Shown here one piece after another: positions 1-52,936 of a DNA stretch of 52,936 bases. The translations under genes were made by a program, and so were the position numbers. Location of the stretch: the sequence record MT764207.1; one strand, 5' to 3'. Position 1 is the first letter of the stretch; every line of letters begins with the position of its first letter. The notes under the pieces are model-generated. The model was given only the letters and a program-made list of their open reading frames with translations, did not search any database and was not told where the DNA came from. The stretch comes from Escherichia phage JEP7.

Positions 1-1449
1 ATGAATCTTGACTTTCACCTGCATGACAGACAAGGTGCCGCTCTGCGGTCTCAGGCAACTGAGATTCTGTACGGGGGTGCTGCTGGTGGTGGTAAGTCTC
101 ACCTTATGCGTGTAATGTCAATTATCATGTGTTGCATGATACCTGACTTGCAGATTTACCTTTTCCGCCGAAACTATAACGACCTTACGGCTAACCACAT
201 GGTTGGTCCCACAAGTTATCCTGCCTTGCTGGATGGTATGTGCAAAGCTGGCAAGTGCAAGATTAACTACTCTAGCAACACTATTAAATTCTGGAACGGT
301 GCGAACATCAAACTCTGTCACCTCCAGTACGAAAAAGATATTTATACCTACCAGGGTGCGGAGATTCACGTTCTGCTGATGGATGAGCTTACTCACTTCA
401 CAGAAACGATGTACCGCTTCTTGCGTAACCGTGTCCGACTCGGTGCTCTCAAAGTCCCCGAGAACTTTTTCCGGCCTCTGCCACTCATCTTTTGTGGGTC
501 AAACCCCGGTGGTGTAGGTCACAACTGGGTTAAGCGTACTTTCGTAACTGCTGCTCCTCCGATGAAAATCGTTAAGCAGGAAAAACGCGAAGGTGGTATG
601 GCGCGTCAGTACATACCAGCTAAGATGACTGATAACCCTACGTTGATGGAAAACGACCCTGATTACGGCGACCGTCTTGAAGGTCTTGGTGACCCGGCGC
701 TTGTTGCCGCGATGAAAGAAGGCGACTGGGATATTGTTGCAGGTGGTGCACTCGACGATGTATGGTCAACCAAGTGTATTCTGCCTCGTATGCGTATTCC
801 AAAAGGCTGGACTATCGAACGTTCTCTTGACTGGGGTTCTACTCACCCGTTCTCTGTTGGTATCTGGGCTATTGCAAATGGCGCTTCGCTTACAGACGAC
901 GAAGGCAATGAGTACTTTATTCCGCGTGGTTCCATTATACGTATAGCTGAATGGTATGGGTGCTCTGAAAAAGAAGCTAACAGGGGTATTAAACTTTCTG
1001 CTGCCGAAGTTGCTCAAGGTGTTCTCCGCTTACAGGAAAATCTGCAAGCTGGTGGCTGGATTCAAAGCAACGTTAATCCTGGTCCGGCTGATAGTCAAAT
1101 TTATGCGTGTAAGGAAAAAGACGTTGAGACTATCGCGAAGAAAATGGAAGACGAAGGCGTAACCTGGGTCAAGGCCGACAAGTCACAAGGTTCGAGAATA
1201 AATGGCTTAGAACTATTCCGTCAGCTTCTGAAAAATGTTAAGATGGACGAAACGGAAAAGCCGGGCATTTATTTCATGGAAAACTGTCCAGCAGCCATAA
1301 ACACGTTGCCGGTTCTGCCGCGTGACAAGAACAACACGGAAGATGTCGACACGAACTCTGAAGACCACGTATACGATGATTGTCGTTACATGGTGTTGCG
1401 TGGCATCAACCGTTATACTACCAAGCTCAAAATAAATATGGGACGGTAA
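1..1449 (+). CDS. terL: terminase large subunit
   Basis: 482 aa; N-terminal Walker A-like P-loop YGGAAGGGKS; immediately upstream of portal-sized gene; first gene of the morphogenesis block. Confidence 0.8.
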   Translation: MNLDFHLHDRQGAALRSQATEILYGGAAGGGKSHLMRVMSIIMCCMIPDLQIYLFRRNYNDLTANHMVGPTSYPALLDGMCKAGKCKINYSSNTIKFWNGANIKLCHLQYEKDIYTYQGAEIHVLLMDELTHFTETMYRFLRNRVRLGALKVPENFFRPLPLIFCGSNPGGVGHNWVKRTFVTAAPPMKIVKQEKREGGMARQYIPAKMTDNPTLMENDPDYGDRLEGLGDPALVAAMKEGDWDIVAGGALDDVWSTKCILPRMRIPKGWTIERSLDWGSTHPFSVGIWAIANGASLTDDEGNEYFIPRGSIIRIAEWYGCSEKEANRGIKLSAAEVAQGVLRLQENLQAGGWIQSNVNPGPADSQIYACKEKDVETIAKKMEDEGVTWVKADKSQGSRINGLELFRQLLKNVKMDETEKPGIYFMENCPAAINTLPVLPRDKNNTEDVDTNSEDHVYDDCRYMVLRGINRYTTKLKINMGR

Positions 1450-1450
1450 A

Positions 1451-3013
1451 ATGTCGATAACCCCAAGCAGCACGCCTAACGTCGGATACCAGCGTCCTGA
1501 GCTGACTAAGAACGCTGGTAAGTACCGAATGATTAAGGACTGCATCGAGGGTCAGGAAGCTGTTAAAGCACGCGGTGATTTTTATCTGCCTCGTCCTGAC
1601 CCTACGAACTGCACAGAAGAAAACCTGATGCGGTACAATTCGTACCTGCGTCGCGCTGTGTTCTATAACGTACTACAGCGAACTCTTTCGGGTATGACTG
1701 GCCTGGTATTCCAGCAGCAACCTGAGATGCTGATGCCTGATGATATGGAAGTGCTGAAAGTAAATATCGACGGTGCAGGTATCGGTGCTATTCAGCAAAT
1801 GCGTAAGTGCTTTAAATCAGTGCTTGCGTTTGGACGGGCAGGATTGCTGACTGACTTTCCAAAAGCACGTATCGGTGAGTTTGGTGAATCCATTGGTTTT
1901 ACACGTAAAGAACTAATGGACGGAGAAGTGCAGCCGACAGTAACGCTGTACATGCCATGGCAGATTATAAACTGGCGAGAAGAGTATCGCAACGGCAAAG
2001 TGATGCTCACTCAAGTTGTCATTTGCGAGCAAATACCGGGGGTTACTGATGGCTTTCAGCAAGACTACACACCCGTGTGGCGTCACCTTTACCTGGATGA
2101 AGAAGGCAATTGCAACCAGTCTTTGTGGGTCAATAAGGGCGACAAGAATGCGCAGAACGTCTCCGGTGGTGCGTTGTATGTCACGCAGGAAAATGTTGTC
2201 TTACGCGACTCCAATGGCTTACCGTTGAAGTTTATTCCGTTCCAGTTTATTGGTTCTGAAACAAACAGCGCTGAGATTGACCCTCCGCCGATGTACGACT
2301 TAGCTGTGCTTAATATTGCACACTACCGTAACTCTGCTGACTACGAAGAGTCATGCTTCGTAACAGGTCAACCCACAGTATGGGCGTCTGGGCTTACTGA
2401 GGCATGGGTTGAAGATGTTCTGAAGGGTGAACTGCGACTTGGTTCGTTTGGTGGTATTCCGCTGCCGGCTAACGCCGCTGTAGGTATTATCCAGACCAAC
2501 CCTAACACCCAGCCGTTTGAAGCGATGAAGCAAAAAGAAGCGCAGATGATTGCAATCGGTGCTCGACTGATTCGCGAGAACGGTAAGGTAGAACGACGCG
2601 AAGTTGAGATTAAGAACGAAGCTGCATCTGAGGCATCGCTTATCGTAACTGTTGCGCAGAACGTTGAAGCTGCTTACCGTAAGGCAATCGAATGGTGTGG
2701 TCTGTTCTACGGACACCCTAAAGAAGAGATTACGATTAACCTGAGCTACAACTTCATCTATAGCCAGTTGACGTATCAAGAACGCCAACAGCTGGTTAAC
2801 GAATGGATTGCTGGTGCTATCACGTTCAGTGAGATGCGTAGTAATCTCAAACAGGCTGGCATTGCTAAACTCACTGACGAAGAAGCCAAGAAGCTCATTG
2901 ACGAAGAGCTGGCTGAACGTGATGCACGTGAGGTAGCAAAAGAAGCAGAAAAGAACGCTCAAGCAGCTAAGAACAGCGATGGGCAGGAAAATAATCCAGA
3001 AAAAACTGAATAA
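1451..3013 (+). CDS. portal protein (putative)
   Basis: 520 aa ORF directly after terL (stop/start 1 nt apart) and before scaffold/capsid genes; acidic C-terminal tail; assignment by synteny and size. Confidence 0.55.
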   Translation: MSITPSSTPNVGYQRPELTKNAGKYRMIKDCIEGQEAVKARGDFYLPRPDPTNCTEENLMRYNSYLRRAVFYNVLQRTLSGMTGLVFQQQPEMLMPDDMEVLKVNIDGAGIGAIQQMRKCFKSVLAFGRAGLLTDFPKARIGEFGESIGFTRKELMDGEVQPTVTLYMPWQIINWREEYRNGKVMLTQVVICEQIPGVTDGFQQDYTPVWRHLYLDEEGNCNQSLWVNKGDKNAQNVSGGALYVTQENVVLRDSNGLPLKFIPFQFIGSETNSAEIDPPPMYDLAVLNIAHYRNSADYEESCFVTGQPTVWASGLTEAWVEDVLKGELRLGSFGGIPLPANAAVGIIQTNPNTQPFEAMKQKEAQMIAIGARLIRENGKVERREVEIKNEAASEASLIVTVAQNVEAAYRKAIEWCGLFYGHPKEEITINLSYNFIYSQLTYQERQQLVNEWIAGAITFSEMRSNLKQAGIAKLTDEEAKKLIDEELAERDAREVAKEAEKNAQAAKNSDGQENNPEKTE

Positions 3014-3018
3014 AGCTA

Positions 3019-3047
3019 TTTACTTTCGGTTTACCTGGCTATATAAT
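3019..3047 (+). promoter_or_regulatory. sigma70-like promoter (TTTACT-N17-TATAAT)
   Basis: -35 TTTACT at 3019-3024, 17-nt spacer, -10 TATAAT at 3042-3047, in the gap between portal and scaffold genes. Confidence 0.45.
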
Positions 3048-3190
3048 CCTTCATGTCAACCGCGCAACAGCCGGCCACGAGAGTCTGCAGGGCTCAGTGG
3101 ATTTCGGATGGCTGGCTGCGCGGTTTGACCCAAACCTGTTCAGAGCCCACTTGAGTGGATTGAGCCCCTCTCATATAGGATTGTAAAATT

Positions 3191-3904
3191 ATGGCACTTA
3201 AAACAGTTGTAACTGACCTTACCGAAGTTGATGAAGGCTTCCGTGGCCTGTATATCAAAGACGAAGCATCTGGCGCATTCCGTTTGGACGTTGAACCAGA
3301 CGAAAAAACGCTGAAAGAATTAGAAGACCTGCGCAAAGAAAAACAGCGTATGGAACAGCACACCAAAAAGCTTCTCGAAGAAAAGAAAAAAGAAGCTGAA
3401 CGTGCTCGCCTGGCTGAAGAAGAACGCGCACGTCGTGAGCGTGATGTTGAATCTCTTGAGCGCTCTATCAAAGAGAAACATCAGGCTGAACTGGAACAGT
3501 ATACTAATCGTCAGGCACAGCTGCAAGCTCAGCTGGAAGCGCAAATGGTTGATAACCTGGCGCTGAACCTGGCTAACCAACTCTCTGACACCCCGGCACT
3601 TATTATGCCACACATCAAGGCCCGACTGCGCGCTCAGGAAATTGATGGTAAGTGGCGTACTACTGTCGTGGATGTTATGGGTAACCCGACTGCTACAACG
3701 CCAGATGAACTAGTGGAACATATGCGCGCTGATAAGCAGTTTGCACCTCTTGTGCGTGGAACCAAGGCTGGCGGTGGCGGTGCCAACGGCGGCGGAGCTA
3801 ATCCTGGTGGGAACGGCGGTGGCGAACAGCACACTTTCGGAGGCGGGGACGACCGCATAGCACGTGCTCGTGCTAAAATCCAAAACACACAATGGGGCAA
3901 ATAA
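3191..3904 (+). CDS. scaffolding protein (putative)
   Basis: 237 aa, highly charged coiled-coil-like (EEKKKEAERARLAEEERARRERD), Gly-rich C-terminus, located between portal and major capsid genes. Confidence 0.5.
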   Translation: MALKTVVTDLTEVDEGFRGLYIKDEASGAFRLDVEPDEKTLKELEDLRKEKQRMEQHTKKLLEEKKKEAERARLAEEERARRERDVESLERSIKEKHQAELEQYTNRQAQLQAQLEAQMVDNLALNLANQLSDTPALIMPHIKARLRAQEIDGKWRTTVVDVMGNPTATTPDELVEHMRADKQFAPLVRGTKAGGGGANGGGANPGGNGGGEQHTFGGGDDRIARARAKIQNTQWGK

Positions 3905-3907
3905 GTT

Positions 3908-4885
3908 ATGTCACTGTATATTTTTAACGAACAAGTACGTTCTACCGCCACCGAACTGGTCGACCAGGACGTACAGAAGTTTAACGAAGCTTCTGCTGGT
4001 ACCCTTATCCTGGGTAACCAGTACGTAATCGGTGATTACGTTGAGCAGGCAATGTGGCAGCTGGTTGACGGTATCGCTACTCGTCGTAACGCTTACGCAG
4101 GCACCAACAAAGTTGATGCGCAGACTCTGGGCCAGATTCTGGACCGCTCTGTTAAGATCGACGGCCGTGTTGGTCCTCTGAACATTACCGGTACTATGAT
4201 GCGTCGCATCGGTGCAGGTGATACTGAACCAGCAGCTGTTGTTGCTGCACAGGCTTCTGCTGCGATGTTCCAGGATTACCTGAACACCACTGCTGCATGT
4301 CTGGTAGCTGCTATCGGTGCAAACGCTGATGTTGTTCTGGACGTAACTGCAGGCTCTGGTGCTGCTGCAAACATCACCATGCAGAACCTGAACAAAGTCA
4401 ACGCGAAGATGGGTGACCGTTCTCAGCAGATTCGTGCGTACATCATGCACTCTACTGCGTTCCACTCCCTCATCGACCAGGCTATCAACAACACAGAACA
4501 CCTGTTCCAGATTGGTGACCTGAACGTGTACAAAGACTTCCTGGGTCGTCGTTATGTCGTTTCCGACATCCCGGCTCTGGTTGATGGCGCCGGTGCTTCC
4601 GCTAAGTACCGCACTCTGGGTCTGACCCCGTCTGCTGCAATCGTTCAGGTCGGCGGCCTGTACGACATGGTTACCTCCGAGCAAACCGGTGGTGAAAACA
4701 TCCTGCGTCAGATGCAGGGTGAATACGACTTCAACGTGTCGCTGAAAGGCTACAGCTGGGTCGGTCACAAAGCTGGTCAGTCTCCGACTGATGAAGACCT
4801 GGCTGCTCAGGCTTCCTGGTCTAAAGTTGCAACTTCCAACAAAGACACCGCTGGTGTTATGTTGCTGGCTAAGTCTGCAATCTAA
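3908..4885 (+). CDS. major capsid protein (putative)
   Basis: 325 aa, follows scaffold gene by 3 nt; strong intrinsic terminator immediately downstream; assignment by synteny. Confidence 0.6.
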   Translation: MSLYIFNEQVRSTATELVDQDVQKFNEASAGTLILGNQYVIGDYVEQAMWQLVDGIATRRNAYAGTNKVDAQTLGQILDRSVKIDGRVGPLNITGTMMRRIGAGDTEPAAVVAAQASAAMFQDYLNTTAACLVAAIGANADVVLDVTAGSGAAANITMQNLNKVNAKMGDRSQQIRAYIMHSTAFHSLIDQAINNTEHLFQIGDLNVYKDFLGRRYVVSDIPALVDGAGASAKYRTLGLTPSAAIVQVGGLYDMVTSEQTGGENILRQMQGEYDFNVSLKGYSWVGHKAGQSPTDEDLAAQASWSKVATSNKDTAGVMLLAKSAI

Positions 4886-4907
4886 CCCACAAACGGGACT
4901 AACAAAA

Positions 4908-4937
4908 GGCGAGCTGACGAGCTCGCCTTTTTTATTT
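4908..4937 (+). terminator. rho-independent terminator
   Basis: GGCGAGC-TGACGA-GCTCGCC hairpin (4908-4927) followed by TTTTTTATTT. Confidence 0.75.
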
Positions 4938-4963
4938 ACACGTATAAAGTTCTGGTATATAAT
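4935..4963 (+). promoter_or_regulatory. sigma70-like promoter (TTTACA-N17-TATAAT)
   Basis: -35 TTTACA 4935-4940, -10 TATAAT 4958-4963; 27 nt upstream of ATG at 4990. Confidence 0.5.
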
Positions 4964-4989
4964 CGGACTAAACTTGCTGGAGGCTTTCT

Positions 4990-5490
4990 ATGGCATACAC
5001 ACTTGTTGTGGAAGACGGTTCAATTGTTCCGGGTGCTAACTCGTATGTTAGCGCTGCAGAAGTAGACGAGTTTATCACTAACGAAGGTATTCTCATTCAG
5101 CCAGGAACTGACCCGTATTACCAGGCTGCCAAAGCAGCTATTCGACTTGATAACCAGTTTAACTGGCTAGGTCGTAAGGTCAGCAAAACACAGAGCATGG
5201 CTTGGCCCCGTACAGGTCTCGGTGCGTGCAATGTTGATATAGCGGAATCTGTAATTCCGCGAGAAGTTAAGCTGGCACAGCTTTATATGCTGGCTAGCGT
5301 ATTGAGCTACGACGGCGAGGAAGGTGTACGCGGTGACCAGGCTTTGCGCCGTAAGAAAGTTGGTAACCTGGAGATTGAATACTTCGACTCCAAGTCAGGT
5401 GTTACCGGTGCAACTGACCTTTGGACTTCAGACGTCAAGGTCATGCTCAAGCACCTTGTGGGTGCATCACTGAGAACGCGGAGAGTATAA
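4990..5490 (+). CDS. head-tail connector / head completion protein (putative)
   Basis: 166 aa ORF with GGAGG RBS, first gene after capsid terminator; function by position only. Confidence 0.35.
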   Translation: MAYTLVVEDGSIVPGANSYVSAAEVDEFITNEGILIQPGTDPYYQAAKAAIRLDNQFNWLGRKVSKTQSMAWPRTGLGACNVDIAESVIPREVKLAQLYMLASVLSYDGEEGVRGDQALRRKKVGNLEIEYFDSKSGVTGATDLWTSDVKVMLKHLVGASLRTRRV

Positions 5491-5978
5491 TGATTCGCAT
5501 ACGCCTTTACCGTCGTGACAAACAAAAGTTCGAGTTCACCTACCGTGCCTTTAAGTCATTCGAAGGTCAAGGCGTATCAGTAGGTGTTCACCCAGAACAT
5601 AACAGACGCGTAAACCCTAGAGATCGTATAACAAACGCTGAGCTTGCAATGGTGCATGAATACGGTCTTAACGGTCTACCAGAACGAAGCTTTCTTCGTA
5701 GCGCTGTTGGCGGTAGGGGTAAAGGTCGACAGGCGATAAACAAAGCTTTCCGTGATAACGTGCCTGCCGTTCTTAGAGGAAGTATGACTGCCCATGAACT
5801 TAACGACAGAATAGGCCGTATGCTTGTCGATGCTGTTCACGACAGAATGGACAGTGACGTGCCACCTCCTAACACCGAGCTGACAGAAGAACGCAAGCGC
5901 GGACCTGGTACACTTAGAGAATCTATGCAATTGTATGATTCGATAGGTTACAAGGTTGGCAGAAACTGGAGGCTATAA
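5490..5978 (+). CDS. neck / head-tail joining protein (putative)
   Basis: ATG at 5490 overlaps upstream stop (TAATG), RBS GAGAG; track ORF 5421-5978 trimmed to this start. Confidence 0.3.
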   Translation: MIRIRLYRRDKQKFEFTYRAFKSFEGQGVSVGVHPEHNRRVNPRDRITNAELAMVHEYGLNGLPERSFLRSAVGGRGKGRQAINKAFRDNVPAVLRGSMTAHELNDRIGRMLVDAVHDRMDSDVPPPNTELTEERKRGPGTLRESMQLYDSIGYKVGRNWRL

Positions 5979-6355
5979 TGCTCAAGATAACTTCGCTAAT
6001 GAAGGATAAGTCCTTTGTGGCATTAACAGATGTTCTTCTCCGAAATGATTCGCGCTTACCAAACGGTGACTTCGAAGACGAATATACAGCTGCAAAGTAT
6101 CTGTGTAATATTCAACCTGGTGCAGCTACCAACCAGCCTAACCTGTTGACTAAAGACGATGGCGAGCATGAGTTCCCACGTATTGCGATATACTGTGGAC
6201 AAGAGCTGAAGCTCGGAGACTTCGTTATATACGAAGACCAGCCATACCGTGTATTCCGTATCGACCCATGGAGTCGTCATGGCCACTACTACGTTACAGC
6301 AATTCTACATAAAGGACCTCAGGGAGCTCGTTCAGAAGCTTTTACCATTACCTGA
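5978..6355 (+). CDS. hypothetical virion protein
   Basis: 125 aa; ATG overlaps upstream stop (TAATG), RBS GGAGG. Confidence 0.3.
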   Translation: MLKITSLMKDKSFVALTDVLLRNDSRLPNGDFEDEYTAAKYLCNIQPGAATNQPNLLTKDDGEHEFPRIAIYCGQELKLGDFVIYEDQPYRVFRIDPWSRHGHYYVTAILHKGPQGARSEAFTIT

Positions 6356-6806
6356 CGGGACATGTATTATTGGTGAAGAGTCTGGTACAGTTGACGGTAG
6401 TCCGTATGTTTACTTGCGCCCTGGCGACGCATATGACTTCGGACCTCCTCGAACCAGACAAGGCGCTGACGGCTTTGAGTACGTCAGTAAGCCTATGATG
6501 ACATCTGTACGTATTACAGCTGTCGGTAAGAATGCTGCTGAGCTAATGCGTAAGCTACACATAGCACTAGGTAGTTCACCAGCTAAGCAGTTTAACCGTT
6601 TACGACATTATGCAATAACCAAAATATCGAAGATTGATAATGTCGGTGGTGCTATCGGTGCAGGCTATGCCCAGAAGTCAATGATGACTGTTGACATTAG
6701 CTATGTGCATAAAGTTAAGATTGAGCAACCGTACATCTACAAGGTTGACATCACTTGTATGGATGATAACGGTAACAAAGCGACTGGTACAGTAGAGGAA
6801 CCGTAA
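6279..6806 (+). CDS. hypothetical virion protein
   Basis: ATG at 6279 preceded by GGAG; track ORF begins at a GTG at 6249; overlaps upstream gene. Confidence 0.3.
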   Translation: MATTTLQQFYIKDLRELVQKLLPLPDGTCIIGEESGTVDGSPYVYLRPGDAYDFGPPRTRQGADGFEYVSKPMMTSVRITAVGKNAAELMRKLHIALGSSPAKQFNRLRHYAITKISKIDNVGGAIGAGYAQKSMMTVDISYVHKVKIEQPYIYKVDITCMDDNGNKATGTVEEP

Positions 6807-7429
6807 TGGCAACTGGAGTAGACCCGGAACTGCAAGCGCAGCTGGATAAGCTAACAACTGCTGTCCAGCTCATTCATGACTTCGGTATGTCAGACGACCC
6901 AAACATCCCTAACCCGGAAGGTGGTGTCATACGCACACTCGAAGGCATTAACGCTGCAATTAACGAAGCTATACCAAACTTTGAAAATGCTAACGAAGCT
7001 GCTATCCAGGCGCGCGCTGCTCGTGATGTAGCTATTGCAGCCAAAGAAGCTGCAGAAACCGCAGCTGAACAGGCTACAGTATCTTCGACGTCAGCAATCT
7101 ATGAGTATGGCAATGTTGCAAGTGCAGCTACCGTAACTATACCTGCTGCATCTAAAACAATTGTTAGCATTACCCTTAATCAGCCAAACACCGTAATTAA
7201 TATCGGTAATGTATCTGACCCGTCTACTGTTGCGCGTCAGATTACTATTGCTATTAAGCAAGGTACTGGTTCTAACAAGGTGACCGCTTGGGATCCCAGA
7301 ATAAAATGGGCCAACAACAGGAAGCCCGTTCTGTCATTCCTTGTGGGTTACACAGATGTTGTTACGTTGCTGACCTTTGACTCAGGCGCAACTTGGATGG
7401 GTTTCTTTAACGGTGGATGGATTAAATAA
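6806..7429 (+). CDS. hypothetical virion protein
   Basis: 207 aa, Ala-rich helical N-terminal half; start overlaps upstream stop. Confidence 0.3.
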   Translation: MATGVDPELQAQLDKLTTAVQLIHDFGMSDDPNIPNPEGGVIRTLEGINAAINEAIPNFENANEAAIQARAARDVAIAAKEAAETAAEQATVSSTSAIYEYGNVASAATVTIPAASKTIVSITLNQPNTVINIGNVSDPSTVARQITIAIKQGTGSNKVTAWDPRIKWANNRKPVLSFLVGYTDVVTLLTFDSGATWMGFFNGGWIK

Positions 7430-10386
7430 TGCACACGATGTTGCTTAAAGACGGATCAGACCATCGAGCTAATGTCGAAAGCCTTATCGAAGGTCACCAC
7501 CATTTTCTTGAGCGCAATACTGGTAGAACTGACGACGCTACGCGTCAGCACTATATCTTCAACCCAGAAGGAGTAGTGTCGAACAACCGCCATTTTATTG
7601 CGCACACTATGATGGAGTACCAGCCTAACGGTGATGCTCCGTCTGAAAGTCAGTCGCTGCTGATACTCGGCGAAATTCACGCGTACCTTGCTACTAAGGA
7701 ACAGCGGTATCTGGACAAAGCAATTGAGTACTTCAATGCTTACGTCAAGTACTATTACGAGGGGGACCCAATCCCTGATACTCCTCGACGCTGGATCGCT
7801 AACTGGCTTTGTAATGGCAAAGAGCCTGTGCTAGCCAGCTTCCCGATCAACCCTGATTCACCAACACAGGGCGGCTATAAAAATGTGCCTGTTAAATTTG
7901 TTAACGGCAAAGCACAAATCCCTCATGGTTCTCCTTTCTGGGGCGAGTACCTGGATGTTGCTACTTGGGCCCACAGGGGGCACATGGCTTGGCCTGCTAT
8001 TAATGGTGGTGTCCGTGTTATTAAAAATAAAGTTGACTGGGACGATATTTACAACAATTATCGCATCACTACCATGCCAGCTGACCCGTGGAATCAGTTA
8101 GCCTGGATTGACTGGCCGAGGTATCTGGGTGAACCAAGCTACACTGTGGACTGGTCAGCTGCTGAACCTCCTGTACATCTCATCGAGTATATTGTTGCAT
8201 GGACCAATAACAAGATTGGTGTTCTGCCTGGCAAAAACGATGAGCTATGGGGAGGCGAGATTCTTGAGACTGGACTGCCTGACTCTCGTAGAGGTGAGAT
8301 TCAACTCCGTGACCACACTGTTAACGGTGTGTATCTGCTTAACTATGCCGTTAAGCTTCCTGTTGAACACGGTGGTTATTTGCTTAAGCGAAATGAAGTA
8401 TGGCACAACAGACCGGTAAACGTTCCATTGTACGGTGAGCTTCAACGCGGTAATGCTGCTGATGCTGAGTTGTGGTTCTGTGACTGCTGCTATATGCTGT
8501 GGCGAATTACTAACGAGCAAAAGTATTACAACGCTTGGCGAGCTGTCCTGTTTACACTGGAGGAGTATATTGATATTGATAAACAAGACCAGTTCTTCAG
8601 ACAAGACCCTCACGCGTCGTCTCCGTTTACTGATGGTATCTCTTATGATTGGACTTATCCTGAACTGGCACAAGCTATATATTCACGTGATGAAAATGGT
8701 TATATAGTTCTACGTCAGAACCAAAAAGCTCAATCATCTCTGGAGCAACAGGCTGTATGGTTTAAGTGTAAGCCAACAGCTAAGATACGTACCGAGGTTG
8801 GTGGTAAAGATGACGCTGGTCAGAATATCAGTGTCAAGGTGGAAATGTACATGAACCGTGAAAAGGTTGACGTCGAGCAAAACGTCTATCGTTTTGTCAC
8901 ACAGCTACCTGCTCTTGGTGCTTCTCCTGCTAACTACGACATTCCGTTAAGCGATTTTGTCGCAGGTACTAAGCCAGACGGTTCTGAGTATATCTTAGCT
9001 GATATTCGTTCATCCACTGATTATGGTAATGCCACTATTGCAGTGTCTTATCGTACTGACATACTCGACAACAGACGTGGCAACACTGTTCGTATGACTA
9101 TACCTGATAGTTCGTCAGGTGCCATTATAGGCTTTTGGTTACTGGAATCTTCCCAGGCACCTTTAAACTCGCTGACGTATACTTCTACAGGTCCGTTGTA
9201 CATCAAAGTAACTGACGCGCAAGGCTGGAGCTGGGTACGTGATTTACCTGCCGCATCAGGCTGGGTAACTCAGCAGATTCGTACATGGGAGTTCAGGCTG
9301 GCGTCATACCAGGAAAACCCAGGTACACCACCTACCAGCCCACAATTCGGCGAGATTAAGCAGTTCTCGTTTGTACTGCCTGACGGCGTTAATACGTCGA
9401 CAAGTATTAGCTGGTACTGTGTGAATGATGTTCCGCCTCGCTATAACTGGCCAATTGGTTACACGATTAAGTATCGTCTTACTTTCTCGGCTGATAACCC
9501 GTACACAGCTAAGCTAGGTGACTGTACTGTGCTGGACTATGAGAACGATAACCTTGCATATACGCCTGGTGTTATTCCGTTCTCCAACATTTATAACCCT
9601 GATTCTCAGCAGTTTGACGGCTGGCATGGTCTACCTTACCCTGGTTATCAGTATCCGTTTGTCTTTACGCATGATGATACTGCGGCTGGTACGACCAGAC
9701 TTAACAACATGGTTAACTTCTTATACGATTCTCAGCAATGGTACTTTAAGAAGTTTGGCCAGCTAGGTCCTGGCGCATCTGCTTTTATCTGGAACCGTTG
9801 GGATAACTTTAAATACGGTGTACCTGATACATTTACCATGTATCACTGGGGCAACGGTAGTGCATGGTCAGGTTACCAGCCTCGTGCTTACTTCTCCGCA
9901 GCACGTGGATGGTATGAGCTAGTAAACCGTGGTAAGCCGGTTCCGAGTAAGCTTATTGCTTACGTGGATAACTGGTCAAAATGGTTGCTTGACTTCATGG
10001 AAAGGTCAGGAGGTGTGTCACCTTCTAACTTCCCGCAAGAAGGTGTTGCTCTGCCAGTCCCTTCAGACTTCACAGGTCACATGTGTGGACTATGGCTTGC
10101 TGGAGCAGCTATGTCAGCCCTTTGTGGGTCAACAGTATCAGGACTTGATAAGCTGATGGATATGCTTGTCAATGAGCTAGAAGACCACTATGACCTAACT
10201 GGTATTCCGGGGCATGTAATGGATGGTGGTTGGTCGCCAGCGTTACGCCTTGAAACTGGTACAGGACCTGAAAGCAACGCCATGTACTATGGTTTTTACT
10301 CTGGCGAAATATTACGAGGGTTGGGCTTATACCTGCTATACAAAAACAAAGGGGCTAAAGCAGATATTTATGATTTAGGCCCGTAA
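7429..10386 (+). CDS. large Trp/Tyr-rich virion-associated protein, possibly carbohydrate-active
   Basis: 985 aa single ORF, very rich in W/Y/N/D/G; lies between neck genes and Ig-like proteins; no P-loop or other motif recognised. Confidence 0.3.
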   Translation: MHTMLLKDGSDHRANVESLIEGHHHFLERNTGRTDDATRQHYIFNPEGVVSNNRHFIAHTMMEYQPNGDAPSESQSLLILGEIHAYLATKEQRYLDKAIEYFNAYVKYYYEGDPIPDTPRRWIANWLCNGKEPVLASFPINPDSPTQGGYKNVPVKFVNGKAQIPHGSPFWGEYLDVATWAHRGHMAWPAINGGVRVIKNKVDWDDIYNNYRITTMPADPWNQLAWIDWPRYLGEPSYTVDWSAAEPPVHLIEYIVAWTNNKIGVLPGKNDELWGGEILETGLPDSRRGEIQLRDHTVNGVYLLNYAVKLPVEHGGYLLKRNEVWHNRPVNVPLYGELQRGNAADAELWFCDCCYMLWRITNEQKYYNAWRAVLFTLEEYIDIDKQDQFFRQDPHASSPFTDGISYDWTYPELAQAIYSRDENGYIVLRQNQKAQSSLEQQAVWFKCKPTAKIRTEVGGKDDAGQNISVKVEMYMNREKVDVEQNVYRFVTQLPALGASPANYDIPLSDFVAGTKPDGSEYILADIRSSTDYGNATIAVSYRTDILDNRRGNTVRMTIPDSSSGAIIGFWLLESSQAPLNSLTYTSTGPLYIKVTDAQGWSWVRDLPAASGWVTQQIRTWEFRLASYQENPGTPPTSPQFGEIKQFSFVLPDGVNTSTSISWYCVNDVPPRYNWPIGYTIKYRLTFSADNPYTAKLGDCTVLDYENDNLAYTPGVIPFSNIYNPDSQQFDGWHGLPYPGYQYPFVFTHDDTAAGTTRLNNMVNFLYDSQQWYFKKFGQLGPGASAFIWNRWDNFKYGVPDTFTMYHWGNGSAWSGYQPRAYFSAARGWYELVNRGKPVPSKLIAYVDNWSKWLLDFMERSGGVSPSNFPQEGVALPVPSDFTGHMCGLWLAGAAMSALCGSTVSGLDKLMDMLVNELEDHYDLTGIPGHVMDGGWSPALRLETGTGPESNAMYYGFYSGEILRGLGLYLLYKNKGAKADIYDLGP

Positions 10387-10392
10387 CCACTA

Positions 10393-10421
10393 TTTACTTA
10401 ACCGAGGCGCCAGCCTATAAT
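10393..10421 (+). promoter_or_regulatory. sigma70-like promoter embedded in an inverted repeat
   Basis: TTTACT 10393-10398, N17, TATAAT 10416-10421; GCGCCAGC...GCTGGCGC dyad straddles the -10. Confidence 0.45.
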
Positions 10422-10453
10422 AAGCTGGCGCACCCAATAAGAGGATTCTCCAG

Positions 10454-11092
10454 ATGGCAAATCGTACTACAGCCAACCGTCCTGTTAAAGACGCAGACCT
10501 GCGTCAAGAGTCGGTTACTCAGTTCCCGTTAGCAAAGCCGACCAAGCTTGATGAGAACGGAAAATTCATTCCAACCCCAGTTACCGGTGTAACTGTTACC
10601 CCTAAAGCTAAGTCAATTGCTGTTGGTGAGTTTACTACTCTGACAGCAGCAGTAGCCCCGGCAGACGCAGATGACGTCACCGTATTGTGGGAAAGCGATA
10701 CACCTGCTAATGCAACTGTTGATGGTTCAGGTCGTGTTCAGGGTATCAAAGTAGGTTCAGCAACTATTACTGCTAAATCCAAGCTTGACCCTGCCAAAAC
10801 CGATACCGTAGCAATTACGGTAACTGCTCCGCCTGTAGCCGTCACTGGTGTTACGTTAGCGCCTAAGTCGCCCAGCGTTGTAGTAGGCTCTACTGTACAG
10901 CTGACTGCAACTGTGCTGCCTGCTGGCGCTACTAACAAAGCTGTTACCTACGAGTCCAATGACACGGCTAAAGCTACTGTTAGCGCTACCGGTCTGGTGA
11001 CTGGTAAAGCAGCTGGCGTCGTCACCATCACTGTCAAAACAGCTGATGGCAGCTTCACTGACACCGCGTCAGTAACTGTTACTGCTGAGTAA
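10454..11092 (+). CDS. Ig-like (BIG2) domain protein
   Basis: 212 aa with two repeats of the pattern VTGVT..PK...VGxT.QLTATV.P..AT...V.W.S....ATV...G.V.........TIT typical of bacterial Ig-like group 2 domains. Confidence 0.6.
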   Translation: MANRTTANRPVKDADLRQESVTQFPLAKPTKLDENGKFIPTPVTGVTVTPKAKSIAVGEFTTLTAAVAPADADDVTVLWESDTPANATVDGSGRVQGIKVGSATITAKSKLDPAKTDTVAITVTAPPVAVTGVTLAPKSPSVVVGSTVQLTATVLPAGATNKAVTYESNDTAKATVSATGLVTGKAAGVVTITVKTADGSFTDTASVTVTAE

Positions 11093-11103
11093 GGAGCTGA
11101 TTG

Positions 11104-13233
11104 ATGTCGCTTCCACTTAATGAGGTTGTCGACGTCCAGTTCAGTAAGAGCAACGGGGGTAAAGGTTTTACCCCCAATGTTCCGCTGGAAGGTATAATGC
11201 TTTCTAACTACGAGTACTCAATCGTCGCGGGTGATGACCCTGTTCAGCTAGTTGTGCGTTACATTCCAACCAACGCTACTGAGCGTGGTATGGCATGGAA
11301 ATCTAGCGACCCGGACGTTATCACTGTTGATGAGCTCGGATTTGTGAAGCCACTGGCGGAAGGTGTTGCATACGTGACTGGTACGTCTGTTGACGGCGGT
11401 TATACAGTACGGGCAAAGTTTAACATTGCTCGGGCACCTATCCTTGTTGAATCTGTTACAGTGTCTCCCACAAGTGTGACGCTTGAAGAGGGCAAGACTC
11501 AACGCCTGACATACACCTATTTACCTGCTAATGCAGACAAACCTGATTTCTACTGGATTTCAGACGATGAGTCTGTTGCTATAGTTAACGACAGCGGGCT
11601 TGTCACTGCCATTGGAGATGGCGAAACAACTGTAAACGTGCAGTACGGTGTTGACAGCTCTATATTCGATAGCTGTACTGTAACTGTTATTCCGCCTGTT
11701 GTACACGTTACAGGAGTTGAGTTTCTTACTCAGTCGCCTATTAACGTTAATATCGGAAGCACAGCTGGTACTAGTATTCGTATATCGCCAGAAGATGCCA
11801 CTGACAAAACAGTGACATACGAAAGCAGTGCGCCTGATGTAGCAACTGTGGATACTGACGGAAATGTTACTGGTATTATAGCTGGTAATGCCACTGTTAC
11901 TGTTAAGACGAATGACGGTGATAAGACTGACACTCTTGACATTATAGTCAGGGTACCTGCTGTAAATGTTACAGGTGTAAGTATTGATGAAGGCGATACA
12001 GCTTCTATGGAGGTTGGTGACACGCTTCAGCTACATGCCACTGTGACTCCTGAAAATGCTACTGACCCGTCTGTTGTATGGAGTGCTCCTGTATCAGAAG
12101 TTGCGTCTGTGACTGAAGCTGGTTTGGTAACCGCTAACGCTGCAGGTTTAATTGATGTTACTGTTATCACTAATGATGGGAACTTTACTGATAGAATCGA
12201 GGTTAAAGTTACAGACCCCAGAATCGCAGTTACGGATGTTGCATGGGCTCCTGACTCTCCGACTAAAGTAAGTGCCGGCCATCAGGTGCAAACTAAAATT
12301 GTTATAACACCTGACAACGCAACTAACAAAAAAGTTAGCTACAATAGTTCAAACCCAGACGCTGTTACTGTTGACACTAACGGAGTTATATACGGCCAAT
12401 CTCCTGGAACTTCGACTATTACAGTTACAACAGACGACGGTGGACTTGTTGCTTCGTTTGTAGCGACTTGCACAGAGGTGGCTGTTATTACACCAGATGG
12501 TCTTGGTGGTATTCCAGTAGGTGGTACTCAGCAGTTCACTTACACTGTTAACCAGTCTGACGCTGAGCTGACTAATATTCGTTATGAGTCTGCTGACCCA
12601 GCTATTGCAACTGTTGATTCATCAGGCGTTGTAACTGGTGTTGCTAGCGGCGGATGTAACATCTGGATTTACGCAACTAGTAATGGTGCTGACATTAGCG
12701 CAGCTACTTGGGCACAAATTTCTGAGAGGGTACAGGTCTATCCGCAGTATGCTGAATGGCTTGTGGGTAACACCAAACAACTTGATGTTGAGATCTATCC
12801 GTCGGACTCTAAGAGCGTTACTGTTACTTATAGCTCGTCAGATGACTCTATAATTAGTGTAGATGCAAATGGCTTGATGACTGCTAAGTCTGAAGGTTCA
12901 GCAACTATTACTGCTAACGTTGTAATGAACGGTGTTGCTGCTTCTGGTACAACATCTCCTTACGTGTCTGAGCTTTCTGTTACTACGGATTCGCTGCCTG
13001 CACTTACTGTTGGTAACACGCAGCAGCTCGTTGTAACTGTTAGACCTGAATACGCTAAGACAGACGCAGGCTATAGCATTCAGTATACAACTACAGACGA
13101 TACTGTCGCTACTGTAAGTAATGCTGGTGTTATTACTGGTGTTGGTAGTGGTGGATGTCGTATTGGTGCCACAGTAACTGTGAGAAACGCTACAGCGTCG
13201 GACAGCTCTTATCAGTCCGTCGATGCAGCATAA
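11104..13233 (+). CDS. multi-domain Ig-like (BIG2) repeat protein
   Basis: about 709 aa with at least six tandem Ig-like repeats of the same pattern; ATG at 11104 with AGGAG RBS (track starts at a TTG at 11101). Confidence 0.6.
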   Translation: MSLPLNEVVDVQFSKSNGGKGFTPNVPLEGIMLSNYEYSIVAGDDPVQLVVRYIPTNATERGMAWKSSDPDVITVDELGFVKPLAEGVAYVTGTSVDGGYTVRAKFNIARAPILVESVTVSPTSVTLEEGKTQRLTYTYLPANADKPDFYWISDDESVAIVNDSGLVTAIGDGETTVNVQYGVDSSIFDSCTVTVIPPVVHVTGVEFLTQSPINVNIGSTAGTSIRISPEDATDKTVTYESSAPDVATVDTDGNVTGIIAGNATVTVKTNDGDKTDTLDIIVRVPAVNVTGVSIDEGDTASMEVGDTLQLHATVTPENATDPSVVWSAPVSEVASVTEAGLVTANAAGLIDVTVITNDGNFTDRIEVKVTDPRIAVTDVAWAPDSPTKVSAGHQVQTKIVITPDNATNKKVSYNSSNPDAVTVDTNGVIYGQSPGTSTITVTTDDGGLVASFVATCTEVAVITPDGLGGIPVGGTQQFTYTVNQSDAELTNIRYESADPAIATVDSSGVVTGVASGGCNIWIYATSNGADISAATWAQISERVQVYPQYAEWLVGNTKQLDVEIYPSDSKSVTVTYSSSDDSIISVDANGLMTAKSEGSATITANVVMNGVAASGTTSPYVSELSVTTDSLPALTVGNTQQLVVTVRPEYAKTDAGYSIQYTTTDDTVATVSNAGVITGVGSGGCRIGATVTVRNATASDSSYQSVDAA

Positions 13234-13258
13234 AAATTAATTAACTTTGCCTCGGCCA

Positions 13259-13287
13259 TTTACTTGGGTAAACTTACTGAGTATAAT
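13259..13287 (+). promoter_or_regulatory. sigma70-like promoter flanked by an inverted repeat
   Basis: TTTACT 13259-13264, N17, TATAAT 13282-13287; CGGCCAT...ATGGCCG dyad flanks it. Confidence 0.45.
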
Positions 13288-13319
13288 GGCCGGAAAGTCC
13301 ACCCAAGAGGTAATCAAAA

Positions 13320-14459
13320 ATGCCGTTGAATGTAAACCAGATTGTAAACGTTCAACTGAACAACACTCCAACTGGTATCAGCAAAGGTGACTTCGGTAAG
13401 CTGGCTCTTTTAACTCAGGACCCTGGCACTGCTTTTCCTGACAGCGAAAACGGACACTATGTTGAAATCGGCAGCTACTCTGAAGCCGAGTCTTATTGGG
13501 GTACTGGTTCAGTTGTGCTTGGCGCGTTGAAGATTTTCTTTGCACAATCTCCGCGTCCTCGTTCAGTAGTTATCGCCTCATGGAACAACACCTCTACTCT
13601 GGATGCGGCTATTAAAGCATTCAACGATGTGTACCCTGACTGGTATGTTCTGCGTCCGCTCCCACCTACTGGTGAGCTGTCTGACGATGACATCGATTTG
13701 CTGGCGTCAACTGTTGCTGCTTACGACAAAAAGCGTTGCAGCTATACTACCACTAAAGCAACTCATATTGAAAACAGCGACTCCAACCCGATTAAAGTTC
13801 TGGCTGGTAAAGGCTACAACAATATGTGGCTTCAGTACGATAAGAACAACCAGCACTACGCAGACATCTCTGCTATGGCGCGTGCTCTGTCTGTTAACTT
13901 CTCTGGTAACCGCACCACTATTACCATGAAGTTCAAACAAGAGCCTGGTATTACACCGAACAACACTTTAACGCTTACTGAAGCTAACAAGTGTAAAGCG
14001 CTGGGTATTAACTGGTACACCTACTACAGCACCTTTGCTATGCTTGCAGAAGGTACTGTCCTTGGTACGTCCAAGCCGCCGCGCTTCTGGGATGAAGTAC
14101 ACGGTCTAGACTGGTTCTGTAATGCAGTTCAGACTTACGTCTTCAACTCAATCGCTACGTCACCCACGAAGGTGCCGCAGACGAACAAAGGTCACGAGCG
14201 CCTTACCGGTGCTGCAGCTGTTGCTTGTCAGCAGGCTGTCGACAACGGCTTGGTTGCGCCTGGTATCTGGTACGGTGATGAGTTTGGTACACTGTCTTAT
14301 GGTGACCGACTCGAAACAGGTTTCTACATCTACATCCCTGACGTAGATGACCAGCCTCTGGATGAGCGTGAAGCTCGTCAGGCCGTTGTAATGCAAATCG
14401 CGATTAAGCTGGCTGGTGCAATCCACTCCAGCGACATCCTGATTAACTTCACTCGCTAA
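13320..14459 (+). CDS. tail sheath protein (putative)
   Basis: 379 aa, first gene of tail block, followed by a tube-sized gene, a frameshifted chaperone and the tape measure gene; assignment by gene order. Confidence 0.4.
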   Translation: MPLNVNQIVNVQLNNTPTGISKGDFGKLALLTQDPGTAFPDSENGHYVEIGSYSEAESYWGTGSVVLGALKIFFAQSPRPRSVVIASWNNTSTLDAAIKAFNDVYPDWYVLRPLPPTGELSDDDIDLLASTVAAYDKKRCSYTTTKATHIENSDSNPIKVLAGKGYNNMWLQYDKNNQHYADISAMARALSVNFSGNRTTITMKFKQEPGITPNNTLTLTEANKCKALGINWYTYYSTFAMLAEGTVLGTSKPPRFWDEVHGLDWFCNAVQTYVFNSIATSPTKVPQTNKGHERLTGAAAVACQQAVDNGLVAPGIWYGDEFGTLSYGDRLETGFYIYIPDVDDQPLDEREARQAVVMQIAIKLAGAIHSSDILINFTR

Positions 14460-14470
14460 GGAGCAGATCA

Positions 14471-14902
14471 ATGATCATCGATTCTTCTGAATGCGTGTTG
14501 AGCCTGAATGGTGTTCAGCTGTCCGACTGGGCAGACGGTGCCGATGTCATTGACGTGCAATGGGTGGACCCAGCTTCCACCTATCTTGCAGGCGCTGATG
14601 GCGGTGGTATCCAGATTATGAACCCGTCCAAAGCCATTAAGCTGACTATCAAAGTTAAGCAAAGTGGTCCGGACGCCAAATGGCTTAACGACCAATACAA
14701 CCTGCAGCGTAACAACATTCGTGGATTCGTCCCGTTTGTGCTGCAAGCTAAAGACCTGCTGAACCAGGATTTGGCATGGGGTAAAAAAGGTTACTTTACC
14801 GATGGTTCCCCGTGGACTCGTGGTAACGGCCATAACCCGACTACCTTCTCTATTGTGTTCCACCAAGGTGGCATGCAGTTGACTGAAGGCTTTGACCAGT
14901 AA
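14471..14902 (+). CDS. tail tube protein (putative)
   Basis: 143 aa, between sheath-sized gene and chaperone; synteny only. Confidence 0.4.
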   Translation: MIIDSSECVLSLNGVQLSDWADGADVIDVQWVDPASTYLAGADGGGIQIMNPSKAIKLTIKVKQSGPDAKWLNDQYNLQRNNIRGFVPFVLQAKDLLNQDLAWGKKGYFTDGSPWTRGNGHNPTTFSIVFHQGGMQLTEGFDQ

Positions 14903-14920
14903 CAATAAAGGAAAGCACAA

Positions 14921-15349
14921 ATGACTGAGCCCAAATCATTTGACATCGACGACGTAACGTACAACATGACACTCGCAAACGCGCTGCAAGCCTGGACAGT
15001 CCTGAAAAAAGCAGGTAAGCTGTTCAAAGGCATTGGCAACGCTGACATTGTGGGTAAAGACGGCAAAGTGGACGGTAAGAAAGCAATGCTGGTCCTGTTG
15101 GACGCTGTTCTGGAGAACGCAGGTTCTGACGAGATGACAGCTATTGAGGAATTAATCTTCCGCAATACTGTTGTTGTAGTTGATGGCAAACCGCGTAAGC
15201 TGTCTGACTGTAAAGACCAACACTTCAACGCATATCGTAGCCACATCTTCGGTGTGCTTAAGGAGGGATTGGTATATCAGTTCGCGGATTTTTTCAAAGG
15301 GAATGGCCTGTCAGGTCTAGCGGGTCTAGCCACGCCCTTGACGAAATAA
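14921..15349 (+). CDS. tail assembly chaperone (G-like, short form)
   Basis: 142 aa immediately upstream of tape measure gene; contains slippery heptamer T_TTT_TTC near its 3' end. Confidence 0.55.
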   Translation: MTEPKSFDIDDVTYNMTLANALQAWTVLKKAGKLFKGIGNADIVGKDGKVDGKKAMLVLLDAVLENAGSDEMTAIEELIFRNTVVVVDGKPRKLSDCKDQHFNAYRSHIFGVLKEGLVYQFADFFKGNGLSGLAGLATPLTK

Positions 15350-15531
15350 AACGCAAGCAACAGTCAGGGACGCAAGAAACTGACTGGTTCATTTGGCTTC
15401 CTATTCTCAAGGGTCATGTGACCCTTGCAGAATTAAAGTCGTCTTACAGCTTGTGTGATTTGTGCGACCTGCATATTGCTATTCTGGACTATGCCGAGTT
15501 AGAGGAAATCCATGGCGACCATAATCGATAG
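14921..15531 (+). CDS. tail assembly chaperone, -1 frameshift-extended form (GT-like)
   Basis: slippery site T_TTT_TTC at 15289-15295 in the zero frame; the -1 frame is open for 78 codons from 15295 to TAG at 15529-15531, filling the apparent gap before the tape measure gene. Confidence 0.5.
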
Positions 15532-17173
15532 CTTTCTGGTAACGCTTGAGAGTAAAGCCGATAGCGCAGGCTTTGACCTCTTCGACCAGCTGTCCCGCCG
15601 TTTTGTGATTACCCTCGGCGATGTAATCAATCTTGCTGAGCGTGCCGCTGGTGCGCTCGGTAGGATGTTTGCGCCTGCGTTAGAGGCTGACGTACTCGCC
15701 GCCAAGATTAAAGGCTTCGGCTACGACGTCGAATCGACGTGGAAAACGCTGATGGATATGTCTTTGCAAATGGGTACACCATTTCAAGAGGCACTAGACG
15801 GCTTTACTAAACTTAAAGCGTATGGCGTTGACCCGTTAAACGGTTCACTACAAATGCTCAAAACAATCACTGCTGCAACAGGCGGTGATTTGGCGCGTAC
15901 CATTGTTGCGTATGGCCAGGCAACTGCGATGGGTTCATTGCAGGGCCAGGAAAAGAACCAATTCATTAACGCCGGTGTTGACATCTGGGGCGCATTGTCC
16001 CGTTACACTGGTAAGAAGCTTGGCGAGCTTCAGGATATGATGCGGCAGAAGCAAATCACTGCCGACATACTGACTAGCGCGCTCAAACAAGAAGCCGAAC
16101 GTTTAAAACCAATTGCCCACGAAGTGTCGCAGACACTCAAAGCGCAGTTAACTAACCTGAGTACAATTTGGTATGCTGCTCGCTCTAAGATTACCCAGAC
16201 CCGAGTATGGGACGAGGTAACCAAAGGCGCGATAAATATGGTTAAGTCACTTACCGCAGTGCTTAACGATACCACACTTACTGCAGCATTTAAAAAGTTT
16301 GATGAAATTGTATTCAATACAATTGAAAATATAAAACGACTTATCTACGTTATCGGGGATAACTTCCCGTTAATGGTTGCAATAACTTCGTACGCACTAT
16401 TGGCACTTATTCCCGTGCTGACTAAGGTCGGCAATGCCTTTGTGGGTTTAGCTGCCAAAATACTTATGAACCCGCTTACGTGGATTGTACTTGCTATCGG
16501 CGCAGTTATTGCTGTACTCGCTGACCTCGATGATGCTCTGGCAGGACGTGAGACAGTTGTTAAGTGGTCAAAAGACGTTGTTGCTGCATGGGGAATTGTC
16601 AAGCAGTATATCGTAGTTATTGCAGACTTTATTCTGTCAATATTTGACGGCCGCTTATGGAACCGGCTCGGTAACTGGTGGCAAGGTTTCCTCGGCGAAG
16701 TTAAGCAAGGCATAGAGCAAATAAAGCTGTGGTTGTCTGAAGCACTTTACCAGCTGCCTGGCGGTAAGTTCCTGATGGCGTTGTTTGGTAAGCTCGATTC
16801 TACGCTTGGCTTTGCTGGCAACAAACTTGTGACAGGTGCTGAGGCCACTGTTAATGCTGTGTCGCCTACAACTGAGCAGGGCGGAAGCTTCTGGAGTAAG
16901 GCACTCAACTGGTCAATGCGTAACTTCAACCCTATCACAGGGGAGATGACAGCTGGGGGTCAGGCTATGCAGTCGGCGATAAATACTGCTAAGCAAAACC
17001 AGCAGCAGAACGCGACTGTTATCCACCAGGATAATAGCGTTAAAGTTGACGCTACTATTACCGGTGTACAGAACCCACAAGAAGTAGGTCGTGAGGTCAA
17101 TGACCAGGTCAAACAGGCGCAGAAAGAGAATGCTACTGTAAGGGCTAACAACAAAACGGCGGTAACACAATGA
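15512..17173 (+). CDS. tail tape measure protein
   Basis: 553 aa; Ala/Gln-rich helical protein with central hydrophobic segments (LMVAITSYALLALIPVL..., IVLAIGAVIAVLADL); directly after chaperone frameshift cassette. Confidence 0.65.
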   Translation: MATIIDSFLVTLESKADSAGFDLFDQLSRRFVITLGDVINLAERAAGALGRMFAPALEADVLAAKIKGFGYDVESTWKTLMDMSLQMGTPFQEALDGFTKLKAYGVDPLNGSLQMLKTITAATGGDLARTIVAYGQATAMGSLQGQEKNQFINAGVDIWGALSRYTGKKLGELQDMMRQKQITADILTSALKQEAERLKPIAHEVSQTLKAQLTNLSTIWYAARSKITQTRVWDEVTKGAINMVKSLTAVLNDTTLTAAFKKFDEIVFNTIENIKRLIYVIGDNFPLMVAITSYALLALIPVLTKVGNAFVGLAAKILMNPLTWIVLAIGAVIAVLADLDDALAGRETVVKWSKDVVAAWGIVKQYIVVIADFILSIFDGRLWNRLGNWWQGFLGEVKQGIEQIKLWLSEALYQLPGGKFLMALFGKLDSTLGFAGNKLVTGAEATVNAVSPTTEQGGSFWSKALNWSMRNFNPITGEMTAGGQAMQSAINTAKQNQQQNATVIHQDNSVKVDATITGVQNPQEVGREVNDQVKQAQKENATVRANNKTAVTQ

Positions 17174-18066
17174 GTGACATCTTTGCTGGAATTACTGATG
17201 CTGCCAACGACTTGTACCAAGAAGCCCGCGACAGACTCATGGGCGACGGTACGACCACCTTACGCTTCCGCAACTGCGGAGGCATTAAGATGGATGCTGT
17301 CACCAATGAGGAACATCAGTCTGACCTTGACATCGCTGACAATGAACTTGAGTCCGGGGCTAAGGCTTCGGACCATGCTGCAGTACAACCAAAAGTTATT
17401 ACTGTAACTGGCGTGGTAGTTGGTTATATCGACGAGTCAATTCAAGAGTCAACAATTAAGGATGTAACCGGTCTACGGTCTATGGATTTCTTGGATGATA
17501 TTCAGCTTCCACAGGTAGTGTCTACTGCGCTTGAAGGAACAAGGGACTTTGCTGTTAACAAGCTAGCATCCTTTATAGACTGGGGCGGTTTAGACGCTAC
17601 CATTTCACGCTCTTTAGTTCCATGGCTTCCTGACTTTAGTATAGCTGAACAGCTTAAGTCTTCGGACAATATGAGGATTGAACAGGTATACCGTACCTTG
17701 CTGGATTTACAGAAAAACGTTATCTACTGTGACGTTGACACTGGTATCTTCAAGTATACGAATATGCTTTTGAAGTCTGTTCGTGTTGTACAGGAGAAAG
17801 ACGGTTCAGCTACGTTTACCCTTACGTTCCGTGAAGTCATCGAAGTGCCGATTGTAGTTACAAACGCTGTAGCCGCTAAGTCGACAGGTCGCCCTGCTAA
17901 TAACGGCACTAAGAAAAGCGGACGTGCACAAGGACAGGGTGATGCCACCAGTAAGAAGGACATAAACACAACTACACCGATTAGCGAGAAACGTGTAAAC
18001 GATAACCGCGGTTTTGGTGTAACACTCGGTGACATGTTTGGCTTTAACTTACGAGGCATATTCTGA
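17170..18066 (+). CDS. tail/baseplate protein (putative)
   Basis: 298 aa ORF after tape measure gene; position only. Confidence 0.3.
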   Translation: MSDIFAGITDAANDLYQEARDRLMGDGTTTLRFRNCGGIKMDAVTNEEHQSDLDIADNELESGAKASDHAAVQPKVITVTGVVVGYIDESIQESTIKDVTGLRSMDFLDDIQLPQVVSTALEGTRDFAVNKLASFIDWGGLDATISRSLVPWLPDFSIAEQLKSSDNMRIEQVYRTLLDLQKNVIYCDVDTGIFKYTNMLLKSVRVVQEKDGSATFTLTFREVIEVPIVVTNAVAAKSTGRPANNGTKKSGRAQGQGDATSKKDINTTTPISEKRVNDNRGFGVTLGDMFGFNLRGIF

Positions 18067-18458
18067 TGATATTTACCACAACTGCTTTCCTTGACATTAT
18101 AGGTAATGATGGTTCTGGTATTTACGACTTGGAACCTACCTCCGAAGGTAAGCAATCAATATCAATTTCTATCGCTGGATATACGTATAACATTGAGTTG
18201 TACTATAACACGGTAGGTCAGCTCTGGCAGGCTACAGTGACTGACATATCAAGTAATGCTGTACTTTGTTCCAGTTATGCTTTACAATATGGGCGTATTG
18301 CTTTTGGTAACTGGGACACGCGTATAGCGTTGCTGGTAAGTGACAAATCCTCCAGCCGCATCGGTCCTATGACTACAGATGACATGGGAGGACGTTGCAG
18401 TGTCTACATCGTCGACAAAACAGCCTACCCGTCAGTTTGGCCGCGCGTTAAAGCTTGA
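18066..18458 (+). CDS. tail/baseplate protein (hypothetical)
   Basis: 130 aa; ATG overlaps upstream stop. Confidence 0.3.
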   Translation: MIFTTTAFLDIIGNDGSGIYDLEPTSEGKQSISISIAGYTYNIELYYNTVGQLWQATVTDISSNAVLCSSYALQYGRIAFGNWDTRIALLVSDKSSSRIGPMTTDDMGGRCSVYIVDKTAYPSVWPRVKA

Positions 18459-19359
18459 GGTCAGCAACGGTAAAGATGAAGGCATAATCATCTCAAATCT
18501 TCGTGTTACCTTTGACATTCAAAAGGGTAACACGAAGCATCCAAACAAAGCGACAATCACAGTGTTCAACTTGACTGAATCCAACCGTTATAAGTTGGCG
18601 TCAGGTACCTGGGATTACGTCCGTCTCTCTGTGGGTTACGGTCTTGACAACATAGTTTATCGTTTGATATTCGAAGGCGATATTACTCGTGCTAACGACC
18701 AACGAAACGGCCTTGACATTCAGACTGTTCTCGAATGCGGCGATGCCCGTAAATCTTACAACGATGGCTTTGTTAATACGACGCTGGCTGCTGGCTCTAC
18801 GTATGACAGTGTTGTTGACGTTTGCCTGGCTAGTATGCCAAGCGTTGAAGAAGGGTACGTCTGCCTTGACAGCAACAAACCAGCTTTCCTGAGAGCACGT
18901 ACTCTGTTCGGACAAACGCACAGTGTACTCGACCAGGTTGCTGCTGCCAACAAGGCTACCTGGTCTATACAAGACAATAAACTTAATATCATTCCTAATG
19001 ACTCTGTTACTGACTATGACGTTGTTGTGCTGTCAGAATCGTCTGGCATGATTGGTGCTCCTCGCGGCACAGACAAAGGTCTTGAGGTTACTTGCAACCT
19101 GAATCCTACTCTGGCCATTGGTGGTCTTGTACAAGTAAATTCTATGTTTACACAGTACAACGGACAGTATAAAATCGACACTATAAGATTTCGGGGTGAC
19201 AATAAACCGAAAGGACCGTGGCGTGCTGACTTGACGGTTCTTGGCGGACAGTTCGCGAAGAAAGTTCGTCGACTCAAGAAGCCACGCAAACTGTCGAAGA
19301 TTGAGTACGACTATGTTACTGAACCCGGTGTTGACCATACAGTAGGCGGAGGTAGCTGA
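18400..19359 (+). CDS. baseplate hub / tail protein (putative)
   Basis: GTG at 18400 preceded by GGGAGGA RBS (track ORF starts at ATG 18379, same frame); about 319 aa. Confidence 0.3.
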   Translation: MSTSSTKQPTRQFGRALKLEVSNGKDEGIIISNLRVTFDIQKGNTKHPNKATITVFNLTESNRYKLASGTWDYVRLSVGYGLDNIVYRLIFEGDITRANDQRNGLDIQTVLECGDARKSYNDGFVNTTLAAGSTYDSVVDVCLASMPSVEEGYVCLDSNKPAFLRARTLFGQTHSVLDQVAAANKATWSIQDNKLNIIPNDSVTDYDVVVLSESSGMIGAPRGTDKGLEVTCNLNPTLAIGGLVQVNSMFTQYNGQYKIDTIRFRGDNKPKGPWRADLTVLGGQFAKKVRRLKKPRKLSKIEYDYVTEPGVDHTVGGGS

Positions 19360-20006
19360 TGTCAGCTATTGATTATAATACAGCAACACTTGACGAGGCC
19401 ATTGAAGCTGCACTGTTTGCCGCAATGATTGGTAAGCGCCACTGTTTACCTGGTCGTATAGTATCGTTTAACAGTGACCTACAGACTGTTGTTGTTGAGC
19501 CTATGGTTAGCGCCGAAAACGAAGATGGTTCAATGAGACCACTACCACCAGCAGCTGATGTTCCTTTATTCCAGCTAGGCGGTGGTGATTTTGTTATAAC
19601 GCTTGAACCAAAGAAAGGCGACCCGTGCTTACTTCTTGTTGCCGACAGATGTATTGACGTATGGTATGAGCTGGCTGAAAACGCTATACCAGGTGACTTC
19701 CGACAGAATGACCTGTCAGACTGCTTCTGTCTTGTGGGCTTCAGACCTAAGCCTCTGAAGATAACAAACTGGATGGAAGGCGTAACTATCCGTAAGGTTG
19801 ACGGAAGTCACTATATCAATATTAATAATGCTGGCAAGGTATCGATAAAGGCTACAGTAGTGGACTTGCTTGATACACCAACACTTAATGCACCAAACAC
19901 AGAAGCCAAGTTTAAAGAAGTTGACATTGGCGGCGTTAAGATGTCCAAACACAGACACCAAGAAAATGGTGACGGTGGCGGTATTACTAATGGCCCGCAA
20001 AACTAG
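19359..20006 (+). CDS. baseplate spike protein (gpV-like, putative)
   Basis: 215 aa, His-rich C-terminus (KHRHQENGDGGG); synteny with W- and J-like genes. Confidence 0.35.
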   Translation: MSAIDYNTATLDEAIEAALFAAMIGKRHCLPGRIVSFNSDLQTVVVEPMVSAENEDGSMRPLPPAADVPLFQLGGGDFVITLEPKKGDPCLLLVADRCIDVWYELAENAIPGDFRQNDLSDCFCLVGFRPKPLKITNWMEGVTIRKVDGSHYININNAGKVSIKATVVDLLDTPTLNAPNTEAKFKEVDIGGVKMSKHRHQENGDGGGITNGPQN

Positions 20007-20016
20007 GTAACCCACA

Positions 20017-20388
20017 ATGCGAACTAGACGACTCGATTCAAACTGGGACTGGAATTTTGGGCGTGGCCGACTTGACTACGCCGATACGTCTGAGTCCATT
20101 GAACAACGCATCGTGCAGATACTCCGCTGTTATACTATGGACTGGGTACATGACCTGGACTATGGTATTGACTGGTTCGGACTAATGGAGAAGCCTGTTC
20201 GATGGGCTGACCTGGAAGCTGCAATCAAGACAGCAATACTTGCGGAGTATGGAGTTAGTTCTATCGAGAGCTTTACCCTAAGCTTCGACCCTGACTCACG
20301 TCACGCTGTTTATTCGGTTGAGGTTAATGATATTTACCACAACACAACCTCTATTAACAGAAGTATTAATTTAACCGGAGAAAACTGA
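20017..20388 (+). CDS. baseplate wedge protein (gpW/gp25-like, putative)
   Basis: 123 aa small protein immediately upstream of J-like gene. Confidence 0.35.
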   Translation: MRTRRLDSNWDWNFGRGRLDYADTSESIEQRIVQILRCYTMDWVHDLDYGIDWFGLMEKPVRWADLEAAIKTAILAEYGVSSIESFTLSFDPDSRHAVYSVEVNDIYHNTTSINRSINLTGEN

Positions 20389-21560
20389 TGGGCTCTGTAA
20401 CTAGCACAGGCTATGTTCCCGTCAAGCTCGACGACTGGATCAGCAGATTCGAAACGCTCTTCCGTCGTGTGTACGGCGCGGATATTGATTTGTCAGCTAA
20501 GTCTGCTGACGGACAAATGGTTGGTATTCTGGCGCAGATGTTTGCAGACCAGGACGAGCAAGTTGCAATTCTGTTTTCTATGCTTGACCCTAACCAGGCA
20601 TCTGGTGTATACGTAGACCAGTTCCTTGCCTACGTAGCGCTTCAGCGTAAAGGCGAGATGTCAACGCTGTTGACCAGGGTTAAGATCGAAGGTGACCGTA
20701 ACACTATTATACGTACTCCTTACTATGTAACTGACAGCTCGAATAACGTGTACCAGCTTAACTCCACTGTTGCGCTGGATGATAACGGTGTAGTCGAAAC
20801 AAGCTTCAGTTCTGTTAAGACTGGCCGCTTTGTCGTACTTGCAAACGATGAGCTTAAACCACAGACCATCGTTTCTGGCGTGCGTAAAGTTACCAACATG
20901 CAAGTGTCATCTGGCGGTGCGTCCACTGAGCTCGACTCTGAGGCAATAGACCGGGCGTATAACTCTTACGGCAAACCTGGCACGAACAGCTTAGACGGTA
21001 TTGTTGCTGAGATTCGTCAGATGACTGATGTTATCGCGTGTAACGGTTACGAGAACGAAGAAGATACTCGGGACCCGTTAACTGGCTTACCTCCTCACAG
21101 TATGCAGATTGTTGTGGATGGTGGTTCGCCTGCTGCTATTGCTGACTGTATCTTCCGTCGTAAAACTAATGGCTGTAAGCAGATTGGCACTGTGTCTTAT
21201 CAGATTACGGATAAGTCAGGTACACAGCGCACAATGAAATGGAGTCAGCCTACTTATGTTGAGGCTTATGCTTCACTCGTTGTAGCCCGTAAGGAACTGT
21301 TTACCGACGTTTCCGAGGAACTTATTAAGAATGCTATTCTGTCCAAGGTATACAATATCGGTGAAGAGGTATCAACCTACGAACTGGGTCAGCTAATTCA
21401 AGAAGCGAATGGCGTAAGCCCTAACTTCTACATCAAGACTTTCTTTGTGGGTAAATCAGCTAATCCGTCGACAGATACGATTCTGCGTATCACTGCTCTT
21501 GAGCGTGCAATATTCGCTGCAGACCGTATCACTATTGCAGTGGTGAATGCTGATGGCTGA
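20388..21560 (+). CDS. baseplate J-like protein (putative)
   Basis: 390 aa; position between W-like and I-like genes upstream of tail fibre. Confidence 0.4.
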   Translation: MGSVTSTGYVPVKLDDWISRFETLFRRVYGADIDLSAKSADGQMVGILAQMFADQDEQVAILFSMLDPNQASGVYVDQFLAYVALQRKGEMSTLLTRVKIEGDRNTIIRTPYYVTDSSNNVYQLNSTVALDDNGVVETSFSSVKTGRFVVLANDELKPQTIVSGVRKVTNMQVSSGGASTELDSEAIDRAYNSYGKPGTNSLDGIVAEIRQMTDVIACNGYENEEDTRDPLTGLPPHSMQIVVDGGSPAAIADCIFRRKTNGCKQIGTVSYQITDKSGTQRTMKWSQPTYVEAYASLVVARKELFTDVSEELIKNAILSKVYNIGEEVSTYELGQLIQEANGVSPNFYIKTFFVGKSANPSTDTILRITALERAIFAADRITIAVVNADG

Positions 21561-22206
21561 ATATCATAAACTACTTATTCAACAGTACGCTGATAAACCA
21601 AAAGCTGTTGCAACTATTAAGGGCTTCGATGATGCAATTCAAGGTATCTGGGACGGCGCCCAACAAGTTGTTGATAGCCTTAATATAGATAAAGCTTTTG
21701 GTAAAGGTCTTGATAATGTTGCAGCCCGCGTCGGTGCATCTCGTGTTCTCAAGAAAGGCGTAGACCGTAAGTTCTTCGGCTTTACCAACAAAGTACCAGA
21801 CGTGCTTGGCTTCGGTGGTTCGTCTGGTAATAAAGGTGGCCCGTTCTATCGCTACGGTGCATCAGTTTGGGACCCGGTAATTCTTGACGACATTGACCTG
21901 CGTACTTACATCAAGATGAAAATCTGGAAGAACATGCAAGACGGTACTATGCCGTATCTAATTGACTTCCTGATTGAATTCTTCGGAATGAATAACTTCG
22001 TTATAACTGACAACGAAGATATGACAATGACTCTGGAGATATACAGTACTCTGACTCCGCTTAAACAAGTGTTGATTCAGAACTATGATATTCTTCCGCG
22101 CCCCACAGGGGTGAAGATTGAACTTAACACGAGCGTTGACGTCACGGATAGTCTGTACCGTTACGCTACTGTAAACTTACCAGCACAGGTGAATGTATAT
22201 GGCTGA
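21547..22206 (+). CDS. baseplate/tail protein (gpI-like, putative)
   Basis: 219 aa; overlaps both neighbours; synteny. Confidence 0.3.
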   Translation: MLMAEYHKLLIQQYADKPKAVATIKGFDDAIQGIWDGAQQVVDSLNIDKAFGKGLDNVAARVGASRVLKKGVDRKFFGFTNKVPDVLGFGGSSGNKGGPFYRYGASVWDPVILDDIDLRTYIKMKIWKNMQDGTMPYLIDFLIEFFGMNNFVITDNEDMTMTLEIYSTLTPLKQVLIQNYDILPRPTGVKIELNTSVDVTDSLYRYATVNLPAQVNVYG

Positions 22207-23533
22207 TGTACAAACAAGACCCGATAACGACATCTTCGCCAGCTCCGCGGGTACTGGTGAACTGCTGCCGTTCGGTGACCTTGCTCGTGGCTGGGGTGCA
22301 ACCCTTGGCTACTCAGAAGGTATTCCTCCGATGGAGTGGTTTAACTTTATCGGTAACCGTACTGACAAAGGTATCCACTACATCCTTCAGCAGGGTGTTG
22401 ATATATGGGTAGAAACTGAGACCTACCCGGTTGGTGCACTGGTTAAAGTTAACGCCGACAATATGCTGTACCGTTGTCTGGTGCAGAACATTAATATGCC
22501 ACCGTCTGCTAACCCTACACAGTGGCGTCCTGTACTTGACCTGACAGCTGCATCTGCTGCAGCACGACAGGTTGGTAAAGCCTCTGGTAACGTAATCCAG
22601 GTCGGTGCATTTGGCTTAGGCGGCAACGCTGAGGTAGTTACTAATGCTAACAGCATTGTAAACGACGGTATCTACCAGCTTCCAGCGTCAGGTACGGGCG
22701 GACCTACTAACGGCGTTGAGACTGAGATTCTGCATATCAACTGGGATGAGAAAAACGCTTCACAGTGGGGACGCACCAAGGGTAAGCGCGTAATAGCCAT
22801 GCGCGAGAAGGTTAACAATACCTGGGGCGGATGGTCATACTCTTACGGGCCTGACAATAAACCTACTGCCTCTGAGCTGGGTATTAATCAGGACTTCATC
22901 CCTATGGATGGTTCTGACTCAATCCGAGGTAACTTAGGTACTGTCGGCTGGCTGCATATTGCACGTACTACTTCCGACTTGCTACGTGCTGCTAACTCCG
23001 CCGGCGTAGGTACTGTTGAGTACTCCGGTAACATCGCAGGCGGTACTGCTGTTCAGGAGTTGCTGACTTCGGTTTCTGTTGCGGCTAACAGTAATGTTAT
23101 CACTGCGGCTCGCTGGGGTTCTGTGCCTATGTCACATATCCAGCACCTTCTTACGGCAGGTGGCGCTACCCAGATTAACATGGCGGTATGTCGCCCTGGT
23201 GGTATTGCCGACCGCCGTACAGTAGCTTTGCAGGTGGATGGCCTTAACAGCCGAGTAACTACCACAAATAGCTTTATTTTATGCGAGAATGGTGTTAGAG
23301 TATATTCACCTAACAACCCGCAGCCTATCGATACTTCAGCCGGTAACGTTCGGGGTATTCGACTCGGCGCTCGTATTGCTGCTGGTGTATCCGAGTCAAC
23401 GTTCTACCCTGGGCATGTAATGACTGGCTGGCGCTTCGGCAATAAGAAAGAGCTGCGTGGTGGTACATACTGGTCAGCGCCGTTACAGTATTATATCAAC
23501 GGCACTTGGATTAACGTAAGCAACGTATCGTAA
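22193..23533 (+). CDS. tail fibre protein
   Basis: 446 aa, Gly/Ala/Thr/Ser-rich; followed by two tail-fibre-assembly-like genes. Confidence 0.5.
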   Translation: MYMADVQTRPDNDIFASSAGTGELLPFGDLARGWGATLGYSEGIPPMEWFNFIGNRTDKGIHYILQQGVDIWVETETYPVGALVKVNADNMLYRCLVQNINMPPSANPTQWRPVLDLTAASAAARQVGKASGNVIQVGAFGLGGNAEVVTNANSIVNDGIYQLPASGTGGPTNGVETEILHINWDEKNASQWGRTKGKRVIAMREKVNNTWGGWSYSYGPDNKPTASELGINQDFIPMDGSDSIRGNLGTVGWLHIARTTSDLLRAANSAGVGTVEYSGNIAGGTAVQELLTSVSVAANSNVITAARWGSVPMSHIQHLLTAGGATQINMAVCRPGGIADRRTVALQVDGLNSRVTTTNSFILCENGVRVYSPNNPQPIDTSAGNVRGIRLGARIAAGVSESTFYPGHVMTGWRFGNKKELRGGTYWSAPLQYYINGTWINVSNVS

Positions 23534-23542
23534 AGGTTTATT

Positions 23543-24085
23543 ATGACTAAGCATAAGGTGTTCCGTAACTTTACCATGTACCATCCTGAGGTAACAGAAG
23601 AGAACGAGAACATTGTAAATGCTGGTGCAATCTTCCTCAAGGATGAGGAAGGTCGCGACTGGTACAATCTAGCAAAAGAGTTCGCTATCAAATACGAAGG
23701 CGCAACGTTCTTGCAGGTAGATAAGAACGGAGTTGTAATTGCCGCACATACCGACCCGACTATGTTCCATCCTGTGGGCTGCGATATGGTTGTAACGTAC
23801 GACCCGCCCTTCAACATCTTCGAGACGGTTGGCGAATGGCTGTTTGACGGTAAAGAGTTTACGCTTAACGCACCAATGATGAAGGAGATTGCTCGTGAGC
23901 GTAAAGAACAAGCTCTGTCCATCGCTTCGACCAAGGTCAGTGTTTTACGCGACACAGTTGATAGTGGCAATGCTACCGATGAAGAAAAAGAGCTATTTGC
24001 TAAGTGGCGTGATTACAGGATTGCTGTCAATCGTCTTGACATTAACCTTGGTTCCGCTATGGTTGTTCCACCTATGCCGGAGTAA
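23543..24085 (+). CDS. tail fibre assembly protein (putative)
   Basis: 180 aa; paralog of next gene (shared ...FLKDEEGRDWYNLAKEFA... vs ...FIKDNNGNDWRKLAKELA...); position after fibre gene. Confidence 0.5.
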   Translation: MTKHKVFRNFTMYHPEVTEENENIVNAGAIFLKDEEGRDWYNLAKEFAIKYEGATFLQVDKNGVVIAAHTDPTMFHPVGCDMVVTYDPPFNIFETVGEWLFDGKEFTLNAPMMKEIARERKEQALSIASTKVSVLRDTVDSGNATDEEKELFAKWRDYRIAVNRLDINLGSAMVVPPMPE

Positions 24086-24088
24086 ACC

Positions 24089-24592
24089 ATGCAACTGTCA
24101 TTTTTCAACTTTACAGAATACAACCCACAAAGGACAGCGGAGACACTTCCGCTGATTAAGCAAGGCGTTGTATTCATCAAGGATAACAATGGTAATGACT
24201 GGCGCAAGCTGGCTAAAGAGCTGGCTAAGAATAAAGAGCTGGTTCATTACATTGTTGTGGACAAGTACAATGCTGTTGCCGCGTATGCTAACGATCCTAC
24301 GCTACTGTTTCCTGTTAATTGCGATTTGCATATTGTTGAGTCTGTCCCTGCTGATAAGTTTGCGGATTGCTATTACGAGTGGTCTTACGTTAATGGCAAA
24401 TTCGTTAAGCACTCAGAACTGCAGAAGGTGATTGCAGAAGAACGCCTGCAGGAAGAACAGGCTTGGGTTGAAGGACAACTCGACACTGAAGAAGATGAGG
24501 AACGTATTATCGCTCTCCATAAATTCCGTGCCGATTTGTTGCTGCTTGTTATGTCAGATGCGCCGCATATCGACTGGCCTGTACGACCGTAA
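24089..24592 (+). CDS. tail fibre assembly protein paralog (putative)
   Basis: 167 aa; paralogous to 23543-24085. Confidence 0.45.
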   Translation: MQLSFFNFTEYNPQRTAETLPLIKQGVVFIKDNNGNDWRKLAKELAKNKELVHYIVVDKYNAVAAYANDPTLLFPVNCDLHIVESVPADKFADCYYEWSYVNGKFVKHSELQKVIAEERLQEEQAWVEGQLDTEEDEERIIALHKFRADLLLLVMSDAPHIDWPVRP

Positions 24593-24599
24593 CTAATTG

Positions 24600-24640
24600 C
24601 TACCAGCAAGCTTGTGCAGTTGCTGGTAGTGTTTCTTTTA
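24600..24640 (+). terminator. rho-independent terminator (putative)
   Basis: CTACCAGCAA / TTGCTGGTAG 10-bp stem with 10-nt loop followed by TGTTTCTTTT, just after the stop of 24089-24592. Confidence 0.5.
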
Positions 24641-24660
24641 CGCTTGAGTCGTGCTATAAT
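24632..24660 (+). promoter_or_regulatory. promoter with extended -10 (TGcTATAAT)
   Basis: TGCTATAAT at 24652-24660 upstream of holin start. Confidence 0.4.
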
Positions 24661-24694
24661 CCACTCTGGGTATACAATAAACCGGAGATATGGG

Positions 24695-24955
24695 ATGTTT
24701 GACTACAACGACAAGTCTTCCCTTATTGGCCAGTTTGTGGCTTGGGTAACAATAACAGTAAGTACTTTATCACTAAGTGATTGGGGTACTCTTATCGGTA
24801 TACTCAGTTCCTTGGTGATGCTGATTGTTGTTACGTATAACCAAACACGGCGAACCAAAATTATGTCGGATTATTACAATCGTAAGAAGCCGATAGAGGA
24901 TGAAGTCGCATCGAAAGAAGAGGTGTTGCGTGAGTCTGAAATCAGCAGCGACTAA
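24695..24955 (+). CDS. holin (class II-like)
   Basis: 86 aa from ATG 24695 (RBS GGAGAT); two hydrophobic helices (LIGQFVAWVTITVSTLSL, WGTLIGILSSLVMLIVV) and charged C-terminus; directly upstream of lysozyme. Confidence 0.6.
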   Translation: MFDYNDKSSLIGQFVAWVTITVSTLSLSDWGTLIGILSSLVMLIVVTYNQTRRTKIMSDYYNRKKPIEDEVASKEEVLRESEISSD

Positions 24956-25475
24956 AGGAGGTTGCAGCGTGCTGGCTATCATCGGGCTTGTATTGTCGAT
25001 GACGAGTACACATGTCCGTACTAATAAAGAAGGTCTTGAAATAATCGGTAATGCAGAAGGTTGTATGCGCAACCCGTATGTATGTCCTACTGGTTACTTA
25101 ACAGTTGGCATTGGTAGCCGCATCTACAGCGATGAGCCCGCTGTACGGCGCGAAGGCCTGACAGACCAGGAGATTGCTGACCGCTGGGTCAAGAATATTC
25201 AAGAGGCTGAAAAGTGTGTTAATGACTGGTTTCACGGTAAAGACATGAACACCAACCAGTTCAGCGCCATGACCTCTATGGTATTTAACCATGGTTGCAC
25301 TAGACTCCGTAAGAACAAGGATGGTTCACCTACCAAAATATATACTGCTGCTCGTAAACAAAACTGGACGGAAATGTGTAACCGCATAACTGACTGGGAT
25401 ATGGGCGGCAAGTACAGGGGCTTGACAATACGTAAGCAAAAGGAAAAAGCGTTATGTCTAAAACCGGTGCAATAA
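24900..25475 (+). CDS. endolysin, lysozyme family with N-terminal signal-anchor (SAR)-like segment
   Basis: catalytic-region pattern EGLEIIGNAEGCMRNPYVCPTGYLTVGIG resembles T4/P21-type lysozymes; N-terminal Gly/Ala-rich weakly hydrophobic segment GGCSVLAIIGLVLSMTST; alternative GTG starts at 24930 and 24969 (the latter with AAAGGAGG RBS). Confidence 0.7.
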   Translation: MKSHRKKRCCVSLKSAATKGGCSVLAIIGLVLSMTSTHVRTNKEGLEIIGNAEGCMRNPYVCPTGYLTVGIGSRIYSDEPAVRREGLTDQEIADRWVKNIQEAEKCVNDWFHGKDMNTNQFSAMTSMVFNHGCTRLRKNKDGSPTKIYTAARKQNWTEMCNRITDWDMGGKYRGLTIRKQKEKALCLKPVQ

Positions 25476-25783
25476 TTGCAGCTATTCTCGGCATCGCCAT
25501 TGTGTTCTTGTCTTTGTGGGTACGTGAGCTGAAAGATGATGTTGCCGATCGCGACTGTACAATCAAACAGCTTAACAAAACCAATGGCGAATTGTCTGCT
25601 GCTAATCAAACGCTGATTAATTCCGTAAAGGATGAGCGTGAGGCTTCAGCCAAACGCGCTAGTAAGATAGCTGAGCTTGAGCAACAACTGCGTGACAGGA
25701 AAGGTAAATATGACGAAGCTACAAAAGATGATTCGTGCGCTAATACCGTTGCTCCTTCTGCCGTTCTTGACCTCATGCGCTGA
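25454..25783 (+). CDS. i-spanin (Rz-like)
   Basis: 109 aa; N-terminal transmembrane helix (GAIIAAILGIAIVFLSLWV) then charged coiled-coil periplasmic domain; follows endolysin. Confidence 0.6.
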   Translation: MSKTGAIIAAILGIAIVFLSLWVRELKDDVADRDCTIKQLNKTNGELSAANQTLINSVKDEREASAKRASKIAELEQQLRDRKGKYDEATKDDSCANTVAPSAVLDLMR

Positions 25784-25985
25784 TAAACCTGAAGTTGTTT
25801 ATGTTGACAGGATAGTCAAGGTTTATCCGCCTGGCGCATACATGGTTAAATGTCATAAGCCTGAATTAACCGGTAACACCTGGAAAGCAATAGGTCAGTT
25901 AGCTATTGAACGTGGAACAGCTCTTGATGATTGTGCAGACAAGATGGACAGCATAATTGACTGGAGTAACAAAGGGGCCGAGTGA
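25710..25985 (+). CDS. o-spanin (Rz1-like lipoprotein)
   Basis: ATG 25710 in the +1 frame inside/overlapping the i-spanin; signal peptide MTKLQKMIRALIPLLLLPFLTSC with lipobox LTSC. Confidence 0.55.
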   Translation: MTKLQKMIRALIPLLLLPFLTSCADKPEVVYVDRIVKVYPPGAYMVKCHKPELTGNTWKAIGQLAIERGTALDDCADKMDSIIDWSNKGAE

Positions 25986-26002
25986 AGGCCCCTTCATTTA
26001 TT
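25974..26002. terminator. bidirectional terminator hairpin between convergent gene blocks
   Basis: GGGGCC-GAGTGAA-GGCCCC hairpin flanked by A-run upstream and TTCATTTATT downstream, at the junction of + strand lysis genes and - strand genes. Confidence 0.55.
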
Positions 26003-26225
26003 AGCGTTTACCTTTTAGTTCGTTATACTGCGCACACGCTGCACACAGCACTGTACCGGGTAAAAGCTGACGTCGTTTTTCTTCAATGTCTTCCCCACAC
26101 TGGTAGCACGTCAGCGGGCTTACTCCGGTGTATCTTACTCGGTTCGATAGTGCTGCGTCCCGGGCAACTTGTTCAGCTTCAGAAGCCATATCAGTAATGT
26201 CCGATGTGCGCATAGACTCAATCAT
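26001..26225 (-). CDS. DksA/TraR-family C4 zinc-finger protein
   Basis: 74 aa with CxxC-N17-CxxC (CYQCGEDIEEKRRQLLPGTVLCAACA) characteristic of the TraR/DksA zinc finger. Confidence 0.6.
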   Translation of the reverse strand: MIESMRTSDITDMASEAEQVARDAALSNRVRYTGVSPLTCYQCGEDIEEKRRQLLPGTVLCAACAQYNELKGKR

Positions 26226-26500
26226 TATTTTCCCTCTTCTTCACAATACAGGGTTTCTAATTCATCGCATAGCTGTTGCGTCCAGTAATCATCCTCGCCA
26301 CGTATCTGGAAGCACAGCACAGGAATATCCTGTCGTAAAATATCGCTCTTGTAAATCTTTTTGGCAACAGCTTCTGGTTCTTCCTGGAATATCTTCATAA
26401 ACCAGTCCAGGCCTGACGTGCAGCCTGAGGCGTCTAGTATCTCCTTCGCCCTTAACTTAAGCGTTTCATCTACCTTATACTCTAAACCTATATTAGACAT
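26225..26500 (-). CDS. hypothetical protein
   Basis: 91 aa ORF, ATG overlapping downstream stop. Confidence 0.3.
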   Translation of the reverse strand: MSNIGLEYKVDETLKLRAKEILDASGCTSGLDWFMKIFQEEPEAVAKKIYKSDILRQDIPVLCFQIRGEDDYWTQQLCDELETLYCEEEGK

Positions 26501-26515
26501 ATCATAGACCTTTAA

Positions 26516-28483
26516 TTAGTGCGCCTCTGCCCAGTTACTTTCTATCTTAGCATCAGTAAGAACAGGTACACGAAGCGGTAGCACAGTTTCCATGACCCGT
26601 ACGAAATCGTAGAATCCATCTTCTGCTTGCTTACCAGTTGGTAGAGAGAAGTTAAGCTCATCGTGTACCGTCAGGCGAGGCACGCCAATCACGTCGAAGT
26701 AACCGTCTTCATACCCTTTCAGCATTGCAGACTTCATCTGGTCTGCTGACGACCCTTGCAGCACTCGGTTGATTGCTTTGTGGGTGTCTGCCAGTTTAAT
26801 GTTTGGGCCATACTCCTGACGTGCTTCTTCAAATGGCAAAGGCGTCTTCCCGAATCCACCACGTTTTGGGACCCATTTGTTGAACCACGTTTTCCGGCCC
26901 ATAAAGGTTTCTACATACCCCTGGCTATAACATAAATCTTCATAATGCTTCATGGTAGCACCAATGAATGGTGCACCCTGATGGTACGCCTTCAGAACAG
27001 GTTCTGCTTCTTCAGGTGTCATTGCTAACTTACGGGCAAGAGCATTAAGCATCATGCCGTACAACAAACCAAAGTTGATGGTCTTAGCCGGTTTACGCTC
27101 TATAACGTGACCTGAGGCTTCCTTGATAATATCGACCATAACATTGTGGTAATCTGCTTCCGGGTTAGCCGCGAAAATTGCTCGTAACTCATCAGCGCCC
27201 GGGCCGACTGCAAAATGCGCCATGAATCTATATTCAATTTGGGCGTAGTCTGCGGATCCCCATCGGTGTCCGACATCCGGTACGAAACAAGCACGAAGGA
27301 GTGGTCCCAGTATTTTGTGTCTAGACGGTATATTCTGCAGATTAGGGTCAGATGAGCTAAACCGACCACTAACGGTTCCACCGTCATCACCGCGCATTTG
27401 ATGGAATTGACCGTGAAGGAAGCCATTTGTATTCATCCCCAATATATAGCCACGAATAAACGTGGACTGGATTTTTTCATAAGACTTAATCTCAGACACC
27501 AGTTCCGCAAACGGATGGTGCAAGCCTGCTAAGAAGTCCGCTGTAAACGACGGATTACCCGCCGCTGTTTTGAAGTACTCCAGACCTAAATGGTCAAATG
27601 CAAGTGCTAAATCAGGACCGGAGTTAACGTTAATGTTAAAGCCAATCTGGTCTTTAATCTGCTGGTGCATTTTCCTTATTTCAGCGCTAAGCGTATCATC
27701 CGCCTCTTTGGCTTTGTCAAGGTCAACACGCACACCTGCAAAACGCATCTTAAGCATTAATGGAATGAGCTTGCACTCCATATAGAATACGTCTGTTAAA
27801 CACCAGCGACTTAACAAAGGCCACTGGGCTTTGATAATGTGTATTGGTAAGTCGGCGTCAGATTCAGCGTAGTAACCCACAAGACGAGGAGGTGTTTTGT
27901 AGATGTACTTTCTGGCTTCACCTGTTGGCTTACAACCATAAGCATCTGAAATCCATTGGTACATCTCAGCTGAGTCTTTACCTTCGCCTACATACTTTCG
28001 TCCAAGTCCTTCAAGTGCAACACGCGCGCCTGGGTCGAGTAATGCTTCCGCGAATTGTACATCCATGCACAATCCTTTGACTTCCACGCCTTCTGCTGCA
28101 AGCCAGCCCAAGTCATATGTGATGTTAGCACCGACTTTAACTTGGTTAGGTCGCGAGAGTTCGAGCCGAAGCCAACCAAGTACTTCCTCAGCTGGAAGGT
28201 TATCCTCTTCGCCGAGCTCGTGTCTGATTGGGTAGTAAGCCTTGAAGCCATTGTCCGTAGCGATACTAACTCCAACGATATGACCTTCCCTCCTGGCCCA
28301 ACCACTACCATTTGCATCCATCCCTGGGTCATATGTTTCACAGTCAAGACCGATAATCTTCGCAGAAGACAAATCCGGGTAATGCGCGCGCGGCCGCCAT
28401 CCAGTATCCCTGACGTATGGTATAGGACGGTTGATAGGTTTAACATTCTTTGCACCTTCAAAGCTATCGAATAAAAAGCTCAT
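26516..28483 (-). CDS. DNA polymerase, family A (PolI-like) with 3'-5' exonuclease domain
   Basis: 655 aa; polymerase motif A (DYAQIEYR), motif B (KTINFGLLYGM), motif C (TVHDELNF); N-terminal exonuclease-like region (GLDCETYD). Confidence 0.9.
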   Translation of the reverse strand: MSFLFDSFEGAKNVKPINRPIPYVRDTGWRPRAHYPDLSSAKIIGLDCETYDPGMDANGSGWARREGHIVGVSIATDNGFKAYYPIRHELGEEDNLPAEEVLGWLRLELSRPNQVKVGANITYDLGWLAAEGVEVKGLCMDVQFAEALLDPGARVALEGLGRKYVGEGKDSAEMYQWISDAYGCKPTGEARKYIYKTPPRLVGYYAESDADLPIHIIKAQWPLLSRWCLTDVFYMECKLIPLMLKMRFAGVRVDLDKAKEADDTLSAEIRKMHQQIKDQIGFNINVNSGPDLALAFDHLGLEYFKTAAGNPSFTADFLAGLHHPFAELVSEIKSYEKIQSTFIRGYILGMNTNGFLHGQFHQMRGDDGGTVSGRFSSSDPNLQNIPSRHKILGPLLRACFVPDVGHRWGSADYAQIEYRFMAHFAVGPGADELRAIFAANPEADYHNVMVDIIKEASGHVIERKPAKTINFGLLYGMMLNALARKLAMTPEEAEPVLKAYHQGAPFIGATMKHYEDLCYSQGYVETFMGRKTWFNKWVPKRGGFGKTPLPFEEARQEYGPNIKLADTHKAINRVLQGSSADQMKSAMLKGYEDGYFDVIGVPRLTVHDELNFSLPTGKQAEDGFYDFVRVMETVLPLRVPVLTDAKIESNWAEAH

Positions 28484-29478
28484 CAGTCCCCTCTCACATA
28501 CGCAATTACAACTGTACGAGTTGAGTTTTCCATTTTGAGCGCCTGACTACCAAGCCCTATTCTTTCCATGCCTTTAGCCAGTTTACTCATCTGACTAATA
28601 ACACAGTTGAACGGTTTACTAAACTTAGTCGACTGGAACTTAATGTCGACGGACATCTTAGGAATAATCTTGTCTGGTAAGTCTGCTTTTGCTGTTGACT
28701 CGCCAGTTATCTCCAGAATGGCTTGACCTTCGTCATACCCAGTAAGCTGGTCCATAACTTCCAGGAATTCAGGAGTGATGGCCTGCATATCCATTTCCAT
28801 ATTGAAGAACTTCGATACGTCTGGCCATTTGGCTGCGAGTACCGGAGCATCCATCTGTACGCCATCCGCAAAACCGAAGAACATCTGACCGCGGGTATAT
28901 CCTACGCTTGTGGGTTCCATCTTCAGCTTAACCAGAGCCTCAAGCATTGGTTTGGCTATGGCACATTCAAATTCAAAATCTACATTCAACTTCTCGCGTA
29001 TCATATACTTACCGTTAGTGGCGTAAGCATAACCATCGCGCAGAAGTAAAGATGTTGCCCATACCTGCGGTGCTTCGTTAGGTACCCATTTGGCTAAGGC
29101 AGTTAATACCGGGAGTAATTCGCCATGTGCTGAATACCAGTTGTTAACTGTAGCAAGCGGCGGTATTGGTTCATTAAGCGCTTGCATTCTTGTTTTAAGT
29201 ACACCTGCTGTGACCGTGAGGTTTCCAGCGGCTGTAATGTTAAAAGTAATCTGTTCAGTTCTTGCCGCATTAACGGCCTTACGAAATGATTCAGCATCCA
29301 CTTGCAGGTCTGGAAATCCTTTACATGGCGCTCGTAGTAATACGTTCTTGTAGTATGAATGGATTGTTCCGTCTGCAATCCATATTTTGCCCATAAGACC
29401 ACTATCAGTATACTTGATGGGACGAGCTTGTTGAACGGCAGTCTGTATTTGTTTGGTGTCATAGTTAAACTTGCTCAT
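28483..29478 (-). CDS. hypothetical protein (replication-associated by position)
   Basis: 331 aa ORF between DNA polymerase and ThyA-like gene; no motif recognised. Confidence 0.3.
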   Translation of the reverse strand: MSKFNYDTKQIQTAVQQARPIKYTDSGLMGKIWIADGTIHSYYKNVLLRAPCKGFPDLQVDAESFRKAVNAARTEQITFNITAAGNLTVTAGVLKTRMQALNEPIPPLATVNNWYSAHGELLPVLTALAKWVPNEAPQVWATSLLLRDGYAYATNGKYMIREKLNVDFEFECAIAKPMLEALVKLKMEPTSVGYTRGQMFFGFADGVQMDAPVLAAKWPDVSKFFNMEMDMQAITPEFLEVMDQLTGYDEGQAILEITGESTAKADLPDKIIPKMSVDIKFQSTKFSKPFNCVISQMSKLAKGMERIGLGSQALKMENSTRTVVIAYVRGD

Positions 29479-29508
29479 AGCATAACGGGGCCGAAGCCCC
29501 GCTCCATC

Positions 29509-30393
29509 TTATACGGCCATTTGTAGTTTGATGTTTGGCATTGGTTTGTACTTCTCAACCATTGGCGTAACATCGGCAGGAGTGAAGTCAAACACTGACA
29601 CGTCGTAAATTGCGTTAATGTCAGGACGACCTTCAAAGTTAGTGTCCAGTGTAGTATCAGAATTGCTTACGATACGTTGCAGGAAAATCTTTGCAGCATC
29701 GATATGATTCTGATAGATGTGATAGTCACCCAGCGTAACAGTCATATCACCTACCCCAGTACCCAGCTCAGCAGCAATGGTAATCTGCAGCATTTGATGC
29801 AACAGAATATCGTGAGGCAGACCCAGAATAACATCCGCGCTACGCATGTGGAACATCAGCTCTAATTCATTGCGGTTGTTAATGAACAGCTGAAAACCAT
29901 GGTAACAAGGCGGAAGGGCCATGGCGTCCATCTCTTGTGGGTTCCATGCCGTAATGTATGCCCGGCGGTCAGTAGGCTTAACCTTCAGCGTTTCAATAAC
30001 ATCTTTAAGCTGGTTAGTAAGAACACCATTCTTGTAGAATGGCTTAATCCATTGCACGCCGTACACAGGACCTAAGTCACGGTTGTCTGGCGTACCCCAG
30101 CGTTTGTTTGCGTCCTGCAGGTTACCTTCCCACCAGTTGCAGCCAAAGCCTTTGAGCGTGTCGACGTTTGAAATACCGTTGATAAAGCAGTAAAGCTCAG
30201 CAGCAACAGCTTTGATGTTAACAGGTTTAAACACCGGCACCATCAGTTTGTTGTCGTTAAAAGCCAGCTTAAATGCTGTACCAAAACAACGGCGTGTACC
30301 AACACCTGTACGGTCTACAACATCCTCGCCTTTACGCAGGATAAAAGAAATGATGTCGCTGTAAAGAGAATCGACAGTGCTATATGTTTTCAT
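29509..30393 (-). CDS. thymidylate synthase-fold enzyme with Asn-to-Asp at the pyrimidine specificity position (putative dCMP C5-hydroxymethylase or -methylase)
   Basis: 294 aa; by-eye alignment to E. coli ThyA across DRTGVGT, DLGPVYGVQW, RRAYITAWNP, ALPPC (catalytic Cys163, codon 29905-29907), RSADVILGLPHD, GDYHIYQNH; residue matching ThyA Asn177 is Asp195 (codon 29809-29811). Confidence 0.85.
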   Translation of the reverse strand: MKTYSTVDSLYSDIISFILRKGEDVVDRTGVGTRRCFGTAFKLAFNDNKLMVPVFKPVNIKAVAAELYCFINGISNVDTLKGFGCNWWEGNLQDANKRWGTPDNRDLGPVYGVQWIKPFYKNGVLTNQLKDVIETLKVKPTDRRAYITAWNPQEMDAMALPPCYHGFQLFINNRNELELMFHMRSADVILGLPHDILLHQMLQITIAAELGTGVGDMTVTLGDYHIYQNHIDAAKIFLQRIVSNSDTTLDTNFEGRPDINAIYDVSVFDFTPADVTPMVEKYKPMPNIKLQMAV

Positions 30394-30986
30394 TAAAACA
30401 GTTCCTTTTGAGCCGGGTTAACGTGTGCGTCGATGATGGCCTGGATGTCAGGTGCTTTCCATCCTTCAGGCTTAACAATATCCTGACCAGACTTATGCTT
30501 ACTGTTGCTTGCATCAGGCTTAGCACGTTCTTTCGCCATGTTAGCAACTTGTACCGCATCCCATGCTGCGTCGAGTGGCCAGTTGTTGTTTGCACACCAG
30601 GTAATCAGGTGGATAATTAACTGGGCCAGACGGTCGCAATGAGTGTCTTCAGTATCCTTAACGTATACAATAAGGCCGTCAGCATCGAAGCGGTCCATAA
30701 ATCCGCATGGCGTAGTTAACAGAATCGGATACTCAAATTCGTTGGTGAACCATGCAGTCTGGTCATACAGATATAACGTACCTGCAGCAATGTAAATTAA
30801 ATCTACAATACCGTCTAAGAATCCAGCTTTATCGCCGTCCTTCTTAGCTTGTTTAATTTCTTCCATCTCCTCAATAAGACGGTCATAGCGAAGCTTGAAC
30901 TCAGGTTTACCGCCTTGACTAACAGGCTTGAGGTCAAACTTCTCATGAAAAGCGGTAACGCCTGCAGCAATTTTACTGAATCGCAT
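30393..30986 (-). CDS. MazG-like nucleoside triphosphate pyrophosphohydrolase (putative)
   Basis: 197 aa; acidic helical segment RLIEEMEEIKQAKKDGDKAGFLDGIVDLIYIAAG resembling the EExxE...D metal-binding helices of all-alpha NTP pyrophosphatases; AGGAG RBS. Confidence 0.45.
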   Translation of the reverse strand: MRFSKIAAGVTAFHEKFDLKPVSQGGKPEFKLRYDRLIEEMEEIKQAKKDGDKAGFLDGIVDLIYIAAGTLYLYDQTAWFTNEFEYPILLTTPCGFMDRFDADGLIVYVKDTEDTHCDRLAQLIIHLITWCANNNWPLDAAWDAVQVANMAKERAKPDASNSKHKSGQDIVKPEGWKAPDIQAIIDAHVNPAQKELF

Positions 30987-31371
30987 TTCGTAACTCCTTA
31001 CAAACAGTTTCGATAAACTTACGCTTAATTTCTGTAGACCAGATAATATGACGAGCCTGTTCTAAAGTGTCCCAACGTTCTTTACCCACAGGAAAGGGAA
31101 CAATGAAAAGGCCGGTACGGGATATGCGCTTGATAAACGGGAATTTACAGCGCATGGTTGTTTCAAACTTGATAAAGTTGGTTTGCACTTCGCGTGTAAA
31201 CTTGACCTTATCAAATTCATGTTCAAGAGTTTGAGCAAGGTTGCATACTTCCTGGAAAGAAGATGTGGGTAAATAATCTTCGCGGCCGACGGTGTTCACG
31301 TAGTCGATTTGGCCTTCGAGTCGAAGTATCCAAATCCTGTAATAAGCTTCAGCAACACGTTGTAGGTTCAT
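30973..31371 (-). CDS. hypothetical protein
   Basis: 132 aa; GAGGAGAG RBS; first gene downstream of promoter at 31398-31426. Confidence 0.3.
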   Translation of the reverse strand: MNLQRVAEAYYRIWILRLEGQIDYVNTVGREDYLPTSSFQEVCNLAQTLEHEFDKVKFTREVQTNFIKFETTMRCKFPFIKRISRTGLFIVPFPVGKERWDTLEQARHIIWSTEIKRKFIETVCKELRNAIQ

Positions 31372-31397
31372 TGTATCTCTCCTCTAAAAGATAACTT

Positions 31398-31426
31398 ATT
31401 ATACCACATCACTCTCTAGTGGTAAA
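31398..31426 (-). promoter_or_regulatory. promoter with TTTACC -35 and extended -10 (TGgTATAAT), CCAC/GTGG dyad in spacer
   Basis: minus-strand reading CTTTACCACTAGAGAGTGATGTGGTATAAT; 17-nt spacer. Confidence 0.5.
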
Positions 31427-31453
31427 GCACTTTTTACGCTTCTGGTAAAAATA

Positions 31454-31482
31454 AAAAGGACCAGCGTTAACTGGTCCTTTTG
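31454..31482 (-). terminator. rho-independent terminator (minus-strand orientation)
   Basis: GGACCAG-CGTTAA-CTGGTCC stem-loop with A-run on + strand, i.e. hairpin followed by TTTTTATTTTT on the minus strand. Confidence 0.6.
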
Positions 31483-32047
31483 GCAGGGTGGCGTAAGGAG
31501 ATACAAGGCATCATAACTATGCAACCAGGCAGCGCATATGAGATTGGCCAAAAGATTTACCATTTTAATCCCCGCGACGAGACGAAAGGAGGTGCCATCA
31601 AGTAGCCAATCACATATGCGTTACTTGCTGTGTGCTCTCACCGCGGAAAGTATAGAGCGTTGCACTTATCACACCGATGGAGTGGCAAAAGCACACAGCA
31701 AGTACAACCTTAGTTGTGGTGTCTTAGCACCTGAGTTATTGTGGATAACCTGCACCCGACGGGTGTCAAAAAGATACGCCAAAACACCACAACTAAAATT
31801 GTGACCGCCGTCTACACCAGGCGCCTGGGGTCAAGGTAGCGAGCCAATACCCTTTTCAGCGTCGGAGGAATCGAACCTCACACATCACGGCTTTTACCAA
31901 ATCTCGGTCAGCGAGCAGAATTGAACTGCATTCACTGGACACCCTCACTGTTTCAACACACCAGGCTTAATTGATTGTTGATAAGAAGAGAGATGTAAGG
32001 ATGTCCATTGAATGCACCTCCGTAGAGGTGCGTTCAGATCAGCGCTA
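31483..32047 (-). ncRNA. candidate structured non-coding RNA / long 3' UTR
   Basis: about 570 nt without a credible ORF between the stop of 32048-32515 and the terminator; contains nested inverted repeats (CTTAGTTGTGGTGT ... ACACCACAACTAA enclosing CACCC-GAC-GGGTG), a 12-bp palindrome CCAGGCGCCTGG and a tRNA T-arm-like GAGGTTCGATTCCTC on the minus strand. Confidence 0.3.
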
Positions 32048-32515
32048 TTATTCAGCAACTTCTTCGTTGTCGCCTTCGATCGCGCCAGCCAGTTTAGCAG
32101 CTTCAGCTTTAGCAGCTTCTGCTTTCTGGCGAGCTTTTTCAGCTTTCTCTTCAGCTTTGCGAATCTGCTCAGCAGCTTTCGCTTCGGCTTTTTCAGCTTT
32201 GATGCGAGCACGCTCTTCAGCTTTACGCTGTTTTTCAGCGGCTTTAGCAGCATCGCGTTCTGCTTTAGCGGTATCAACACGCTTAGCCAGAACTTTACCA
32301 GTGGCTTTACGCCAGTAGGTCAGCTGGGAAGAAACAGTACCACGGGACATTTCGGTAGTGGCAACAACTTCGTCCATAACGTCAGAGCTGGACTTGCCTT
32401 CTTCATGGGCTTTATCAGCCAGGTCCCATACGTAACGTGCGCCAGTACCAGCTGCCGGATACAGTACGCCGTTAACTTCTTCTTTACCAGTTACAAAAGT
32501 CAGTTTCTCGCTCAT
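32048..32515 (-). CDS. Lys/Ala/Glu-repeat protein (histone H1-like, putative DNA-binding)
   Basis: ATG 32515 with GAGGA RBS; C-terminal third is KAAEK/AEKA low-complexity repeats; codon choice typical of highly expressed genes. Confidence 0.4.
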   Translation of the reverse strand: MSEKLTFVTGKEEVNGVLYPAAGTGARYVWDLADKAHEEGKSSSDVMDEVVATTEMSRGTVSSQLTYWRKATGKVLAKRVDTAKAERDAAKAAEKQRKAEERARIKAEKAEAKAAEQIRKAEEKAEKARQKAEAAKAEAAKLAGAIEGDNEEVAE

Positions 32516-32621
32516 AATTTTTTCCTCGTCTACAGGGCTTAATGTTTGTTCGTTACGTGAGTTAATATACGTCATTTAAAAGAGTGTGTAAACACCTTTT
32601 TTAAACTTTTTTCATTAGTGT

Positions 32622-32849
32622 CTAGAAAGGCACATCATAGTCAAAAAGTTTACATCCGGAAGACAGGACTGCCGGCGGTGGTGTTTTGCCTCCGGATAAT
32701 AGACAACCTCCTGCCTGAAAACTACGGCAGTTCGCACAGCTCATATCCTGCAGGTATATAATAAGCTGCCGGCGAACATGCCGTGGTAAAGCTTTAGCTT
32801 GGGTAGCTACCCGTTCAAATAGTTCTCTGTCATCGAGCGCCATAGCCAT
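32622..32849 (-). CDS. hypothetical small Cys-containing protein
   Basis: 75 aa ORF overlapping the helicase 3' end; weak call. Confidence 0.25.
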   Translation of the reverse strand: MAMALDDRELFERVATQAKALPRHVRRQLIIYLQDMSCANCRSFQAGGCLLSGGKTPPPAVLSSGCKLFDYDVPF

Positions 32850-34500
32850 TCCCCCAGTCGTAGTTCATGATTTGTGGGTAGGGTCGTTTAATCCATACCT
32901 TGATGCGCTTAGGAATAGCCAGCTCACCCTTACGGCGAATAAACTCATCGCATGTTTCAGGCGGTTCGGTTCCTGCAGCATTACGCCACCAGGCATCTGC
33001 CATTTGCTTAGCATTACCATGGGCCTCAATATTTACCCAAGTTGTGTACACTTCCAGGTTTGAATAATACACAACCTTTATACTGTCAGGCCGTCCTTGC
33101 TTCTGGAATAAAGAATAGTTTACCAGCGTAACATCCTTATCCACAACACGAAGCTGACCGTTAGTCATTACCTCTTCTTCTGATGAAGTGAAGGCAATAG
33201 CAGGTCCGTTAACTGTAAATTCAAATTCATGTCCGCACATCGGATATACACCATTCTCGTCTGGCGTACTTCCTTTAGCCGGATGTTTACATGTACGAGC
33301 AGCATAACCACTTACCTGGTGGCAGATAGGGCACTCTTTACCGCCAGGTGTTTTCTCTGACCGTTTCTTTTTCTTCTTACCAAGACGTGGCGGAACAGCC
33401 GGGTCATCAATAGGACCAAGGTCAATGGTGTTAGATGTGAAGTCCATAACAAGACAGTCATGCTTACCAGGCGCTGTACGTAATCCTCGACCGAGTATCT
33501 GCACCCACAAGGCAACAGACGTGGACGGGCGCAAGATGCCGAGCATATCAATTTCAGGATAGTCAAAGCCTGTTGTCAATACGTTTACGTTTACGCATAC
33601 CCTGGCACGTCCGCTTGTAAACTCTTCCAGTGCGGCTTCACGTTCTTTCTTTGTAAGACCGCCATGCACAACTACAGTCTGCCACCCGCGCAGATTAAAT
33701 TCGTCTGCTATGTTGTGGGCGTGCTCAACACTTGTGGCAAATACAAGAACGTGGTTCCTGTCTTTACCGTAGTGCATCATCTCACGAATAGCCGCGACTG
33801 TTATACTATGCTGGTTGGCTACCTTCTCGAGCTCTGACGGGATATAGTCACCCATCCTTTCGCCAACATTACTGGTGTCAATCTTGGTTAACACTTTCTT
33901 GTTGACCAGGCGCGACAGGAAGCCTTCATTTACCAGTCGGGTGAATGCGTCAGGTGTTGTAAGGTCATAGCAGATGTCGGTAAATATACCACAGTCAAGC
34001 AAGTGACCACCTGCCAGTCGATACGGAGTTGCTGTAAGGCCTGTTACCTTTACCTTAGGATTAAGCTCTTTGAAATGAGCAATAACCTTACGGTATGTTG
34101 TTTCAGACTTCTCAGGAACGAGATGGGCTTCGTCAATGAATATAAGATTGAACTTACCTGCTTCTTCCAGGTTCTTAATAATCGACTGTACTGACGCTAC
34201 AACTATACGACCTGAAAAGTCTTTGTGTCCTGCACCTGAAGAGTAGATTGATACTGGTGCTTGTGGCCAGTGGCGAACAATTGCTTTGGCGTCTTGTTCT
34301 ACCAGCTCCTTGACGTGTGTCAATATAAGAATGCGCTGACGTGGATAGCTGGTAAGAATATCCTTCATCAACATACCAAGCACAGGTGATTTACCTGAAC
34401 CTGTTGGCATGACAATAAGTGGGTTACCACTATAAGAATTGAAGTACGACCACCAAGCGGTCACAGCTTCTTGTTGATACCAGCGAGCTTCAAAAGCCAT
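32830..34500 (-). CDS. superfamily 2 DEAD/DEAH-box DNA helicase with C-terminal zinc-ribbon
   Basis: 556 aa; motif I VMPTGSGKS, motif II FIDEAH, motif III-like LTATP; C-terminal CPICH...C...C cluster. Confidence 0.8.
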   Translation of the reverse strand: MAFEARWYQQEAVTAWWSYFNSYSGNPLIVMPTGSGKSPVLGMLMKDILTSYPRQRILILTHVKELVEQDAKAIVRHWPQAPVSIYSSGAGHKDFSGRIVVASVQSIIKNLEEAGKFNLIFIDEAHLVPEKSETTYRKVIAHFKELNPKVKVTGLTATPYRLAGGHLLDCGIFTDICYDLTTPDAFTRLVNEGFLSRLVNKKVLTKIDTSNVGERMGDYIPSELEKVANQHSITVAAIREMMHYGKDRNHVLVFATSVEHAHNIADEFNLRGWQTVVVHGGLTKKEREAALEEFTSGRARVCVNVNVLTTGFDYPEIDMLGILRPSTSVALWVQILGRGLRTAPGKHDCLVMDFTSNTIDLGPIDDPAVPPRLGKKKKKRSEKTPGGKECPICHQVSGYAARTCKHPAKGSTPDENGVYPMCGHEFEFTVNGPAIAFTSSEEEVMTNGQLRVVDKDVTLVNYSLFQKQGRPDSIKVVYYSNLEVYTTWVNIEAHGNAKQMADAWWRNAAGTEPPETCDEFIRRKGELAIPKRIKVWIKRPYPQIMNYDWGNGYGAR

Positions 34501-34526
34501 TTATCATCTCCTCATTAACTTTATAT

Positions 34527-34555
34527 ATTATACCACTTCCTTGTGGTAAAGTATA
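34527..34555 (-). promoter_or_regulatory. promoter with extended -10 (TGgTATAAT) and CCAC/GTGG dyad
   Basis: minus-strand reading CTTTACCACAAGGAAGTGGTATAAT upstream of helicase gene. Confidence 0.45.
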
Positions 34556-34558
34556 CTT

Positions 34559-35437
34559 TTATTTTAAGGAAAGTTTAACGGGCTTCTCATCCTGCGGGAA
34601 GACATCAGCAGGGCGATAATCATCACAAGCTGCTAATTGCTCTTCGAGTGTTTCGAGTTCTTTCTGGTGCTTGTTGCAGTACCACACTTTGCCCTGGAGC
34701 GGTTTACTGTAATGGCAGGTTCTGCAGTTCCTGTCTGGCATTGCTCCTTTGTGGCACAGGTGATGGTATTCGCACATCCCTGGTTTGCACTCCCACCAAA
34801 TAGGCGATTCAGAAATCTTCGGCATATCCAAACCAGATTCCGCATATACAACAGCCTCCGCTTTACTCAGTTGTATGTCGCTTTCCAGTAAGTCAATCTC
34901 GACCACCTCAAAATACATCTCGTCGGTGTTCTTGTTGATTGCGATGTACACAGCTTGATTCAGCTTAAGCTTCCGCATGTATACCTGCATCTGGGCATAG
35001 TGTACCGGCTTACTTGCTTTAACAGACTTGAGCTTGACTAACTCTTTAAACGACTTATCGCCATGCGTCTTGAATTCAGCAAGTGCCCATACGCCTTTGT
35101 ATTTAATTACACAGTCACAAGACCCAGAGAAGATGTCATTGAATTCGTGTATGCGCCATTGCTTACCAGTCTTGGGATTGACGTCCAGCACCTCATCACA
35201 TACGGAACGAAGCCACTTTACAATTCTGCTTTCTTCAAGGTTACCTCGCTCAAACAGACGAAGTTGCTTAGCTGTAAACTTCTCCTTGAACGACCAGTGC
35301 AGAACGTGCCAAAGATAGCGATAGCAGTTGTGCCCTATCTGCGATGCTCCAAGATGCCCGCGTCGTTCTTCTCTTTCGTGGGCTTCGACTATCTTGATGT
35401 CAATACGTTTCTGCAGGTCGTCAAACGGACTTGGCAT
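34559..35437 (-). CDS. PD-(D/E)XK exonuclease (Cas4/RecB-nuclease-like) with C-terminal Cys cluster
   Basis: ATG 35437 with GAGGAG RBS; D...EFK motif (DCVIKYKGVWALAEFKTHGD); C-terminal CKPGMC...C..C....C cysteine cluster. Confidence 0.5.
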   Translation of the reverse strand: MPSPFDDLQKRIDIKIVEAHEREERRGHLGASQIGHNCYRYLWHVLHWSFKEKFTAKQLRLFERGNLEESRIVKWLRSVCDEVLDVNPKTGKQWRIHEFNDIFSGSCDCVIKYKGVWALAEFKTHGDKSFKELVKLKSVKASKPVHYAQMQVYMRKLKLNQAVYIAINKNTDEMYFEVVEIDLLESDIQLSKAEAVVYAESGLDMPKISESPIWWECKPGMCEYHHLCHKGAMPDRNCRTCHYSKPLQGKVWYCNKHQKELETLEEQLAACDDYRPADVFPQDEKPVKLSLK

Positions 35438-35906
35438 TGTTAAACTCCTCAACGCTGAATTCATCGTACACAATATTATGAGCCCACAAATGAGCGACGG
35501 CGTTTGCCATACTGTCTTTCCATTTGGATTGTGAAGCTGTATGAGCCAATGCAACTACACGAACCAGGTTAAGGTTGGCTATCAGCATATCTGCACAATG
35601 TTCGCACGGCGGGTAGGTTATGTAGATGGTAACCGGGCCTAAAGAAGGAGTGTCTAACTCACTCCTTATATTAGCTAAGGTATTTATCTCGCTATGAATA
35701 GTTAGAGCGTTCTTGAGGCTATTAGGCACTATTCTTATAGAGTCTAGCTGCGTAGGTAAGCCGTTATATCCAGTGGAAATAATACGCTTGTTCTGGTCCA
35801 CAAGAACACTACCGACTTGACGTTTCGGGTCCTTTGACCAGCTTGCAACTTCACAAGCTATGCGCATAAACCGCTTGTCCCACTTGTCCATCTTCTTCTT
35901 TTGCAT
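35421..35906 (-). CDS. dCMP deaminase (cytidine/deoxycytidylate deaminase family)
   Basis: 161 aa; zinc-binding motifs HSEINT and PCEHC. Confidence 0.85.
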   Translation of the reverse strand: MQKKKMDKWDKRFMRIACEVASWSKDPKRQVGSVLVDQNKRIISTGYNGLPTQLDSIRIVPNSLKNALTIHSEINTLANIRSELDTPSLGPVTIYITYPPCEHCADMLIANLNLVRVVALAHTASQSKWKDSMANAVAHLWAHNIVYDEFSVEEFNNAKSV

Positions 35907-35925
35907 GGTAGTCTCCGTATACGAA

Positions 35926-35945
35926 AATAGGGGCCGAAGCCCCTA
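35926..35945 (-). terminator. GGGGC-UUCG-GCCCC hairpin (possible terminator/attenuator)
   Basis: minus-strand hairpin GGGGCTTCGGCCCC followed by TATTTTCG, between SSB-like gene stop and dCMP deaminase start. Confidence 0.4.
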
Positions 35946-35967
35946 TTGAATATCTACTCGGCAGGGA

Positions 35968-36513
35968 TTACTCTTCCCAAGGAGCTGCTTCACCACCATC
36001 AGTACCAGGTGCCGTTGCAGTAGCACTCCCCTTCATTGAAGTACCCGCACCTGCACCTACTTTCTTCGTCGTCGATGCAGTTGCTTGAGACTGACCGCCT
36101 ACTGCAGTAGTTGCTTCAGTTGACGCTTTGTATTCGCGAATATCGTTTTGTGGGTCGTATTCACCGGTCTTGTCGATACGAACACCAACTTTACCGGCTA
36201 CAATACGGTTTTCCAGTAAGTCGGTAGAAGTCAGTTCAACAATACCCAGCGCACGACACAACGCAGACAGTTTGCGATGACCGATTTCAACAGCTTGTGC
36301 ATTAGGGTTGGAGTAGGTAATCATGTCAAATACAACACGGTTAGCGAACTCACCTTCCTGCACTTTCAGACGCAGGGACAGGTAAGAACCAGTGCCTGCT
36401 TTAGTCGGCTTCAGCTCAACCTCTTCAATCATGAAGTTGTACCAGCCTTTCGGGATAGGGTCAAAAGACTGTTGCGGTTCGACGGTAGAGCTGTTGAAGT
36501 TTAATTCAGCCAT
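35968..36513 (-). CDS. putative ssDNA-binding protein
   Basis: 181 aa; Gly/Ala/Thr-rich flexible C-terminal region ending in acidic tail (APWEE); adjacent to RecA-like ATPase; weak call. Confidence 0.3.
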   Translation of the reverse strand: MAELNFNSSTVEPQQSFDPIPKGWYNFMIEEVELKPTKAGTGSYLSLRLKVQEGEFANRVVFDMITYSNPNAQAVEIGHRKLSALCRALGIVELTSTDLLENRIVAGKVGVRIDKTGEYDPQNDIREYKASTEATTAVGGQSQATASTTKKVGAGAGTSMKGSATATAPGTDGGEAAPWEE

Positions 36514-36585
36514 TGTTTGGTATCCTGTTTAAGTTTAGTTTAATTTCGTTTAACGCTTTACCGGCAGCGTTCGGCCGTGATGCTT

Positions 36586-36615
36586 ATTATACGCCACTTT
36601 TTATCATGGCGTAAA
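36586..36615 (-). promoter_or_regulatory. promoter (TTTACG ... GTGGCGTATAAT)
   Basis: minus-strand reading GTTTACGCCATGATAAAAAGTGGCGTATAAT. Confidence 0.4.
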
Positions 36616-36620
36616 CACTT

Positions 36621-37505
36621 TTATTTGCTGGTTTCTTTCTCAGCTTGAGCGGCTTTCTTCGCCATCCAGGCTTGGTGCTTCTCTTTCGATTCGTCCGAAC
36701 CGATTTTAGTGAGCTGCACGTTTGGGTCGTCGTTCTGCATCTGTTCTGCAGCTCGACCTGTCAGGAGCAGGTAGCTGTCTGACTCCGGATGATAATACCA
36801 CAGCTGGTAAGGATGATAGCCTTGTAGCTTATCATAAATCCAGCCCAGATCTGCAGGTTCACGTGCATCCAGTTCACGGCCTGGTGCGTTACGGCACTTA
36901 GCTTCCCATTGATAGTCAGGTTGTGTCTGAATATAGCGCTCGCTGTTACCATTGGCATCAGGTGCAGTCATACGTAAAGCAAGCACCGCATCCATAAGGT
37001 ACGGTAACTGTTTAGGTAACTGCTGACCAGGCATAAGAGGTGAGTACAACATTGCACCAGTAACCTCGTCCTTGTTCTTCTCAAGCTTGCACAGGTATGC
37101 AACGCTGAAAGGCAAGTCACGGAACTGACGCATGATATACATCATCTTGTCGTTGGTATTACCATACGCCTGTCGTTTGTCATTAACCTGTGACTTCTCG
37201 TAGTCCAGACAAACTTCAGCAACATCTGATAGTGAGTCGAAAATCAGATGCTCATACTTCTGCGCATCCTTACTTTCGGTAAGCCATTTGTACAGCGCCA
37301 GAATGTCGTTGAACGTATTGATTGGCGTAGAGTCGATGTCAGCGTCTGCAATTGACATCAAACCGCCTTCGGCATTAATGACAAGAACCTTGTCATGAGG
37401 CAAGGTCTTAGCCAGGGTGGTTTTACCAACACCTGATGCGCCGTAAATAGCGACCTTAGGTCGCTTATTTTCTACGGCTTGTTTAGTAGATACAATCTGA
37501 ACCAT
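36621..37505 (-). CDS. RecA-like P-loop ATPase (Sak4-like recombination protein, putative)
   Basis: 294 aa; Walker A AIYGASGVGKTT near N-terminus; Walker B-like LIFD. Confidence 0.5.
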   Translation of the reverse strand: MVQIVSTKQAVENKRPKVAIYGASGVGKTTLAKTLPHDKVLVINAEGGLMSIADADIDSTPINTFNDILALYKWLTESKDAQKYEHLIFDSLSDVAEVCLDYEKSQVNDKRQAYGNTNDKMMYIMRQFRDLPFSVAYLCKLEKNKDEVTGAMLYSPLMPGQQLPKQLPYLMDAVLALRMTAPDANGNSERYIQTQPDYQWEAKCRNAPGRELDAREPADLGWIYDKLQGYHPYQLWYYHPESDSYLLLTGRAAEQMQNDDPNVQLTKIGSDESKEKHQAWMAKKAAQAEKETSK

Positions 37506-37735
37506 TAATGATAGTCCTCGTAAAGTGATTCTTCATCGCAGTACATACGATAAAGAGCTTCTTCGGCTTCTTCCAGGGTGTCAAACTCCTCGCCACAGAC
37601 GGAGTATTTTGTGGGTTCATCGAATGACTCGACGATGTGCCAGTCATGATGAATACCGTATGTCCACAAGTCGCAGTCATCTTTTGCAACAAGCTTACGT
37701 GTGGAACGAAATTGTGCTAGAGTATTGATGCTCAT
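37505..37735 (-). CDS. hypothetical protein
   Basis: ATG 37735 with AGGAGAG RBS (track ORF extends to 37774 across the promoter). Confidence 0.3.
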   Translation of the reverse strand: MSINTLAQFRSTRKLVAKDDCDLWTYGIHHDWHIVESFDEPTKYSVCGEEFDTLEEAEEALYRMYCDEESLYEDYH

Positions 37736-37762
37736 ATTCTCTCTCCTCATGTGTATAGAGGT

Positions 37763-37791
37763 ATTATACACCACTTACATGGGGTAAGTAC
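37763..37791 (-). promoter_or_regulatory. promoter (CTTACC ... GTGGTGTATAAT)
   Basis: minus-strand reading GTACTTACCCCATGTAAGTGGTGTATAAT. Confidence 0.4.
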
Positions 37792-37795
37792 ACTA

Positions 37796-38242
37796 CTATT
37801 TTACACTAACAGCTTGACACGATAGCCGTGACAAACCGAGGTTGGCTATGACACCATCGAGCAATACTCCTGCATGCTCTTCGTTGTATGCTTCTACCCA
37901 CAAAGGGATGGTCACGCCCTTCATATGGTCGCTGTATACGTTGAACGTAAACAATTGTTTGTGTGCTTTGTCAACACGCACAACAGTAAGATTACCATCC
38001 TCTCGTGGCGGAAGCTCAACGCCGTTATTACTCCAGAAGCTACGGAATTCGTCGCTGTTAACAATACCATGCACGACACGTTCTGTAAGTTCTGTTTTGA
38101 GGTCAGCACGTGCCTTTGTACTGATAAAGAAACGACAAGAGAAGAAGGCATTGACGTTTAGCACATCAACAGCATACACAACGTTATGCTCTTCAGTAGT
38201 TGGCGCTTTATAAACAATATATTTAGTCTTGAACAGGTCCAT
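37796..38242 (-). CDS. hypothetical protein
   Basis: ATG 38242 with GGAGAG RBS (track ORF starts at a GTG at 38278). Confidence 0.3.
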   Translation of the reverse strand: MDLFKTKYIVYKAPTTEEHNVVYAVDVLNVNAFFSCRFFISTKARADLKTELTERVVHGIVNSDEFRSFWSNNGVELPPREDGNLTVVRVDKAHKQLFTFNVYSDHMKGVTIPLWVEAYNEEHAGVLLDGVIANLGLSRLSCQAVSVK

Positions 38243-38290
38243 AGTACTCTCCAGGGAGGAAGACTGGCGGGCTTGCACCCGCCTAAGTTA

Positions 38291-39196
38291 TTACAGCAGT
38301 TCTGCTTTCAGCGCAGCGATACCATCGAGCAATGCTTTGATGTCCGGGTTAGATGCCGCCAGGTCAGCAACAACTGACTGACGACGACGTTCCAGCTCTT
38401 TCTCAACTTCCAGGTCGAGTCGTGCTGACGCTTCACGCAGTAAGTCTTCAACCTGCTGACGACGCTGATACTTGTTAAAGTCAGGCACATCAACCAGCCA
38501 TTTGAGAGTTGCAGTGTTATAGCCGGAAGTATTGGCTGCACTTACAGACACAACATCAACGAGCTTGGTACCGTTCAGCTCCGGATAATTAACATTGCGA
38601 ACGTCAACAACTGCTTTGTCACCTACACTTACTTTGCCGATGTACTTGTAAGTGTACACACGACCATTCGGTTCAAACTTAACACCAACAAACTTCAGTT
38701 TGTCGTCTGCAATAACCTCTTCCTCAACTTTGAAGTTGATTGCAGTATTCTTAACAGGTGCAGCCGCTTTGAGCTTAGCAACCATGTACTGTTCGGAATG
38801 AGACGGACGGCACAGACGGAAGACGTCTTCATTGTAGGTCAGCCAGTTACCGGTCTCATCCATGCATGCAATCTGATTAGTGCCATCCAGCGAACGAACG
38901 CCCGGGCGATTCTTCTCAACACGATACAGCTTACCTTCTTTCAGGTTAGCATAAGAACGGCGGGCGATACCCCAGTTGTGTTTTTCAGATTCATACTTAG
39001 CGAAACGGTCAACACTGAAGTTCTGCTTCAGGCCACGGTCGTCGATTACCCATAAGTTATCGTAAGCCCCGCAAAAAGAACCTAGGTTGGCATACACTTT
39101 GCCCTGCGTCAACAGGGAAGTGGTTCCCTCGTCAACACAGATAACAAAACCCAGAGCTTCGTGTGCTTTACCGCTGCGGTCAAATACTGTAGTCAT
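38291..39196 (-). CDS. hypothetical protein
   Basis: 301 aa; AAGGAAAC RBS; coiled-coil C-terminus. Confidence 0.3.
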   Translation of the reverse strand: MTTVFDRSGKAHEALGFVICVDEGTTSLLTQGKVYANLGSFCGAYDNLWVIDDRGLKQNFSVDRFAKYESEKHNWGIARRSYANLKEGKLYRVEKNRPGVRSLDGTNQIACMDETGNWLTYNEDVFRLCRPSHSEQYMVAKLKAAAPVKNTAINFKVEEEVIADDKLKFVGVKFEPNGRVYTYKYIGKVSVGDKAVVDVRNVNYPELNGTKLVDVVSVSAANTSGYNTATLKWLVDVPDFNKYQRRQQVEDLLREASARLDLEVEKELERRRQSVVADLAASNPDIKALLDGIAALKAELL

Positions 39197-39278
39197 TTCT
39201 TGTTTCCTTGTATACCAGTTTAATTGTATGCCAGAGTTATTCCCTGCGCATGTGCTTTATTGCTTAACCGTTAAAGAC

Positions 39279-39307
39279 ATTATATCATTAGCGAGTGGTG
39301 ACGTACA
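39279..39307 (-). promoter_or_regulatory. promoter with extended -10 (TGaTATAAT)
   Basis: minus-strand reading GTGTACGTCACCACTCGCTAATGATATAAT. Confidence 0.4.
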
Positions 39308-39310
39308 CAT

Positions 39311-39601
39311 TTATTTTAAGGCAGAAGTGCAAATAGCATCACACAAACAATAATGAGCACGGTCGTAGTCTTCAAACAAGAACACTTCGCCATTGGCGAC
39401 AACTTCATTACTGTTGACCTGCAGGCTAATACCTGAATGCAGAAGCACATCCATAGCCTGGTCCTTGTTCTTGTACGGGTCCCAAATAAGCTGGAAGCCT
39501 GACCCACAAAGGAGACATCCCTTGAGCTCCGGAAGAGTTGACTCCTTCACGGTCACATTACAAATCTTAGCCAGCTTAGCACGAGAATCGAGAGTACTCA
39601 T
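39311..39601 (-). CDS. hypothetical protein
   Basis: 96 aa; ATG overlaps upstream stop. Confidence 0.3.
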   Translation of the reverse strand: MSTLDSRAKLAKICNVTVKESTLPELKGCLLCGSGFQLIWDPYKNKDQAMDVLLHSGISLQVNSNEVVANGEVFLFEDYDRAHYCLCDAICTSALK

Positions 39602-39876
39602 TTACGTTTGTGTGGAGGTGTATATGTTTTCTTCGGTACGCCGAACATGGCCGCATATGTACCGACTTCTTTCTTTGTTGGCTTATCCACAATCTCGTCA
39701 ATCACGATTAAGTCATGGTTGATATTGCGAAAGACTTCAGCCGCTCTTTTCTCAACAGGAGTAAAGTCAATAACCAGCTCTTTGCCTATCAGGCTTTCTT
39801 TGAACTTGTCAAATAGCCATTTGTCACGCGGACCAGGATTGCCCATAAACATAACACGCATCTGCTTATTGTCCAT
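39598..39876 (-). CDS. hypothetical protein
   Basis: 92 aa basic protein. Confidence 0.3.
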   Translation of the reverse strand: MDNKQMRVMFMGNPGPRDKWLFDKFKESLIGKELVIDFTPVEKRAAEVFRNINHDLIVIDEIVDKPTKKEVGTYAAMFGVPKKTYTPPHKRK

Positions 39877-39944
39877 GGATGATATACCCCGTTATTTGTG
39901 TTGCCAGGTACAAACCGTATACCACACACCCAACTAGTATGGCA

Positions 39945-40244
39945 TCAAGAATAAGATGGGCTATCCTCACGTTTGATCTCCACGTTACGGCTGTTAACAA
40001 CTTCCAGGCTGGTACCATCATTTTTGTGGGTTACACGAATAAATGCAACACCCTCAGCCTGTGCCTGCTCAATAGCTTTATTCAGCACAACATTATCCTG
40101 TACCATATGACGTACGCGAGGAAGGATATTACAAAGAGGTTCCATCTCATCCATTCCTGCAGTACGCATGACGGACTTGAGAATGCCAAGATGATGCTTG
40201 TAACGGTCTTCAAGATTATACTTCTTGCTGTTATCTGATGCCAT
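39945..40244 (-). CDS. hypothetical protein
   Basis: ATG 40244 with GGAG RBS (track ORF starts at a TTG at 40256). Confidence 0.3.
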   Translation of the reverse strand: MASDNSKKYNLEDRYKHHLGILKSVMRTAGMDEMEPLCNILPRVRHMVQDNVVLNKAIEQAQAEGVAFIRVTHKNDGTSLEVVNSRNVEIKREDSPSYS

Positions 40245-40263
40245 GTAAGTCTCCAAAAGTCAA

Positions 40264-40282
40264 GGGGCTTGTGCTAAGCCCC
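40264..40282 (-). terminator. hairpin (possible terminator)
   Basis: GGGGCTT-GTGCT-AAGCCCC stem-loop between genes; minus-strand downstream CTTTTGG. Confidence 0.35.
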
Positions 40283-40288
40283 GTCTAA

Positions 40289-40738
40289 TTACTCGGCTTC
40301 TTCCGTAGCCGCCGGGGTGAATGTTACAGTCGGAATACCAGGCGAGGTCTTCACAACAGGGTCGACGATAGCCAGTTGTTCTGGTGTCAGGTTACGGTAT
40401 GCAGTAACTGACATTTCATACTTGGTTTTAAACAGCTTGGCAACAACAGTCTTCGGTAACTTCTTCATTACATCAGGCACAAGCTTCTGATCAAGTGAGC
40501 GGTTAACCTTCTGCTCAACCTTGAGTTTACCAGGTACGCCATGCATACTGAACTCAACAGTTTGTGTACCTTCTTTACCGCGGTTGATAATCATGTCGCG
40601 TTCAAGACGTGCTTTAATGGTCCGGCGCAACGTCTCCTGGTCAGCTTTCGCTTGTGCCATCCAGCGGTTCAGATTCGCCAGCTTGTCGTACAGCTGTTCC
40701 GTGTCCATCGATTCCAGTTCTTGTGGGTTCAATGCCAT
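40289..40738 (-). CDS. hypothetical protein
   Basis: ATG 40738 with GAGGA RBS; overlaps upstream ORF by about 98 nt. Confidence 0.3.
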   Translation of the reverse strand: MALNPQELESMDTEQLYDKLANLNRWMAQAKADQETLRRTIKARLERDMIINRGKEGTQTVEFSMHGVPGKLKVEQKVNRSLDQKLVPDVMKKLPKTVVAKLFKTKYEMSVTAYRNLTPEQLAIVDPVVKTSPGIPTVTFTPAATEEAE

Positions 40739-41009
40739 CAGTTGTTTCCTCAGGTTGCATGTGCATAGTTGCACCAATTAGTAGACAATAGTTATTGAAC
40801 ATTGTACGTAGTGCCTGGCCCGCAGCAATATCCGTTACGTCTATTATACCACTTTTAGTGGTGACGCGTAAAGCTTTTTCTTTCTTTGTTTTTTCCACGA
40901 ATGCAATGCTGATGATTTCTTCCGCATGGATTACGTGGATGGTACCTGCAAACTCACCAGTCTTAGCTGGCGCCTGGTACACTAACGACATAGACGGTTG
41001 GTTACTCAC
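40641..41009 (-). CDS. hypothetical protein
   Basis: GTG start at 41009 with AGGAG RBS; 3' part overlaps next gene and contains promoter-like sequence. Confidence 0.25.
   Translation of the reverse strand: MSNQPSMSLVYQAPAKTGEFAGTIHVIHAEEIISIAFVEKTKKEKALRVTTKSGIIDVTDIAAGQALRTMFNNYCLLIGATMHMQPEETTDGIEPTRTGIDGHGTAVRQAGESEPLDGTSES
40843..40872 (-). promoter_or_regulatory. promoter with extended -10 (TGgTATAAT) and CCAC/GTGG dyad
   Basis: minus-strand reading CTTTACGCGTCACCACTAAAAGTGGTATAAT. Confidence 0.4.
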
Positions 41010-41019
41010 TTAATTGCTC

Positions 41020-41457
41020 CTATTTGTATAAGTCCATCCAGTTACGATACTCGTCATAAAACCGGTCAAACTCGTTTTTGGTGAGTGCAATAGCAACACC
41101 ATTTACCAGATGCATGGTTCGTGTTTTGATGTTGACATACATGACATTGCTGTACGGGAATAAGCTACCGTCATTGTCAGTAAAATAAGTAGGTGTAATA
41201 TGAAGCGCATCACGCAATGCAACCAGTGATTCAACAGCTTCAGCGTGCCATTCACGTTTGAAGGTCATGCAAGGCGGTGCACCGTCTTCGTCCTGGGTAC
41301 CGCGCAAAGTAAGGTATACAATTTCGGCAGTATCATTGTGTACAATTACGCTAATGTCAACGATGTCGCTGGTACGGAAGGTAACAAAGTGCTCTTCAAT
41401 TACTTGTTCGTCGGTATTAGGGCTGACGCCCTGAAAGGTCTTGAGTGTGTGAAACAT
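41020..41457 (-). CDS. hypothetical protein
   Basis: ATG 41457 with AAGGAG RBS; last gene of the minus-strand replication block. Confidence 0.3.
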   Translation of the reverse strand: MFHTLKTFQGVSPNTDEQVIEEHFVTFRTSDIVDISVIVHNDTAEIVYLTLRGTQDEDGAPPCMTFKREWHAEAVESLVALRDALHITPTYFTDNDGSLFPYSNVMYVNIKTRTMHLVNGVAIALTKNEFDRFYDEYRNWMDLYK

Positions 41458-41550
41458 TGGTTGTATCTCCTTAGCAGAATGTACGTCTATTATGTATATA
41501 AAGGAGGGGAAAGTAAATAGATATAAATGTATAAAATACATAAAAGTCTA

Positions 41551-41580
41551 TTTACTCTGGTTTAATAACGTGTATATAAT
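41551..41580 (+). promoter_or_regulatory. sigma70-like promoter (TTTACT ... TATAAT)
   Basis: in AT-rich divergent intergenic region 41458-41610. Confidence 0.4.
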
Positions 41581-41610
41581 GAGAGCCCCACAAACAAGAG
41601 GAGAGACTCA

Positions 41611-41943
41611 ATGATAAAGCCAAAACTGTTGCGGCATATTCGCAACGGTATTAAGCTACTCGCCGAAGGCAATGAATATGCCTGCAAGCAACGCGGTATT
41701 ACAAAAGTCGGCCTGTTCAATAAAGAGTTACCAACTCGCTACTTTACCAAATCACCACTAACACTCGTACCTGCAGCGGAGTATTATAAAGACCCCGAAG
41801 CAGCCCGGGCTAAAATCAAGGAAGGTCTTGACCGACTTGTAGAGGAAGGCTATTTGACAGTACGTCAACACACTGAATCATCTTATTACTATAAGCCAAC
41901 TTCTAAGGTAACCAGCAATGACAATGACGAGTCAGCCGAGTGA
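41611..41943 (+). CDS. hypothetical protein (possible regulator)
   Basis: 110 aa basic protein with GAGGAGAG RBS, first gene of rightward operon containing primase-helicase. Confidence 0.3.
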   Translation: MIKPKLLRHIRNGIKLLAEGNEYACKQRGITKVGLFNKELPTRYFTKSPLTLVPAAEYYKDPEAARAKIKEGLDRLVEEGYLTVRQHTESSYYYKPTSKVTSNDNDESAE

Positions 41944-44452
41944 TATTCTCGGTCTGAAATACTTTAAGCCAGAAGGGATTCCCCAAGTCTTCAAAGATAT
42001 GAAGCGCTGGGCTATCTTTGAGCTAACGTACGAAGACGAGACTCTTGAAGTTCAATCCAAACCGAAGAAACCTGCAAGAGCGCCATCAGGCCGTTCCTTC
42101 AGCACAACAGTGCCTGAAGAGTGGATGACTTTCGACGACGCCCTGACACGTTGTATTCGCAATCGTGAAATGAAGATTAAAGCTGTACAGGGTAATATCA
42201 CCTTTGTGCCGGCTTTGGTTGTTCCTCGCCAGTGGTACTTTGTTGACCTGGACAACCATGAAGATAACCCAGACATTGAAGCTACCCACAAGGCGATAAT
42301 TGAGGGGACCCGTGGTGCTTATGCCGAGACGTCAATCTCTGGCAAAGGGCAACACATTGCAATCCCTTTACCCTGGACTGCAGCAACATCTAAAGAGAAA
42401 GACGAACAGCTGGACATCAAAATCCAGAAGGCTGAGATGTTCCTGGTAATGACGGGTAACGTGTTGAGTGAGTTCAATGCTAATCCTGTTTCAGCCCGTG
42501 AATGGCATGCAGCAATTGAGAAGTTCTTTCTTGAATCAAGCGCACCTGACATTGATGTTGAGTTTGAGCAAGACGAAGACCGTGGCGAAGAGTATGACAA
42601 AGAGCTGTACGAACAGCTAGCCGACAATACTCGCTGGGCTTTAGAACACTATCTGAATGAGCATGCACCAGACGGTGTTGGTGTGAGTAACGACGGTTCT
42701 GAACGTTTAAGCCGTATCCTAAAAGACTTGCTTCGTGTAACCCGTAACTATGAAGTTACACAACGCATCTTTATGGCCAGCAAAGCTGCAGCATACGAAG
42801 GTCGTCGTCCTAGCCGACATAACTTGTCTGTTGATAAGTACCATCAGTGGTTCAGTCGTGTCGGTAAGACTGTGCTGAAAGAGATGCAACGTGATGGCTT
42901 ATTCGTTAAGACCAAGTTTGCTCTTGACATCAACAAAGAGTTAACCAAGAATTCTGGTGTCTCCCTGGCTGAGAATGTTGAGTTCAAAGTCAACGACGAT
43001 ATTCTGCCATCTGATGTATTCGTCAGGACGGCTCCGTCCGGGTTTAAACGGCTTATTGCTGAGATACAGGATAACATATCTCCTGCTAACAGGGTTAACG
43101 ACTATGCCATCGGCACAGCTCTTAACATCCTGAGCAACTGCGCTGGTCGCAAGTATGTTTGTCCAGTAGGCGGTCATGCTAACTTCCTGGTAACCAACAT
43201 CATTCTTGTGGGTGGTTCATCAATCGGTAAATCGTTGTATACTGAGATGTTCCCACAAATCCAGGCAAGCTTACCTGACACATCGCCTATCAGCCTTAAT
43301 CGTATTCCAAGGGAACAGACTTTTGCAACCAGGACGTTTGCTGAACTGATGTCCAACCCGTCATACCATTCAGTACAGTTGTTCTATCCTGAATTTGGTC
43401 TGGCTTTAGGTTCAGGCTTACGCATGAATCCTAACAACCCGGACAACTTTCAGAAAGCTCTGATGGACGCTTCAACCAAGCGTAAGGTTGGTGGTATACT
43501 GACAGGTATCAAACGTGCTAATGCTGACAATGATGTCAAGACAGTAAGCGAACCGTGTTACTCTATCCTGGGTGACTCCACTCAAGAGCTTATTCTTGAC
43601 AACACCCGGAAGCAAGACTTCTCAAGTGGCTTTTTGCCCCGCTTCCTGTTCATCCCGAACTATGAACGAGCGGAGTTTGCCAAACCTGAGAAGGTAGGAC
43701 GTCGCCAGCAGATTCGCCGTACTCAATTCTCCAAAGAGCTGATTGAGAAGCTGGAAGCAATCGCTTATGTGAATGCTATCCCGCCTAACGGTAAACTAAG
43801 GCATGACCCGATTCCTATTTACGACGAATCGGACGATGATGACTTCCTGTATGAGTACCAGTGCAATATTAATGACATGCGCAAGTATTACAGGGACAAC
43901 GAAGTAGCATCCGCCTTTGTGGGCCGAATGGGTGAGTATGTATTCAACATAGCAGCACTGATTGGCTTACTCGACAACTGGGATGCTCCTGTAATGACCA
44001 GGGACAACATCGAATGGGCTTACAAATATGTTCTTCGTTGTATAACCGCCTGGGTCAATAACACAAGCAGGATAGTCGCACCACCAACTACCAACGCCGA
44101 AGTAGTGGACGGCTTCCTAAAAGTCTACAGGGACATTTTGGCCCTTTACACCAAAAGAGGATGGTCTGGCATTGTCAAGCATTATCCCGAAGGTGTTGTA
44201 AGAAGTATCCGGGAAGAACACCTCCAGATGAATGGTTTAAGCATATATGCTATTCGTCAGTCTTTGAGCTGGTTTAAATCGAATTACGGTTTTAACATCA
44301 CAGCTAATAACAAAGTCATTGACGGTATGCTCCAGGATATGATTGACCAGGACTATTTAGCAGTACAAGTATATAAGCCCACAAGAGGCCGATCTGCTAA
44401 CATTTACTGCCTGACGGAGCGAGGATATGACACTGCTAAGAAGTTAAAATAA
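41918..44452 (+). CDS. DNA primase / SF3 helicase fusion (D5/P4-type)
   Basis: 844 aa; C-terminal Walker A GGSSIGKS in a helicase-like domain; N-terminal region with acidic DxD-like motifs (FVDLDNHED); replication-block position. Confidence 0.65.
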   Translation: MTMTSQPSDILGLKYFKPEGIPQVFKDMKRWAIFELTYEDETLEVQSKPKKPARAPSGRSFSTTVPEEWMTFDDALTRCIRNREMKIKAVQGNITFVPALVVPRQWYFVDLDNHEDNPDIEATHKAIIEGTRGAYAETSISGKGQHIAIPLPWTAATSKEKDEQLDIKIQKAEMFLVMTGNVLSEFNANPVSAREWHAAIEKFFLESSAPDIDVEFEQDEDRGEEYDKELYEQLADNTRWALEHYLNEHAPDGVGVSNDGSERLSRILKDLLRVTRNYEVTQRIFMASKAAAYEGRRPSRHNLSVDKYHQWFSRVGKTVLKEMQRDGLFVKTKFALDINKELTKNSGVSLAENVEFKVNDDILPSDVFVRTAPSGFKRLIAEIQDNISPANRVNDYAIGTALNILSNCAGRKYVCPVGGHANFLVTNIILVGGSSIGKSLYTEMFPQIQASLPDTSPISLNRIPREQTFATRTFAELMSNPSYHSVQLFYPEFGLALGSGLRMNPNNPDNFQKALMDASTKRKVGGILTGIKRANADNDVKTVSEPCYSILGDSTQELILDNTRKQDFSSGFLPRFLFIPNYERAEFAKPEKVGRRQQIRRTQFSKELIEKLEAIAYVNAIPPNGKLRHDPIPIYDESDDDDFLYEYQCNINDMRKYYRDNEVASAFVGRMGEYVFNIAALIGLLDNWDAPVMTRDNIEWAYKYVLRCITAWVNNTSRIVAPPTTNAEVVDGFLKVYRDILALYTKRGWSGIVKHYPEGVVRSIREEHLQMNGLSIYAIRQSLSWFKSNYGFNITANNKVIDGMLQDMIDQDYLAVQVYKPTRGRSANIYCLTERGYDTAKKLK

Positions 44453-44463
44453 GTAAGTAAATC

Positions 44464-44506
44464 AAGGGCTTGGGTAATTGTAAAAATCCTAAGCCCTTAT
44501 TTTTTA
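44464..44506 (+). terminator. rho-independent terminator
   Basis: AAGGGCTTGGG / CCTAAGCCCTT stem with 13-nt loop followed by ATTTTTTAAG directly after primase-helicase stop. Confidence 0.6.
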
Positions 44507-44599
44507 AGCTTATTTTACAAACTGATTAATATTTAAACTATAATTAAATATATGGGCTCTAAGAGTATGATTTTATTACTCTTTTACAAATCATAATAT

Positions 44600-44860
44600 A
44601 TGAGCTCCTTATAAAAGATTAAGGGGGTAAAAAAGGGGGATACAAGTACCGGATAAAGGGGGTATATATTTATTTATTATTATTATTATTATTATATATT
44701 ATTAATTATATTAGAAGTAATAAAAACAGCTACTTAGAGGCGTCTATATGTATGATCCGGTTTATCTCTTTATTAATATCAGAACCGGATGAAAAAAATT
44801 TACGCCGGCGAAAAAAATAAAAAAGCCGGATTGATAAATAAATCTGTAGACGTTTACACT
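44600..44860. repeat. AT-rich iteron/microsatellite region (candidate replication origin or regulatory hub)
   Basis: three AAGGGGG(T/A)A copies (44622, 44634, 44656); (TTA)7 microsatellite about 44676-44697; repeated CCGGAT/ATCCGG/GCCGGC motifs each followed by A-runs. Confidence 0.4.
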
Positions 44861-44882
44861 GTAAAAAAGATGTGCTACAATA
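44854..44882 (+). promoter_or_regulatory. sigma70-like promoter (TTTACA-N17-TACAAT)
   Basis: upstream of gene starting 44936. Confidence 0.45.
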
Positions 44883-44935
44883 TTTATCAATGTTGCTGAT
44901 TACCAAAACTTTGAATTGTATACGAGGCTGAATAA

Positions 44936-45367
44936 ATGGTTAATATAAGACAGAAAGGACAGAACTTTGAGCGTAAAATGGCTAAGAAGTTTAATAGCTC
45001 GTTCGGATTAACTGTTGAGCGCAATCTTCAACAGTCTATTAATGGCGGGGATGACTTGCTGGGTGTGCCGTTTTTCAGTGTTGAACTGAAGAAGCACAAT
45101 ACCAAGTCTATCGGAACATGGTGGAGACAGTGTGCGGCATCGGCAAAGGCTCAGAACAAGATGCCGGTACTGATATACGAACTACCAAGAAAACAGCCTA
45201 CCGTGGTGATGAATAAGGCTGATGTGATTGACTGTTTTCCAAGTGGCACGACTTTTAACGAGGCATCGAACCGCCTCTTTGTGGGTCTAGTAGAATTAAC
45301 ATGGGAACAATTTTGCCGGGTCTACAACTATTACGTTGCGCCCGGCACTCAATATCACGTCAATTAA
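44936..45367 (+). CDS. putative PD-(D/E)XK-type nuclease (Holliday-junction-resolvase-like)
   Basis: 143 aa; motif GGDDLLGVPFFSVELKKH consistent with D...ExK nuclease core; weak call. Confidence 0.3.
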   Translation: MVNIRQKGQNFERKMAKKFNSSFGLTVERNLQQSINGGDDLLGVPFFSVELKKHNTKSIGTWWRQCAASAKAQNKMPVLIYELPRKQPTVVMNKADVIDCFPSGTTFNEASNRLFVGLVELTWEQFCRVYNYYVAPGTQYHVN

Positions 45368-45549
45368 TCTTGTTTCAGCTCGTCACAAATGACACGCTGA
45401 TTTTTGGCAGGGATAATACCAAGATTCAGTAAGGTGTATGGACTATCGGCGGCACATTGTTCAACGGTAGTCCATTCAGTTTTGGATTCAACAATTTTGT
45501 AACTACAATCATGAGTAGCCACACATGTTGCCAGGATTAAGCCAATCAC
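45364..45549 (-). CDS. hypothetical small protein
   Basis: 61 aa, GTG start; hydrophobic N-terminus with LATC lipobox-like motif but no charged n-region. Confidence 0.25.
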   Translation of the reverse strand: MIGLILATCVATHDCSYKIVESKTEWTTVEQCAADSPYTLLNLGIIPAKNQRVICDELKQD

Positions 45550-45725
45550 AAGTAATCGCCTTCAACCAGGAACTCAAACAGTTGGTTGTAAACGTTGCAA
45601 CCTTTAGCGAAAGAGCTTTCAGCAGGTTTACCATCGCGGACGATCATCATATACTCACCGCCATGAATATCAACCCAATATTGCATGCCACCTTTGACCG
45701 TGTTACGTTGTAAGAATTTAAACAT
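45546..45725 (-). CDS. hypothetical small protein (not in ORF track)
   Basis: 59 codons; ATG overlaps upstream stop (TAATG); AAGGAG RBS; translation MFKFLQRNTVKGGMQYWVDIHGGEYMMIVRDGKPAESSFAKGCNVYNQLFEFLVEGDYL. Confidence 0.35.
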   Translation of the reverse strand: MFKFLQRNTVKGGMQYWVDIHGGEYMMIVRDGKPAESSFAKGCNVYNQLFEFLVEGDYL

Positions 45726-45970
45726 TATTTGCTCCTTATTCCAAGTTTATTCAATAACCAAATTGTCATGTCAACCCAGGTTAACGGTACAGTTTTCGGG
45801 GGTTGATAATTCCAGCAGCTTGCAGTTCTTTGTATTTCTGCTTGGCGCCGCTCCGCTTCGCGTAATACCGCATCGTCAGAAGTGCCGGCAGAAAAAAGAT
45901 CGGTAACACCAGATAAATCGCGTTGATTAACACGTCGAGCAATGTCATATAAATCATCCTTAGAAAACAT
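45725..45970 (-). CDS. hypothetical protein
   Basis: 81 aa; start overlaps the 3' end of the 41-codon ORF upstream. Confidence 0.3.
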   Translation of the reverse strand: MFSKDDLYDIARRVNQRDLSGVTDLFSAGTSDDAVLREAERRQAEIQRTASCWNYQPPKTVPLTWVDMTIWLLNKLGIRSK

Positions 45971-46085
45971 AAGCCAATACCATAAGAATTATCAGAAAGA
46001 TCCCAACCAGCTTCCTCATAGCCCGACCTTCAGCATATGCAGGATTCACAACAGAATACTCAACAACATGTTTACATCGGACCAT
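45960..46085 (-). CDS. hypothetical small membrane peptide (not in ORF track)
   Basis: 41 codons; GGAGG RBS 4 nt before ATG; C-terminal hydrophobic helix KLVGIFLIILMVLAYVF. Confidence 0.3.
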   Translation of the reverse strand: MVRCKHVVEYSVVNPAYAEGRAMRKLVGIFLIILMVLAYVF

Positions 46086-46197
46086 AAGGCCTCCACTTGT
46101 GGGTTAATTCAAGCATGAGGACTTTCATCAAATCCTCAGGATTGAATTAATTACCAGCTTTTAATCAAGCCCTGTCAGCGCCAGGACTTGACTAATA

Positions 46198-46398
46198 TCA
46201 CTCTATCATTACCTGAACTACTATTATACACTCTTTATTGAAGCGAGTAAACACTTTTCCACCATTAGTGCGTTTAGCCCCAGATTTTAGAGCTGACTGG
46301 CACCAGATATGCCACTCCTCAACTGTCAAGAATTTTTGCTCAGCTTTGGGTGGCAATCCATGGGCAAGGTCTACCGTCGTAAATTTGACTAGTGGCAT
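46198..46398 (-). CDS. hypothetical protein
   Basis: 66 aa from ATG 46398 (track ORF starts at a GTG at 46401). Confidence 0.3.
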   Translation of the reverse strand: MPLVKFTTVDLAHGLPPKAEQKFLTVEEWHIWCQSALKSGAKRTNGGKVFTRFNKECIIVVQVMIE

Positions 46399-46787
46399 CA
46401 CTTGACCTCAAACTTTGACTCGTCGTATTCCGGATCAGTCACGTCCCGGGTCGCACAATTTTTGATTGCTTCCCAGTAGCGTTGGGCATCATCACCATCG
46501 ACGTAAACCGTCCAGTGGCCATAACCACCTTCAAATCTGTCCCAGGCTTGTTCCCAGACTTTGCCATCTTCCAGCTTGTACCAAGTTGGACGACTGTCAA
46601 ACTCACGAATTGGATGGTACCCCATCAAGGGATTCATCAGGTCGATAATGTCTTCCCGACTAATCTCCTGGTTCTCCCACAACACCGTCATGAATTGCTC
46701 AAACTTGAAGGCGTTTGGCAGAACTTTGAGTACTTTACCGTCACAATATACGGTATAGGTGCCATCTTCGCATTTTGCACTGTACAT
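46398..46787 (-). CDS. hypothetical protein
   Basis: 129 aa from ATG 46787 with AGGAGAG RBS; preceded by conserved leader and dyad. Confidence 0.35.
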   Translation of the reverse strand: MYSAKCEDGTYTVYCDGKVLKVLPNAFKFEQFMTVLWENQEISREDIIDLMNPLMGYHPIREFDSRPTWYKLEDGKVWEQAWDRFEGGYGHWTVYVDGDDAQRYWEAIKNCATRDVTDPEYDESKFEVK

Positions 46788-46855
46788 GTTTCTCTCTCCT
46801 ATTGATATAATTTCAATCATGAACTATCACAACTTTGGATAGTTCATTGTTGAAA

Positions 46856-47029
46856 CTATACTAACTTTGTTGCGATCTGAATTGTCAGCCGGAAATCTTC
46901 CATCAAGTTATCAAACTCTTTGGAACCACCAACAGCATCAGATATTTGATCTTTCACAATTTGGGCATTTGATTCCAGTAATTCAATCAGGTGCGCCAAT
47001 TCGTCTTCAGTCAATTTCAAATCTTTCAT
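46856..47029 (-). CDS. small acidic helical protein, paralog family member A
   Basis: 57 aa from ATG 47029; N-terminus MKDLKLTEDELAHLIELLE similar to the products of 47289-47447 and 48144-48317. Confidence 0.35.
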   Translation of the reverse strand: MKDLKLTEDELAHLIELLESNAQIVKDQISDAVGGSKEFDNLMEDFRLTIQIATKLV

Positions 47030-47283
47030 AATGCATCCACCCAAGCCATAACTTTTGCCAGTCTTACAACGTCTTCATGGTCCCGCTCGCCATCAGAAAA
47101 TTCGCTGGCGATGATATCCATAATTGACGCCAGATTCATGTTGATGATGTAGGCGTGTTGGCGCACTTCATCAATTCCTGAATCTATCACCAGTTCCGCA
47201 AATTCTTGTGAACCTTCATCCCATTCAGCCCAATACTGCTCAGCATAAAAGTCCAGTTCTTTTTTCATCTCAATATCAGTCAT
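47026..47283 (-). CDS. highly acidic small protein
   Basis: 85 aa, many D/E and aromatic residues; AGGAG RBS. Confidence 0.35.
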   Translation of the reverse strand: MTDIEMKKELDFYAEQYWAEWDEGSQEFAELVIDSGIDEVRQHAYIINMNLASIMDIIASEFSDGERDHEDVVRLAKVMAWVDAL

Positions 47284-47288
47284 TTTGA

Positions 47289-47447
47289 TTACTCCTCAGA
47301 ACCTGAAAATTTGTCATCAATGGACTCAACAATATAATCAAGAGTTGAAGTGTGAGAACTATCAGAAAAAGTGCCCATCTTCTCCAGCTCAATCATCATA
47401 TCCCGTAAAGCCATTGCCTGGTCTTTGGTCAGTTTAATTTTAAGCAT
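47289..47447 (-). CDS. small acidic helical protein, paralog family member B
   Basis: 52 aa from ATG 47447 with CAGGAGAG RBS; MLKIKLTKDQAMALRDMMIELE. Confidence 0.35.
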   Translation of the reverse strand: MLKIKLTKDQAMALRDMMIELEKMGTFSDSSHTSTLDYIVESIDDKFSGSEE

Positions 47448-47511
47448 GTTTCTCTCCTGTTGATTGTGAATAATTTCAATTGATGGCACTACTTGAGTGC
47501 CATCTCAAAAA

Positions 47512-48048
47512 TTACTCTTCAGTTTCTTGGGTTTCAGGTTTTTGACCAGTTACTGACTTGCCATCAGTCACTTTACCAGATTTTACATCATTCCGGTAGT
47601 ATGACATATATGACTGGATAACTCTTTTGGCTTTGATGTCATCCGCCTCCATCCCACAGGCTTTCATGGCATCAACTAGGGCCAGTTTGGAATCTTCCTT
47701 ATCCATCAGGTTATAATCCTTAAACACCAGATAACAAGTGTCCTTGGTTGATGGACCAGATGACTTCCGGGTCCCGCCATTGGAAGATCTTGATGCCACA
47801 ACTTTGACCTCTTCAACTTCCAGTTGGTTCAGTTCATCAAACAATGCCTTGACCAACACTTCTTTGGAGTCCTTGACAGTTGCAGAACTTTCATCATTAA
47901 GGGACTTAATCATCTTAATGATCTGGTTATTGGCAAAGTACTGAAGACTATCCATCTGCACTACAATAGTCCCAAGACTTTCAGTAGTCAGACCAGATTT
48001 TACAGACTCAACAGAAAAGGCGGAAGTCAGGTAAACATAGTTAGTCAT
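47512..48048 (-). CDS. hypothetical protein
   Basis: 178 aa from ATG 48048 with GAGGA RBS; Ser/Lys/Glu-rich. Confidence 0.35.
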   Translation of the reverse strand: MTNYVYLTSAFSVESVKSGLTTESLGTIVVQMDSLQYFANNQIIKMIKSLNDESSATVKDSKEVLVKALFDELNQLEVEEVKVVASRSSNGGTRKSSGPSTKDTCYLVFKDYNLMDKEDSKLALVDAMKACGMEADDIKAKRVIQSYMSYYRNDVKSGKVTDGKSVTGQKPETQETEE

Positions 48049-48143
48049 TGATGTATCCTCATTGATAGAATTTTTGATAAGTGTCAATCCTTGACAAGTA
48101 AGTCCAATCATGAGGACTTTTACCAAGTCCCCATTGTTGGAAA

Positions 48144-48317
48144 TTACTTCAACTTATCCAGAATTGATTGGAGTAACTTGACCCTCACTTCCTGGTCTTT
48201 GACATCCCTTCCACTCTCCCTGTCATATTCCAACAGGTCACTTTCCATAAATAAAGTAGTGTCCAATTGGTCAACCAATAATTCCAGTTCTTCTTGGGAC
48301 AATTCTAAAACTTTCAT
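48144..48317 (-). CDS. small acidic helical protein, paralog family member C
   Basis: 57 aa from ATG 48317 with AGGAGT RBS; MKVLELSQEELELLVDQLD. Confidence 0.35.
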   Translation of the reverse strand: MKVLELSQEELELLVDQLDTTLFMESDLLEYDRESGRDVKDQEVRVKLLQSILDKLK

Positions 48318-48321
48318 CTTA

Positions 48322-48468
48322 TTACTCCTGATATTTAATAACTTGGGATTGGATAAAGTCAACACAATCTTCCACATCCATTGACTCAAAGTCTGGAACT
48401 GGACCATTGTTTATATTGACACACCAAAGCCCTTCATTGGTATCATACCAAAGTGTGTAGTTGTCCAT
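48322..48468 (-). CDS. hypothetical small protein
   Basis: 48 aa from ATG 48468 with GAGGTGA RBS; first gene of leftward early block. Confidence 0.3.
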   Translation of the reverse strand: MDNYTLWYDTNEGLWCVNINNGPVPDFESMDVEDCVDFIQSQVIKYQE

Positions 48469-48834
48469 CTTAATAGTCACCTCTTGTACTAGTTTCCAGT
48501 TGTGACTACTGTTACCAATAGTCACTGGTTGAAACTATTACTAGTGTTACTATCAACAAGAAACATGTTACCAGATTGTTAAAGAGCAAAAGGTACCATT
48601 GACATCTACCAGATGTACCTGTTGACTGGTTAAGTACTACCTACCCAAATTAAACCATACTAATACCCTCCAGACCAGTTGACTGGTCACTTGGTCATCA
48701 CATTCAATAAATATATAATAGTCCAATCCCTCTTGATTGTACACCTTATATTTGTAAGTTTATGCAAGTTTTTAGAAATGATAATCACTTGCGATTGAGA
48801 GTGGTTCTCATATGCAATTGATATAGTTTCACAT

Positions 48835-48914
48835 GTAATTACTCACTTCAAAATGGTCGGCGGGGGTTATAGTAACGTAGGGGTGCCACTTAAAGGAGCC
48901 GGCGAAATTATTTC
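48835..48914. repeat. GC-rich direct repeat, copy 1
   Basis: TAATTACTCACTTCAAAATGG-TCGGCGGGGGT...GGGTGCCAC...AGGAGCCGGCGAAATT; imperfect copy of 49010-49090. Confidence 0.5.
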
Positions 48915-49009
48915 TAAAAATATAATTTCAATCTGAATTATAGACGCTTTGTACTATAACGGCCGAAGTAGTTCACCCGGTAATTGTACCAATCATAATA
49001 GTTACCAGA

Positions 49010-49090
49010 GTAATCATTTCAATCGAAATAGGTGCGGCGGGGGTAATTTCGCAAGGGTGCTACCCGCCAGGAGCCAGCGGAATTTTTTTA
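49010..49090. repeat. GC-rich direct repeat, copy 2
   Basis: TAATCATTTCAATCGAAATAGG-TGCGGCGGGGGT...GGGTGCTAC...AGGAGCCAGCGGAATT followed by a T-run. Confidence 0.5.
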
Positions 49091-49319
49091 TTTTTTGGTA
49101 TTTTTGCCTTATCAGGACCAATCATCATCAGATTGATACAATAGGAGCTAACCTTTTGCCTAACACAATAATAAGTGAAGCCCCTCTAAAATTTTTTTTT
49201 ATATTTTTCGGAAATTGTGTAGACACTCACTAAAAAGTGGTGTACTTTCTCTCCTCCACGCGCTATCATTAATGTGAATCATCAAACGGCCTCACGGTCT
49301 CCTACTTGTGGGTAACATT

Positions 49320-49805
49320 ATGAAAATTGTTCAATTAGAGCCATATCCGCCTCAATTGGCTATCGTTTGCAGCGAAAAAGAGCACGAAGAGCTCCAAAAA
49401 CTGATGGATTTGCCTGATTTTGGCAACTGGAATGACCGAGAAACGCGTACTGCATCTACCTTTACGTTCTCTCGCGTTAACTATCCGTACCTGTTAATCG
49501 TCGTCGAGCTGTACCACCCGGACGACCTGAAGTACAACACCATTTCCCACGAAGGCATTCACGTAATGTCGTCGCTGATGAACTATGTCGGCCTTAAATA
49601 CGACCCAGAAAACGATGAATGGTACGCATATCAGCATGATTTCATCGTAAATGCCATTTGTAAGGCCCATGACGAGTACATTGAGCGCCAAAAAACGCCA
49701 AAAACTAAGCCAAAAATCGAAACAGGCAACCATCCTGTGATACTGCCACAAGACGTTATGAACTCGCTTTTGACTGACACTACTGGGGACTTTTTAGGTG
49801 ATTGA
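49320..49805 (+). CDS. HExxH-motif protein (putative zinc metallopeptidase-like)
   Basis: about 161 aa from ATG 49320 (track starts at a GTG at 49308); HEGIH motif (NTISHEGIHVMSSLM). Confidence 0.3.
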   Translation: MKIVQLEPYPPQLAIVCSEKEHEELQKLMDLPDFGNWNDRETRTASTFTFSRVNYPYLLIVVELYHPDDLKYNTISHEGIHVMSSLMNYVGLKYDPENDEWYAYQHDFIVNAICKAHDEYIERQKTPKTKPKIETGNHPVILPQDVMNSLLTDTTGDFLGD

Positions 49806-50307
49806 AATACTCCGTAAGTATTTTCGCTATGAGCCAGACACAGGCTTATTGTACAGAATACGACAGGCTAAAACAGGTAAACGAGTCGATTTGAGCCAGC
49901 CTGTAGGCACGGAACATAGCGGTTATCTGTTTTGCAGTGTACCAGAAGGCATTCGTACAAAGCCTGTGCACGTAATCTGCTATGCTTTACAAACTGGCGA
50001 ACTACCTGAAGTAGTTGACCATAAAGATGGTAACGGGCTTAACAACAAATGGTACAACCTTCGTAACGGTACTCAAACGCAGAACCGGTATAACTCAAAA
50101 GTCAAATCAAGTAACACAACAGGCGTAAAAGGCTTGTTTGAGTACGCACCAAAAGGTCGTAAACCTCTTTGGAAAGCCAGCATTAAAGTAGATGGAGTCA
50201 ATCATCAGAAGTATTTCCCTTATACTGATAACGGTAGGCTGGAAGCTATTGAGTGGCTTGACGAACAAAGACATCAACATGGCGAATTCGCCAACAAAGG
50301 AAATTAA
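49798..50307 (+). CDS. HNH homing endonuclease with AP2-like DNA-binding domain
   Basis: 169 aa; HNH core VVDHKDGNGLNNKWYNLRNGTQTQN; C-terminal GVKGLFEYAPKGRKPLWKASIKVDGVNHQKYFPYTDNGRLEAIEW resembles AP2 domain. Confidence 0.75.
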   Translation: MIEILRKYFRYEPDTGLLYRIRQAKTGKRVDLSQPVGTEHSGYLFCSVPEGIRTKPVHVICYALQTGELPEVVDHKDGNGLNNKWYNLRNGTQTQNRYNSKVKSSNTTGVKGLFEYAPKGRKPLWKASIKVDGVNHQKYFPYTDNGRLEAIEWLDEQRHQHGEFANKGN

Positions 50308-50308
50308 T

Positions 50309-50983
50309 GTGATAAACCTAATCTTCGCAATGGGCCAAAATGGGGAATTCGGGTTATCTCCGGAGTTTATGAAGCATCAGGTTGACTCGTGCAAGACCAT
50401 GGAAGAGGTTCGTGCGCTTCCTAAGTCTGGTCTGCCCTGGAAATGTCCGTCAGACATGCTCTTTTTCAGGACTATGACTAATTCAGTTGCGACAGAACCA
50501 GGCTATAATGCGTATCAGCAACTACGTGGACAGTTCCCAAGTGACCAGTTGCGAAACATGATAGCAGATGTAACGGTAAAAATGGTCGGACATAGTGTAC
50601 TGTTAGCCGGTCGTAACACGTATATGACTATGAGTCTGCCTATGTCAGCCCACAGAATACTGCTGCCGGTATCTCGCCAGATTATGGCTTCAGAAGGCTA
50701 CAATAATTTGGGTGAGATGGCAGCAGACCTTGAATCCAGAGGTACTGACGTCTGGATTGTAGGCGGTGCCGAGTTGATACTTTCGGCCCTTGAAGAGCAT
50801 GCAAAAGACTTACTCCGTATCGACAACATGTTTATCAGTACGATCAAGCAATCAGGTCCAAGTGATATTTTAATGGATCGTAGCAAATTAATGATGTACA
50901 TTGATAGCGACTTCACTTATAATGATGAATATGTTGATAACAAACAAGTTCTGATACAACGGTACAGGAGTTTACACGAATGA
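50309..50983 (+). CDS. dihydrofolate reductase
   Basis: GTG 50309 with AAAGGA RBS (in-frame ATG also at 50279); DHFR-like order of motifs: INLIFAMGQNGEFG, LPW, DMLFF, VLLAGRNTY, VWIVGGAELI. Confidence 0.75.
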   Translation: MINLIFAMGQNGEFGLSPEFMKHQVDSCKTMEEVRALPKSGLPWKCPSDMLFFRTMTNSVATEPGYNAYQQLRGQFPSDQLRNMIADVTVKMVGHSVLLAGRNTYMTMSLPMSAHRILLPVSRQIMASEGYNNLGEMAADLESRGTDVWIVGGAELILSALEEHAKDLLRIDNMFISTIKQSGPSDILMDRSKLMMYIDSDFTYNDEYVDNKQVLIQRYRSLHE

Positions 50984-51486
50984 ACATCATAATCGAGGGT
51001 CCCGATAATGCTGGTAAAAGTACACTTATTGAGTTCCTTAAATCTCATACTGGCCGCAATGTTATTCATAATACTGTTGATAAAGACCCCGAATCGGTCA
51101 TGGCTAAACAGGCCAAAGAAAACGCGTTGGAAGGCAATTGCATTTATGACCGTAGCGCTGTTATATCTGAGTATATCTATTGTCTGGTTCTTCAACGTAC
51201 GCCTGTCATCAATATTAATGTATCACATGTAGCAGATATGTGTGACAACGCCATCGTTATCTTTTGTATGCCGCCTGTTGAAAAGGTACTGGCAACTACA
51301 AAAGACGAAATGCCTGGTGTTGTGGAAAATCTTGAGGCGTTATACAATCAGTATGACAACCTCATTGACGAGCTGGTTATGATGAGTAAGCAGTTCTTCA
51401 TTTACGACTGGACTGTTGAAGAAGACGGTCCTGAAGCAGTTCTCGAATACATCAACGAACGTATTAATAAGGAGTGGAACAAATGA
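50980..51486 (+). CDS. P-loop deoxynucleoside monophosphate kinase (thymidylate-kinase-like)
   Basis: 168 aa; N-terminal Walker A IIIEGPDNAGKST; CAGGAG RBS; adjacent to DHFR. Confidence 0.55.
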   Translation: MNIIIEGPDNAGKSTLIEFLKSHTGRNVIHNTVDKDPESVMAKQAKENALEGNCIYDRSAVISEYIYCLVLQRTPVININVSHVADMCDNAIVIFCMPPVEKVLATTKDEMPGVVENLEALYNQYDNLIDELVMMSKQFFIYDWTVEEDGPEAVLEYINERINKEWNK

Positions 51487-52175
51487 GCCCAGTATACAAT
51501 AGCACAGTCACGCTGTCAGCAACCGTAGGAGACGTCAACAAGACTGTTACTGTGGGTTCAACTAACCCGAACCTGTCAGGTGACGACCTGCTGCGCCTGG
51601 CCAAACGTGCTCTTGAAGATAACGAAGTGACTGGTACTGAAGGCGTCAGCATTGAAATTAACGTCGAAGGATGTCCACACAGCATCAGTATTGCGACTTC
51701 TGGCGATGAAATTGAAAAGTTCAACGATGAGCTGGAATATCGTACTGGTGAGATGTTCAGCAGTGCTCTAAACTGGTACTTGTGCAAGGCCTCAAACTAC
51801 GCTGGCGCTCCTATGTCAGACCGTATGTTAGCTGATATGTCAGCTCGCGAAATTGCTAAAGGCTGGGCGCATGTACAGATGCTGCAGGAGCATATCTGCA
51901 AGCTGGAAAGCTGCAATAAAGATGCGTCTGAGCTTATCACTGCCTATAAACGGCAGATTACCGACCTGCAGCAACTGATGGGCAAGCGTGCTGAAGAATA
52001 TGAGGCTGAGATTCGTAGCCTTAACGGTACAGCTGTTGCTAATAACCGTGCTTTCAGCGAAGAGCGTAAAGCGCTTATTGCCCAGCGTGACGCTGAAAAA
52101 CGTCGTGCAGACGACCTGGCAGATCGTCTCAACTTTATCCGTAAGCATATGGATGCTATGGAAGGGGTAATCTGA
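51483..52175 (+). CDS. hypothetical protein
   Basis: 230 aa from ATG 51483 (overlaps kinase stop, GGAGTGG RBS); C-terminal coiled coil. Confidence 0.3.
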   Translation: MSPVYNSTVTLSATVGDVNKTVTVGSTNPNLSGDDLLRLAKRALEDNEVTGTEGVSIEINVEGCPHSISIATSGDEIEKFNDELEYRTGEMFSSALNWYLCKASNYAGAPMSDRMLADMSAREIAKGWAHVQMLQEHICKLESCNKDASELITAYKRQITDLQQLMGKRAEEYEAEIRSLNGTAVANNRAFSEERKALIAQRDAEKRRADDLADRLNFIRKHMDAMEGVI

Positions 52176-52465
52176 TGGACTTGTTCGATATGGTCGAACA
52201 TCCTGAAGTAAACGGCTTAGCCTCCGCCAAGCCGTTTAGCTGGGATGAGTTCGTAGCAGGCAAACCTGCTGTAACCCACAACGGGCAGATTGCATATTAC
52301 GGAGGCCATAGCGAACATCCGATGTGCACTCACCTGTACAACGCTATAACAACCATAACCGATGAAAACGTTATTAAATACGGAAAAGAGGTAATGCCTT
52401 TTCTTGTAGATGAGCGCGGTTACTTCGAAGGTAAATGGTTCCCGTTTCTGGTAGAAATGGCCTAA
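52175..52465 (+). CDS. hypothetical protein
   Basis: 96 aa; ATG overlaps upstream stop. Confidence 0.3.
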   Translation: MDLFDMVEHPEVNGLASAKPFSWDEFVAGKPAVTHNGQIAYYGGHSEHPMCTHLYNAITTITDENVIKYGKEVMPFLVDERGYFEGKWFPFLVEMA

Positions 52466-52581
52466 AAACCGGATAAATATAAAGGCGTCTAAGCTAGTTC
52501 TTCATCTATATAAGCTACTTATTCGCCTTTCTACTGTAGACTTTCTCATCATCTCTCTAGACACTTCATTTTTATATTCTG

Positions 52582-52610
52582 TTTACTTACTTCGCGTAAC
52601 TCGTTATAAT
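52582..52610 (+). promoter_or_regulatory. sigma70-like promoter (TTTACT-N17-TATAAT)
   Basis: -35 52582-52587, -10 52605-52610, upstream of 52643 gene. Confidence 0.5.
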
Positions 52611-52642
52611 CCCGACTATCCGGATTAACGAGGACGACACCC

Positions 52643-52933
52643 ATGGCAAAACCGAAAAAAACCCGTGAGGCAACAGAAGAACTGTTGGCCACGATGCGAC
52701 GTATCCAGCTGGACCCGTTGGAAGTTATGCAACGGGCTATCATACTTGCTGAACGTGAAGACGACTACAAAGCAATGATGGATGGTGCACTGGGCGTTAT
52801 GCCGTACATGTATCCTAAGCTGAAAGAATCCGTTGTCAAAGCAGACATCGACCAGAACCTGTCTGGTAATGGTGTCAACCTGAACATTACAATAGGCGAC
52901 CAGAAAGTGGTAGATACTACTGGGGAAGAGTAA
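52643..52933 (+). CDS. terminase small subunit (putative)
   Basis: 96 aa with basic N-terminus (MAKPKKTREATEE); last gene of window, so directly upstream of terL if the genome is circularly permuted; GAGGA RBS. Confidence 0.4.
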   Translation: MAKPKKTREATEELLATMRRIQLDPLEVMQRAIILAEREDDYKAMMDGALGVMPYMYPKLKESVVKADIDQNLSGNGVNLNITIGDQKVVDTTGEE

Positions 52934-52936
52934 TAA

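What the first reader, a model, noticed from the sequence alone, without database searches (positions are those of the whole stretch)
13320..23533. Mosaic layout: Mu/P2-like contractile-tail and baseplate gene order joined to a T4/T7-style replication and nucleotide-metabolism complement
The tail block follows sheath, tube, frameshifted chaperone, tape measure, hub, spike, W-like, J-like, I-like, fibre, fibre-assembly order, typical of temperate Mu/P2-type myoviruses. The rest of the genome is that of a virulent phage (family-A polymerase, primase-helicase, thymidylate-synthase-fold enzyme, DHFR, dCMP deaminase) with no integrase or repressor. This combination is uncommon.
Basis: inference. 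Interest (0 to 1): 0.35.

Follow-up and report, generated by a model that had tools for sequence, protein, structure and literature searches.

The report
Rosemountvirus contractile tail gene module
This is the ordinary tail-building gene block of a well-known group of virulent Salmonella/E. coli phages (genus Rosemountvirus); the genome really is a patchwork of modules shared with different phage groups, but that patchwork is old, is typical of phages, and recurs in several other virulent phage lineages.

Summary
The window is a complete ~53 kb Rosemountvirus genome. It is colinear with Escherichia phage vB_EcoM_PiR, and the tail block is 95-99% identical to about 45 deposited phages. The described gene order is real: sheath, tube, chaperone with a conserved -1 frameshift, tape measure, hub, spike, W-, J- and I-like wedge proteins, and fibre. 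The two fibre-assembly genes lie just past the stated end. The order matches Mu but not P2.

By sequence, the closest relatives of the tail are not Mu or P2. They are the temperate lambdoid myovirus Aaphi23 (25-46% aa identity, collinear over 14 genes) and the structurally solved "simple baseplate" phages XM1, Pam3, E217 and phi92.

The polymerase/helicase arm is instead collinear with a cyanophage. The head resembles siphovirus heads. An accessory tail cassette is shared with large myophages. Only the fibre tip and its chaperone resemble Mu S/U and P2 H/G.

No integrase or repressor was found, and 5,426 E. coli genomes hold no chromosomal copy.

So "mosaic" and "virulent" are supported. "Uncommon" is not: Chaseviridae, Jedunavirus and a cyanophage show the same pairing. 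This is already known and of low interest.

The parts
5490..5978 (+). Neck1 / tail-completion protein; left edge of the Aaphi23-like neck-tail module
   Evidence: 32% identity to Aaphi23 ORF49 and 39% to an XM1 ORF. The BP63 RefSeq homologue is named 'tail completion or Neck1 protein'. The adaptor gene upstream (4990-5490) has no Aaphi23 match.
5978..6355 (+). Small neck protein
   Evidence: 31% identity to Aaphi23 ORF50 (4e-10), collinear.
6249..6806 (+). Tail (neck) terminator
   Evidence: Pfam Phage_tail_terminator_9, 4e-17. 28% identity over 160 aa to Aaphi23 ORF51.
6806..13233 (+). Accessory tail cassette of four genes (207-aa fibre-like protein 6806-7429; 985-aa tail protein 7429-10386; Ig-domain proteins 10454-11092 and 11104-13233). 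It sits between the terminator and sheath genes and is absent at this position in Aaphi23.
   Evidence: PHROGs tail fibre, tail protein and Ig-domain families. Pfam Big_2 repeats. No Aaphi23 match. The 985-aa protein has full-length 29-47% homologues in 532 phage records, including jumbo, FelixO1-like, PVP-SE1-like and rV5-like myophages.
13320..14459 (+). Tail sheath
   Evidence: Pfam DUF3383 1e-72. phrog_205 'tail sheath' 9e-94. PDB XM1 sheath gp6 2e-29 and Pam3 sheath 1e-10. 40% identity to the Aaphi23 sheath.
14471..14902 (+). Tail tube
   Evidence: Weak Pfam KPP10_Orf10 match (24.4 bits against a 25-bit cut-off). Pam3 tube E=0.003. 44% identity to Aaphi23 ORF53. The AF2 model (pLDDT 72.6) has tail-tube proteins of Pam3, Bas63, Sf14, E217, XM1, Pa193 and PhiTE as its top 13 Foldseek matches, probability 1.00.
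14921..15349 (+). Tail assembly chaperone, zero-frame product (142 aa)
   Evidence: Pfam Phage_TAC_9 4e-33. 43% identity to Aaphi23 ORF54.
15289..15295 (+). Slippery heptamer T_TTT_TTC for the -1 programmed frameshift
   Evidence: It is the only in-frame X_XXY_YYZ heptamer in the gene. It is invariant in BP63, ZCSE2, KE25 and fHy-Eco03, and Aaphi23 has T_TTT_TTT at the homologous codon.
14921..15531 (+). Predicted chaperone frameshift product (125 aa in frame 0 plus 78 aa in frame -1, about 203 aa); the stop at 15529-15531 overlaps the tape-measure start
   Evidence: The -1 ORF is open for 78 codons. The extension is conserved as protein across relatives down to about 67% nucleotide identity and in Aaphi23. 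For Aaphi23 the predicted end, 33403, equals the annotated ORF54-54' join end. The frameshift is not annotated in PiR or BP63.
15512..17173 (+). Tape measure protein
   Evidence: Pfam TMP_3 3e-20. phrog_29251. No BLAST match to the Aaphi23 tape measure protein.
17170..18066 (+).
   Evidence: Pfam Dit_like 5e-22. PDB Pam3 tube initiator gp17, phi92 gp135 and 9ndy 'tube initiator protein'. 39% identity to Aaphi23 ORF56. It occupies the position of Mu gp43, which is the tube initiator in the Mu structure (PMC11915804).
18066..18458 (+).
   Evidence: Pfam Pam3_gp18 plug 1e-11. 25% identity to Aaphi23 ORF57. The S144 homologue was detected in virions by MS (PMC7432712).
18379..19359 (+). Baseplate hub
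   Evidence: Pfam E217_GP41 7e-17. phrog_196 'baseplate hub' 3e-78. PDB Pam3 hub gp19, phi92 gp137 and E217 gp41. 44% identity to Aaphi23 ORF58.
19359..20006 (+). Central membrane-puncturing spike
   Evidence: Pfam PF18352 6e-25. PDB Pam3 spike gp20, 4ru3 puncturing protein and E217 spike gp43. hhalign 92% probability to the Mu gp45 / P2 gpV C-terminus.
20017..20388 (+). Sheath initiator (W / gp25-like, baseplate wedge 1)
   Evidence: phrog_120 8e-29. PDB XM1 sheath initiator gp15 1e-7 and Pam3 gp21 1e-6. Sub-threshold Pfam Sheath_initiator and GPW_gp25 matches.
20388..21560 (+). J-like wedge protein (baseplate wedge 2)
   Evidence: phrog_6 2e-31. PDB E217 gp44 Baseplate_J, XM1 gp16 and Pam3 gp22. 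hhalign 90% probability over 299 columns to Mu gp47 / P2 gpJ.
21547..22206 (+). DUF2612 wedge protein in the position of P2 gpI / Mu gp48 (baseplate wedge 3)
   Evidence: Pfam DUF2612 4e-39. PDB XM1 baseplate wedge gp17 6e-11. 42% identity to Aaphi23 ORF62. No profile link to Mu gp48 or P2 gpI was found.
22193..23533 (+). Tail fibre, itself chimeric: an Aaphi23/XM1-like N-terminus (aa 2-111) and a Mu S / P2 H-like C-terminal tip (aa ~353-445)
   Evidence: tblastn gives 46% identity to Aaphi23 ORF63 over aa 2-111, 37% to Mu S over aa 373-443 and 34% to P2 H over aa 353-445. The S144 paper models the homologue on Mu gpS (PMC7432712).
23543..24592 (+).
   Evidence: Pfam Caudo_TAP 2.5e-13 and 0.0045. 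phrog_136 2e-43 and 3e-31. The first is 26-27% identical to Mu U and P2 G.
26001..44452 (.). Replication / nucleotide-metabolism arm. Minus strand: PolA 26516-28483, clamp-like processivity factor 28483-29478, ThyA 29509-30393, MazG-like 30393-30986, DEAD helicase 32830-34500, Cas4-like exonuclease 34559-35437, dCMP deaminase 35421-35906, DUF669 SSB 35968-36513, Sak4-like ATPase 36621-37505. Plus strand: primase(-helicase) 41924-44452.
   Evidence: Pfam, PHROGs and NCBIfam thymidylate synthase above its cut-off. PolA, helicase, exonuclease, SSB and Sak4 are collinear with Synechococcus phage Yong-L2-223 at 27-47% identity.
50192..51486 (+). DHFR-like gene (50192-50983) and dNMP/thymidylate kinase-like gene (50980-51486)
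   Evidence: Weak Pfam DHFR_1 match (28.7 bits against a 25-bit cut-off, no stretch passing on its own) and weak dNK/Thymidylate_kin matches. The BP63 homologue is annotated as thymidylate kinase.

Best explanation
The region is most of the tail-morphogenesis operon of a virulent myovirus of the genus Rosemountvirus. It encodes a complete 'simple baseplate' contractile tail of the kind solved for Pam3, XM1, E217 and Mu.

Proposed working, inferred from those structures:
- Assembly. Hub, spike and the tape-measure C-terminus form the central core. The tube initiator and plug sit on the core. Six wedges (sheath initiator, J-like and DUF2612 proteins) surround it and carry the fibres. Tube and then sheath polymerise to the length set by the tape measure.
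- Chaperones. The tape measure is chaperoned by the chaperone and its -1 frameshift product, made at T_TTT_TTC. The fibre tip is folded by two Mu-U-like chaperones.
- Infection. Fibre binding opens the baseplate and triggers sheath contraction.

Shown here: the gene identities, their order, the conserved frameshift signal with its conserved -1 extension, and the absence of lysogeny genes.

The genome around the block is an old, stable patchwork:
- the head is like those of ~40-45 kb siphoviruses
- the neck and tail come from the same stock as temperate lambdoid myoviruses (Aaphi23, SEN34)
- an accessory tail cassette is shared with large myophages
- the fibre tip and chaperone are like Mu S/U and P2 H/G
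- the PolA-centred replication arm is shared with a cyanophage and with siphoviruses

The direction and date of the exchanges are inferred, not shown.
For: Identity of the phage. The tail block is 95-99% identical at 100% coverage to 40 Rosemountvirus records. The window is colinear with OM313461.1.

Component assignments. They rest on Pfam/PHROGs, solved-structure homologues and a tube model with fold search.

Frameshift. The heptamer is invariant and the -1 extension is conserved. The prediction reproduces the annotated Aaphi23 ORF54-54' end.

Module affinities.
- Fourteen neck-tail genes are collinear with Aaphi23 at 25-46% identity, and nothing else in Aaphi23 matches.
- Five replication genes are collinear with Yong-L2-223 at 27-47%.
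- Mu and P2 match only the fibre tip and one chaperone.
- The capsid protein's nearest out-of-clade relatives are phiES15 and siphoviruses.
- The 985-aa protein is shared with large myophages.

Age and stability of the patchwork. About 60 records carry both the tail block and the polymerase. GC content is even across the modules, 0.45-0.50.

Virulence. No integrase or repressor domains were found. There is no chromosomal copy in 5,426 E. coli genomes.

Literature. TEM of PiR shows a contractile tail (PMC9343928). S144 virion proteomics detected the homologues from sheath to fibre and noted a Mu-like fibre and chaperones (PMC7432712). The polymerase's affinity to Mesyanzhinovviridae has been noted (PMC11946847).
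Against: - No virion structure exists for this genus, so stoichiometry and mechanism are transferred from Pam3, XM1, E217 and Mu.
- The frameshift product has not been observed. No downstream stimulatory RNA structure was detected (z = 0.26).
- The tape measure and the fibre shaft have no detectable relatives in the comparator genomes.
- Best-hit comparisons are not phylogenies, so the number and direction of module exchanges are not resolved.
- Many small early ORFs have no family match, so an unconventional repressor cannot be excluded.
- Two E. coli assemblies carry complete circular copies labelled as plasmids. That sits awkwardly with a strictly lytic lifestyle.
Confidence: 0.85

Rival explanations
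1. The layout results from a recent recombination between a temperate Mu/P2-type myovirus and a virulent T7/T4-type phage, which would make this genome an unusual fresh hybrid.
For: The tail and replication modules have different nearest relatives outside the clade. The fibre tip and its chaperone resemble Mu and P2.
Against: Identity to the nearest out-of-clade tail (Aaphi23) is only 25-46% aa, and to the nearest replication genes 27-47%. About 60 independently isolated phages, down to 60-80% nucleotide identity, carry both modules together. GC content is even across the junctions. Mu and P2 themselves share almost no detectable sequence with the tail.
Confidence: 0.03
2. The phage is not strictly virulent. 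It can persist as an extrachromosomal circular episome (carrier state or phage-plasmid) without an integrase.
For: Two complete circular ~53 kb copies are deposited as plasmids of E. coli isolates from Switzerland and China. There is no chromosomal copy, which fits an episome rather than integration.
Against: The pABW_A19c annotation shows the ordinary phage gene set with no partition, plasmid-replication, repressor or integrase genes. No such Pfam domains occur in the window. Published members are described as lytic. Co-assembly of a contaminating or carried phage is the simpler reading, and only 2 of 5,426 genomes show it.
Confidence: 0.08
3. There is no real mosaicism. The different best hits only reflect uneven database sampling and different evolutionary rates of tail and replication genes within one vertically inherited genome.
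For: Best-hit analysis is not a phylogeny. Yong-L2-223 also has a Mu-order contractile tail next to the homologous replication arm, so a common ancestor with both modules is conceivable if its tail diverged beyond BLAST detection.
Against: Aaphi23 and SEN34 share the tail but carry lambda-type O/P replication, cI/cro and integrase instead. Mesyanzhinovviridae siphoviruses share the polymerase but have non-contractile tails (PMC11946847). The capsid protein's relatives are siphoviruses. At least some module exchange is needed to explain these distributions.
Confidence: 0.07

Closest known systems
Genus Rosemountvirus (e.g. Salmonella phages BP63, yarpen, nenneke; Escherichia phage vB_EcoM_PiR) and its sister genus Loughboroughvirus (S144, ZCSE2)
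   Same: Same genome length, gene content and order. The tail block is 95-99% identical to Rosemountvirus records and about 79% identical to Loughboroughvirus in the chaperone region. The window is colinear with PiR without indels over 50 kb.
   Different: It differs from the deposited PiR record by 1,386 substitutions in 50 kb. It carries an HNH endonuclease gene at 49891-50307 that BP63 lacks at that site.
Temperate myovirus Aaphi23 (Aggregatibacter) and Brunovirus SEN34
   Same: The neck-to-fibre module is collinear, gene for gene, at 25-46% aa identity with Aaphi23, including the chaperone frameshift at the homologous codon.
   Different: Aaphi23 and SEN34 have integrase, cI/cro-type regulation and lambda O/P replication. 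Their heads, tape measures and fibre tips are unrelated, and they lack the 6.5 kb accessory cassette between the terminator and sheath genes.
Structurally solved simple-baseplate myophages: Pam3, XM1, E217/Pa193, phi92
   Same: Every baseplate component has a sequence-detectable homologue in one or more of these structures: sheath, tube, tube initiator, plug, hub, spike, sheath initiator and two wedge proteins.
   Different: Identities are low (E-values from 1e-5 to 1e-29). The hosts, heads and replication genes are different. No structure of a Rosemountvirus tail exists.
Phage Mu tail module (gp39-gp50)
   Same: The gene order is identical: sheath, tube, chaperone, tape measure, tube initiator, hub, spike, three wedge proteins, fibre, fibre chaperone (component roles from PMC11915804). 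The fibre tip and chaperone are BLAST-detectable. The J wedge and spike are profile-detectable.
   Different: Mu has no separate plug gene. Sheath, tube, chaperone, initiator, hub, W and I give no signal in shallow profile comparison. Mu is a transposable temperate phage with transposase, repressor and an invertible G segment, none of which is present here.
Phage P2 tail genes
   Same: The same functional parts list, including a -1 frameshifted chaperone (E/E+E'). Fibre tip H and chaperone G are BLAST-detectable.
   Different: The gene order differs: in P2 the baseplate/fibre operon V-W-J-I-H-G precedes and is separated from the sheath/tube operon FI-FII-E-T-U-D. P2 also has integrase, an immunity repressor and rolling-circle replication.
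Other virulent myoviruses with the same tail order and their own replication genes: Chaseviridae (vB_EcoM_4HA13), Jedunavirus (1611E-K2-1), Synechococcus phage Yong-L2-223
   Same: They have the same sheath-to-fibre order and a similar genome size (48-66 kb), and encode their own DNA polymerase, helicase and primase. No integrase is annotated in any of them. 4HA13 adds a T7-type RNA polymerase, a 5'-3' exonuclease, a ligase, thymidylate synthase and dNMP kinase. The Yong-L2-223 replication arm is collinear with the window at 27-47% identity.
   Different: Their tails are only distantly related (sheath 23-32% identity over part of its length) or not BLAST-detectable (Yong-L2-223). Their heads and early genes differ.

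Membership tests
Genus Rosemountvirus | High nucleotide identity over the genome to recognised members (the ICTV genus guideline of about 70% over full length is cited from my own knowledge) | tested here: met
   The tail block is 95-99% identical at 100% coverage to 40 records classified as Rosemountvirus. There are 1,386 mismatches and no indels against 50 kb of OM313461.1, i.e. 97.2% identity.
Simple-baseplate contractile tail (Pam3 / XM1 / E217 / Mu type) | Sheath and tube proteins | tested here: met
   Sheath: DUF3383 1e-72, plus the XM1 and Pam3 sheaths. Tube: the AF2 model matches contractile-phage tube proteins, probability 1.00.
Simple-baseplate contractile tail (Pam3 / XM1 / E217 / Mu type) | Central core: tape measure, tube initiator, hub, spike | tested here: met
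   TMP_3, Dit_like / Pam3 gp17, E217_GP41 / Pam3 gp19, PF18352 / Pam3 gp20.
Simple-baseplate contractile tail (Pam3 / XM1 / E217 / Mu type) | Wedge made of a sheath initiator (W/gp25-like), a J-like protein and a third wedge protein that carries the fibre | tested here: met
   XM1 gp15 / Pam3 gp21; E217 gp44 / XM1 gp16; XM1 gp17 / DUF2612.
Simple-baseplate contractile tail (Pam3 / XM1 / E217 / Mu type) | Virions with a contractile tail seen by microscopy | not testable with these tools
   The literature reports it: TEM of PiR and IntR shows a contractile tail (PMC9343928), and S144 is a myovirus by TEM with these proteins in virions (PMC7432712).
G/GT-type programmed -1 frameshift of tail assembly chaperones | An in-frame X_XXY_YYZ heptamer near the 3' end of the chaperone gene, with a -1 ORF extending to the tape-measure gene | tested here: met
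   T_TTT_TTC at 15289-15295, 57 nt before the zero-frame stop. The -1 ORF has 78 codons and ends at 15531, overlapping the TMP start at 15512.
G/GT-type programmed -1 frameshift of tail assembly chaperones | Conservation of the signal and of the -1 frame product among relatives | tested here: met
   The heptamer is identical in BP63, ZCSE2, KE25 and fHy-Eco03, and is T_TTT_TTT in Aaphi23. The extension aligns as protein, and the predicted Aaphi23 end equals the annotated join end.
G/GT-type programmed -1 frameshift of tail assembly chaperones | Detection of the fusion protein | not testable with these tools
   No proteomic data spanning the slip site were available.
Mu-like phage (Muvirus) tail module | Mu gene order L-M-gp41-gp42-gp43-gp44-gp45-gp46-gp47-gp48-S-U | tested here: met
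   The order is the same, apart from one extra small plug gene.
Mu-like phage (Muvirus) tail module | Sequence homology of components to Mu proteins | tested here: inconclusive
   BLAST finds only the fibre tip and one chaperone. hhalign with shallow profiles finds J at 90% and the spike C-terminus at 92%, with seven other components below 1%. Deeper profiles or fold comparison were not run.
Mu-like phage (Muvirus) tail module | Transposase-based replication, repressor c, invertible G segment | tested here: not met
   No transposase, repressor or invertase domains were found.
P2-like phage (Peduoviridae) tail genes | P2 operon layout: V-W-J-I-H-G separate from and upstream of FI-FII-E-E'-T-U-D | tested here: not met
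   In the window, sheath and tube come first and are contiguous with the baseplate genes.
T7-like replication complement | Family A DNA polymerase | tested here: met
   DNA_pol_A 1.5e-63 plus a 3'-5' exonuclease domain.
T7-like replication complement | Single-subunit RNA polymerase and a gp4-type primase-helicase | tested here: not met
   No RNA polymerase domain was found in any scanned ORF. The 842-aa protein matches phrog_3022 'DNA primase', has only a sub-threshold DUF3987 match and has no solved homologue. The polymerase is paired with a beta-clamp-like processivity factor.
T4-like nucleotide-metabolism set | Thymidylate synthase, dCMP deaminase, DHFR, dNMP kinase | tested here: met
   ThyA 2e-62, above the TIGR03284 cut-off. 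dCMP_cyt_deam_1 2e-21. The DHFR_1 and kinase matches are weak. This is a functional set, not evidence of kinship with T4, and no family B polymerase is present.
Temperate phage | Integrase or transposase, immunity repressor, and occurrence as a prophage | tested here: not met
   No such domains were found. There are 0 chromosomal places in 5,426 complete E. coli genomes. Caveat: two circular 'plasmid' copies exist.

The most novel reading that the evidence does not exclude
Rosemountviruses may not be strictly lytic. Complete circular copies sit as 'plasmids' in two unrelated E. coli isolate assemblies, with no chromosomal copies anywhere. So this virulent-looking chimera, whose tail shares ancestry with temperate lambdoid myoviruses, might persist as an episome or carrier state without an integrase, a partition system or a recognisable repressor.
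Probability: 0.08. Interest if true: 0.45.

Novelty: already known. Interest (0 to 1): 0.12.

Why it matters
It matters little as a discovery. The phage belongs to a described genus used in Salmonella and E. coli biocontrol work. Its tail type is structurally understood from Pam3, XM1, E217 and Mu, and modular mosaicism is a textbook property of tailed phages.

The useful outputs are practical:
1. A corrected and complete parts list for the tail operon, including the tube initiator and plug genes. Most deposited records label these genes 'hypothetical', 'tail fiber' or 'structural protein'.
2. A conserved -1 frameshift in the chaperone gene that the PiR and BP63 records do not annotate.
3. A clear map of which phage groups share which module. 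This is relevant to classifying these phages and to engineering host range, because the fibre is a domain chimera with an exchangeable Mu/P2-type tip and matching chaperones.

Tried and rejected
- Rfam scan of the whole window: no family reached its gathering score.
- Repeat search of the whole window: only short two-copy matches of no evident meaning, and no terminal repeats within the window.
- tRNA scan: none found.
- Search for an RNA structure downstream of the slippery heptamer: no better than shuffled sequence (z = 0.26).
- Profile-profile comparison of the window tail families with Mu/P2. There was no signal for sheath, tube, chaperone, initiator, hub, W or I. The alignments held only 2-5 sequences, so this is a limit of sensitivity and not evidence against remote homology.
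- Solved-structure sequence searches for the 985-aa tail protein and for the primase(-helicase): no matches.
- A LysM domain in the tube initiator. A PHROG endolysin family matched residues 38-87, but Pfam gave no LysM hit and the alignment was uninformative. I left this unresolved.
- An assembly artefact or chimera. I rejected this because about 60 independent isolates share the layout.
- The idea that the window is simply OM313461.1. I rejected this because there are 1,386 substitutions in 50 kb.
- A plasmid-like lifestyle. I judged it unlikely because pABW_A19c has no partition or replication-initiator genes.

Full report
**What the window is.** The 52,936-base window is a whole phage genome. 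The finding's region (13320-23533) matches 60 phage records. Of these, 53 cover at least 80% of it and 40 are 95-99% identical; nearly all are Salmonella or Escherichia phages of the genus Rosemountvirus. Gene coordinates coincide exactly with Escherichia phage vB_EcoM_PiR (OM313461.1, 52,936 bp). The window is nevertheless not that record: over the first 50 kb there are 1,386 substitutions and no indel. The substitutions look natural. They are patchy (0-80 per kb), 845 of 1,038 coding differences fall at third codon positions, and transitions outnumber transversions 1003 to 383. There are no tRNAs and no Rfam matches.

**Checking the observation.** All ORFs from 13320 to 24592 are on the + strand and tightly packed. 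I checked each assignment with profile searches and with sequence matches to solved tail structures:
- Sheath, 13320-14459: DUF3383 1e-72; phrog 'tail sheath' 9e-94; XM1 and Pam3 sheaths.
- Tube, 14471-14902.
- Chaperone, 14921-15349: Phage_TAC_9, 4e-33.
- Tape measure, 15512-17173: TMP_3.
- Tube initiator, 17170-18066: Dit_like; Pam3 gp17; phi92 gp135.
- Plug, 18066-18458: Pam3_gp18.
- Hub, 18379-19359: E217_GP41; Pam3 gp19; phi92 gp137.
- Spike, 19359-20006: PF18352; Pam3 gp20; E217 gp43.
- Sheath initiator, 20017-20388: XM1 gp15; Pam3 gp21.
- J-like wedge, 20388-21560: E217 Baseplate_J protein gp44; XM1 gp16.
- DUF2612 wedge, 21547-22206: XM1 gp17.
- Fibre, 22193-23533.
- Two Caudo_TAP fibre chaperones, 23543-24085 and 24089-24592.

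These rest. The tube was the weakest by sequence: its Pfam score was just under the cut-off, and the Pam3 tube matched at E = 0.003. I therefore modelled it (pLDDT 72.6, pTM 0.69). Its 13 best Foldseek matches in the PDB are all tail-tube proteins of contractile phages, at probability 1.00.

It omits the tube initiator and the plug, and the fibre-assembly genes lie just beyond the stated end.

**The frameshift.** The chaperone gene holds a single in-frame X_XXY_YYZ heptamer, T_TTT_TTC at 15289-15295, 57 nt before its stop. From there the -1 frame stays open for 78 codons to a stop at 15529-15531, overlapping the tape-measure start at 15512. The heptamer is identical in BP63, in the Loughboroughvirus ZCSE2, and in the much more divergent KE25 and fHy-Eco03 (about 67-69% nucleotide identity). 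Aaphi23 has T_TTT_TTT at the homologous codon. The -1 extensions align as proteins (…DWFIWLPI.KG.VTL.ELK..Y.L.DL…). For Aaphi23 my predicted end, 33403, is exactly the end of the annotated two-piece ORF54-54'. I found no downstream stimulatory structure. PiR and BP63 do not annotate the frameshift, and BP63 lists part of the extension as a separate small gene.

**Mu-like or P2-like?** The order equals that of Mu genes 39-50: sheath, tube, chaperone, tape measure, gp43, hub, spike, three wedge proteins, S, U. The recent Mu structure identifies gp43 as the tube initiator of a 'simple baseplate' shared with Pam3, E217, XM1 and Milano (PMC11915804). P2 is arranged differently, with V-W-J-I-H-G upstream of and apart from FI-FII-E-T-U-D.

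By sequence the link to Mu and P2 is thin. tblastn finds only the fibre tip (aa ~353-445; 34-37%) and the first fibre chaperone (26-27%). A shallow profile-profile comparison finds only the J wedge (90% probability, 299 columns) and the spike C-terminus (92%), with non-cognate controls all below 1%. The S144 paper had already noted the Mu-like fibre and chaperones (PMC7432712).

I compared all window proteins with six reference genomes.
- Neck and tail. Fourteen neck-to-fibre genes match Aaphi23 collinearly at 25-46% identity (sheath 40%, tube 44%, chaperone 43%, initiator 39%, hub 44%, W 42%, I 42%, fibre N-terminus 46%). Nothing else in Aaphi23 matches. Aaphi23 is a classical temperate phage with integrase, cI, cro, cII and lambda O/P replication. 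SEN34 (Brunovirus, with integrase) and XM1 match more weakly.
- Replication arm. Polymerase (47%), DEAD helicase (36%), Cas4-like exonuclease (30%), SSB (39%) and Sak4-like ATPase (27%) match Synechococcus phage Yong-L2-223 collinearly. That phage's tail is not BLAST-similar. A published analysis also links this polymerase to Mesyanzhinovviridae and Nanhaivirus siphoviruses (PMC11946847).
- Head. The capsid protein's nearest out-of-clade relatives are the UV-induced Cronobacter phage phiES15 (48.6%) and 43-45 kb siphoviruses.
- Accessory cassette. A four-gene, 6.5 kb cassette (6806-13233) lies between the terminator and sheath genes, where Aaphi23 has nothing. Its 985-aa protein has full-length homologues in jumbo, FelixO1-like, PVP-SE1-like and rV5-like myophages.
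- Fibre. The fibre gene is itself a chimera: an Aaphi23/XM1-like N-terminus, which presumably docks to the baseplate, and a Mu/P2-like tip with matching chaperones.

**Is the mosaic recent or unusual?** It is neither. Roughly the same 60 records carry the tail block, the sheath and the polymerase together, down to 60-80% identity. GC content is even across the junctions. Identities to out-of-clade relatives are all below 50%.

The same pairing of a Mu-order simple contractile tail with a phage-encoded replication apparatus, and no annotated integrase, recurs elsewhere:
- Chaseviridae: 4HA13 has a T7-type RNA polymerase, primase/helicase, DNA polymerase, 5'-3' exonuclease, ligase, thymidylate synthase and dNMP kinase.
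- Jedunavirus.
- Yong-L2-223.

The sheath family alone occurs in 593 phage records. 'Uncommon' is therefore not supported.

**Lifestyle.** Pfam scans of essentially all annotated ORFs and of further small ORFs found no integrase, recombinase, transposase, HTH repressor, partition or plasmid-replication domain. A 24.7 kb query spanning the tail and replication genes has no chromosomal match in 5,426 complete E. coli genomes. Two complete circular copies are, however, deposited as plasmids: pABW_A19c from wastewater in Basel and pYZ_2_1_2 from China. The PGAP annotation of the first shows only the normal phage gene set. Co-assembly of a carried or contaminating phage is the simplest reading, but a carrier state is not excluded.

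**'T4/T7-style'.** The functional set is present: PolA, a primase(-helicase), ThyA (above the curated TIGR03284 cut-off), a MazG-like pyrophosphohydrolase, dCMP deaminase, and weak DHFR and kinase matches. However, no single-subunit RNA polymerase and no family B polymerase was found. The polymerase sits next to a beta-clamp-like processivity factor. The primase has no solved relative. The label is a loose analogy and not a family membership.

**Verdict.** P2 order, close Mu/P2 kinship and rarity are not supported. The phage, its genus, its tail type and the principle of modular mosaicism are all already known. Interest is low.

Noticed in passing
window 1-50000 vs OM313461.1: The window has the same length and CDS coordinates as vB_EcoM_PiR but differs by 1,386 substitutions in 50 kb with not one indel. 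The substitutions look natural: patchy, mostly at third codon positions, with a transition bias. In the tail block several other phages (nenneke 98.8%, yarpen 98.4%) are closer than PiR (96.9%). Complete colinearity at 2.8% divergence is odd. It could reflect a reference-guided consensus or a revised record.
   Followed up: partly
window 13320-38000; NZ_CP067310.1 and NZ_JBVNBN010000003.1: Two complete circular ~53 kb Rosemountvirus genomes are deposited as plasmids of E. coli isolates (Basel wastewater; Heyuan, China), while none of 5,426 E. coli chromosomes holds a copy. The PGAP annotation of pABW_A19c shows no partition, plasmid-replication or integrase genes. The likely cause is a carried or contaminating phage, but a carrier state is not excluded.
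   Followed up: partly
window 14921-15531: The conserved -1 frameshift product of the tail assembly chaperone is not annotated in PiR or in the curated BP63 RefSeq record. BP63 and ZCSE2 list part of the extension as a separate small hypothetical gene.
   Followed up: yes
window 6806-13233: A four-gene accessory tail cassette (207-aa fibre-like protein, 985-aa 'tail protein', two Big_2 Ig-domain proteins of 212 and 709 aa) sits between the tail-terminator and sheath genes. The 985-aa protein has full-length 29-47% homologues in 532 records spanning jumbo, FelixO1-like, PVP-SE1-like and rV5-like myophages and ~40 kb phages. It has no Pfam or PDB sequence match, and its place in the virion is unknown.
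   Followed up: partly
window 40289-40777 (- strand): This DUF7173 protein lies among early/replication-arm genes on the minus strand. A 2026 paper (PMC12946066) proposes its homologue (gp38 of SD286) as a receptor-binding protein because refolded protein blocked adsorption, while the true fibre homologue (gp66) did not. The genomic context makes a virion receptor-binding role surprising.
   Followed up: no
window 49891-50307; NZ_CP067310.1 34894-35394: HNH homing-endonuclease genes sit at different sites in different relatives. The window has one upstream of the DHFR-like gene, where BP63 has none. pABW_A19c has one between the Cas4-like exonuclease and the DEAD helicase, plus a BRO-N gene next to the PDDEXK gene.
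   Followed up: partly
window 28483-29478 (- strand): A 331-aa protein immediately downstream of PolA matches phrog_947 'DNA polymerase processivity factor' (7e-48) and is annotated 'DNA polymerase beta subunit' in BP63. Yong-L2-223 has a 'DNA polymerase III subunit beta' gene in the same position. A family A polymerase paired with a clamp-like factor is not the T7 arrangement.
   Followed up: no
window 44000-50000: This is the lowest-GC stretch of the genome (0.39-0.42, against 0.45-0.50 elsewhere). It holds many small minus-strand ORFs without any family match and several gene-free gaps (44452-44936, 48525-49308). It probably contains the early region and control sequences.
   Followed up: no
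window 34527-34569 and 39279-39321: A 43-nt direct repeat (77% identity), AT-rich, lies just upstream of minus-strand genes. These positions correspond to intergenic sites where BP63 annotates sigma-70-like promoters.
   Followed up: no

What the first reader, a model, noticed from the sequence alone, without database searches (positions are those of the whole stretch)
15289..15531. Programmed -1 ribosomal frameshift in the tail assembly chaperone gene
The zero-frame codons GAT TTT TTC contain the slippery heptamer T_TTT_TTC at 15289-15295, 18 codons before the stop of the chaperone gene (14921-15349). The -1 frame is open from 15295 for 78 codons to TAG at 15529-15531, exactly filling the apparent 160-nt gap before the tape measure gene and overlapping its start at 15512. 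This is the conserved G/GT-type arrangement and explains why the gap shows no ORF in the track.
Basis: partly seen in the sequence, partly recalled or inferred. Interest (0 to 1): 0.45.

Follow-up and report, generated by a model that had tools for sequence, protein, structure and literature searches.

The report
Unannotated tail-chaperone ribosomal frameshift site
This phage's tail-assembly chaperone gene carries a conserved slippery sequence that very probably makes some ribosomes slip back one base and produce a longer second protein, the same trick known from lambda and P2, which nobody has annotated in this phage group.

Summary
GAT TTT TTC places the heptamer T_TTT_TTC at 15289-15295, in phase, inside the chaperone gene 14921-15349 (Pfam Phage_TAC_9, E=4e-33). 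That gene lies between the tail tube gene and the tape measure gene. The -1 frame runs 78 codons from 15295 to TAG 15529-15531 and ends 20 nt inside the tape measure gene.

- About ten lineages down to 43% chaperone identity, and more distant Phage_TAC_9 members, all keep an in-phase T_TTT_TTN and a 74-79-codon -1 ORF ending at or inside the next gene.
- In one relative the heptamer has moved two codons.
- The gap evolves as protein-coding in the -1 frame (third position >> first > second).
- The conserved motif DWFIWLP lies upstream of the first possible start codon.
- The two-frame overlap is more conserved than its flanks.

Predicted products are G (142 aa, 15.4 kDa) and G-T (203 aa, 22.9 kDa).

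This is a new member of a well-known kind (lambda G/GT, P2 E/E+E'). No public record inspected annotates it, and no held paper on these phages mentions it. The extension has no Pfam family. A downstream stimulatory hairpin is not established, and no protein evidence exists.

The parts
13320..14459 (+). Tail sheath gene (context)
   Evidence: PHROG 205 tail sheath E=9e-94; Pfam DUF3383/E217_gp31_N E=1e-72.
14471..14902 (+). Tail tube gene (context)
   Evidence: PHROG 280 E=5e-30. Pfam PF11681 (KPP10_Orf10 / Phage_Tube_PhiTE) E=3e-5, 24.4 bits, just under the curated cut-off of 25. Homologues in related loci carry PF11681.
14921..15349 (+). Chaperone gene G, zero-frame product of 142 aa (15.4 kDa)
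   Evidence: Pfam Phage_TAC_9 E=3.7e-33 and Phage_TAC_15 E=1.7e-16; PHROG 6419 E=2e-51; mass.
15262..15349 (+). Overlap in which both the zero frame and the -1 frame are open. The shift must happen here.
   Evidence: The heptamer plus the next 40 nt are 83-96% identical between lineages, against 58-83% in the flanking single-frame regions.
15289..15295 (+). Slippery heptamer T_TTT_TTC (GAT TTT TTC)
   Evidence: In-phase T_TTT_TTN is conserved in all relatives examined. U_UU.U_UU.C is listed among heptamers with more than 0.1% -1 shifting in E. coli without stimulators (PMC4066793).
15295..15531 (+). -1 frame extension (T part), 78 codons plus TAG. The fusion G-T is 14921-15295 joined to 15295-15531, 203 aa, 22.9 kDa.
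   Evidence: Substitutions in the T-only part fall mainly on the third codon position, e.g. 10/5/21, 5/0/17 and 5/0/16, chi-square p=4e-3 to 3e-5.
15382..15480 (+). Conserved core of the T domain (DWFIWLPILKGHVTLAELKSSYSLCDLCDLHIA)
   Evidence: Invariant D30 W31 F32 P36 L44 E46 L47 Y51 L53 L56 H60 in 9 lineages. The same core appears in about 31 further small ORFs from a search of 1.84 billion proteins. It matches PHROG 4364/3976/4625 'unknown function' and no Pfam family.
15418..15531 (+). Small 37-aa ORF (GTG start) that some public records annotate in the gap. Most likely an artefact that truncates the T domain.
   Evidence: Annotated in vB_SenM-1. It is the first ATG/GTG/TTG of the -1 frame and lies inside the conserved core. 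Start positions differ between relatives.
15297..15339 (+). Possible weak hairpin starting 2-4 nt after the heptamer (AGGG..UGGC / GCCA..CCCU). Not established as a stimulator.
   Evidence: -15.4 kcal/mol, z=-0.4 against shuffles. Almost no covariation. Within the top 3-17% of local windows in close lineages, but absent in L020, L022, L024 and P2.
15512..17173 (+). Tape measure gene. Its first 20 nt overlap the end of the T frame.
   Evidence: PHROG 29251 tail length tape measure, 1242 bits; Pfam TMP_3 E=3e-20.

Best explanation
The chaperone gene of this Rosemountvirus-type contractile-tailed phage encodes two proteins from one start codon. Most ribosomes read 14921-15349 and make G (142 aa). 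A minority slip one base back at U_UUU_UUC (15289-15295). The P-site and A-site tRNA-Phe move from UUU-UUC to UUU-UUU, both still Phe codons. These ribosomes then read 78 codons in the -1 frame to TAG 15529-31, giving the fusion G-T (203 aa). By analogy with lambda G/GT and P2 E/E+E', G and G-T would together chaperone the tape measure protein and recruit tube subunits, with the fixed low ratio set by slip efficiency. Shown here: the sequence signals, their deep conservation, and protein-coding selection on the -1 ORF, which has no start codon of its own. Inferred: that the fusion is made, that the slip is ribosomal, its efficiency, and the assembly role.
For: (1) The geometry is exact.
(2) The gene is a Phage_TAC_9 chaperone lying between the tube and tape measure genes.
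(3) In-phase T_TTT_TTN plus a 74-79-codon -1 ORF ending at or inside the next gene is present in every relative examined. These are Rosemountvirus, Loughboroughvirus S144, the SOI901/fHy-Eco03/KE25/SE1_KM/L014 group, L015/L018, an Aggregatibacter prophage at 43% identity (where the -1 frame opens exactly at the heptamer), and L020, L022, L023 and L025.
(4) In L024 the heptamer sits two codons upstream (CAT TTT TTG) while the usual DFL is GAT TTC TTA. Selection therefore acts on the slippery sequence and not only on the peptide.
(5) GAT is only 35% of Asp codons and TTT 50% of Phe codons in this phage's structural genes, so retaining NNT TTT TTN in about 10 lineages is very unlikely under neutral synonymous drift.
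(6) Substitutions in the T-only region show third >> first > second codon position, p down to 3e-5.
(7) There is no ATG/GTG/TTG in the -1 frame before 15418, but the invariant DWF..P motif starts at 15382.
(8) The overlap is more conserved than its flanks, as expected for dual coding.
(9) The +1 frame closes within 4-13 nt of the G stop in four of the six relatives checked with a complete contig (49 nt in L024; the exceptions are L015 and L023).
(10) P2 has the same sheath-tube-E-E'-T layout with T_TTT_TTG, annotated as a -1 frameshift.
(11) U_UU.U_UU.C is a recognised shift-prone heptamer in E. coli (PMC4066793).
Against: There is no protein-level evidence. The fHy-Eco03 particle proteome lists the G homologue (3 peptides, 5 PSMs) but nothing from the gap in the part of the table read. 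No convincing stimulatory RNA structure or conserved upstream SD-like element was found, so efficiency cannot be predicted. The T domain has no significant similarity to P2 E' (hhalign E=0.02, probability 2%) or to any Pfam family. The AlphaFold model of the T part has low confidence (pLDDT 53-68). A T6 run could in principle also give the same product through RNA polymerase slippage.
Confidence: 0.88

Rival explanations
1. The same G-T fusion is made, but through transcriptional slippage. RNA polymerase adds one extra U in the T6 run, so a fraction of mRNAs carries the -1 frame in phase.
For: The site is a homopolymeric T6 run (T7 in the Aggregatibacter relative). Every conserved site found is a T run, with no mixed X_XXY_YYZ motif among them. 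No RNA stimulator for ribosomal slippage was found.
Against: From general knowledge, efficient transcriptional slippage usually needs runs of about 8-9 or more. The phage tolerates several other T6/A6-A7 runs, although their positions relative to genes were not checked. The run is always in the exact X_XXY_YYZ phase, and in L024 a full in-phase heptamer was re-created two codons upstream. U_UU.U_UU.C is a documented ribosomal shift motif.
Confidence: 0.06
2. The gap encodes an independent small protein, such as the 37-aa ORF from GTG 15418 annotated in vB_SenM-1, and the chaperone is not extended.
For: Some public records annotate 37-45 aa ORFs here. Gene callers produced about 31 such small ORFs in metagenomes. 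AAGGG lies 4 nt upstream of GTG 15418.
Against: The start positions are not conserved and often cut into the invariant DWFIWxP motif. In the window that motif (15382-15402) lies upstream of the first possible start. S144 has ATC (Ile), not a start codon, at the homologous position. Protein-level conservation extends back to the heptamer.
Confidence: 0.04
3. The heptamer and the open -1 frame are coincidental, and the 162-nt gap is non-coding spacer or regulatory sequence.
For: There is no annotation in most records. FF is a conserved dipeptide that partly explains the T run.
Against: The gap shows a third-position-biased substitution pattern and amino-acid conservation across lineages with 58-70% nucleotide identity. 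The open frame is kept in every relative and always ends at or inside the next gene. The chance estimates are about 0.04 and 0.024.
Confidence: 0.02

Closest known systems
Phage P2 E / E+E' (-1 frameshift in the FETUD tail operon)
   Same: It is a contractile-tailed phage with the same order: sheath, tube, chaperone, -1 extension, tape measure. The slippery site is almost identical (GGT TTT TTG, T_TTT_TTG) near the end of the chaperone ORF. The extension has no start of its own and overlaps the tape measure start, by 8 nt in P2 and 20 nt here.
   Different: The protein families differ. P2 E is Phage_TAC_7 and E' is Phage_P2_GpE. The window's G is Phage_TAC_9/15, and its T part matches no Pfam family. 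The similarity between T and E' is only a short motif (WFIWLP..TLAEL against IFHWPP..SLTEL) and is not significant. P2's E is 91 aa and E' 58 codons, against 142 aa and 78 codons here.
Phage lambda G / GT and the conserved tail-chaperone frameshift of long-tailed dsDNA phages (Levin 1993; Xu 2004; from own knowledge)
   Same: Two overlapping ORFs lie between the major tail/tube gene and the tape measure gene. A -1 slip on a heptamer gives a C-terminally extended minor product.
   Different: Lambda is non-contractile and slips on G_GGA_AAG. There is no detectable sequence relationship. Lambda's ratio of about 4% and the requirement for both proteins are experimental facts that have no counterpart here.
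Phage Mu gp41 (chaperone upstream of tape measure gp42)
   Same: It has the same position between tube and tape measure, with a 144-nt gap. One record labels the window's tape measure homologue 'FluMu gp42'.
   Different: Mu gp41 belongs to Gp41_Mu/Phage_TAC_7, not TAC_9. It has no in-phase X_XXY_YYZ heptamer. Its -1 frame closes 38 nt after the stop, while its +1 frame extends 130 nt, so any recoding there would be of a different type.

Membership tests
G/GT-type tail assembly chaperone programmed frameshift | Chaperone ORF located between the tail tube (major tail) gene and the tape measure gene | tested here: met
   The order is sheath 13320-14459, tube 14471-14902, chaperone 14921-15349, tape measure 15512-17173.
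G/GT-type tail assembly chaperone programmed frameshift | Second ORF overlaps the 3' end of the first in another frame and lacks its own initiation signal | tested here: met
   The -1 frame is open 15262-15531. There is no ATG/GTG/TTG before 15418, which lies inside the conserved core.
G/GT-type tail assembly chaperone programmed frameshift | Slippery sequence, in phase, within the overlap | tested here: met
   T_TTT_TTC at 15289-15295 is the only X_XXY_YYZ heptamer in the overlap.
G/GT-type tail assembly chaperone programmed frameshift | Arrangement and slip site conserved among relatives, with the downstream frame under protein-coding selection | tested here: met
   About 10 lineages keep T_TTT_TTN and the -1 ORF. 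Codon-position bias has p down to 3e-5.
G/GT-type tail assembly chaperone programmed frameshift | Fusion protein actually produced at a low fixed ratio to the short product | not testable with these tools
   This needs immunoblot, mass spectrometry or a reporter assay. The published fHy-Eco03 proteome lists only the G homologue in the part of the table read.
G/GT-type tail assembly chaperone programmed frameshift | Both products required for tail assembly and absent from mature virions | not testable with these tools
   This needs genetics. The fHy-Eco03 G homologue was found at low level (5 PSMs) in a particle preparation that also contained polymerase, helicase and terminase. That finding is not informative on virion membership.
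Pfam Phage_TAC_9 (PF10876) / Phage_TAC_15 (PF21822) | Score above the curated cut-off of the family model | tested here: met
   115 bits against a cut-off of 25, and 61.3 bits against 22.
P2 E / E+E' family (Phage_TAC_7 PF10109 + Phage_P2_GpE PF06528) | Chaperone part matches PF10109 | tested here: not met
   There is no PF10109 hit for the window's G at E<=1. P2 E and Mu gp41 do hit it.
P2 E / E+E' family (Phage_TAC_7 PF10109 + Phage_P2_GpE PF06528) | Extension matches PF06528 or is demonstrably homologous to E' | tested here: not met
   There is no Pfam hit for 9 T sequences or 9 distant T-only ORFs. P2 E' itself scores E=2e-22. hhalign of the 35-sequence T profile against E' gives E=0.02, probability 2.3%.
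-1 PRF with RNA stimulator (dnaX / IS3 type) | Conserved downstream hairpin or pseudoknot, or an SD-like element 6-17 nt upstream | tested here: inconclusive
   The hairpin at 15297-15339 is no better than shuffles and shows little covariation. It is absent in distant relatives. AAGGAGG at 15261-67 lies 21 nt upstream and is not conserved.

The most novel reading that the evidence does not exclude
The frameshift may be a universal and so far undescribed property of the whole Phage_TAC_9/15 chaperone family, the family of E217/PhiTE-type contractile tails with DUF3383 sheaths. On this reading the family's conserved C-terminal F-[FL] dipeptide is the protein-level footprint of an obligatory T_TTT_TTN slip site. 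The extension would be a distinct domain of about 45 aa (DWFIWxP..TLxEL..Y[ST]LxDL..H) that is absent from Pfam and filed in PHROGs as several 'unknown function' families. Dozens to hundreds of orphan small ORFs in phage and prophage annotations would then be fragments of one recoded protein.
Probability: 0.55. Interest if true: 0.4.

Novelty: new member of a known kind. Interest (0 to 1): 0.3.

Why it matters
The finding corrects the annotation of a therapeutically popular group of Salmonella and E. coli phages (Rosemountvirus, Loughboroughvirus and relatives). In those records the 162-nt 'gap' is left empty or filled with a spurious 37-45 aa ORF. It adds one essential tail-assembly protein (G-T, 203 aa) to their proteome. 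It also links several PHROG 'unknown function' families to a defined role. Finally, it gives a simple rule (in-phase T_TTT_TTN at the conserved F-F/L of Phage_TAC_9 proteins) that annotation pipelines could apply. It does not change what is known about frameshifting or tail assembly in principle.

Tried and rejected
- **Natural single-ORF G-T fusions.** I looked for these as independent proof that T is joined to G. P0040 (204 aa, L020) looked like one. Its reading frame in fact changes about 25 codons upstream of the heptamer. The true G C-terminus (QYQYKDFL...) is in the other frame with GAT TTT TTA, so it is an indel or assembly artefact and simply another example of the usual arrangement. 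P0020/P0083 (L021) sit in a decayed prophage remnant next to a transposase and are uninformative.
- **Homology of the T part to P2 E'.** hhalign picks the register seen by eye but is not significant.
- **Structure route.** The AlphaFold2 model of G-T has mean pLDDT 69, with the T part at 53-68. Foldseek against the PDB gave nothing with E<0.09; the only plausible fold match was a protein of unknown function, 5ir0. I dropped this route.
- **Stimulatory RNA.** Single-sequence folds, RNAalifold and a comparison with local background windows gave no consistent signal.
- **Upstream SD-like stimulator.** AAGGAGG at 15261-67 is 21 nt away, outside the 6-17 nt range used in PMC4066793, and is not conserved.
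- **Peptide-pattern scan of IMG/VR.** It returned only 5 loci, four of which match the lengths of isolates already in hand.
- **Word-indexed protein search.** It returned only 7 hits. The full HMM search was far more useful.
- **Literature.** No held paper combines Rosemountvirus with frameshift. The S144 and fHy-Eco03 papers do not mention one.

Full report
**What the window is.** The region belongs to a Rosemountvirus-type contractile-tailed phage.
- The 680 bases around the finding are 100% identical to Salmonella phages zoltan and triss, and 98-99% identical to about 45 other Salmonella and Escherichia phages.
- The local gene order is sheath (13320-14459), tube (14471-14902), a 142-aa gene (14921-15349), a 162-nt stretch without a called ORF, then the tape measure gene (15512-17173).
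- The sheath matches DUF3383/E217_gp31_N and PHROG 'tail sheath'. The tube matches PF11681 marginally (24.4 bits against a cut-off of 25) and PHROG 280 at E=5e-30. The tape measure gene matches TMP_3 and PHROG 29251.
- The 142-aa protein is a bona fide tail assembly chaperone: Pfam Phage_TAC_9 at 115 bits (cut-off 25) and Phage_TAC_15 at 61 bits.

**Checking the observation.**
- Codons 123-125 of the chaperone are GAT TTT TTC, which puts T_TTT_TTC at 15289-15295 in the canonical X_XXY_YYZ phase.
- The -1 frame is open from 15262. From 15295 it gives 78 sense codons (QREWPVRSSGSSHALDEIKRKQQSGTQETDWFIWLPILKGHVTLAELKSSYSLCDLCDLHIAILDYAELEEIHGDHNR) and stops at TAG 15529-31, 20 nt inside the tape measure gene.
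- Across all ORFs of at least 100 aa on both strands there are 27 in-phase heptamers in 19,818 codons. About 0.04 would be expected in the 29-codon overlap.
- This is the only heptamer in a credible gene whose -1 frame runs far beyond the gene's stop. A random 78-codon open run has probability about 0.024.

**Is the -1 ORF a real coding sequence joined to the chaperone?** Five lines of comparative evidence say yes.

1. *Conservation of the arrangement.* I collected the locus from progressively more distant relatives:
   - Loughboroughvirus S144 (80% nucleotide identity);
   - the SOI901 / fHy-Eco03 / KE25 / SE1_KM / IMG-VR L014 group (67-69% nucleotide identity among the isolates);
   - two metagenomic contigs (L015, L018; 54-55% chaperone identity);
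   - an Aggregatibacter prophage (43% identity);
   - five still more distant Phage_TAC_9/15 members found with a profile search of 1.84 billion proteins (L020, L022-L025).

   Every one has an in-phase T_TTT_TTC/T/G/A. Every one has a -1 ORF of 74-79 codons (up to 81 in the most distant members) that ends at or inside the next gene; L025 could not be checked for this because its contig ends first. In the Aggregatibacter prophage the -1 frame opens exactly at the first base of the heptamer, which pins the shift site.

2. *Selection on the nucleotides themselves.* The codon before the run varies (GAT, GGT, CCT, CAT) but always ends in T, and the first Phe codon is always TTT. In this phage GAT is only 35% of Asp codons and TTT 50% of Phe codons. 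In L024 the usual DFL is GAT TTC TTA, which is not slippery, and a new CAT TTT TTG sits two codons upstream. The family-wide F-[FL] motif is what T_TTT_TTN encodes.

3. *Coding signature.* In the part of the gap where only the -1 frame could be coding, differences between lineages fall on codon positions 1/2/3 as follows: 10/5/21 (window against S144), 5/0/17 (SOI901 against KE25), 9/0/20 (fHy-Eco03 against KE25) and 5/0/16 (L015 against L018). The p values run from 4e-3 to 3e-5.

4. *No start codon of its own.* The -1 frame has no ATG, GTG or TTG before 15418. The invariant residues D30 W31 F32 P36 start at 15382. The 37-45-aa ORFs that some records annotate in the gap begin at different, non-homologous positions. 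The 31 small ORFs that gene callers produced in metagenomes start anywhere, often inside the DWFIWxP motif.

5. *Dual-coding footprint.* The heptamer plus the next 40 nt are 83-96% identical between lineages whose flanks are 58-83% identical. The alternative +1 frame closes within 4-13 nt of the G stop in four of the six relatives with a complete contig (49 nt in L024; L015 and L023 extend 130-166 nt).

**Mechanism.** The best-supported reading is tandem -1 slippage.
- Peptidyl-tRNA-Phe on UUU and aminoacyl-tRNA-Phe on UUC re-pair on UUU-UUU, both still Phe codons.
- Decoding resumes at CAA (15295-97). The products are G (142 aa, 15.4 kDa) and G-T (203 aa, 22.9 kDa).
- Sharma et al. list U_UU.U_UU.C among the heptamers that shift at more than 0.1% in E. 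coli without stimulators. They rank U_UU.C second among tetramers with the IS3 pseudoknot (PMC4066793).
- I could not establish a stimulator. A hairpin 2-4 nt downstream (15297-15339, -15 kcal/mol) is no better than shuffles. It shows almost no covariation in a region that is dual-coded anyway, and it is missing in distant relatives and in P2.
- The AAGGAGG at 15261-67 is 21 nt upstream and is not conserved.
- As far as I know, lambda's G-T site also works without a defined structure, so this does not weaken the case. It does leave the efficiency open.
- The functional role is inferred from lambda and P2, not tested. In that model the G part binds the tape measure, the T part recruits tube subunits, and the ratio is fixed by slip efficiency.

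**Rivals.**
- *Transcriptional slippage* on the T6 run would give the same protein and cannot be excluded by sequence alone. The run is short, it is always in exact phase, and it was re-created in phase in L024.
- *An independently initiated small protein* is contradicted by the missing or variable starts and by conservation upstream of them.
- *Coincidence* is contradicted by the coding signature.

**Comparison with what is known.**
- The closest analogue is P2 E/E+E'. The RefSeq record annotates a -1 shift at GGT TTT TTG, seven codons before the E stop. E' overlaps the start of T by 8 nt, in the same sheath-tube-chaperone-tape measure order.
- This locus works like P2 but is not a member of that protein family. 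P2 E and Mu gp41 are Phage_TAC_7 and E' is Phage_P2_GpE.
- The window's G is Phage_TAC_9/15, and its T part matches no Pfam family.
- The T part does match PHROGs 4364, 3976, 4625 and 16972, all labelled 'unknown function'.
- The resemblance between T and E' (WFIWLPILKGHVTLAEL against IFHWPPSELYPMSLTEL) is suggestive but not significant.
- Mu itself has no such heptamer, and its -1 frame closes quickly.

**Novelty.** Programmed frameshifting in tail chaperone genes is textbook, so this is a new member of a known kind.
- What appears to be new is its recognition in this group. None of the ten records I opened has a joined CDS.
- None of the 60 records listed (of 68 that match the T part by tblastn) shows a feature name pointing to a frameshift product under the match.
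- No held paper links Rosemountvirus with a frameshift, and the S144 and fHy-Eco03 papers are silent on it.
- The fHy-Eco03 particle proteome detected the G homologue weakly (3 peptides), in a preparation that also held replication enzymes. Nothing from the gap appeared in the part of the table read.

**Verdict.** This is a solid annotation correction and a useful family-wide rule, not a new principle.

Noticed in passing
window 15261-15267: A perfect SD-like AAGGAGG sits inside the chaperone gene (codons K-E-G), 21 nt upstream of the heptamer. This is too far for the 6-17 nt stimulator range used in PMC4066793. It is not conserved in S144, SOI901 or other relatives.
   Followed up: partly
L024 1572-1578 (Logan SRR10605996 contig): In this distant Phage_TAC_9 relative the slippery heptamer has moved two codons upstream (CAT TTT TTG at H-F-L). 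The usual D-F-L is encoded non-slippery as GAT TTC TTA. This is a natural 'relocation' of the slip site.
   Followed up: partly
L020 2001-2615 (ENA ERZ25039504 contig_85271, 267 kb): A gene call of 204 aa appears to fuse G and T in one ORF. The frame actually switches about 25 codons before the heptamer (near CATTTTCAAGG), and the real G C-terminus continues in the other frame. This is either an assembly indel or a genuine mutant prophage that makes only a G-T-like protein.
   Followed up: partly
L021 2001-2366 (ENA ERZ27235517 k119_140285): A chaperone fragment in which the G C-terminus and the T domain are in the same frame, next to a DDE transposase and with no tape measure gene nearby. It looks like a decayed prophage remnant. 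A related protein (P0083) differs from it by apparent internal frame changes.
   Followed up: no
window, whole length; public record OM313461.1: The window has exactly the length (52,936) and gene coordinates of Escherichia phage vB_EcoM_PiR. Yet it is only 98.8% identical to that record over 14921-15600, while it is 100% identical there to Salmonella phages zoltan and triss, which have different lengths and the opposite orientation.
   Followed up: no
window 32518-32524: A second in-phase TTTTTTC heptamer lies 5 codons before the stop of ORF 32012-32542. The -1 frame would add only 13 codons. No evidence was sought that it is used.
   Followed up: no
window 49083-49200: A cluster of long T runs (T7 at 49083, T6 at 49091, T9 at 49192), the longest homopolymers in the window. 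It was not examined and may be a terminator or intergenic region.
   Followed up: no
window 17170-17173 and 18379-18458: The tape measure stop overlaps the next gene's start (ATGA at 17170-17173). The listed ORF 18379-19359 overlaps 18066-18458 by 80 nt, so its true start is probably further downstream.
   Followed up: no
L026 4450-4617 (phage Mu, downstream of gp41): In Mu the +1 frame, not the -1 frame, stays open for 130 nt past the gp41 stop, almost to the tape measure start. No X_XXY_YYZ heptamer is present. If Mu recodes here it would be by a different type of shift.
   Followed up: no
fHy-Eco03 Gp34 (L007 536-994); PMC8145870 Table S6: The chaperone homologue was reported as 'virion associated' from LC-MS/MS (3 peptides, 5 PSMs). 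The same preparation contained DNA polymerase, helicase, thymidylate synthase and terminase, so the GenBank label 'putative structural protein' for this chaperone is doubtful.
   Followed up: partly

What the first reader, a model, noticed from the sequence alone, without database searches (positions are those of the whole stretch)
23543..24592. Tandem tail-fibre-assembly paralogs downstream of a single fibre gene
Two same-strand paralogous chaperone-like genes follow the only tail fibre gene. Paired fibre and chaperone genes often reflect alternative host-range cassettes; here only the chaperone is duplicated, which may indicate a lost second fibre or a second chaperone client elsewhere (for example the 985-aa protein or the Ig-like proteins).
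Basis: inference. Interest (0 to 1): 0.3.

Follow-up and report, generated by a model that had tools for sequence, protein, structure and literature searches.

The report
Two fibre-assembly chaperones, one tail fibre
This Salmonella/E. coli phage carries two related helper genes for folding its single tail fibre, an arrangement already annotated and discussed for this phage group, and only the first helper is swapped together with the fibre tip when relatives change tips.

Summary
ORFs 23543-24085 (Tfa1, 180 aa) and 24089-24592 (Tfa2, 167 aa) lie on the same strand directly after the fibre gene 22193-23533. They are homologous: BLASTP E=1e-24, 38% identity; family profiles align at 99.3% probability. 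Both belong to the Mu gpU / P2 gpG tail-fibre-assembly family.

The window is a Rosemountvirus (BP63-like). The same fibre-Tfa-Tfa layout occurs in about 45 Rosemountvirus and about 10 Loughboroughvirus genomes. It is annotated in GenBank and was discussed for phage S144 (PMC7432712). It is therefore already known.

What I add:
- The two genes are not a recent duplicate pair.
- Tfa1 has a lineage-conserved canonical C-domain. Its N-domain is replaced together with the last ~60 fibre residues in relatives.
- Tfa2 is a separate lineage, topologically nearest phi92 gp148 but with weak support. It keeps 75% N-domain identity across a tip switch and lacks the family's LxDAxxxGxAT hairpin motif.
- Both genes are under purifying selection (dN/dS about 0.09).
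- Sister phages (KE25, SOI901) have one Tfa but the same other tail proteins.
- No second fibre tip, inverted repeats or fibre remnant exists in the window.

The "lost fibre / other client" reading is not supported. The most likely reading is a tip-specific chaperone plus a tip-independent auxiliary one.

The parts
22193..23533 (+). Tail fibre gene (446 aa). The N-terminal ~385 aa form a conserved shaft / baseplate-attachment region.
   Evidence: PHROG 30316, 1054 bits. It is 60-74% identical to fibres of Loughboroughvirus and KE25-like phages. dN/dS is 0.064.
23297..23326 (+). Codons for the RVYSPNNPQP motif (aa 369-378; nine of its ten residues are invariant across the 7 aligned fibres). It marks the left edge of the exchangeable tip cassette.
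   Evidence: Listed among invariant columns in the 7-fibre alignment. DNA identity to L090 falls from ~75-80% to 30-45% just after it.
23348..23533 (+). Variable fibre tip (aa 386-446), here 'type A'. It is 77% identical to the last 60 aa of phi92 gp147.
   Evidence: Tip identity is only 31-36% to S144, L090 and KE25 despite 83-92% (L090) or 70-92% (S144) identity in the shaft.
23543..24085 (+). tfa1 (180 aa), a canonical Mu-gpU-type tail fibre assembly protein. The N-domain (aa 1-~98, nt 23543-23836) varies with the tip. The C-domain is a helical hairpin carrying the LRDTVDSGNAT motif.
   Evidence: Pfam Caudo_TAP 2.5e-13, above the curated cut-off. phmmer to 5yvq_B gives 4e-11. AF2 pLDDT is 96.9, with helices 110-140 and 146-163. 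N-domain identity to orthologs is 27-29% and C-domain 49-61%. dN/dS is 0.088.
24079..24082 (+). GGAG ribosome-binding site for tfa2, placed just before the tfa1 stop codon (TAA 24083-85) and 6 nt before the tfa2 ATG. This suggests translational coupling.
   Evidence: Read directly from the sequence. The function is inferred.
24089..24592 (+). tfa2 (167 aa), a divergent Tfa paralog nearest the phi92 gp148 type. It has the Mu Tfa N-domain fold and a shortened C-terminal hairpin that lacks the conserved LxDAxxxGxAT motif.
   Evidence: PHROG 136, 2.9e-31. Pfam Caudo_TAP scores only 17.6 bits, below the 22.1 cut-off. AF2 pLDDT is 94.6 and Foldseek finds 5yvq_B at E=1.7e-7, TM 0.76. The 11-12-aa deletion is unique to this clade among ~50 homologs. 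It is 69% identical to L090 Tfa2 across a tip switch. dN/dS is 0.087.
24600..24639 (+). Terminator-like hairpin (CTACCAGCAA / TTGCTGGTAG) followed by a T-rich run. It closes the tail operon after tfa2.
   Evidence: Sequence. RNA fold gives -18.9 kcal/mol, z=-2.9. The function is inferred.
24652..24660 (+). Extended -10-like element (TGCTATAAT) ahead of the holin gene (24695-24955).
   Evidence: Sequence. The S144 record annotates a promoter at the equivalent spot. Consensus match only.

Best explanation
The last three genes of the tail operon are one Mu-gpS-like tail fibre and two Mu-gpU/P2-gpG-family assembly chaperones. They appear to be co-transcribed and translationally coupled. Tfa1 is the cognate, tip-specific chaperone. 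Its N-terminal fibre-binding domain is exchanged as one recombination unit with the last ~60 residues of the fibre. Its canonical C-terminal helical hairpin drives trimerisation. Tfa2 is a second, older Tfa lineage, topologically nearest phi92 gp148. It lies outside the exchange unit, is retained unchanged when the tip is replaced, and has a trimmed hairpin. It most likely acts as a tip-independent auxiliary chaperone for the same fibre, either on a conserved part of the fibre or together with Tfa1. It is probably not the helper of a lost or distant second fibre. Shown here: homology, family membership, fold, conservation, selection, cassette boundaries, and absence of a second tip. Inferred: the division of labour and any physical binding.
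For: - Homology and family.
- Domain roles (variable N-domain binds the tip, conserved C-domain trimerises, 3:3 complex): established for Mu TfaMu and Pam3 gp25, as cited in PMC9608196 and PMC11990801.
- Natural experiment, window versus metagenomic relative L090. The backbone is 83-93% identical. The tip is 31%, Tfa1 N-domain 29% and Tfa1 C-domain 49%, but Tfa2 N-domain is 75% and C-domain 62%. DNA identity collapses only between ~23,330 and ~23,900, that is from the SPNNPQP motif to the Tfa1 domain boundary.
- The window tip is 77% identical to the phi92 gp147 tip, and the window Tfa1 N-domain is closest to phi92 gp148 at 40%.
- Trees: the Tfa1 C-domain clade has 100% bootstrap and the Tfa2 clade 95% (C-domain) and 77% (N-domain).
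- Both genes are intact in all six Rosemountvirus-core sequences checked, with dN/dS of 0.088 and 0.087 against 0.064 for the fibre. Full-length matches occur in ~45 Rosemountvirus records.
- Only two Tfa genes and one tip exist in the whole window.
Against: - No experiment addresses either gene in this genus.
- Sister phages KE25, KE26, vB_SE1_KM, SOI901 and L015 build a 60%-identical fibre with one Tfa, so Tfa2 is not structurally obligatory.
- Tfa2 lacks the most conserved motif of the family, so it may not work as a classical Tfa at all.
- Tfa2 is only 41-44% identical between genera, so it is not strictly conserved.
- N-domain/tip coupling is loose elsewhere: KE25 versus SOI901 has tip 38% but N-domain 52%.
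- Deep branches of the domain trees have weak bootstrap support of 5-25%.
Confidence: 0.5

Rival explanations
1. Orphan chaperone. Tfa2 is a leftover from an earlier tip cassette. An incoming 'tip + Tfa' module was inserted upstream of the resident phi92-type chaperone instead of replacing it. Tfa2 is now largely dispensable.
For: Tfa2 resembles phi92 gp148 in both domains (28-36% in the N-domain, 34-41% in the C-domain), and the phi92-type tip is present in the window. In S144 and L090 the tip is of another type while Tfa2 stays phi92-like. Single-Tfa relatives exist. The signature motif is lost.
Against: Tfa2 was intact in every genome examined across two genera that differ by 56% in this protein. 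dN/dS of 0.087 is as low as for tfa1. It has a tight RBS and a coupled start. Compact lytic phage genomes seldom keep useless genes for that long (general knowledge).
Confidence: 0.2
2. Second client. Tfa2 folds a different virion protein, such as the 985-aa tail protein, the 207-aa 'fibre' or the Ig-like proteins.
For: Tfa2 does not co-vary with the fibre tip. Other fibre- or spike-like proteins exist at 6806-7429 and 7429-10386.
Against: KE25 keeps homologs of all these proteins (79%, 54%, 45%, 38% identity) with a single Tfa. None carries a tip-like C-terminus. Between genera the 207-aa and 985-aa proteins are 77-82% identical versus 44% for Tfa2. Tfa genes normally sit beside their client (established for Mu, P2, lambda).
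Confidence: 0.12
3. Alternative cap or adhesin. Tfa1 or Tfa2 stays on the fibre tip, as Mu gpU does. This would give two fibre populations with different receptor preferences and contribute to the Salmonella/E. coli polyvalence of these phages.
For: Mu Tfa remains on the virion and contributes to receptor recognition (cited in PMC9608196). In this window both N-domains are of the phi92-like class that matches the tip. Near-identical phages are reported on both Salmonella and E. coli.
Against: Virion mass spectrometry of S144 detected neither chaperone (PMC7432712). There is no direct evidence.
Confidence: 0.12
4. Remnant of an invertible or dual fibre cassette (S-U / U'-S') whose second fibre half was deleted.
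For: Mu and P1 carry two U-type genes per genome.
Against: Both genes are on the same strand. There are no flanking inverted repeats. No tip remnant exists in any frame. The layout is identical in about 55 genomes.
Confidence: 0.03

Closest known systems
Salmonella phage S144 ORF31-ORF32-ORF33 (Loughboroughvirus; Gambino et al. 2020, PMC7432712)
   Same: The gene order is identical: fibre, chaperone 1, chaperone 2, then holin. ORF32 and ORF33 are orthologous to Tfa1 and Tfa2 (43% and 44% identity). Both were already described as Mu-gpU-like chaperones.
   Different: The fibre tip is a different type (32% identity) and the Tfa1 N-domain differs (27%). In S144 the two chaperones are only ~23% identical to each other, against 37-38% in the N-domain here.
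Phage Mu gpS-gpU (PDB 5YVQ; North et al. 2019)
   Same: Same protein family and two-domain architecture. The Tfa2 model superposes on the TfaMu N-domain (TM 0.76), and Tfa1 matches by sequence (4e-11).
   Different: Mu has one U per fibre variant, arranged as inverted alternative cassettes. Here two same-strand genes serve one fibre, and Tfa2 lacks the conserved C-domain motif.
Phage phi92 gp147-gp148
   Same: The tip is 77% identical over the last 60 aa. gp148 is the nearest non-orthologous relative of Tfa2, and its N-domain is the nearest to that of Tfa1.
   Different: phi92 has a single chaperone with the hairpin motif intact and a different fibre shaft.
KE25 / vB_SE1_KM / Erwinia phage SOI901 (single-Tfa sister lineage)
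   Same: Same baseplate-fibre synteny, with a fibre 60-62% identical. Their Tfa C-domain is nearest to that of Tfa1.
   Different: They carry only one Tfa gene, and the lysis genes follow directly.
T4 gp38 + gp57A
   Same: Two chaperones are needed for one fibre, one specific and one general. This is analogous to the proposed division of labour (discussed in PMC7432712).
   Different: The T4 proteins are unrelated to each other and to the Tfa family. Here the two are homologs.

Membership tests
Caudo_TAP / Mu gpU-P2 gpG tail fibre assembly proteins (PF02413, PHROG 136) | Significant match to the family profile | tested here: met
   Tfa1: Pfam 50.7 bits (cut-off 22.1) and PHROG 136 at 2e-43. 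Tfa2: PHROG 136 at 2.9e-31 over the full length, but Pfam only 17.6 bits, below the cut-off. Its 69% ortholog P0002 carries a precomputed PF02413 hit.
Caudo_TAP / Mu gpU-P2 gpG tail fibre assembly proteins (PF02413, PHROG 136) | Two-domain architecture: an N-terminal alpha/beta fibre-binding domain with the TfaMu fold, plus a C-terminal helical hairpin | tested here: met
   AF2 models have pLDDT 94.6 and 96.9 with the same order of secondary-structure elements. Tfa2 versus 5yvq_B gives E=1.7e-7, TM 0.76. The Tfa1 fold was not searched, but phmmer to 5yvq_B gives 4e-11.
Caudo_TAP / Mu gpU-P2 gpG tail fibre assembly proteins (PF02413, PHROG 136) | Conserved C-domain motif (LxDAxxxGxAT) at the hairpin turn | tested here: not met
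   The motif is present in Tfa1 (LRDTVDSGNAT). In Tfa2 and its orthologs it is deleted, uniquely among ~50 homologs aligned. Tfa2 is therefore an atypical member.
Caudo_TAP / Mu gpU-P2 gpG tail fibre assembly proteins (PF02413, PHROG 136) | Gene immediately downstream of, and co-oriented with, its fibre gene | tested here: met
   There are 9-nt and 3-nt gaps, all on the + strand, with a terminator-like hairpin only after tfa2.
Caudo_TAP / Mu gpU-P2 gpG tail fibre assembly proteins (PF02413, PHROG 136) | Binds the fibre C-terminus and is required for fibre trimerisation | not testable with these tools
   This needs co-expression, pull-down or genetics. Only indirect co-variation evidence exists for Tfa1.
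Invertible host-range cassettes (Mu G segment, P1 C segment) | Two fibre-tip/Tfa sets in opposite orientation, bounded by inverted repeats | tested here: not met
   Both Tfa genes are on the + strand. The longest inverted repeats are 15-25 nt at 76-88% complementarity and are not placed at cassette edges. Only one tip is present.
Invertible host-range cassettes (Mu G segment, P1 C segment) | Adjacent serine invertase (Gin/Cin) | not tested
   No dedicated search was run. The neighbouring genes are lysis genes and a DNA polymerase.
T4-type gp57A/gp38 chaperone pair | Sequence relationship to gp57A or gp38 | tested here: not met
   PHROG and Pfam hits of both proteins are to tail-fibre and Tfa-type families or families of unknown function. 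No family annotated as gp38 or gp57A appears.

The most novel reading that the evidence does not exclude
Tfa2 defines a distinct class of Mu-type chaperone that has lost the signature hairpin motif and works independently of tip type. Rosemountvirus and Loughboroughvirus would then run a two-tier system of homologous chaperones: a generalist that stays, and a specialist that is swapped with the tip. That arrangement would buffer the phage during host-range cassette exchange.
Probability: 0.3. Interest if true: 0.45.

Novelty: already known. Interest (0 to 1): 0.2.

Why it matters
The practical value is modest. Rosemountvirus and Loughboroughvirus phages are being developed for Salmonella and E. 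coli biocontrol. Host-range engineering by tip swapping needs to know which chaperone must travel with the tip. The comparison suggests the exchange unit is fibre aa ~380 to the end plus the Tfa1 N-domain (window ~23,330-23,900), and that tfa2 can stay in place. It also shows that the tandem pair is not a recent duplication, and it flags Tfa2 as an atypical family member worth one knockout experiment.

Tried and rejected
- Second fibre or tip elsewhere. A tip HMM and a PLQxxINxxW motif scan over all six frames found only the known fibre. A Tfa HMM found only the two genes.
- Similarity of the 207-aa and 985-aa proteins to the fibre. None was found. The 985-aa protein has no PDB sequence relative and no Pfam domain.
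- Invertible-segment relic. No suitable inverted repeats were found.
- Recent gene conversion between tfa1 and tfa2. Only 15-18-nt imperfect direct repeats were found.
- A 'third Tfa' in phage LPSEYT. It is a 127-bp tandem duplication of the tfa1/tfa2 junction, not a gene copy.
- Word-indexed protein search with Tfa2. It returned only two clusters. The exhaustive search was needed to reach distant homologs.
- Literature search for 'two tail fiber assembly proteins/chaperones'. Nothing relevant turned up beyond the S144 paper. The SD286 'gp38' paper concerns a different, 123-aa protein.
- First tree attempt with Biopython bootstrapping timed out and a second attempt crashed. I redid it with a numpy distance matrix. 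Deep nodes remain weakly supported.

Full report
**Observation.** The window carries ORFs at 23543-24085 (180 aa, Tfa1) and 24089-24592 (167 aa, Tfa2). Both are on the + strand and follow the 446-aa fibre gene 22193-23533. BLASTP of the two gives 38% identity over ~120 residues, E=1e-24. A profile-profile comparison of the two ortholog families gives 99.3% probability, E=8.6e-21, over the whole length. Both match PHROG 136 'tail fiber assembly protein' end to end. Tfa1 passes the Pfam Caudo_TAP cut-off, but Tfa2 does not (17.6 versus 22.1 bits).

**Identity of the window.** The region is 97-99% identical to about 45 Rosemountvirus genomes (BP63, SPLA2, LSE7621, CF2 and others). Several records already annotate 'tail fiber assembly protein (x2)'. 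Gene coordinates equal those of OM313461.1. For the sister genus Loughboroughvirus, Gambino et al. 2020 (PMC7432712) describe the same trio: a fibre ORF31 plus two Mu-gpU-like chaperones ORF32 and ORF33. They note that neither chaperone was found in virions by mass spectrometry, and they leave the need for two open. The finding is therefore already known at the descriptive level.

**Anatomy.**
- tfa1 starts 9 nt after the fibre stop.
- tfa2 starts 3 nt after the tfa1 stop, with a GGAG site directly abutting that stop.
- After tfa2 comes a hairpin plus T-run (-18.9 kcal/mol, z=-2.9). An extended -10-like element then precedes the holin. The S144 record annotates a promoter at the equivalent position.
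- The three genes therefore close the tail operon.
- AlphaFold2 models are confident (pLDDT 96.9 and 94.6). Both show the same alpha/beta N-domain followed by a helical hairpin.
- The Tfa2 model's only significant PDB match is the Mu chaperone N-domain, 5yvq_B (E=1.7e-7, TM 0.76). Tfa1 matches the same chain by sequence (4e-11).

**What is known of the family.** In Mu TfaMu and Pam3 gp25 the variable N-domain binds the fibre tip. The conserved helical C-domain mediates trimerisation, in a 3:3 complex (PMC9608196 and PMC11990801).

**Domain-wise comparison.** The similarity between Tfa1 and Tfa2 in this window lies in the N-domain (37-38%). The C-domains are only 20-23% identical.

| Comparison across genera | N-domain | C-domain |
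|---|---|---|
| Tfa1, window vs S144 | 27% | 61% |
| Tfa2, window vs S144 | 40-41% | 49-50% |

- The Tfa1 N-domain is nearest to phi92 gp148 (40%), not to its own orthologs.
- The fibre's last 60 residues are 77% identical to the C-terminus of phi92 gp147. They are only ~32% identical to the S144 tip, which instead resembles the KE25 tip at 71%.
- Tfa2 orthologs all lack 11-12 residues. The deletion removes the family's most conserved motif (LxDAxxxGxAT) at the hairpin turn.
- Among ~50 homologs from an exhaustive search of 1.84 billion representatives, only the Tfa2 clade has this full deletion.
- In the models, the hairpin helices are 26 and 15 residues in Tfa2, against 31 and 18 in Tfa1.

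**Natural experiment.** A metagenomic relative, L090 (53.9-kb contig), has the same backbone as the window but a third tip type.

| Segment, window vs L090 | Identity |
|---|---|
| Wedge protein | 93% |
| Fibre aa 1-385 | 83-91% |
| Fibre tip | 31% |
| Tfa1 N-domain | 29% |
| Tfa1 C-domain | 49% |
| Tfa2 N-domain | 75% |
| Tfa2 C-domain | 62% |

DNA identity collapses only from ~23,330, just after the conserved RVYSPNNPQP motif, to ~23,900, near the Tfa1 domain boundary. It recovers before tfa2. The unit that is swapped is therefore 'tip + Tfa1 N-domain', and tfa2 lies outside it.

**Distribution and selection.**
- A sister lineage has the same synteny and a 60-62% identical fibre, but a single Tfa followed by the lysis genes. 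It comprises KE25, KE26, vB_SE1_KM, Erwinia phage SOI901 and IMG/VR L015.
- KE25 still encodes homologs of the 985-aa protein (79%), the 207-aa protein (54%) and the Ig-like proteins. Those proteins therefore do not require a second Tfa.
- Within six Rosemountvirus genomes, dN/dS is 0.088 for tfa1 and 0.087 for tfa2, against 0.064 for the fibre. Both genes are maintained by selection.
- Neighbour-joining trees per domain recover a Tfa1 C-domain clade (100% bootstrap) next to the single-Tfa lineage.
- They also recover a Tfa2 clade (95% on the C-domain, 77% on the N-domain) next to phi92-like chaperones.
- The window's Tfa1 N-domain groups with phi92-like sequences. The deeper nodes are weak, at 5-25%.

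**Interpretation.** The pair is not a recent tandem duplication, and it is not the footprint of a lost fibre.
- There is no second tip in any frame.
- There are no cassette-type inverted repeats.
- There is no third Tfa gene.

The best-supported reading has two parts. Tfa1 is the tip-matched chaperone. Tfa2 is a lineage-conserved, tip-independent auxiliary chaperone with an altered oligomerisation hairpin. The main rival is an orphan chaperone left over from an earlier phi92-type tip. That rival fits the sequence affinities, but it sits poorly with long-term purifying selection. The roles themselves are inferred; no tool here can test binding.

**Verdict.** This is a correct observation of an already annotated and published arrangement. 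The small added value is the cassette boundary and the atypical nature of Tfa2. Interest is low (0.2).

Noticed in passing
L002 (MH181876.1, LPSEYT) 4061-4287: The 'third' tail fibre assembly protein annotated in phage LPSEYT is a 65-aa fragment. It was created by a 127-bp direct tandem duplication of the tfa1-end/tfa2-start junction, which could be real or an assembly artefact.
   Followed up: yes
window 20000-27000 vs L003 (OM313461.1): The window has exactly the length and gene coordinates of vB_EcoM_PiR. It nevertheless differs by 269 substitutions in 7001 bases, with no indels. The differences come in patches, dense at 20,034-21,479 and then none until 22,735. Locally the best match is SPLA2 at 99.1%.
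   Followed up: partly
window 6806-7429 and 7429-10386: A 207-aa 'tail fiber' (PHROG 27998) and a 985-aa tail protein (PHROG 2871) sit between the connector and sheath genes. The S144 record notes similarity of its 985-aa homolog to phi92 gp141. They form a second candidate receptor-binding module with no Pfam or PDB sequence match. SPLA2, the closest match, is reported to depend on cellulose, whereas its congener SPLA11 depends on LPS (PMC10949491).
   Followed up: partly
window 11101-13233: A 710-aa protein with eight Big_2 Ig-like repeats is the most divergent structural protein between genera apart from the Tfas. It is 49% identical to S144 and 38% to KE25.
   Followed up: no
L005/L092 (PP856724.1 KE25), L009, L008, L015: Phages filed as Rosemountvirus (KE25, KE26) share only ~50-88% protein identity with the core genus in most structural proteins. 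They carry a single Tfa and a different fibre segment at aa 300-350. They look like a separate genus-level lineage together with Erwinia phage SOI901.
   Followed up: partly
phage collection hits: One record labelled 'Listeria phage 220426122051' is 97% identical to this enterobacterial phage. 'Campylobacter phage A150/A110a' records carry phi92-like chaperones. These are probably host mislabels or contamination.
   Followed up: no
window 24614-24955: The longest ORF for the holin starts at GTG 24614 (113 aa). However, the holin profile match covers only residues 31-110 of the long form, and GenBank annotations use ATG 24695, which has a GGAG site at 24684-24687. The upstream extension overlaps the terminator-like hairpin and is probably not translated.
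   Followed up: partly

What the first reader, a model, noticed from the sequence alone, without database searches (positions are those of the whole stretch)
24695..25985. Complete lysis cassette: holin, signal-anchored lysozyme, and nested i-/o-spanin genes
The holin (two TM helices), a lysozyme whose N-terminus is a Gly/Ala-rich weak membrane segment (SAR-like), an i-spanin with an N-terminal TM helix, and an o-spanin lipoprotein (lipobox LTSC) whose gene starts inside the i-spanin gene in the +1 frame and runs past its stop. The lysozyme start is ambiguous (ATG 24900, GTG 24930 or GTG 24969), which changes whether the SAR segment has a charged n-region.
Basis: partly seen in the sequence, partly recalled or inferred. 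Interest (0 to 1): 0.3.

Follow-up and report, generated by a model that had tools for sequence, protein, structure and literature searches.

The report
Ordinary phage lysis cassette, HP1/P1 type
This is a normal, already catalogued four-gene cell-bursting module of a Salmonella phage (membrane trigger, membrane-tethered lysozyme, and two envelope-spanning proteins). The only new points are which start codon the lysozyme most likely uses and which known families its parts belong to.

Summary
Window 24695-25985 holds four co-oriented, overlapping genes. They are an 86-aa two-helix holin, a GH24 lysozyme, a 109-aa i-spanin, and a 91-aa lipoprotein o-spanin in the +1 frame that runs 202 nt past the i-spanin stop. 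That arrangement is "overlapped", not nested.

The window is a Rosemountvirus-type Salmonella phage, 99.3% identical to phages rivia and emhyr. Identical proteins are already in GenBank, and the same cassette has been described for the related phage S144.

What I add:
- **Lysozyme family.** It is a close homologue of the P1 Lyz SAR endolysin (PDB 1XJT, E=1.6e-42). It keeps the full P1 regulatory cysteine pattern: a SAR-domain Cys, then E-x-C-x6-C-x5-T.
- **Start codon.** Comparison of six lineages favours GTG 24930, which is always GTG or ATG. ATG 24900 is lost or followed by a stop in four lineages. GTG 24969 is GTA or GTT in three lineages, and starting there would delete the Cys that is invariant in the homologues examined. 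Several public records, including RefSeq, annotate 24969.
- **Holin family.** It is a distant relative of the HP1/phage-21 S holin superfamily (hhalign 88%, E=3e-6, with controls), so a pinholin mode is plausible but unproven.
- **Whole module.** It matches the Haemophilus phage HP1 cassette.

Ordinary; low interest.

The parts
24599..24639 (+). Upstream hairpin plus T-run. Probable intrinsic terminator of the tail-fibre/chaperone genes, separating them from the lysis cassette.
   Evidence: RNA fold -18.9 kcal/mol, z=-2.9. In sister lineages the hairpin has a different sequence but the same position, followed by a T-run (compensatory change). The consensus scanner missed it.
24652..24660 (+). 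TGcTATAAT: extended -10 promoter-like element for the cassette. No good -35 element.
   Evidence: TATAATCC is invariant in six lineages, although the surrounding intergenic DNA diverges. The consensus scan did not call it because the -35 is missing. Its function is inferred.
24695..24955 (+). Holin, 86 aa. Two TMDs (residues 9-27 and 30-48, window 24719-24775 and 24782-24838), a 2-3 residue loop, and a charged C-terminal tail. SD GGAG at 24684-24687.
   Evidence: phrog_1350 holin, 2e-15. Hydropathy. N-in/C-in by TMHMM/Phobius in the S144 record note. hhalign against the HP1+P21 holin alignment gives probability 88%, E=3e-6, with controls at or below 5.8%. The protein is 100% identical in about 30 public phage records.
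24930..25475 (+). SAR endolysin, 181 aa from GTG 24930 (SD GAGGT at 24920-24924). It overlaps the holin by 26 nt. Features: n-region MSLKSAATK; SAR segment residues 10-27 (24957-25010) with Cys12 (24963-24965); catalytic Glu43 (25056-25058); Cys45 (25062-25064); Cys52 (25083-25085); Thr58 (25101-25103).
   Evidence: Pfam PF00959, 71.9 bits. P1 Lyz 1XJT, E=1.6e-42, with the alignment reaching into the SAR region. E-x-C-x6-C-x5-T in 86 of 87 homologous loci, with the Cys 31 residues before the Glu in those 86. Start-codon comparison.
24900..24929 (+). Upstream in-frame extension (ATG 24900, MKSHRKKRCC). Probably not part of the endolysin.
   Evidence: The equivalent codon is ACG in the SE4 lineage. 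It is followed by an in-frame TAG in the ZCSE2/S144 lineage, and the frame is closed by a stop in the KM/L011 lineage. The holin frame over the same bases is conserved.
24955..24971 (+). Internal SD-like AAGGAGGT (24955-24962) plus GTG 24969. This is the start used by several public annotations. It is probably a by-product of the Lys-Gly-Gly codons and the holin stop codon.
   Evidence: The GTG is GTA in the ZCSE2 lineage and GTT in KM/L011. The SD degrades to AAGGTGGT or AAGCTGGT. A product starting here has no hydrophobic segment above threshold and lacks the Cys conserved in the homologues.
25454..25783 (+). i-spanin, 109 aa. N-terminal TMD at residues 5-23 (25466-25522), helical/coiled periplasmic domain, conserved Cys95. 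It overlaps the endolysin by 22 nt.
   Evidence: Pfam DUF2570, 32.1 bits. phrog_214 Rz-like spanin, 2.7e-15. KD 2.62. Conserved in six lineages.
25710..25985 (+). o-spanin precursor, 91 aa, in the +1 frame relative to the i-spanin. It overlaps the i-spanin by 74 nt and runs 202 nt past its stop. Lipobox LTSC, Cys23 (25776-25778), Ala at +2. Two further conserved Cys residues.
   Evidence: Pfam LysC, 71.5 bits. phrog_456, 1.1e-21. An ATG at the 25710-equivalent preceded by a purine-rich stretch (AAAGG/AAGGG/AGGAAA) in every lineage examined; the 25728 ATG is not conserved. The S144 homologue was detected by MS with 1 peptide.
25972..25994 (.). Bidirectional intrinsic terminator. It ends the cassette and the convergent DksA/TraR-type gene (26001-26225, minus strand). 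The o-spanin stop codon lies in its loop.
   Evidence: Terminator scan. Fold on the + strand -16.1 kcal/mol, z=-3.95; on the - strand -18.8 kcal/mol, z=-5.2.

Best explanation
This is the late lysis operon of a Rosemountvirus-type Salmonella myophage. It is built like the Haemophilus phage HP1 cassette. All functional steps below are inferred from homology, not shown.

**Transcription.** It probably starts after a terminator hairpin, at a conserved TATAAT element, and ends at a bidirectional terminator.

**1. Holin.** An 86-aa class II holin with two TMDs (N-in/C-in) accumulates in the inner membrane. At a critical level it depolarises the membrane. It is a distant relative of the HP1 and phage-21 S holins, so small "pinholes" are plausible.

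**2. Endolysin.**
- The 181-aa endolysin is translated from GTG 24930, 26 nt inside the holin gene.
- It is exported by Sec and tethered by a weakly hydrophobic, uncleaved N-terminal SAR segment (residues 10-27).
- Its periplasmic lysozyme domain is kept inactive by a Cys45-Cys52 disulfide next to the catalytic Glu43, as in P1 Lyz.
- When the membrane is de-energised, the SAR segment leaves the bilayer. Cys12 then attacks that disulfide, freeing the active site (E43-C52-T58 triad). Murein is then degraded.

**3. Spanins.** The i-spanin (type II inner-membrane protein) and the lipoprotein o-spanin (Cys23 lipidated, sorted to the outer membrane) already bridge the periplasm. Once the murein meshwork is gone, they fuse the inner and outer membranes.
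For: **Identity of the phage and cassette**
- 99.3% DNA identity to Rosemountvirus phages. Relatives annotate holin, endolysin and Rz-like spanins here.
- Family matches for all four proteins.

**Endolysin**
- The best solved homologue is P1 Lyz (1XJT/1XJU, E=1.6e-42). It aligns E43/C45/C52/T58 with P1 E42/C44/C51/T57 and reaches into the SAR region.
- The E-8X-C/D-5X-T triad, and the regulatory role of the triad Cys in P1, are described in PMC3556154.
- 86 of 87 homologous loci keep E-x-C-x6-C-x5-T. In those 86 loci (30 distinct N-termini) a Cys lies exactly 31 residues before the Glu, at the start of the hydrophobic segment.

**Start codon**
- The 24930-equivalent is GTG, GTG, GTG, GTG, ATG, ATG in six lineages.
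- The 24900 ATG is absent or followed by a stop in four of the six.
- The 24969-equivalent is GTA or GTT in three of the six.
- Between the holin stop and 24969, every difference between the window and ZCSE2 is synonymous in the lysozyme frame, including AGC to TCC.

**SAR segment**
- It is weaker than the i-spanin TMD (KD18 1.77 against 2.79) and 39-50% G/A/S/T.

**Holin**
- Two TMDs and a charged tail.
- hhalign against HP1/P21 holins gives 88%, E=3e-6. Controls: reversed alignment 1.4%, shuffled alignments at most 5.8%.
- Distant P1-Lyz-like endolysins are always preceded by an overlapping Phage_holin_2_3/2_1 holin.
- HP1 itself has the same order: hol, SAR-like lys, i-spanin, +1 o-spanin.

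**Spanins**
- Lipobox, +1 frame and conserved Cys residues across lineages.
- MS detection of the endolysin, i-spanin and o-spanin homologues in S144, and of the holin, lysozyme and i-spanin homologues in fHy-Eco03.
Against: - No experiment exists for this phage group. Export, membrane release, disulfide isomerisation, hole size and spanin function are all inferred.
- GTG 24930 has only a moderate SD (GAGGT). In this lineage a perfect SD plus GTG sits at 24969, so some internal initiation cannot be excluded.
- The SAR segment is short (about 16-18 residues) and less hydrophobic than those of P1 Lyz or R21 (KD18 1.77 against 2.21 and 2.27).
- Signal-peptidase cleavage could not be tested.
- The holin fails the Pfam gathering threshold for Phage_holin_2_3 (12.8 bits against 28.8). 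It matched the P21-only alignment poorly (3.5%). Its profiles are thin (Neff 1.4).
- It lacks the dual-start (antiholin) motif of S21.
- P1 shows that SAR endolysins can also work with canonical large-hole holins (PMC9025707).
Confidence: 0.8

Rival explanations
1. The endolysin starts at GTG 24969 (168 aa), as annotated in RefSeq and several GenBank records. It would then be a soluble cytoplasmic lysozyme that depends strictly on a large-hole holin.
For: A perfect SD, AAGGAGGT, lies 7 nt upstream, and this start gives no gene overlap. It is the start chosen in SPLA2, yarpen RefSeq, UPF_BP2 and rivia.
Against: - The codon is GTA in the ZCSE2/S144 lineage and GTT in KM/L011, and the SD is not conserved.
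- The 13 codons upstream are under purifying selection in the lysozyme frame, even after the holin stop.
- This start would delete the Cys kept by 86 of 87 homologous loci and the basic n-region.
- The product has no hydrophobic segment above KD 1.2.
- P1 Lyz homology extends upstream of it.
Confidence: 0.07
2. The endolysin starts at ATG 24900 (191 aa). This gives a SAR or signal-anchor domain with a long, highly basic n-region (MKSHRKKRCC...) and hence a tighter membrane anchor.
For: ATG is the canonical start and gives the longest ORF. It is used in the KE24 and SE-SHZ-R records. It is present in the window and SE13 lineages.
Against: - The equivalent codon is ACG in SE4. It is followed by an in-frame TAG in ZCSE2/S144. 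The frame is closed by a stop in KM/L011.
- GAGG abuts the ATG with no spacer.
- Distant homologues have only about 9-14 residues before the Cys.
- The 10 extra codons vary freely, while the overlapping holin frame is conserved.
Confidence: 0.08
3. The N-terminal hydrophobic segment is a cleavable Sec signal peptide. The lysozyme is secreted as a soluble periplasmic enzyme, controlled only by the caging disulfide or by membrane energisation.
For: The hydrophobic core is short (about 11 strongly hydrophobic residues) and is followed by small residues (V-L-S / T-S-T) that could fit a -3/-1 rule (read directly from the sequence; no predictor was available).
Against: - The homologue P1 Lyz is an uncleaved SAR protein. 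Its crystal structure includes the N-terminal domain (1XJT chain of 191 residues aligned from residue 5).
- The fixed spacing of the N-terminal Cys makes sense only if the segment stays attached.
Confidence: 0.05
4. The holin is a canonical large-hole holin rather than a pinholin. The SAR endolysin would be activated simply by the depolarisation that accompanies hole formation, as with P1 LydA.
For: P1 uses canonical holins (LydA, LydC) together with its SAR endolysin (PMC9025707; PMC6116005). Hole size cannot be read from sequence. The window holin lacks the dual-start motif of S21. Its TMD1 is only moderately weak (KD 1.49, 42% G/A/S/T).
Against: - Profile-level relationship to the superfamily that contains the prototype pinholin S21.
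- A conserved small-xxx-small motif, G31/G35/S39, in TMD2.
- Tight genetic linkage to a SAR endolysin, which is typical of pinholin pairs (PMC9025707).
Confidence: 0.4

Closest known systems
Phage P1 Lyz, the prototype SAR endolysin activated by disulfide isomerisation (PDB 1XJT inactive, 1XJU active)
   Same: - GH24 fold and about 46% identity.
- N-terminal weakly hydrophobic segment containing a Cys.
- Catalytic E-x8-C-x5-T, with a second Cys two residues after the Glu. Window E43/C45/C52/T58 corresponds to P1 E42/C44/C51/T57.
   Different: - The SAR Cys is 31 residues before the Glu, against 29 in P1.
- The SAR segment is more Ser/Thr-rich and less hydrophobic.
- The gene sits in a compact cassette and overlaps its holin. 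P1 lyz is unlinked to lydA/lydB (PMC9025707).
Haemophilus phage HP1 lysis cassette (hol, lys, orf25 and an unannotated +1 lipoprotein ORF)
   Same: - Same order and overlaps: a 2-TMD holin overlapping a Lyz-like endolysin that has an N-terminal Cys-containing hydrophobic segment and E-x-C-x6-C-x5-T.
- Then an i-spanin with an overlapped +1-frame lipobox ORF.
- The holin families are related at profile level.
   Different: - About 39% endolysin identity, and only over the catalytic domain.
- The window holin is too diverged to pass the Pfam Phage_holin_2_3 threshold.
- HP1 is a temperate P2-like phage, while this is a virulent-type 53-kb myophage.
Phage 21 S21 pinholin / R21 SAR endolysin pair
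   Same: - Class II holin with two TMDs, a short loop containing S-x-S-x-W, and an IG-x-L-x-SLV motif in TMD2.
- It is paired with a SAR endolysin.
   Different: - R21 uses Asp in the triad and no disulfide regulation (phi458 homologue sequence).
- S21 has a dual-start antiholin, which is absent here.
- The direct profile match to P21 S alone is not significant (3.5%).
Phage P2 LysB/LysC, the two-component spanins with overlapped architecture
   Same: - The o-spanin matches Pfam LysC (71.5 bits).
- The i-spanin gives a weak TIGR03495 LysB hit (E=0.0078).
- The +1 frame gene starts inside the i-spanin gene and extends beyond it. This is the commonest class in Kongari et al., 228 of 528 systems.
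   Different: - Below the NCBIfam equivalog cut-offs.
- The i-spanin belongs to DUF2570/phrog_214.
Salmonella phage S144 (Loughboroughvirus) lysis cassette, ORF34-37 (PMC7432712)
   Same: - Direct orthologue: type II holin, endolysin starting at the GTG equivalent to 24930, i-spanin, +1 o-spanin.
- The authors recorded the P1 SAR-endolysin hit and detected gp35-37 by MS.
   Different: - 87-93% protein identity.
- No ATG 24900-type extension and no internal GTG.
- Lipobox S-T-S-C instead of L-T-S-C.

Membership tests
GH24 / T4-type phage lysozyme (Pfam PF00959) | Profile match above the curated threshold | tested here: met
   71.9 bits against a cut-off of 22.3, E=7.7e-20. phrog_7 endolysin, 3.4e-48.
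GH24 / T4-type phage lysozyme (Pfam PF00959) | Catalytic triad Glu-8X-Asp/Cys-5X-Thr (definition in PMC3556154) | tested here: met
   E43-x8-C52-x5-T58, aligned to P1 E42/C51/T57.
SAR (signal-anchor-release) endolysin | N-terminal TMD-like segment enriched in weakly hydrophobic residues, preceded by a basic n-region | tested here: met
   With the GTG 24930 start: K4 and K9, then GGCSVLAIIGLVLSMTST (50% G/A/S/T, mean KD 1.67), against the i-spanin TMD at 2.62. This is not met if the start is 24969.
SAR (signal-anchor-release) endolysin | Sec-dependent export, no signal-peptidase cleavage, spontaneous or pmf-dependent release, holin-independent lysis | not testable with these tools
   Needs expression, fractionation and azide or energy-poison experiments. 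No signal-peptide predictor was available.
P1 Lyz-type disulfide-regulated SAR endolysin | Sequence homology to P1 Lyz that includes the N-terminal domain | tested here: met
   1XJT_A, E=1.6e-42, query 15-188 aligned to chain 5-180.
P1 Lyz-type disulfide-regulated SAR endolysin | Cys pair at Glu+2 and Glu+9 (the caging disulfide), plus a free Cys in the SAR segment | tested here: met
   C45, C52 and C12. The pattern is kept in 86 of 87 homologous loci, with a fixed 31-residue Cys-to-Glu spacing.
P1 Lyz-type disulfide-regulated SAR endolysin | Actual disulfide isomerisation on membrane release | not testable with these tools
   Requires thiol-trapping biochemistry or Cys mutants. The mechanism is known for P1 only (Xu et al. 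2005, cited).
Holin superfamily II (Pfam Phage_holin_2_1 P21 S / Phage_holin_2_3 HP1) | Profile match above the Pfam gathering threshold | tested here: not met
   Phage_holin_2_3 12.8 bits against 28.8 (E=0.13). No Phage_holin_2_1 hit.
Holin superfamily II (Pfam Phage_holin_2_1 P21 S / Phage_holin_2_3 HP1) | Remote homology by profile-profile comparison | tested here: met
   - hhalign A2 against A4 (HP1-type plus P21-type holins): probability 88%, E=3e-6, over both TMDs.
- Controls: reversed 1.4%; 30 global shuffles at most 1.0%; 30 local block shuffles at most 5.8%.
- Against P21-type holins alone, only 3.5%.
- The profiles are thin (Neff 1.4), so this is suggestive, not proof.
Holin superfamily II (Pfam Phage_holin_2_1 P21 S / Phage_holin_2_3 HP1) | Small protein, two TMDs N-in/C-in, charged C-terminus, gene adjacent to the endolysin gene | tested here: met
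   86 aa, TMDs at residues 9-27 and 30-48, acidic/basic tail, 26-nt overlap with the endolysin. TMHMM/Phobius note in the S144 record.
Pinholin (S21 68 type) | Dual-start motif giving an antiholin with an extra N-terminal positive charge | tested here: not met
   The N-termini MFDYNDK, MHDLFER and MLNNLSEK each have a single Met. The HP1-type holins in distant loci do have MRML/MKML-type motifs.
Pinholin (S21 68 type) | Forms holes of about 2 nm that cannot release a cytoplasmic endolysin; TMD1 leaves the membrane | not testable with these tools
   Needs a complementation test with lambda R, as in PMC9025707.
Two-component spanin, overlapped architecture (Kongari et al. 2018) | i-spanin: N-terminal TMD plus periplasmic helical domain | tested here: met
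   TMD at residues 5-23, KD 2.62. DUF2570 32.1 bits against 26.6, with coiled-coil-type secondary hits. phrog_214.
Two-component spanin, overlapped architecture (Kongari et al. 2018) | o-spanin: lipoprotein signal with a lipobox Cys and no Asp at +2 | tested here: met
   MTKLQKMIRALIPLLLLPFLTS|C-A-D. Lipobox conserved as L[TA]SC or STSC in the sister lineages. Pfam LysC 71.5 bits. Lipidation itself was not tested.
Two-component spanin, overlapped architecture (Kongari et al. 2018) | The o-spanin gene starts inside the i-spanin gene, out of frame, and extends beyond its stop | tested here: met
   +1 frame, 74-nt overlap, 202 nt beyond the i-spanin stop. It is therefore "overlapped", not "embedded" or nested.

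The most novel reading that the evidence does not exclude
In the Rosemountvirus lineage only, the perfect Shine-Dalgarno AAGGAGGT (24955-24962) and GTG 24969 inside the SAR-coding region may be a real second initiation site. If so, the gene would make two isoforms. One is the full-length, Cys12-bearing SAR endolysin. The other is a 168-aa form with no anchor and no activating Cys, which stays in the cytoplasm. That would be a built-in second pool or regulator of lytic activity, something not described for SAR endolysins.

A milder version: the 26-nt holin/endolysin overlap, which is conserved across the whole P1-Lyz/HP1-type module, may set the holin-to-endolysin ratio by translational coupling.
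Probability: 0.1. Interest if true: 0.4.

Novelty: already known. Interest (0 to 1): 0.15.

Why it matters
The biology is textbook: holin, SAR endolysin and spanins. The practical value is in annotation.
- RefSeq and many GenBank records for this phage genus start the endolysin at a codon that removes its membrane signal and its regulatory cysteine.
- Some records omit or shorten the o-spanin.
- These phages are being developed against Salmonella, and their endolysins are candidate enzybiotics. A recombinant "endolysin" cloned from the wrong start would behave differently, for example in toxicity, solubility and redox regulation.

The work also shows two further points.
- The holin of this genus belongs, distantly, to the HP1/phage-21 S superfamily.
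- The holin plus P1-Lyz-type endolysin pair travels as one overlapping module across very different phages.

Tried and rejected
- **Sigma-70 consensus scan.** It found no promoter upstream of the holin and missed the upstream hairpin. I relied on the cross-lineage alignment and folding instead.
- **RNA structure around the endolysin start (24905-24985).** It is no more stable than shuffled sequence (z=+0.74), so there is no sign of a structured coupling element.
- **NCBIfam.** It gave nothing above its cut-offs for any of the four proteins.
- **Direct tests of the holin against phage-21 S.**
  - BLASTP gave E=7e-4 for a single comparison.
  - hhalign against five P21-type sequences gave 3.5%.
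  - Both were inconclusive.
  - The link appeared only when the HP1-type holins found next to distant endolysin homologues were added.
  - I recalled the S21 71 sequence from memory. I then verified it as 100% identical to a gene of phage phi458 that precedes an R21-like SAR endolysin.
- **Literature.**
  - Kuty et al. 2010 and Sun et al. 2009 are not held. The residue-level P1 mechanism therefore rests on the 1XJT alignment, PMC3556154 and my own knowledge of Xu et al. 2005.
  - The fHy-Eco03 toxicity screen shows only that the o-spanin homologue g48 is non-toxic alone.
- **Not run.** I did not run structure prediction. With E=1e-42 to a solved structure it would add nothing, and model coordinates for Cys-Cys distances are not returned.
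Full report
**What is there**

- Holin: ATG 24695 to TAA 24955, 86 aa.
- Lysozyme: a frame open from ATG 24900 to 25475, with further in-frame starts at GTG 24930 and GTG 24969.
- i-spanin: 25454-25783, 109 aa.
- o-spanin: a +1-frame ORF with ATG at 25710 and 25728, ending at 25985, with the lipobox L-T-S-C.

Consecutive genes overlap by 26 nt (counting from GTG 24930), 22 nt and 74 nt.

All four match lysis families well beyond chance:
- Pfam Phage_lysozyme 7.7e-20, DUF2570 1.3e-07, LysC 5.6e-20, all above their gathering thresholds.
- PHROG families: holin 2e-15, endolysin 3.4e-48, Rz-like spanins 2.7e-15 and 1.1e-21.

Hydropathy shows two segments in the holin, one weak segment at the lysozyme N-terminus and one strong TMD in the i-spanin.

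**Where it comes from**

- The 1.4-kb region is 99.3% identical to Salmonella phages rivia and emhyr, and more than 96% identical to about 40 other Rosemountvirus genomes.
- The holin is 100% identical in about 30 public records. The lysozyme is 100% identical in several.
- Relatives annotate the genes as holin, endolysin and Rz-like spanins.
- The paper on the related Loughboroughvirus S144 describes the same cassette: type II holin, endolysin, i-spanin, +1-frame o-spanin. It notes the HMMER hit to the P1 SAR endolysin, and it detected the endolysin, i-spanin and o-spanin by mass spectrometry (PMC7432712).
- The fHy-Eco03 record reports MS detection of the holin, lysozyme and i-spanin homologues.

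The cassette is therefore already known.

**The lysozyme is a P1 Lyz-type SAR endolysin**

- The best solved relatives are P1 Lyz 1XJT and 1XJU (E=1.6e-42 and 7.6e-39). The alignment continues into the N-terminal hydrophobic region.
- Numbered from GTG 24930, the catalytic triad is E43-x8-C52-x5-T58. [quoted passage not shown]
- A second Cys (C45) lies two residues after the Glu, and a Cys (C12) lies at the start of the hydrophobic segment. They correspond to P1 E42, C44, C51, T57 and C13, read from the 1XJT alignment.
- In P1 the triad Cys is held in a disulfide until activation. To my knowledge of Xu et al. 2005 (cited), C44-C51 cages the active site, and the SAR-domain C13 isomerises it after membrane release.
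- Among 87 homologous loci (the window, 6 from phage records and 80 from IMG/VR), 86 keep E-x-C-x6-C-x5-T. The exception is an ORF that breaks off after 30 residues.
- In those 86 loci (30 distinct N-termini), the N-terminal Cys lies exactly 31 residues before the Glu. That fixed spacing argues that the N-terminal segment is a functional, retained part of the enzyme.

**Which start codon**

Public records disagree:
- The 24969-equivalent is used in SPLA2, yarpen RefSeq, UPF_BP2 and rivia.
- The 24900-equivalent is used in KE24 and SE-SHZ-R.
- The 24930-equivalent is used in S1 (labelled "SAR-endolysin"), S144, vB_SE1_KM, fHy-Eco03 and SOI901.
- ZCSE2 RefSeq starts even further downstream.

Aligning six lineages settles most of it:

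| Position | Codon in the six lineages |
|---|---|
| 24930 | GTG, GTG, GTG, GTG, ATG, ATG |
| 24900 | ATG in two; ATG followed by an in-frame TAG in ZCSE2; ACG in SE4; frame closed by a stop in KM and L011 |
| 24969 | GTG in three; GTA in ZCSE2; GTT in KM and L011. The SD-like AAGGAGGT decays to AAGGTGGT or AAGCTGGT |

- Between the holin stop (24955) and 24969 there is no second reading frame to impose constraint. There, all window-versus-ZCSE2 differences are synonymous in the lysozyme frame: GGA to GGT, TGC to TGT, AGC to TCC.
- Distant homologues have 9-14 residues with 2-3 basic charges before the Cys. This matches MSLKSAATKGG-C.
- A product starting at 24969 has no hydrophobic segment above threshold and lacks the conserved Cys.
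- I therefore place the start at GTG 24930 (SD GAGGT, 5-nt spacer) with about 80% confidence.
- The strong internal SD probably arises from the Lys-Gly-Gly codons plus the holin stop codon. It probably explains the gene-caller choice, since gene callers are known to be biased against overlapping genes (PMC6139136).

**The holin**

- It is confined, at tblastn sensitivity, to about 60 phages of this group, and it fails Pfam thresholds.
- In the distant loci that carry P1-Lyz-like endolysins, the upstream gene is always a 73-91-aa protein. It has one strong and one weaker hydrophobic segment, the same two-segment layout as the window holin.
  - Its stop lies 7-19 nt before the endolysin's Cys codon, so the two genes overlap.
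  - The three representative upstream proteins scanned all hit Pfam Phage_holin_2_3 (HP1 holin) and Phage_holin_2_1 (phage 21 S). Two of the three score above both gathering thresholds.
- A profile of the window's holin family matches an alignment of these plus P21-type holins at 88% probability, E=3e-6, over both TMDs.
- Controls were a reversed alignment (1.4%), 30 global column shuffles (at most 1.0%) and 30 local block shuffles (at most 5.8%).
- Against P21-type sequences alone the match is not significant, and the profiles are thin. I therefore call it a probable distant member of holin superfamily II, not a proven one.
- Shared features are the S-x-S-D/Q-W loop and a small-xxx-small motif (G31, G35, S39, all invariant).
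- It differs from S21 in lacking a dual-start antiholin motif.
- Whether it makes pinholes or large holes cannot be read from sequence. P1 shows that SAR endolysins work with both kinds (PMC9025707; PMC6116005).

**The spanins**

- The i-spanin has a strong N-terminal TMD and a helical periplasmic domain.
- The o-spanin has the signal MTKLQKMIRALIPLLLLPFLTS|C, with Ala at +2, so it lacks the Asp inner-membrane retention signal.
- The ATG at the 25710-equivalent, preceded by a purine-rich stretch, is conserved in every lineage examined. The 25728 ATG used by several records is not.
- Conserved periplasmic cysteines are i-spanin C95 and two in the o-spanin. This fits the disulfide-linked complexes that Kongari et al. 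describe as general.
- The gene arrangement is their "overlapped" class, the commonest one (228 of 528 systems). It is not the lambda-type "embedded" or nested class.

**Expression signals**

- Upstream, a hairpin plus T-run (24599-24639; -18.9 kcal/mol, z=-2.9) is followed by an invariant TATAATCC (TATAAT at 24655-24660, with TG at 24652-24653) and a GGAG SD.
- The hairpin has a different sequence but the same position in other lineages.
- Downstream, a strong bidirectional terminator (25972-25994) is shared with the convergent DksA/TraR-type gene.
- The cassette therefore looks like its own transcription unit. This is inferred.

**Closest known module**

Haemophilus phage HP1 has the same layout:
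- hol, overlapping lys by 8 nt;
- lys, with an N-terminal Cys-containing hydrophobic segment and E-G-C-x6-C-x5-T;
- an i-spanin (orf25);
- an unannotated +1-frame lipobox ORF that runs past the i-spanin stop.

The Rosemountvirus cassette is thus an HP1-type module whose endolysin is of the P1 Lyz regulatory type.

**Verdict**

The feature is ordinary and already known. What this analysis adds:
- a comparative resolution of the endolysin and o-spanin starts, and the finding that RefSeq and several GenBank records mis-start them;
- the complete P1-type cysteine set with fixed spacing;
- a probable superfamily assignment for the holin.

All mechanistic steps (Sec export, SAR release, disulfide isomerisation, hole size, membrane fusion) are inferred from homology. 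None was or could be tested here.

Noticed in passing
window 24955-24971: A perfect Shine-Dalgarno sequence, AAGGAGGT, lies 7 nt before GTG 24969, inside the SAR-coding part of the endolysin gene and overlapping the holin stop codon. It occurs only in the Rosemountvirus lineage. It probably explains why several public annotations, including RefSeq NC_048863, truncate the endolysin.
   Followed up: yes
L012-L086 (IMG/VR loci), about 100 nt upstream of each endolysin match: The P1-Lyz-like endolysins examined have the SAR-domain Cys exactly 31 residues before the catalytic Glu. Each is preceded by an overlapping small two-segment holin. The three representatives scanned hit the Pfam HP1 and P21 S holin families, and many carry dual-start motifs (MRML.., MKML..). 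The holin plus endolysin pair seems to move as one module.
   Followed up: partly
L098 (Haemophilus phage HP1, NC_001697.1), locus 1624-1893: A +1-frame ORF with a lipobox (LLAC) overlaps orf25 (the i-spanin) and extends past its stop. It is not annotated in the RefSeq record and is probably the HP1 o-spanin.
   Followed up: partly
PP583539.1 (hit H108): A 53-kb record named "Listeria phage 220426122051", with host given as Listeria monocytogenes, carries a holin 100% identical to the window's. It matches the window's 1.4-kb cassette DNA like the Salmonella Rosemountviruses. This is probably a host mislabel or a contaminant phage.
   Followed up: no
window 23543-24085 and 24089-24592 (+): Two tandem paralogous genes sit just upstream of the cassette. 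Relatives annotate them as tail fibre assembly or chaperone proteins. They are followed by the terminator-like hairpin.
   Followed up: no
window 26001-26225 (-) and 25972-25994: A DksA/TraR-type C4 zinc-finger gene converges on the cassette and shares its bidirectional terminator. The S144 paper suggests this gene product may control late transcription. In phage rivia, the closest relative, the annotated ORF at this position is shorter (144 nt against 225 nt).
   Followed up: no
window 24652-24662: TGcTATAATCC upstream of the holin is invariant across lineages whose flanking intergenic DNA has diverged, and no -35 element is recognisable. It could be a phage-specific late promoter type. The promoter annotated in S144 lies about 20-50 nt further upstream.
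   Followed up: partly
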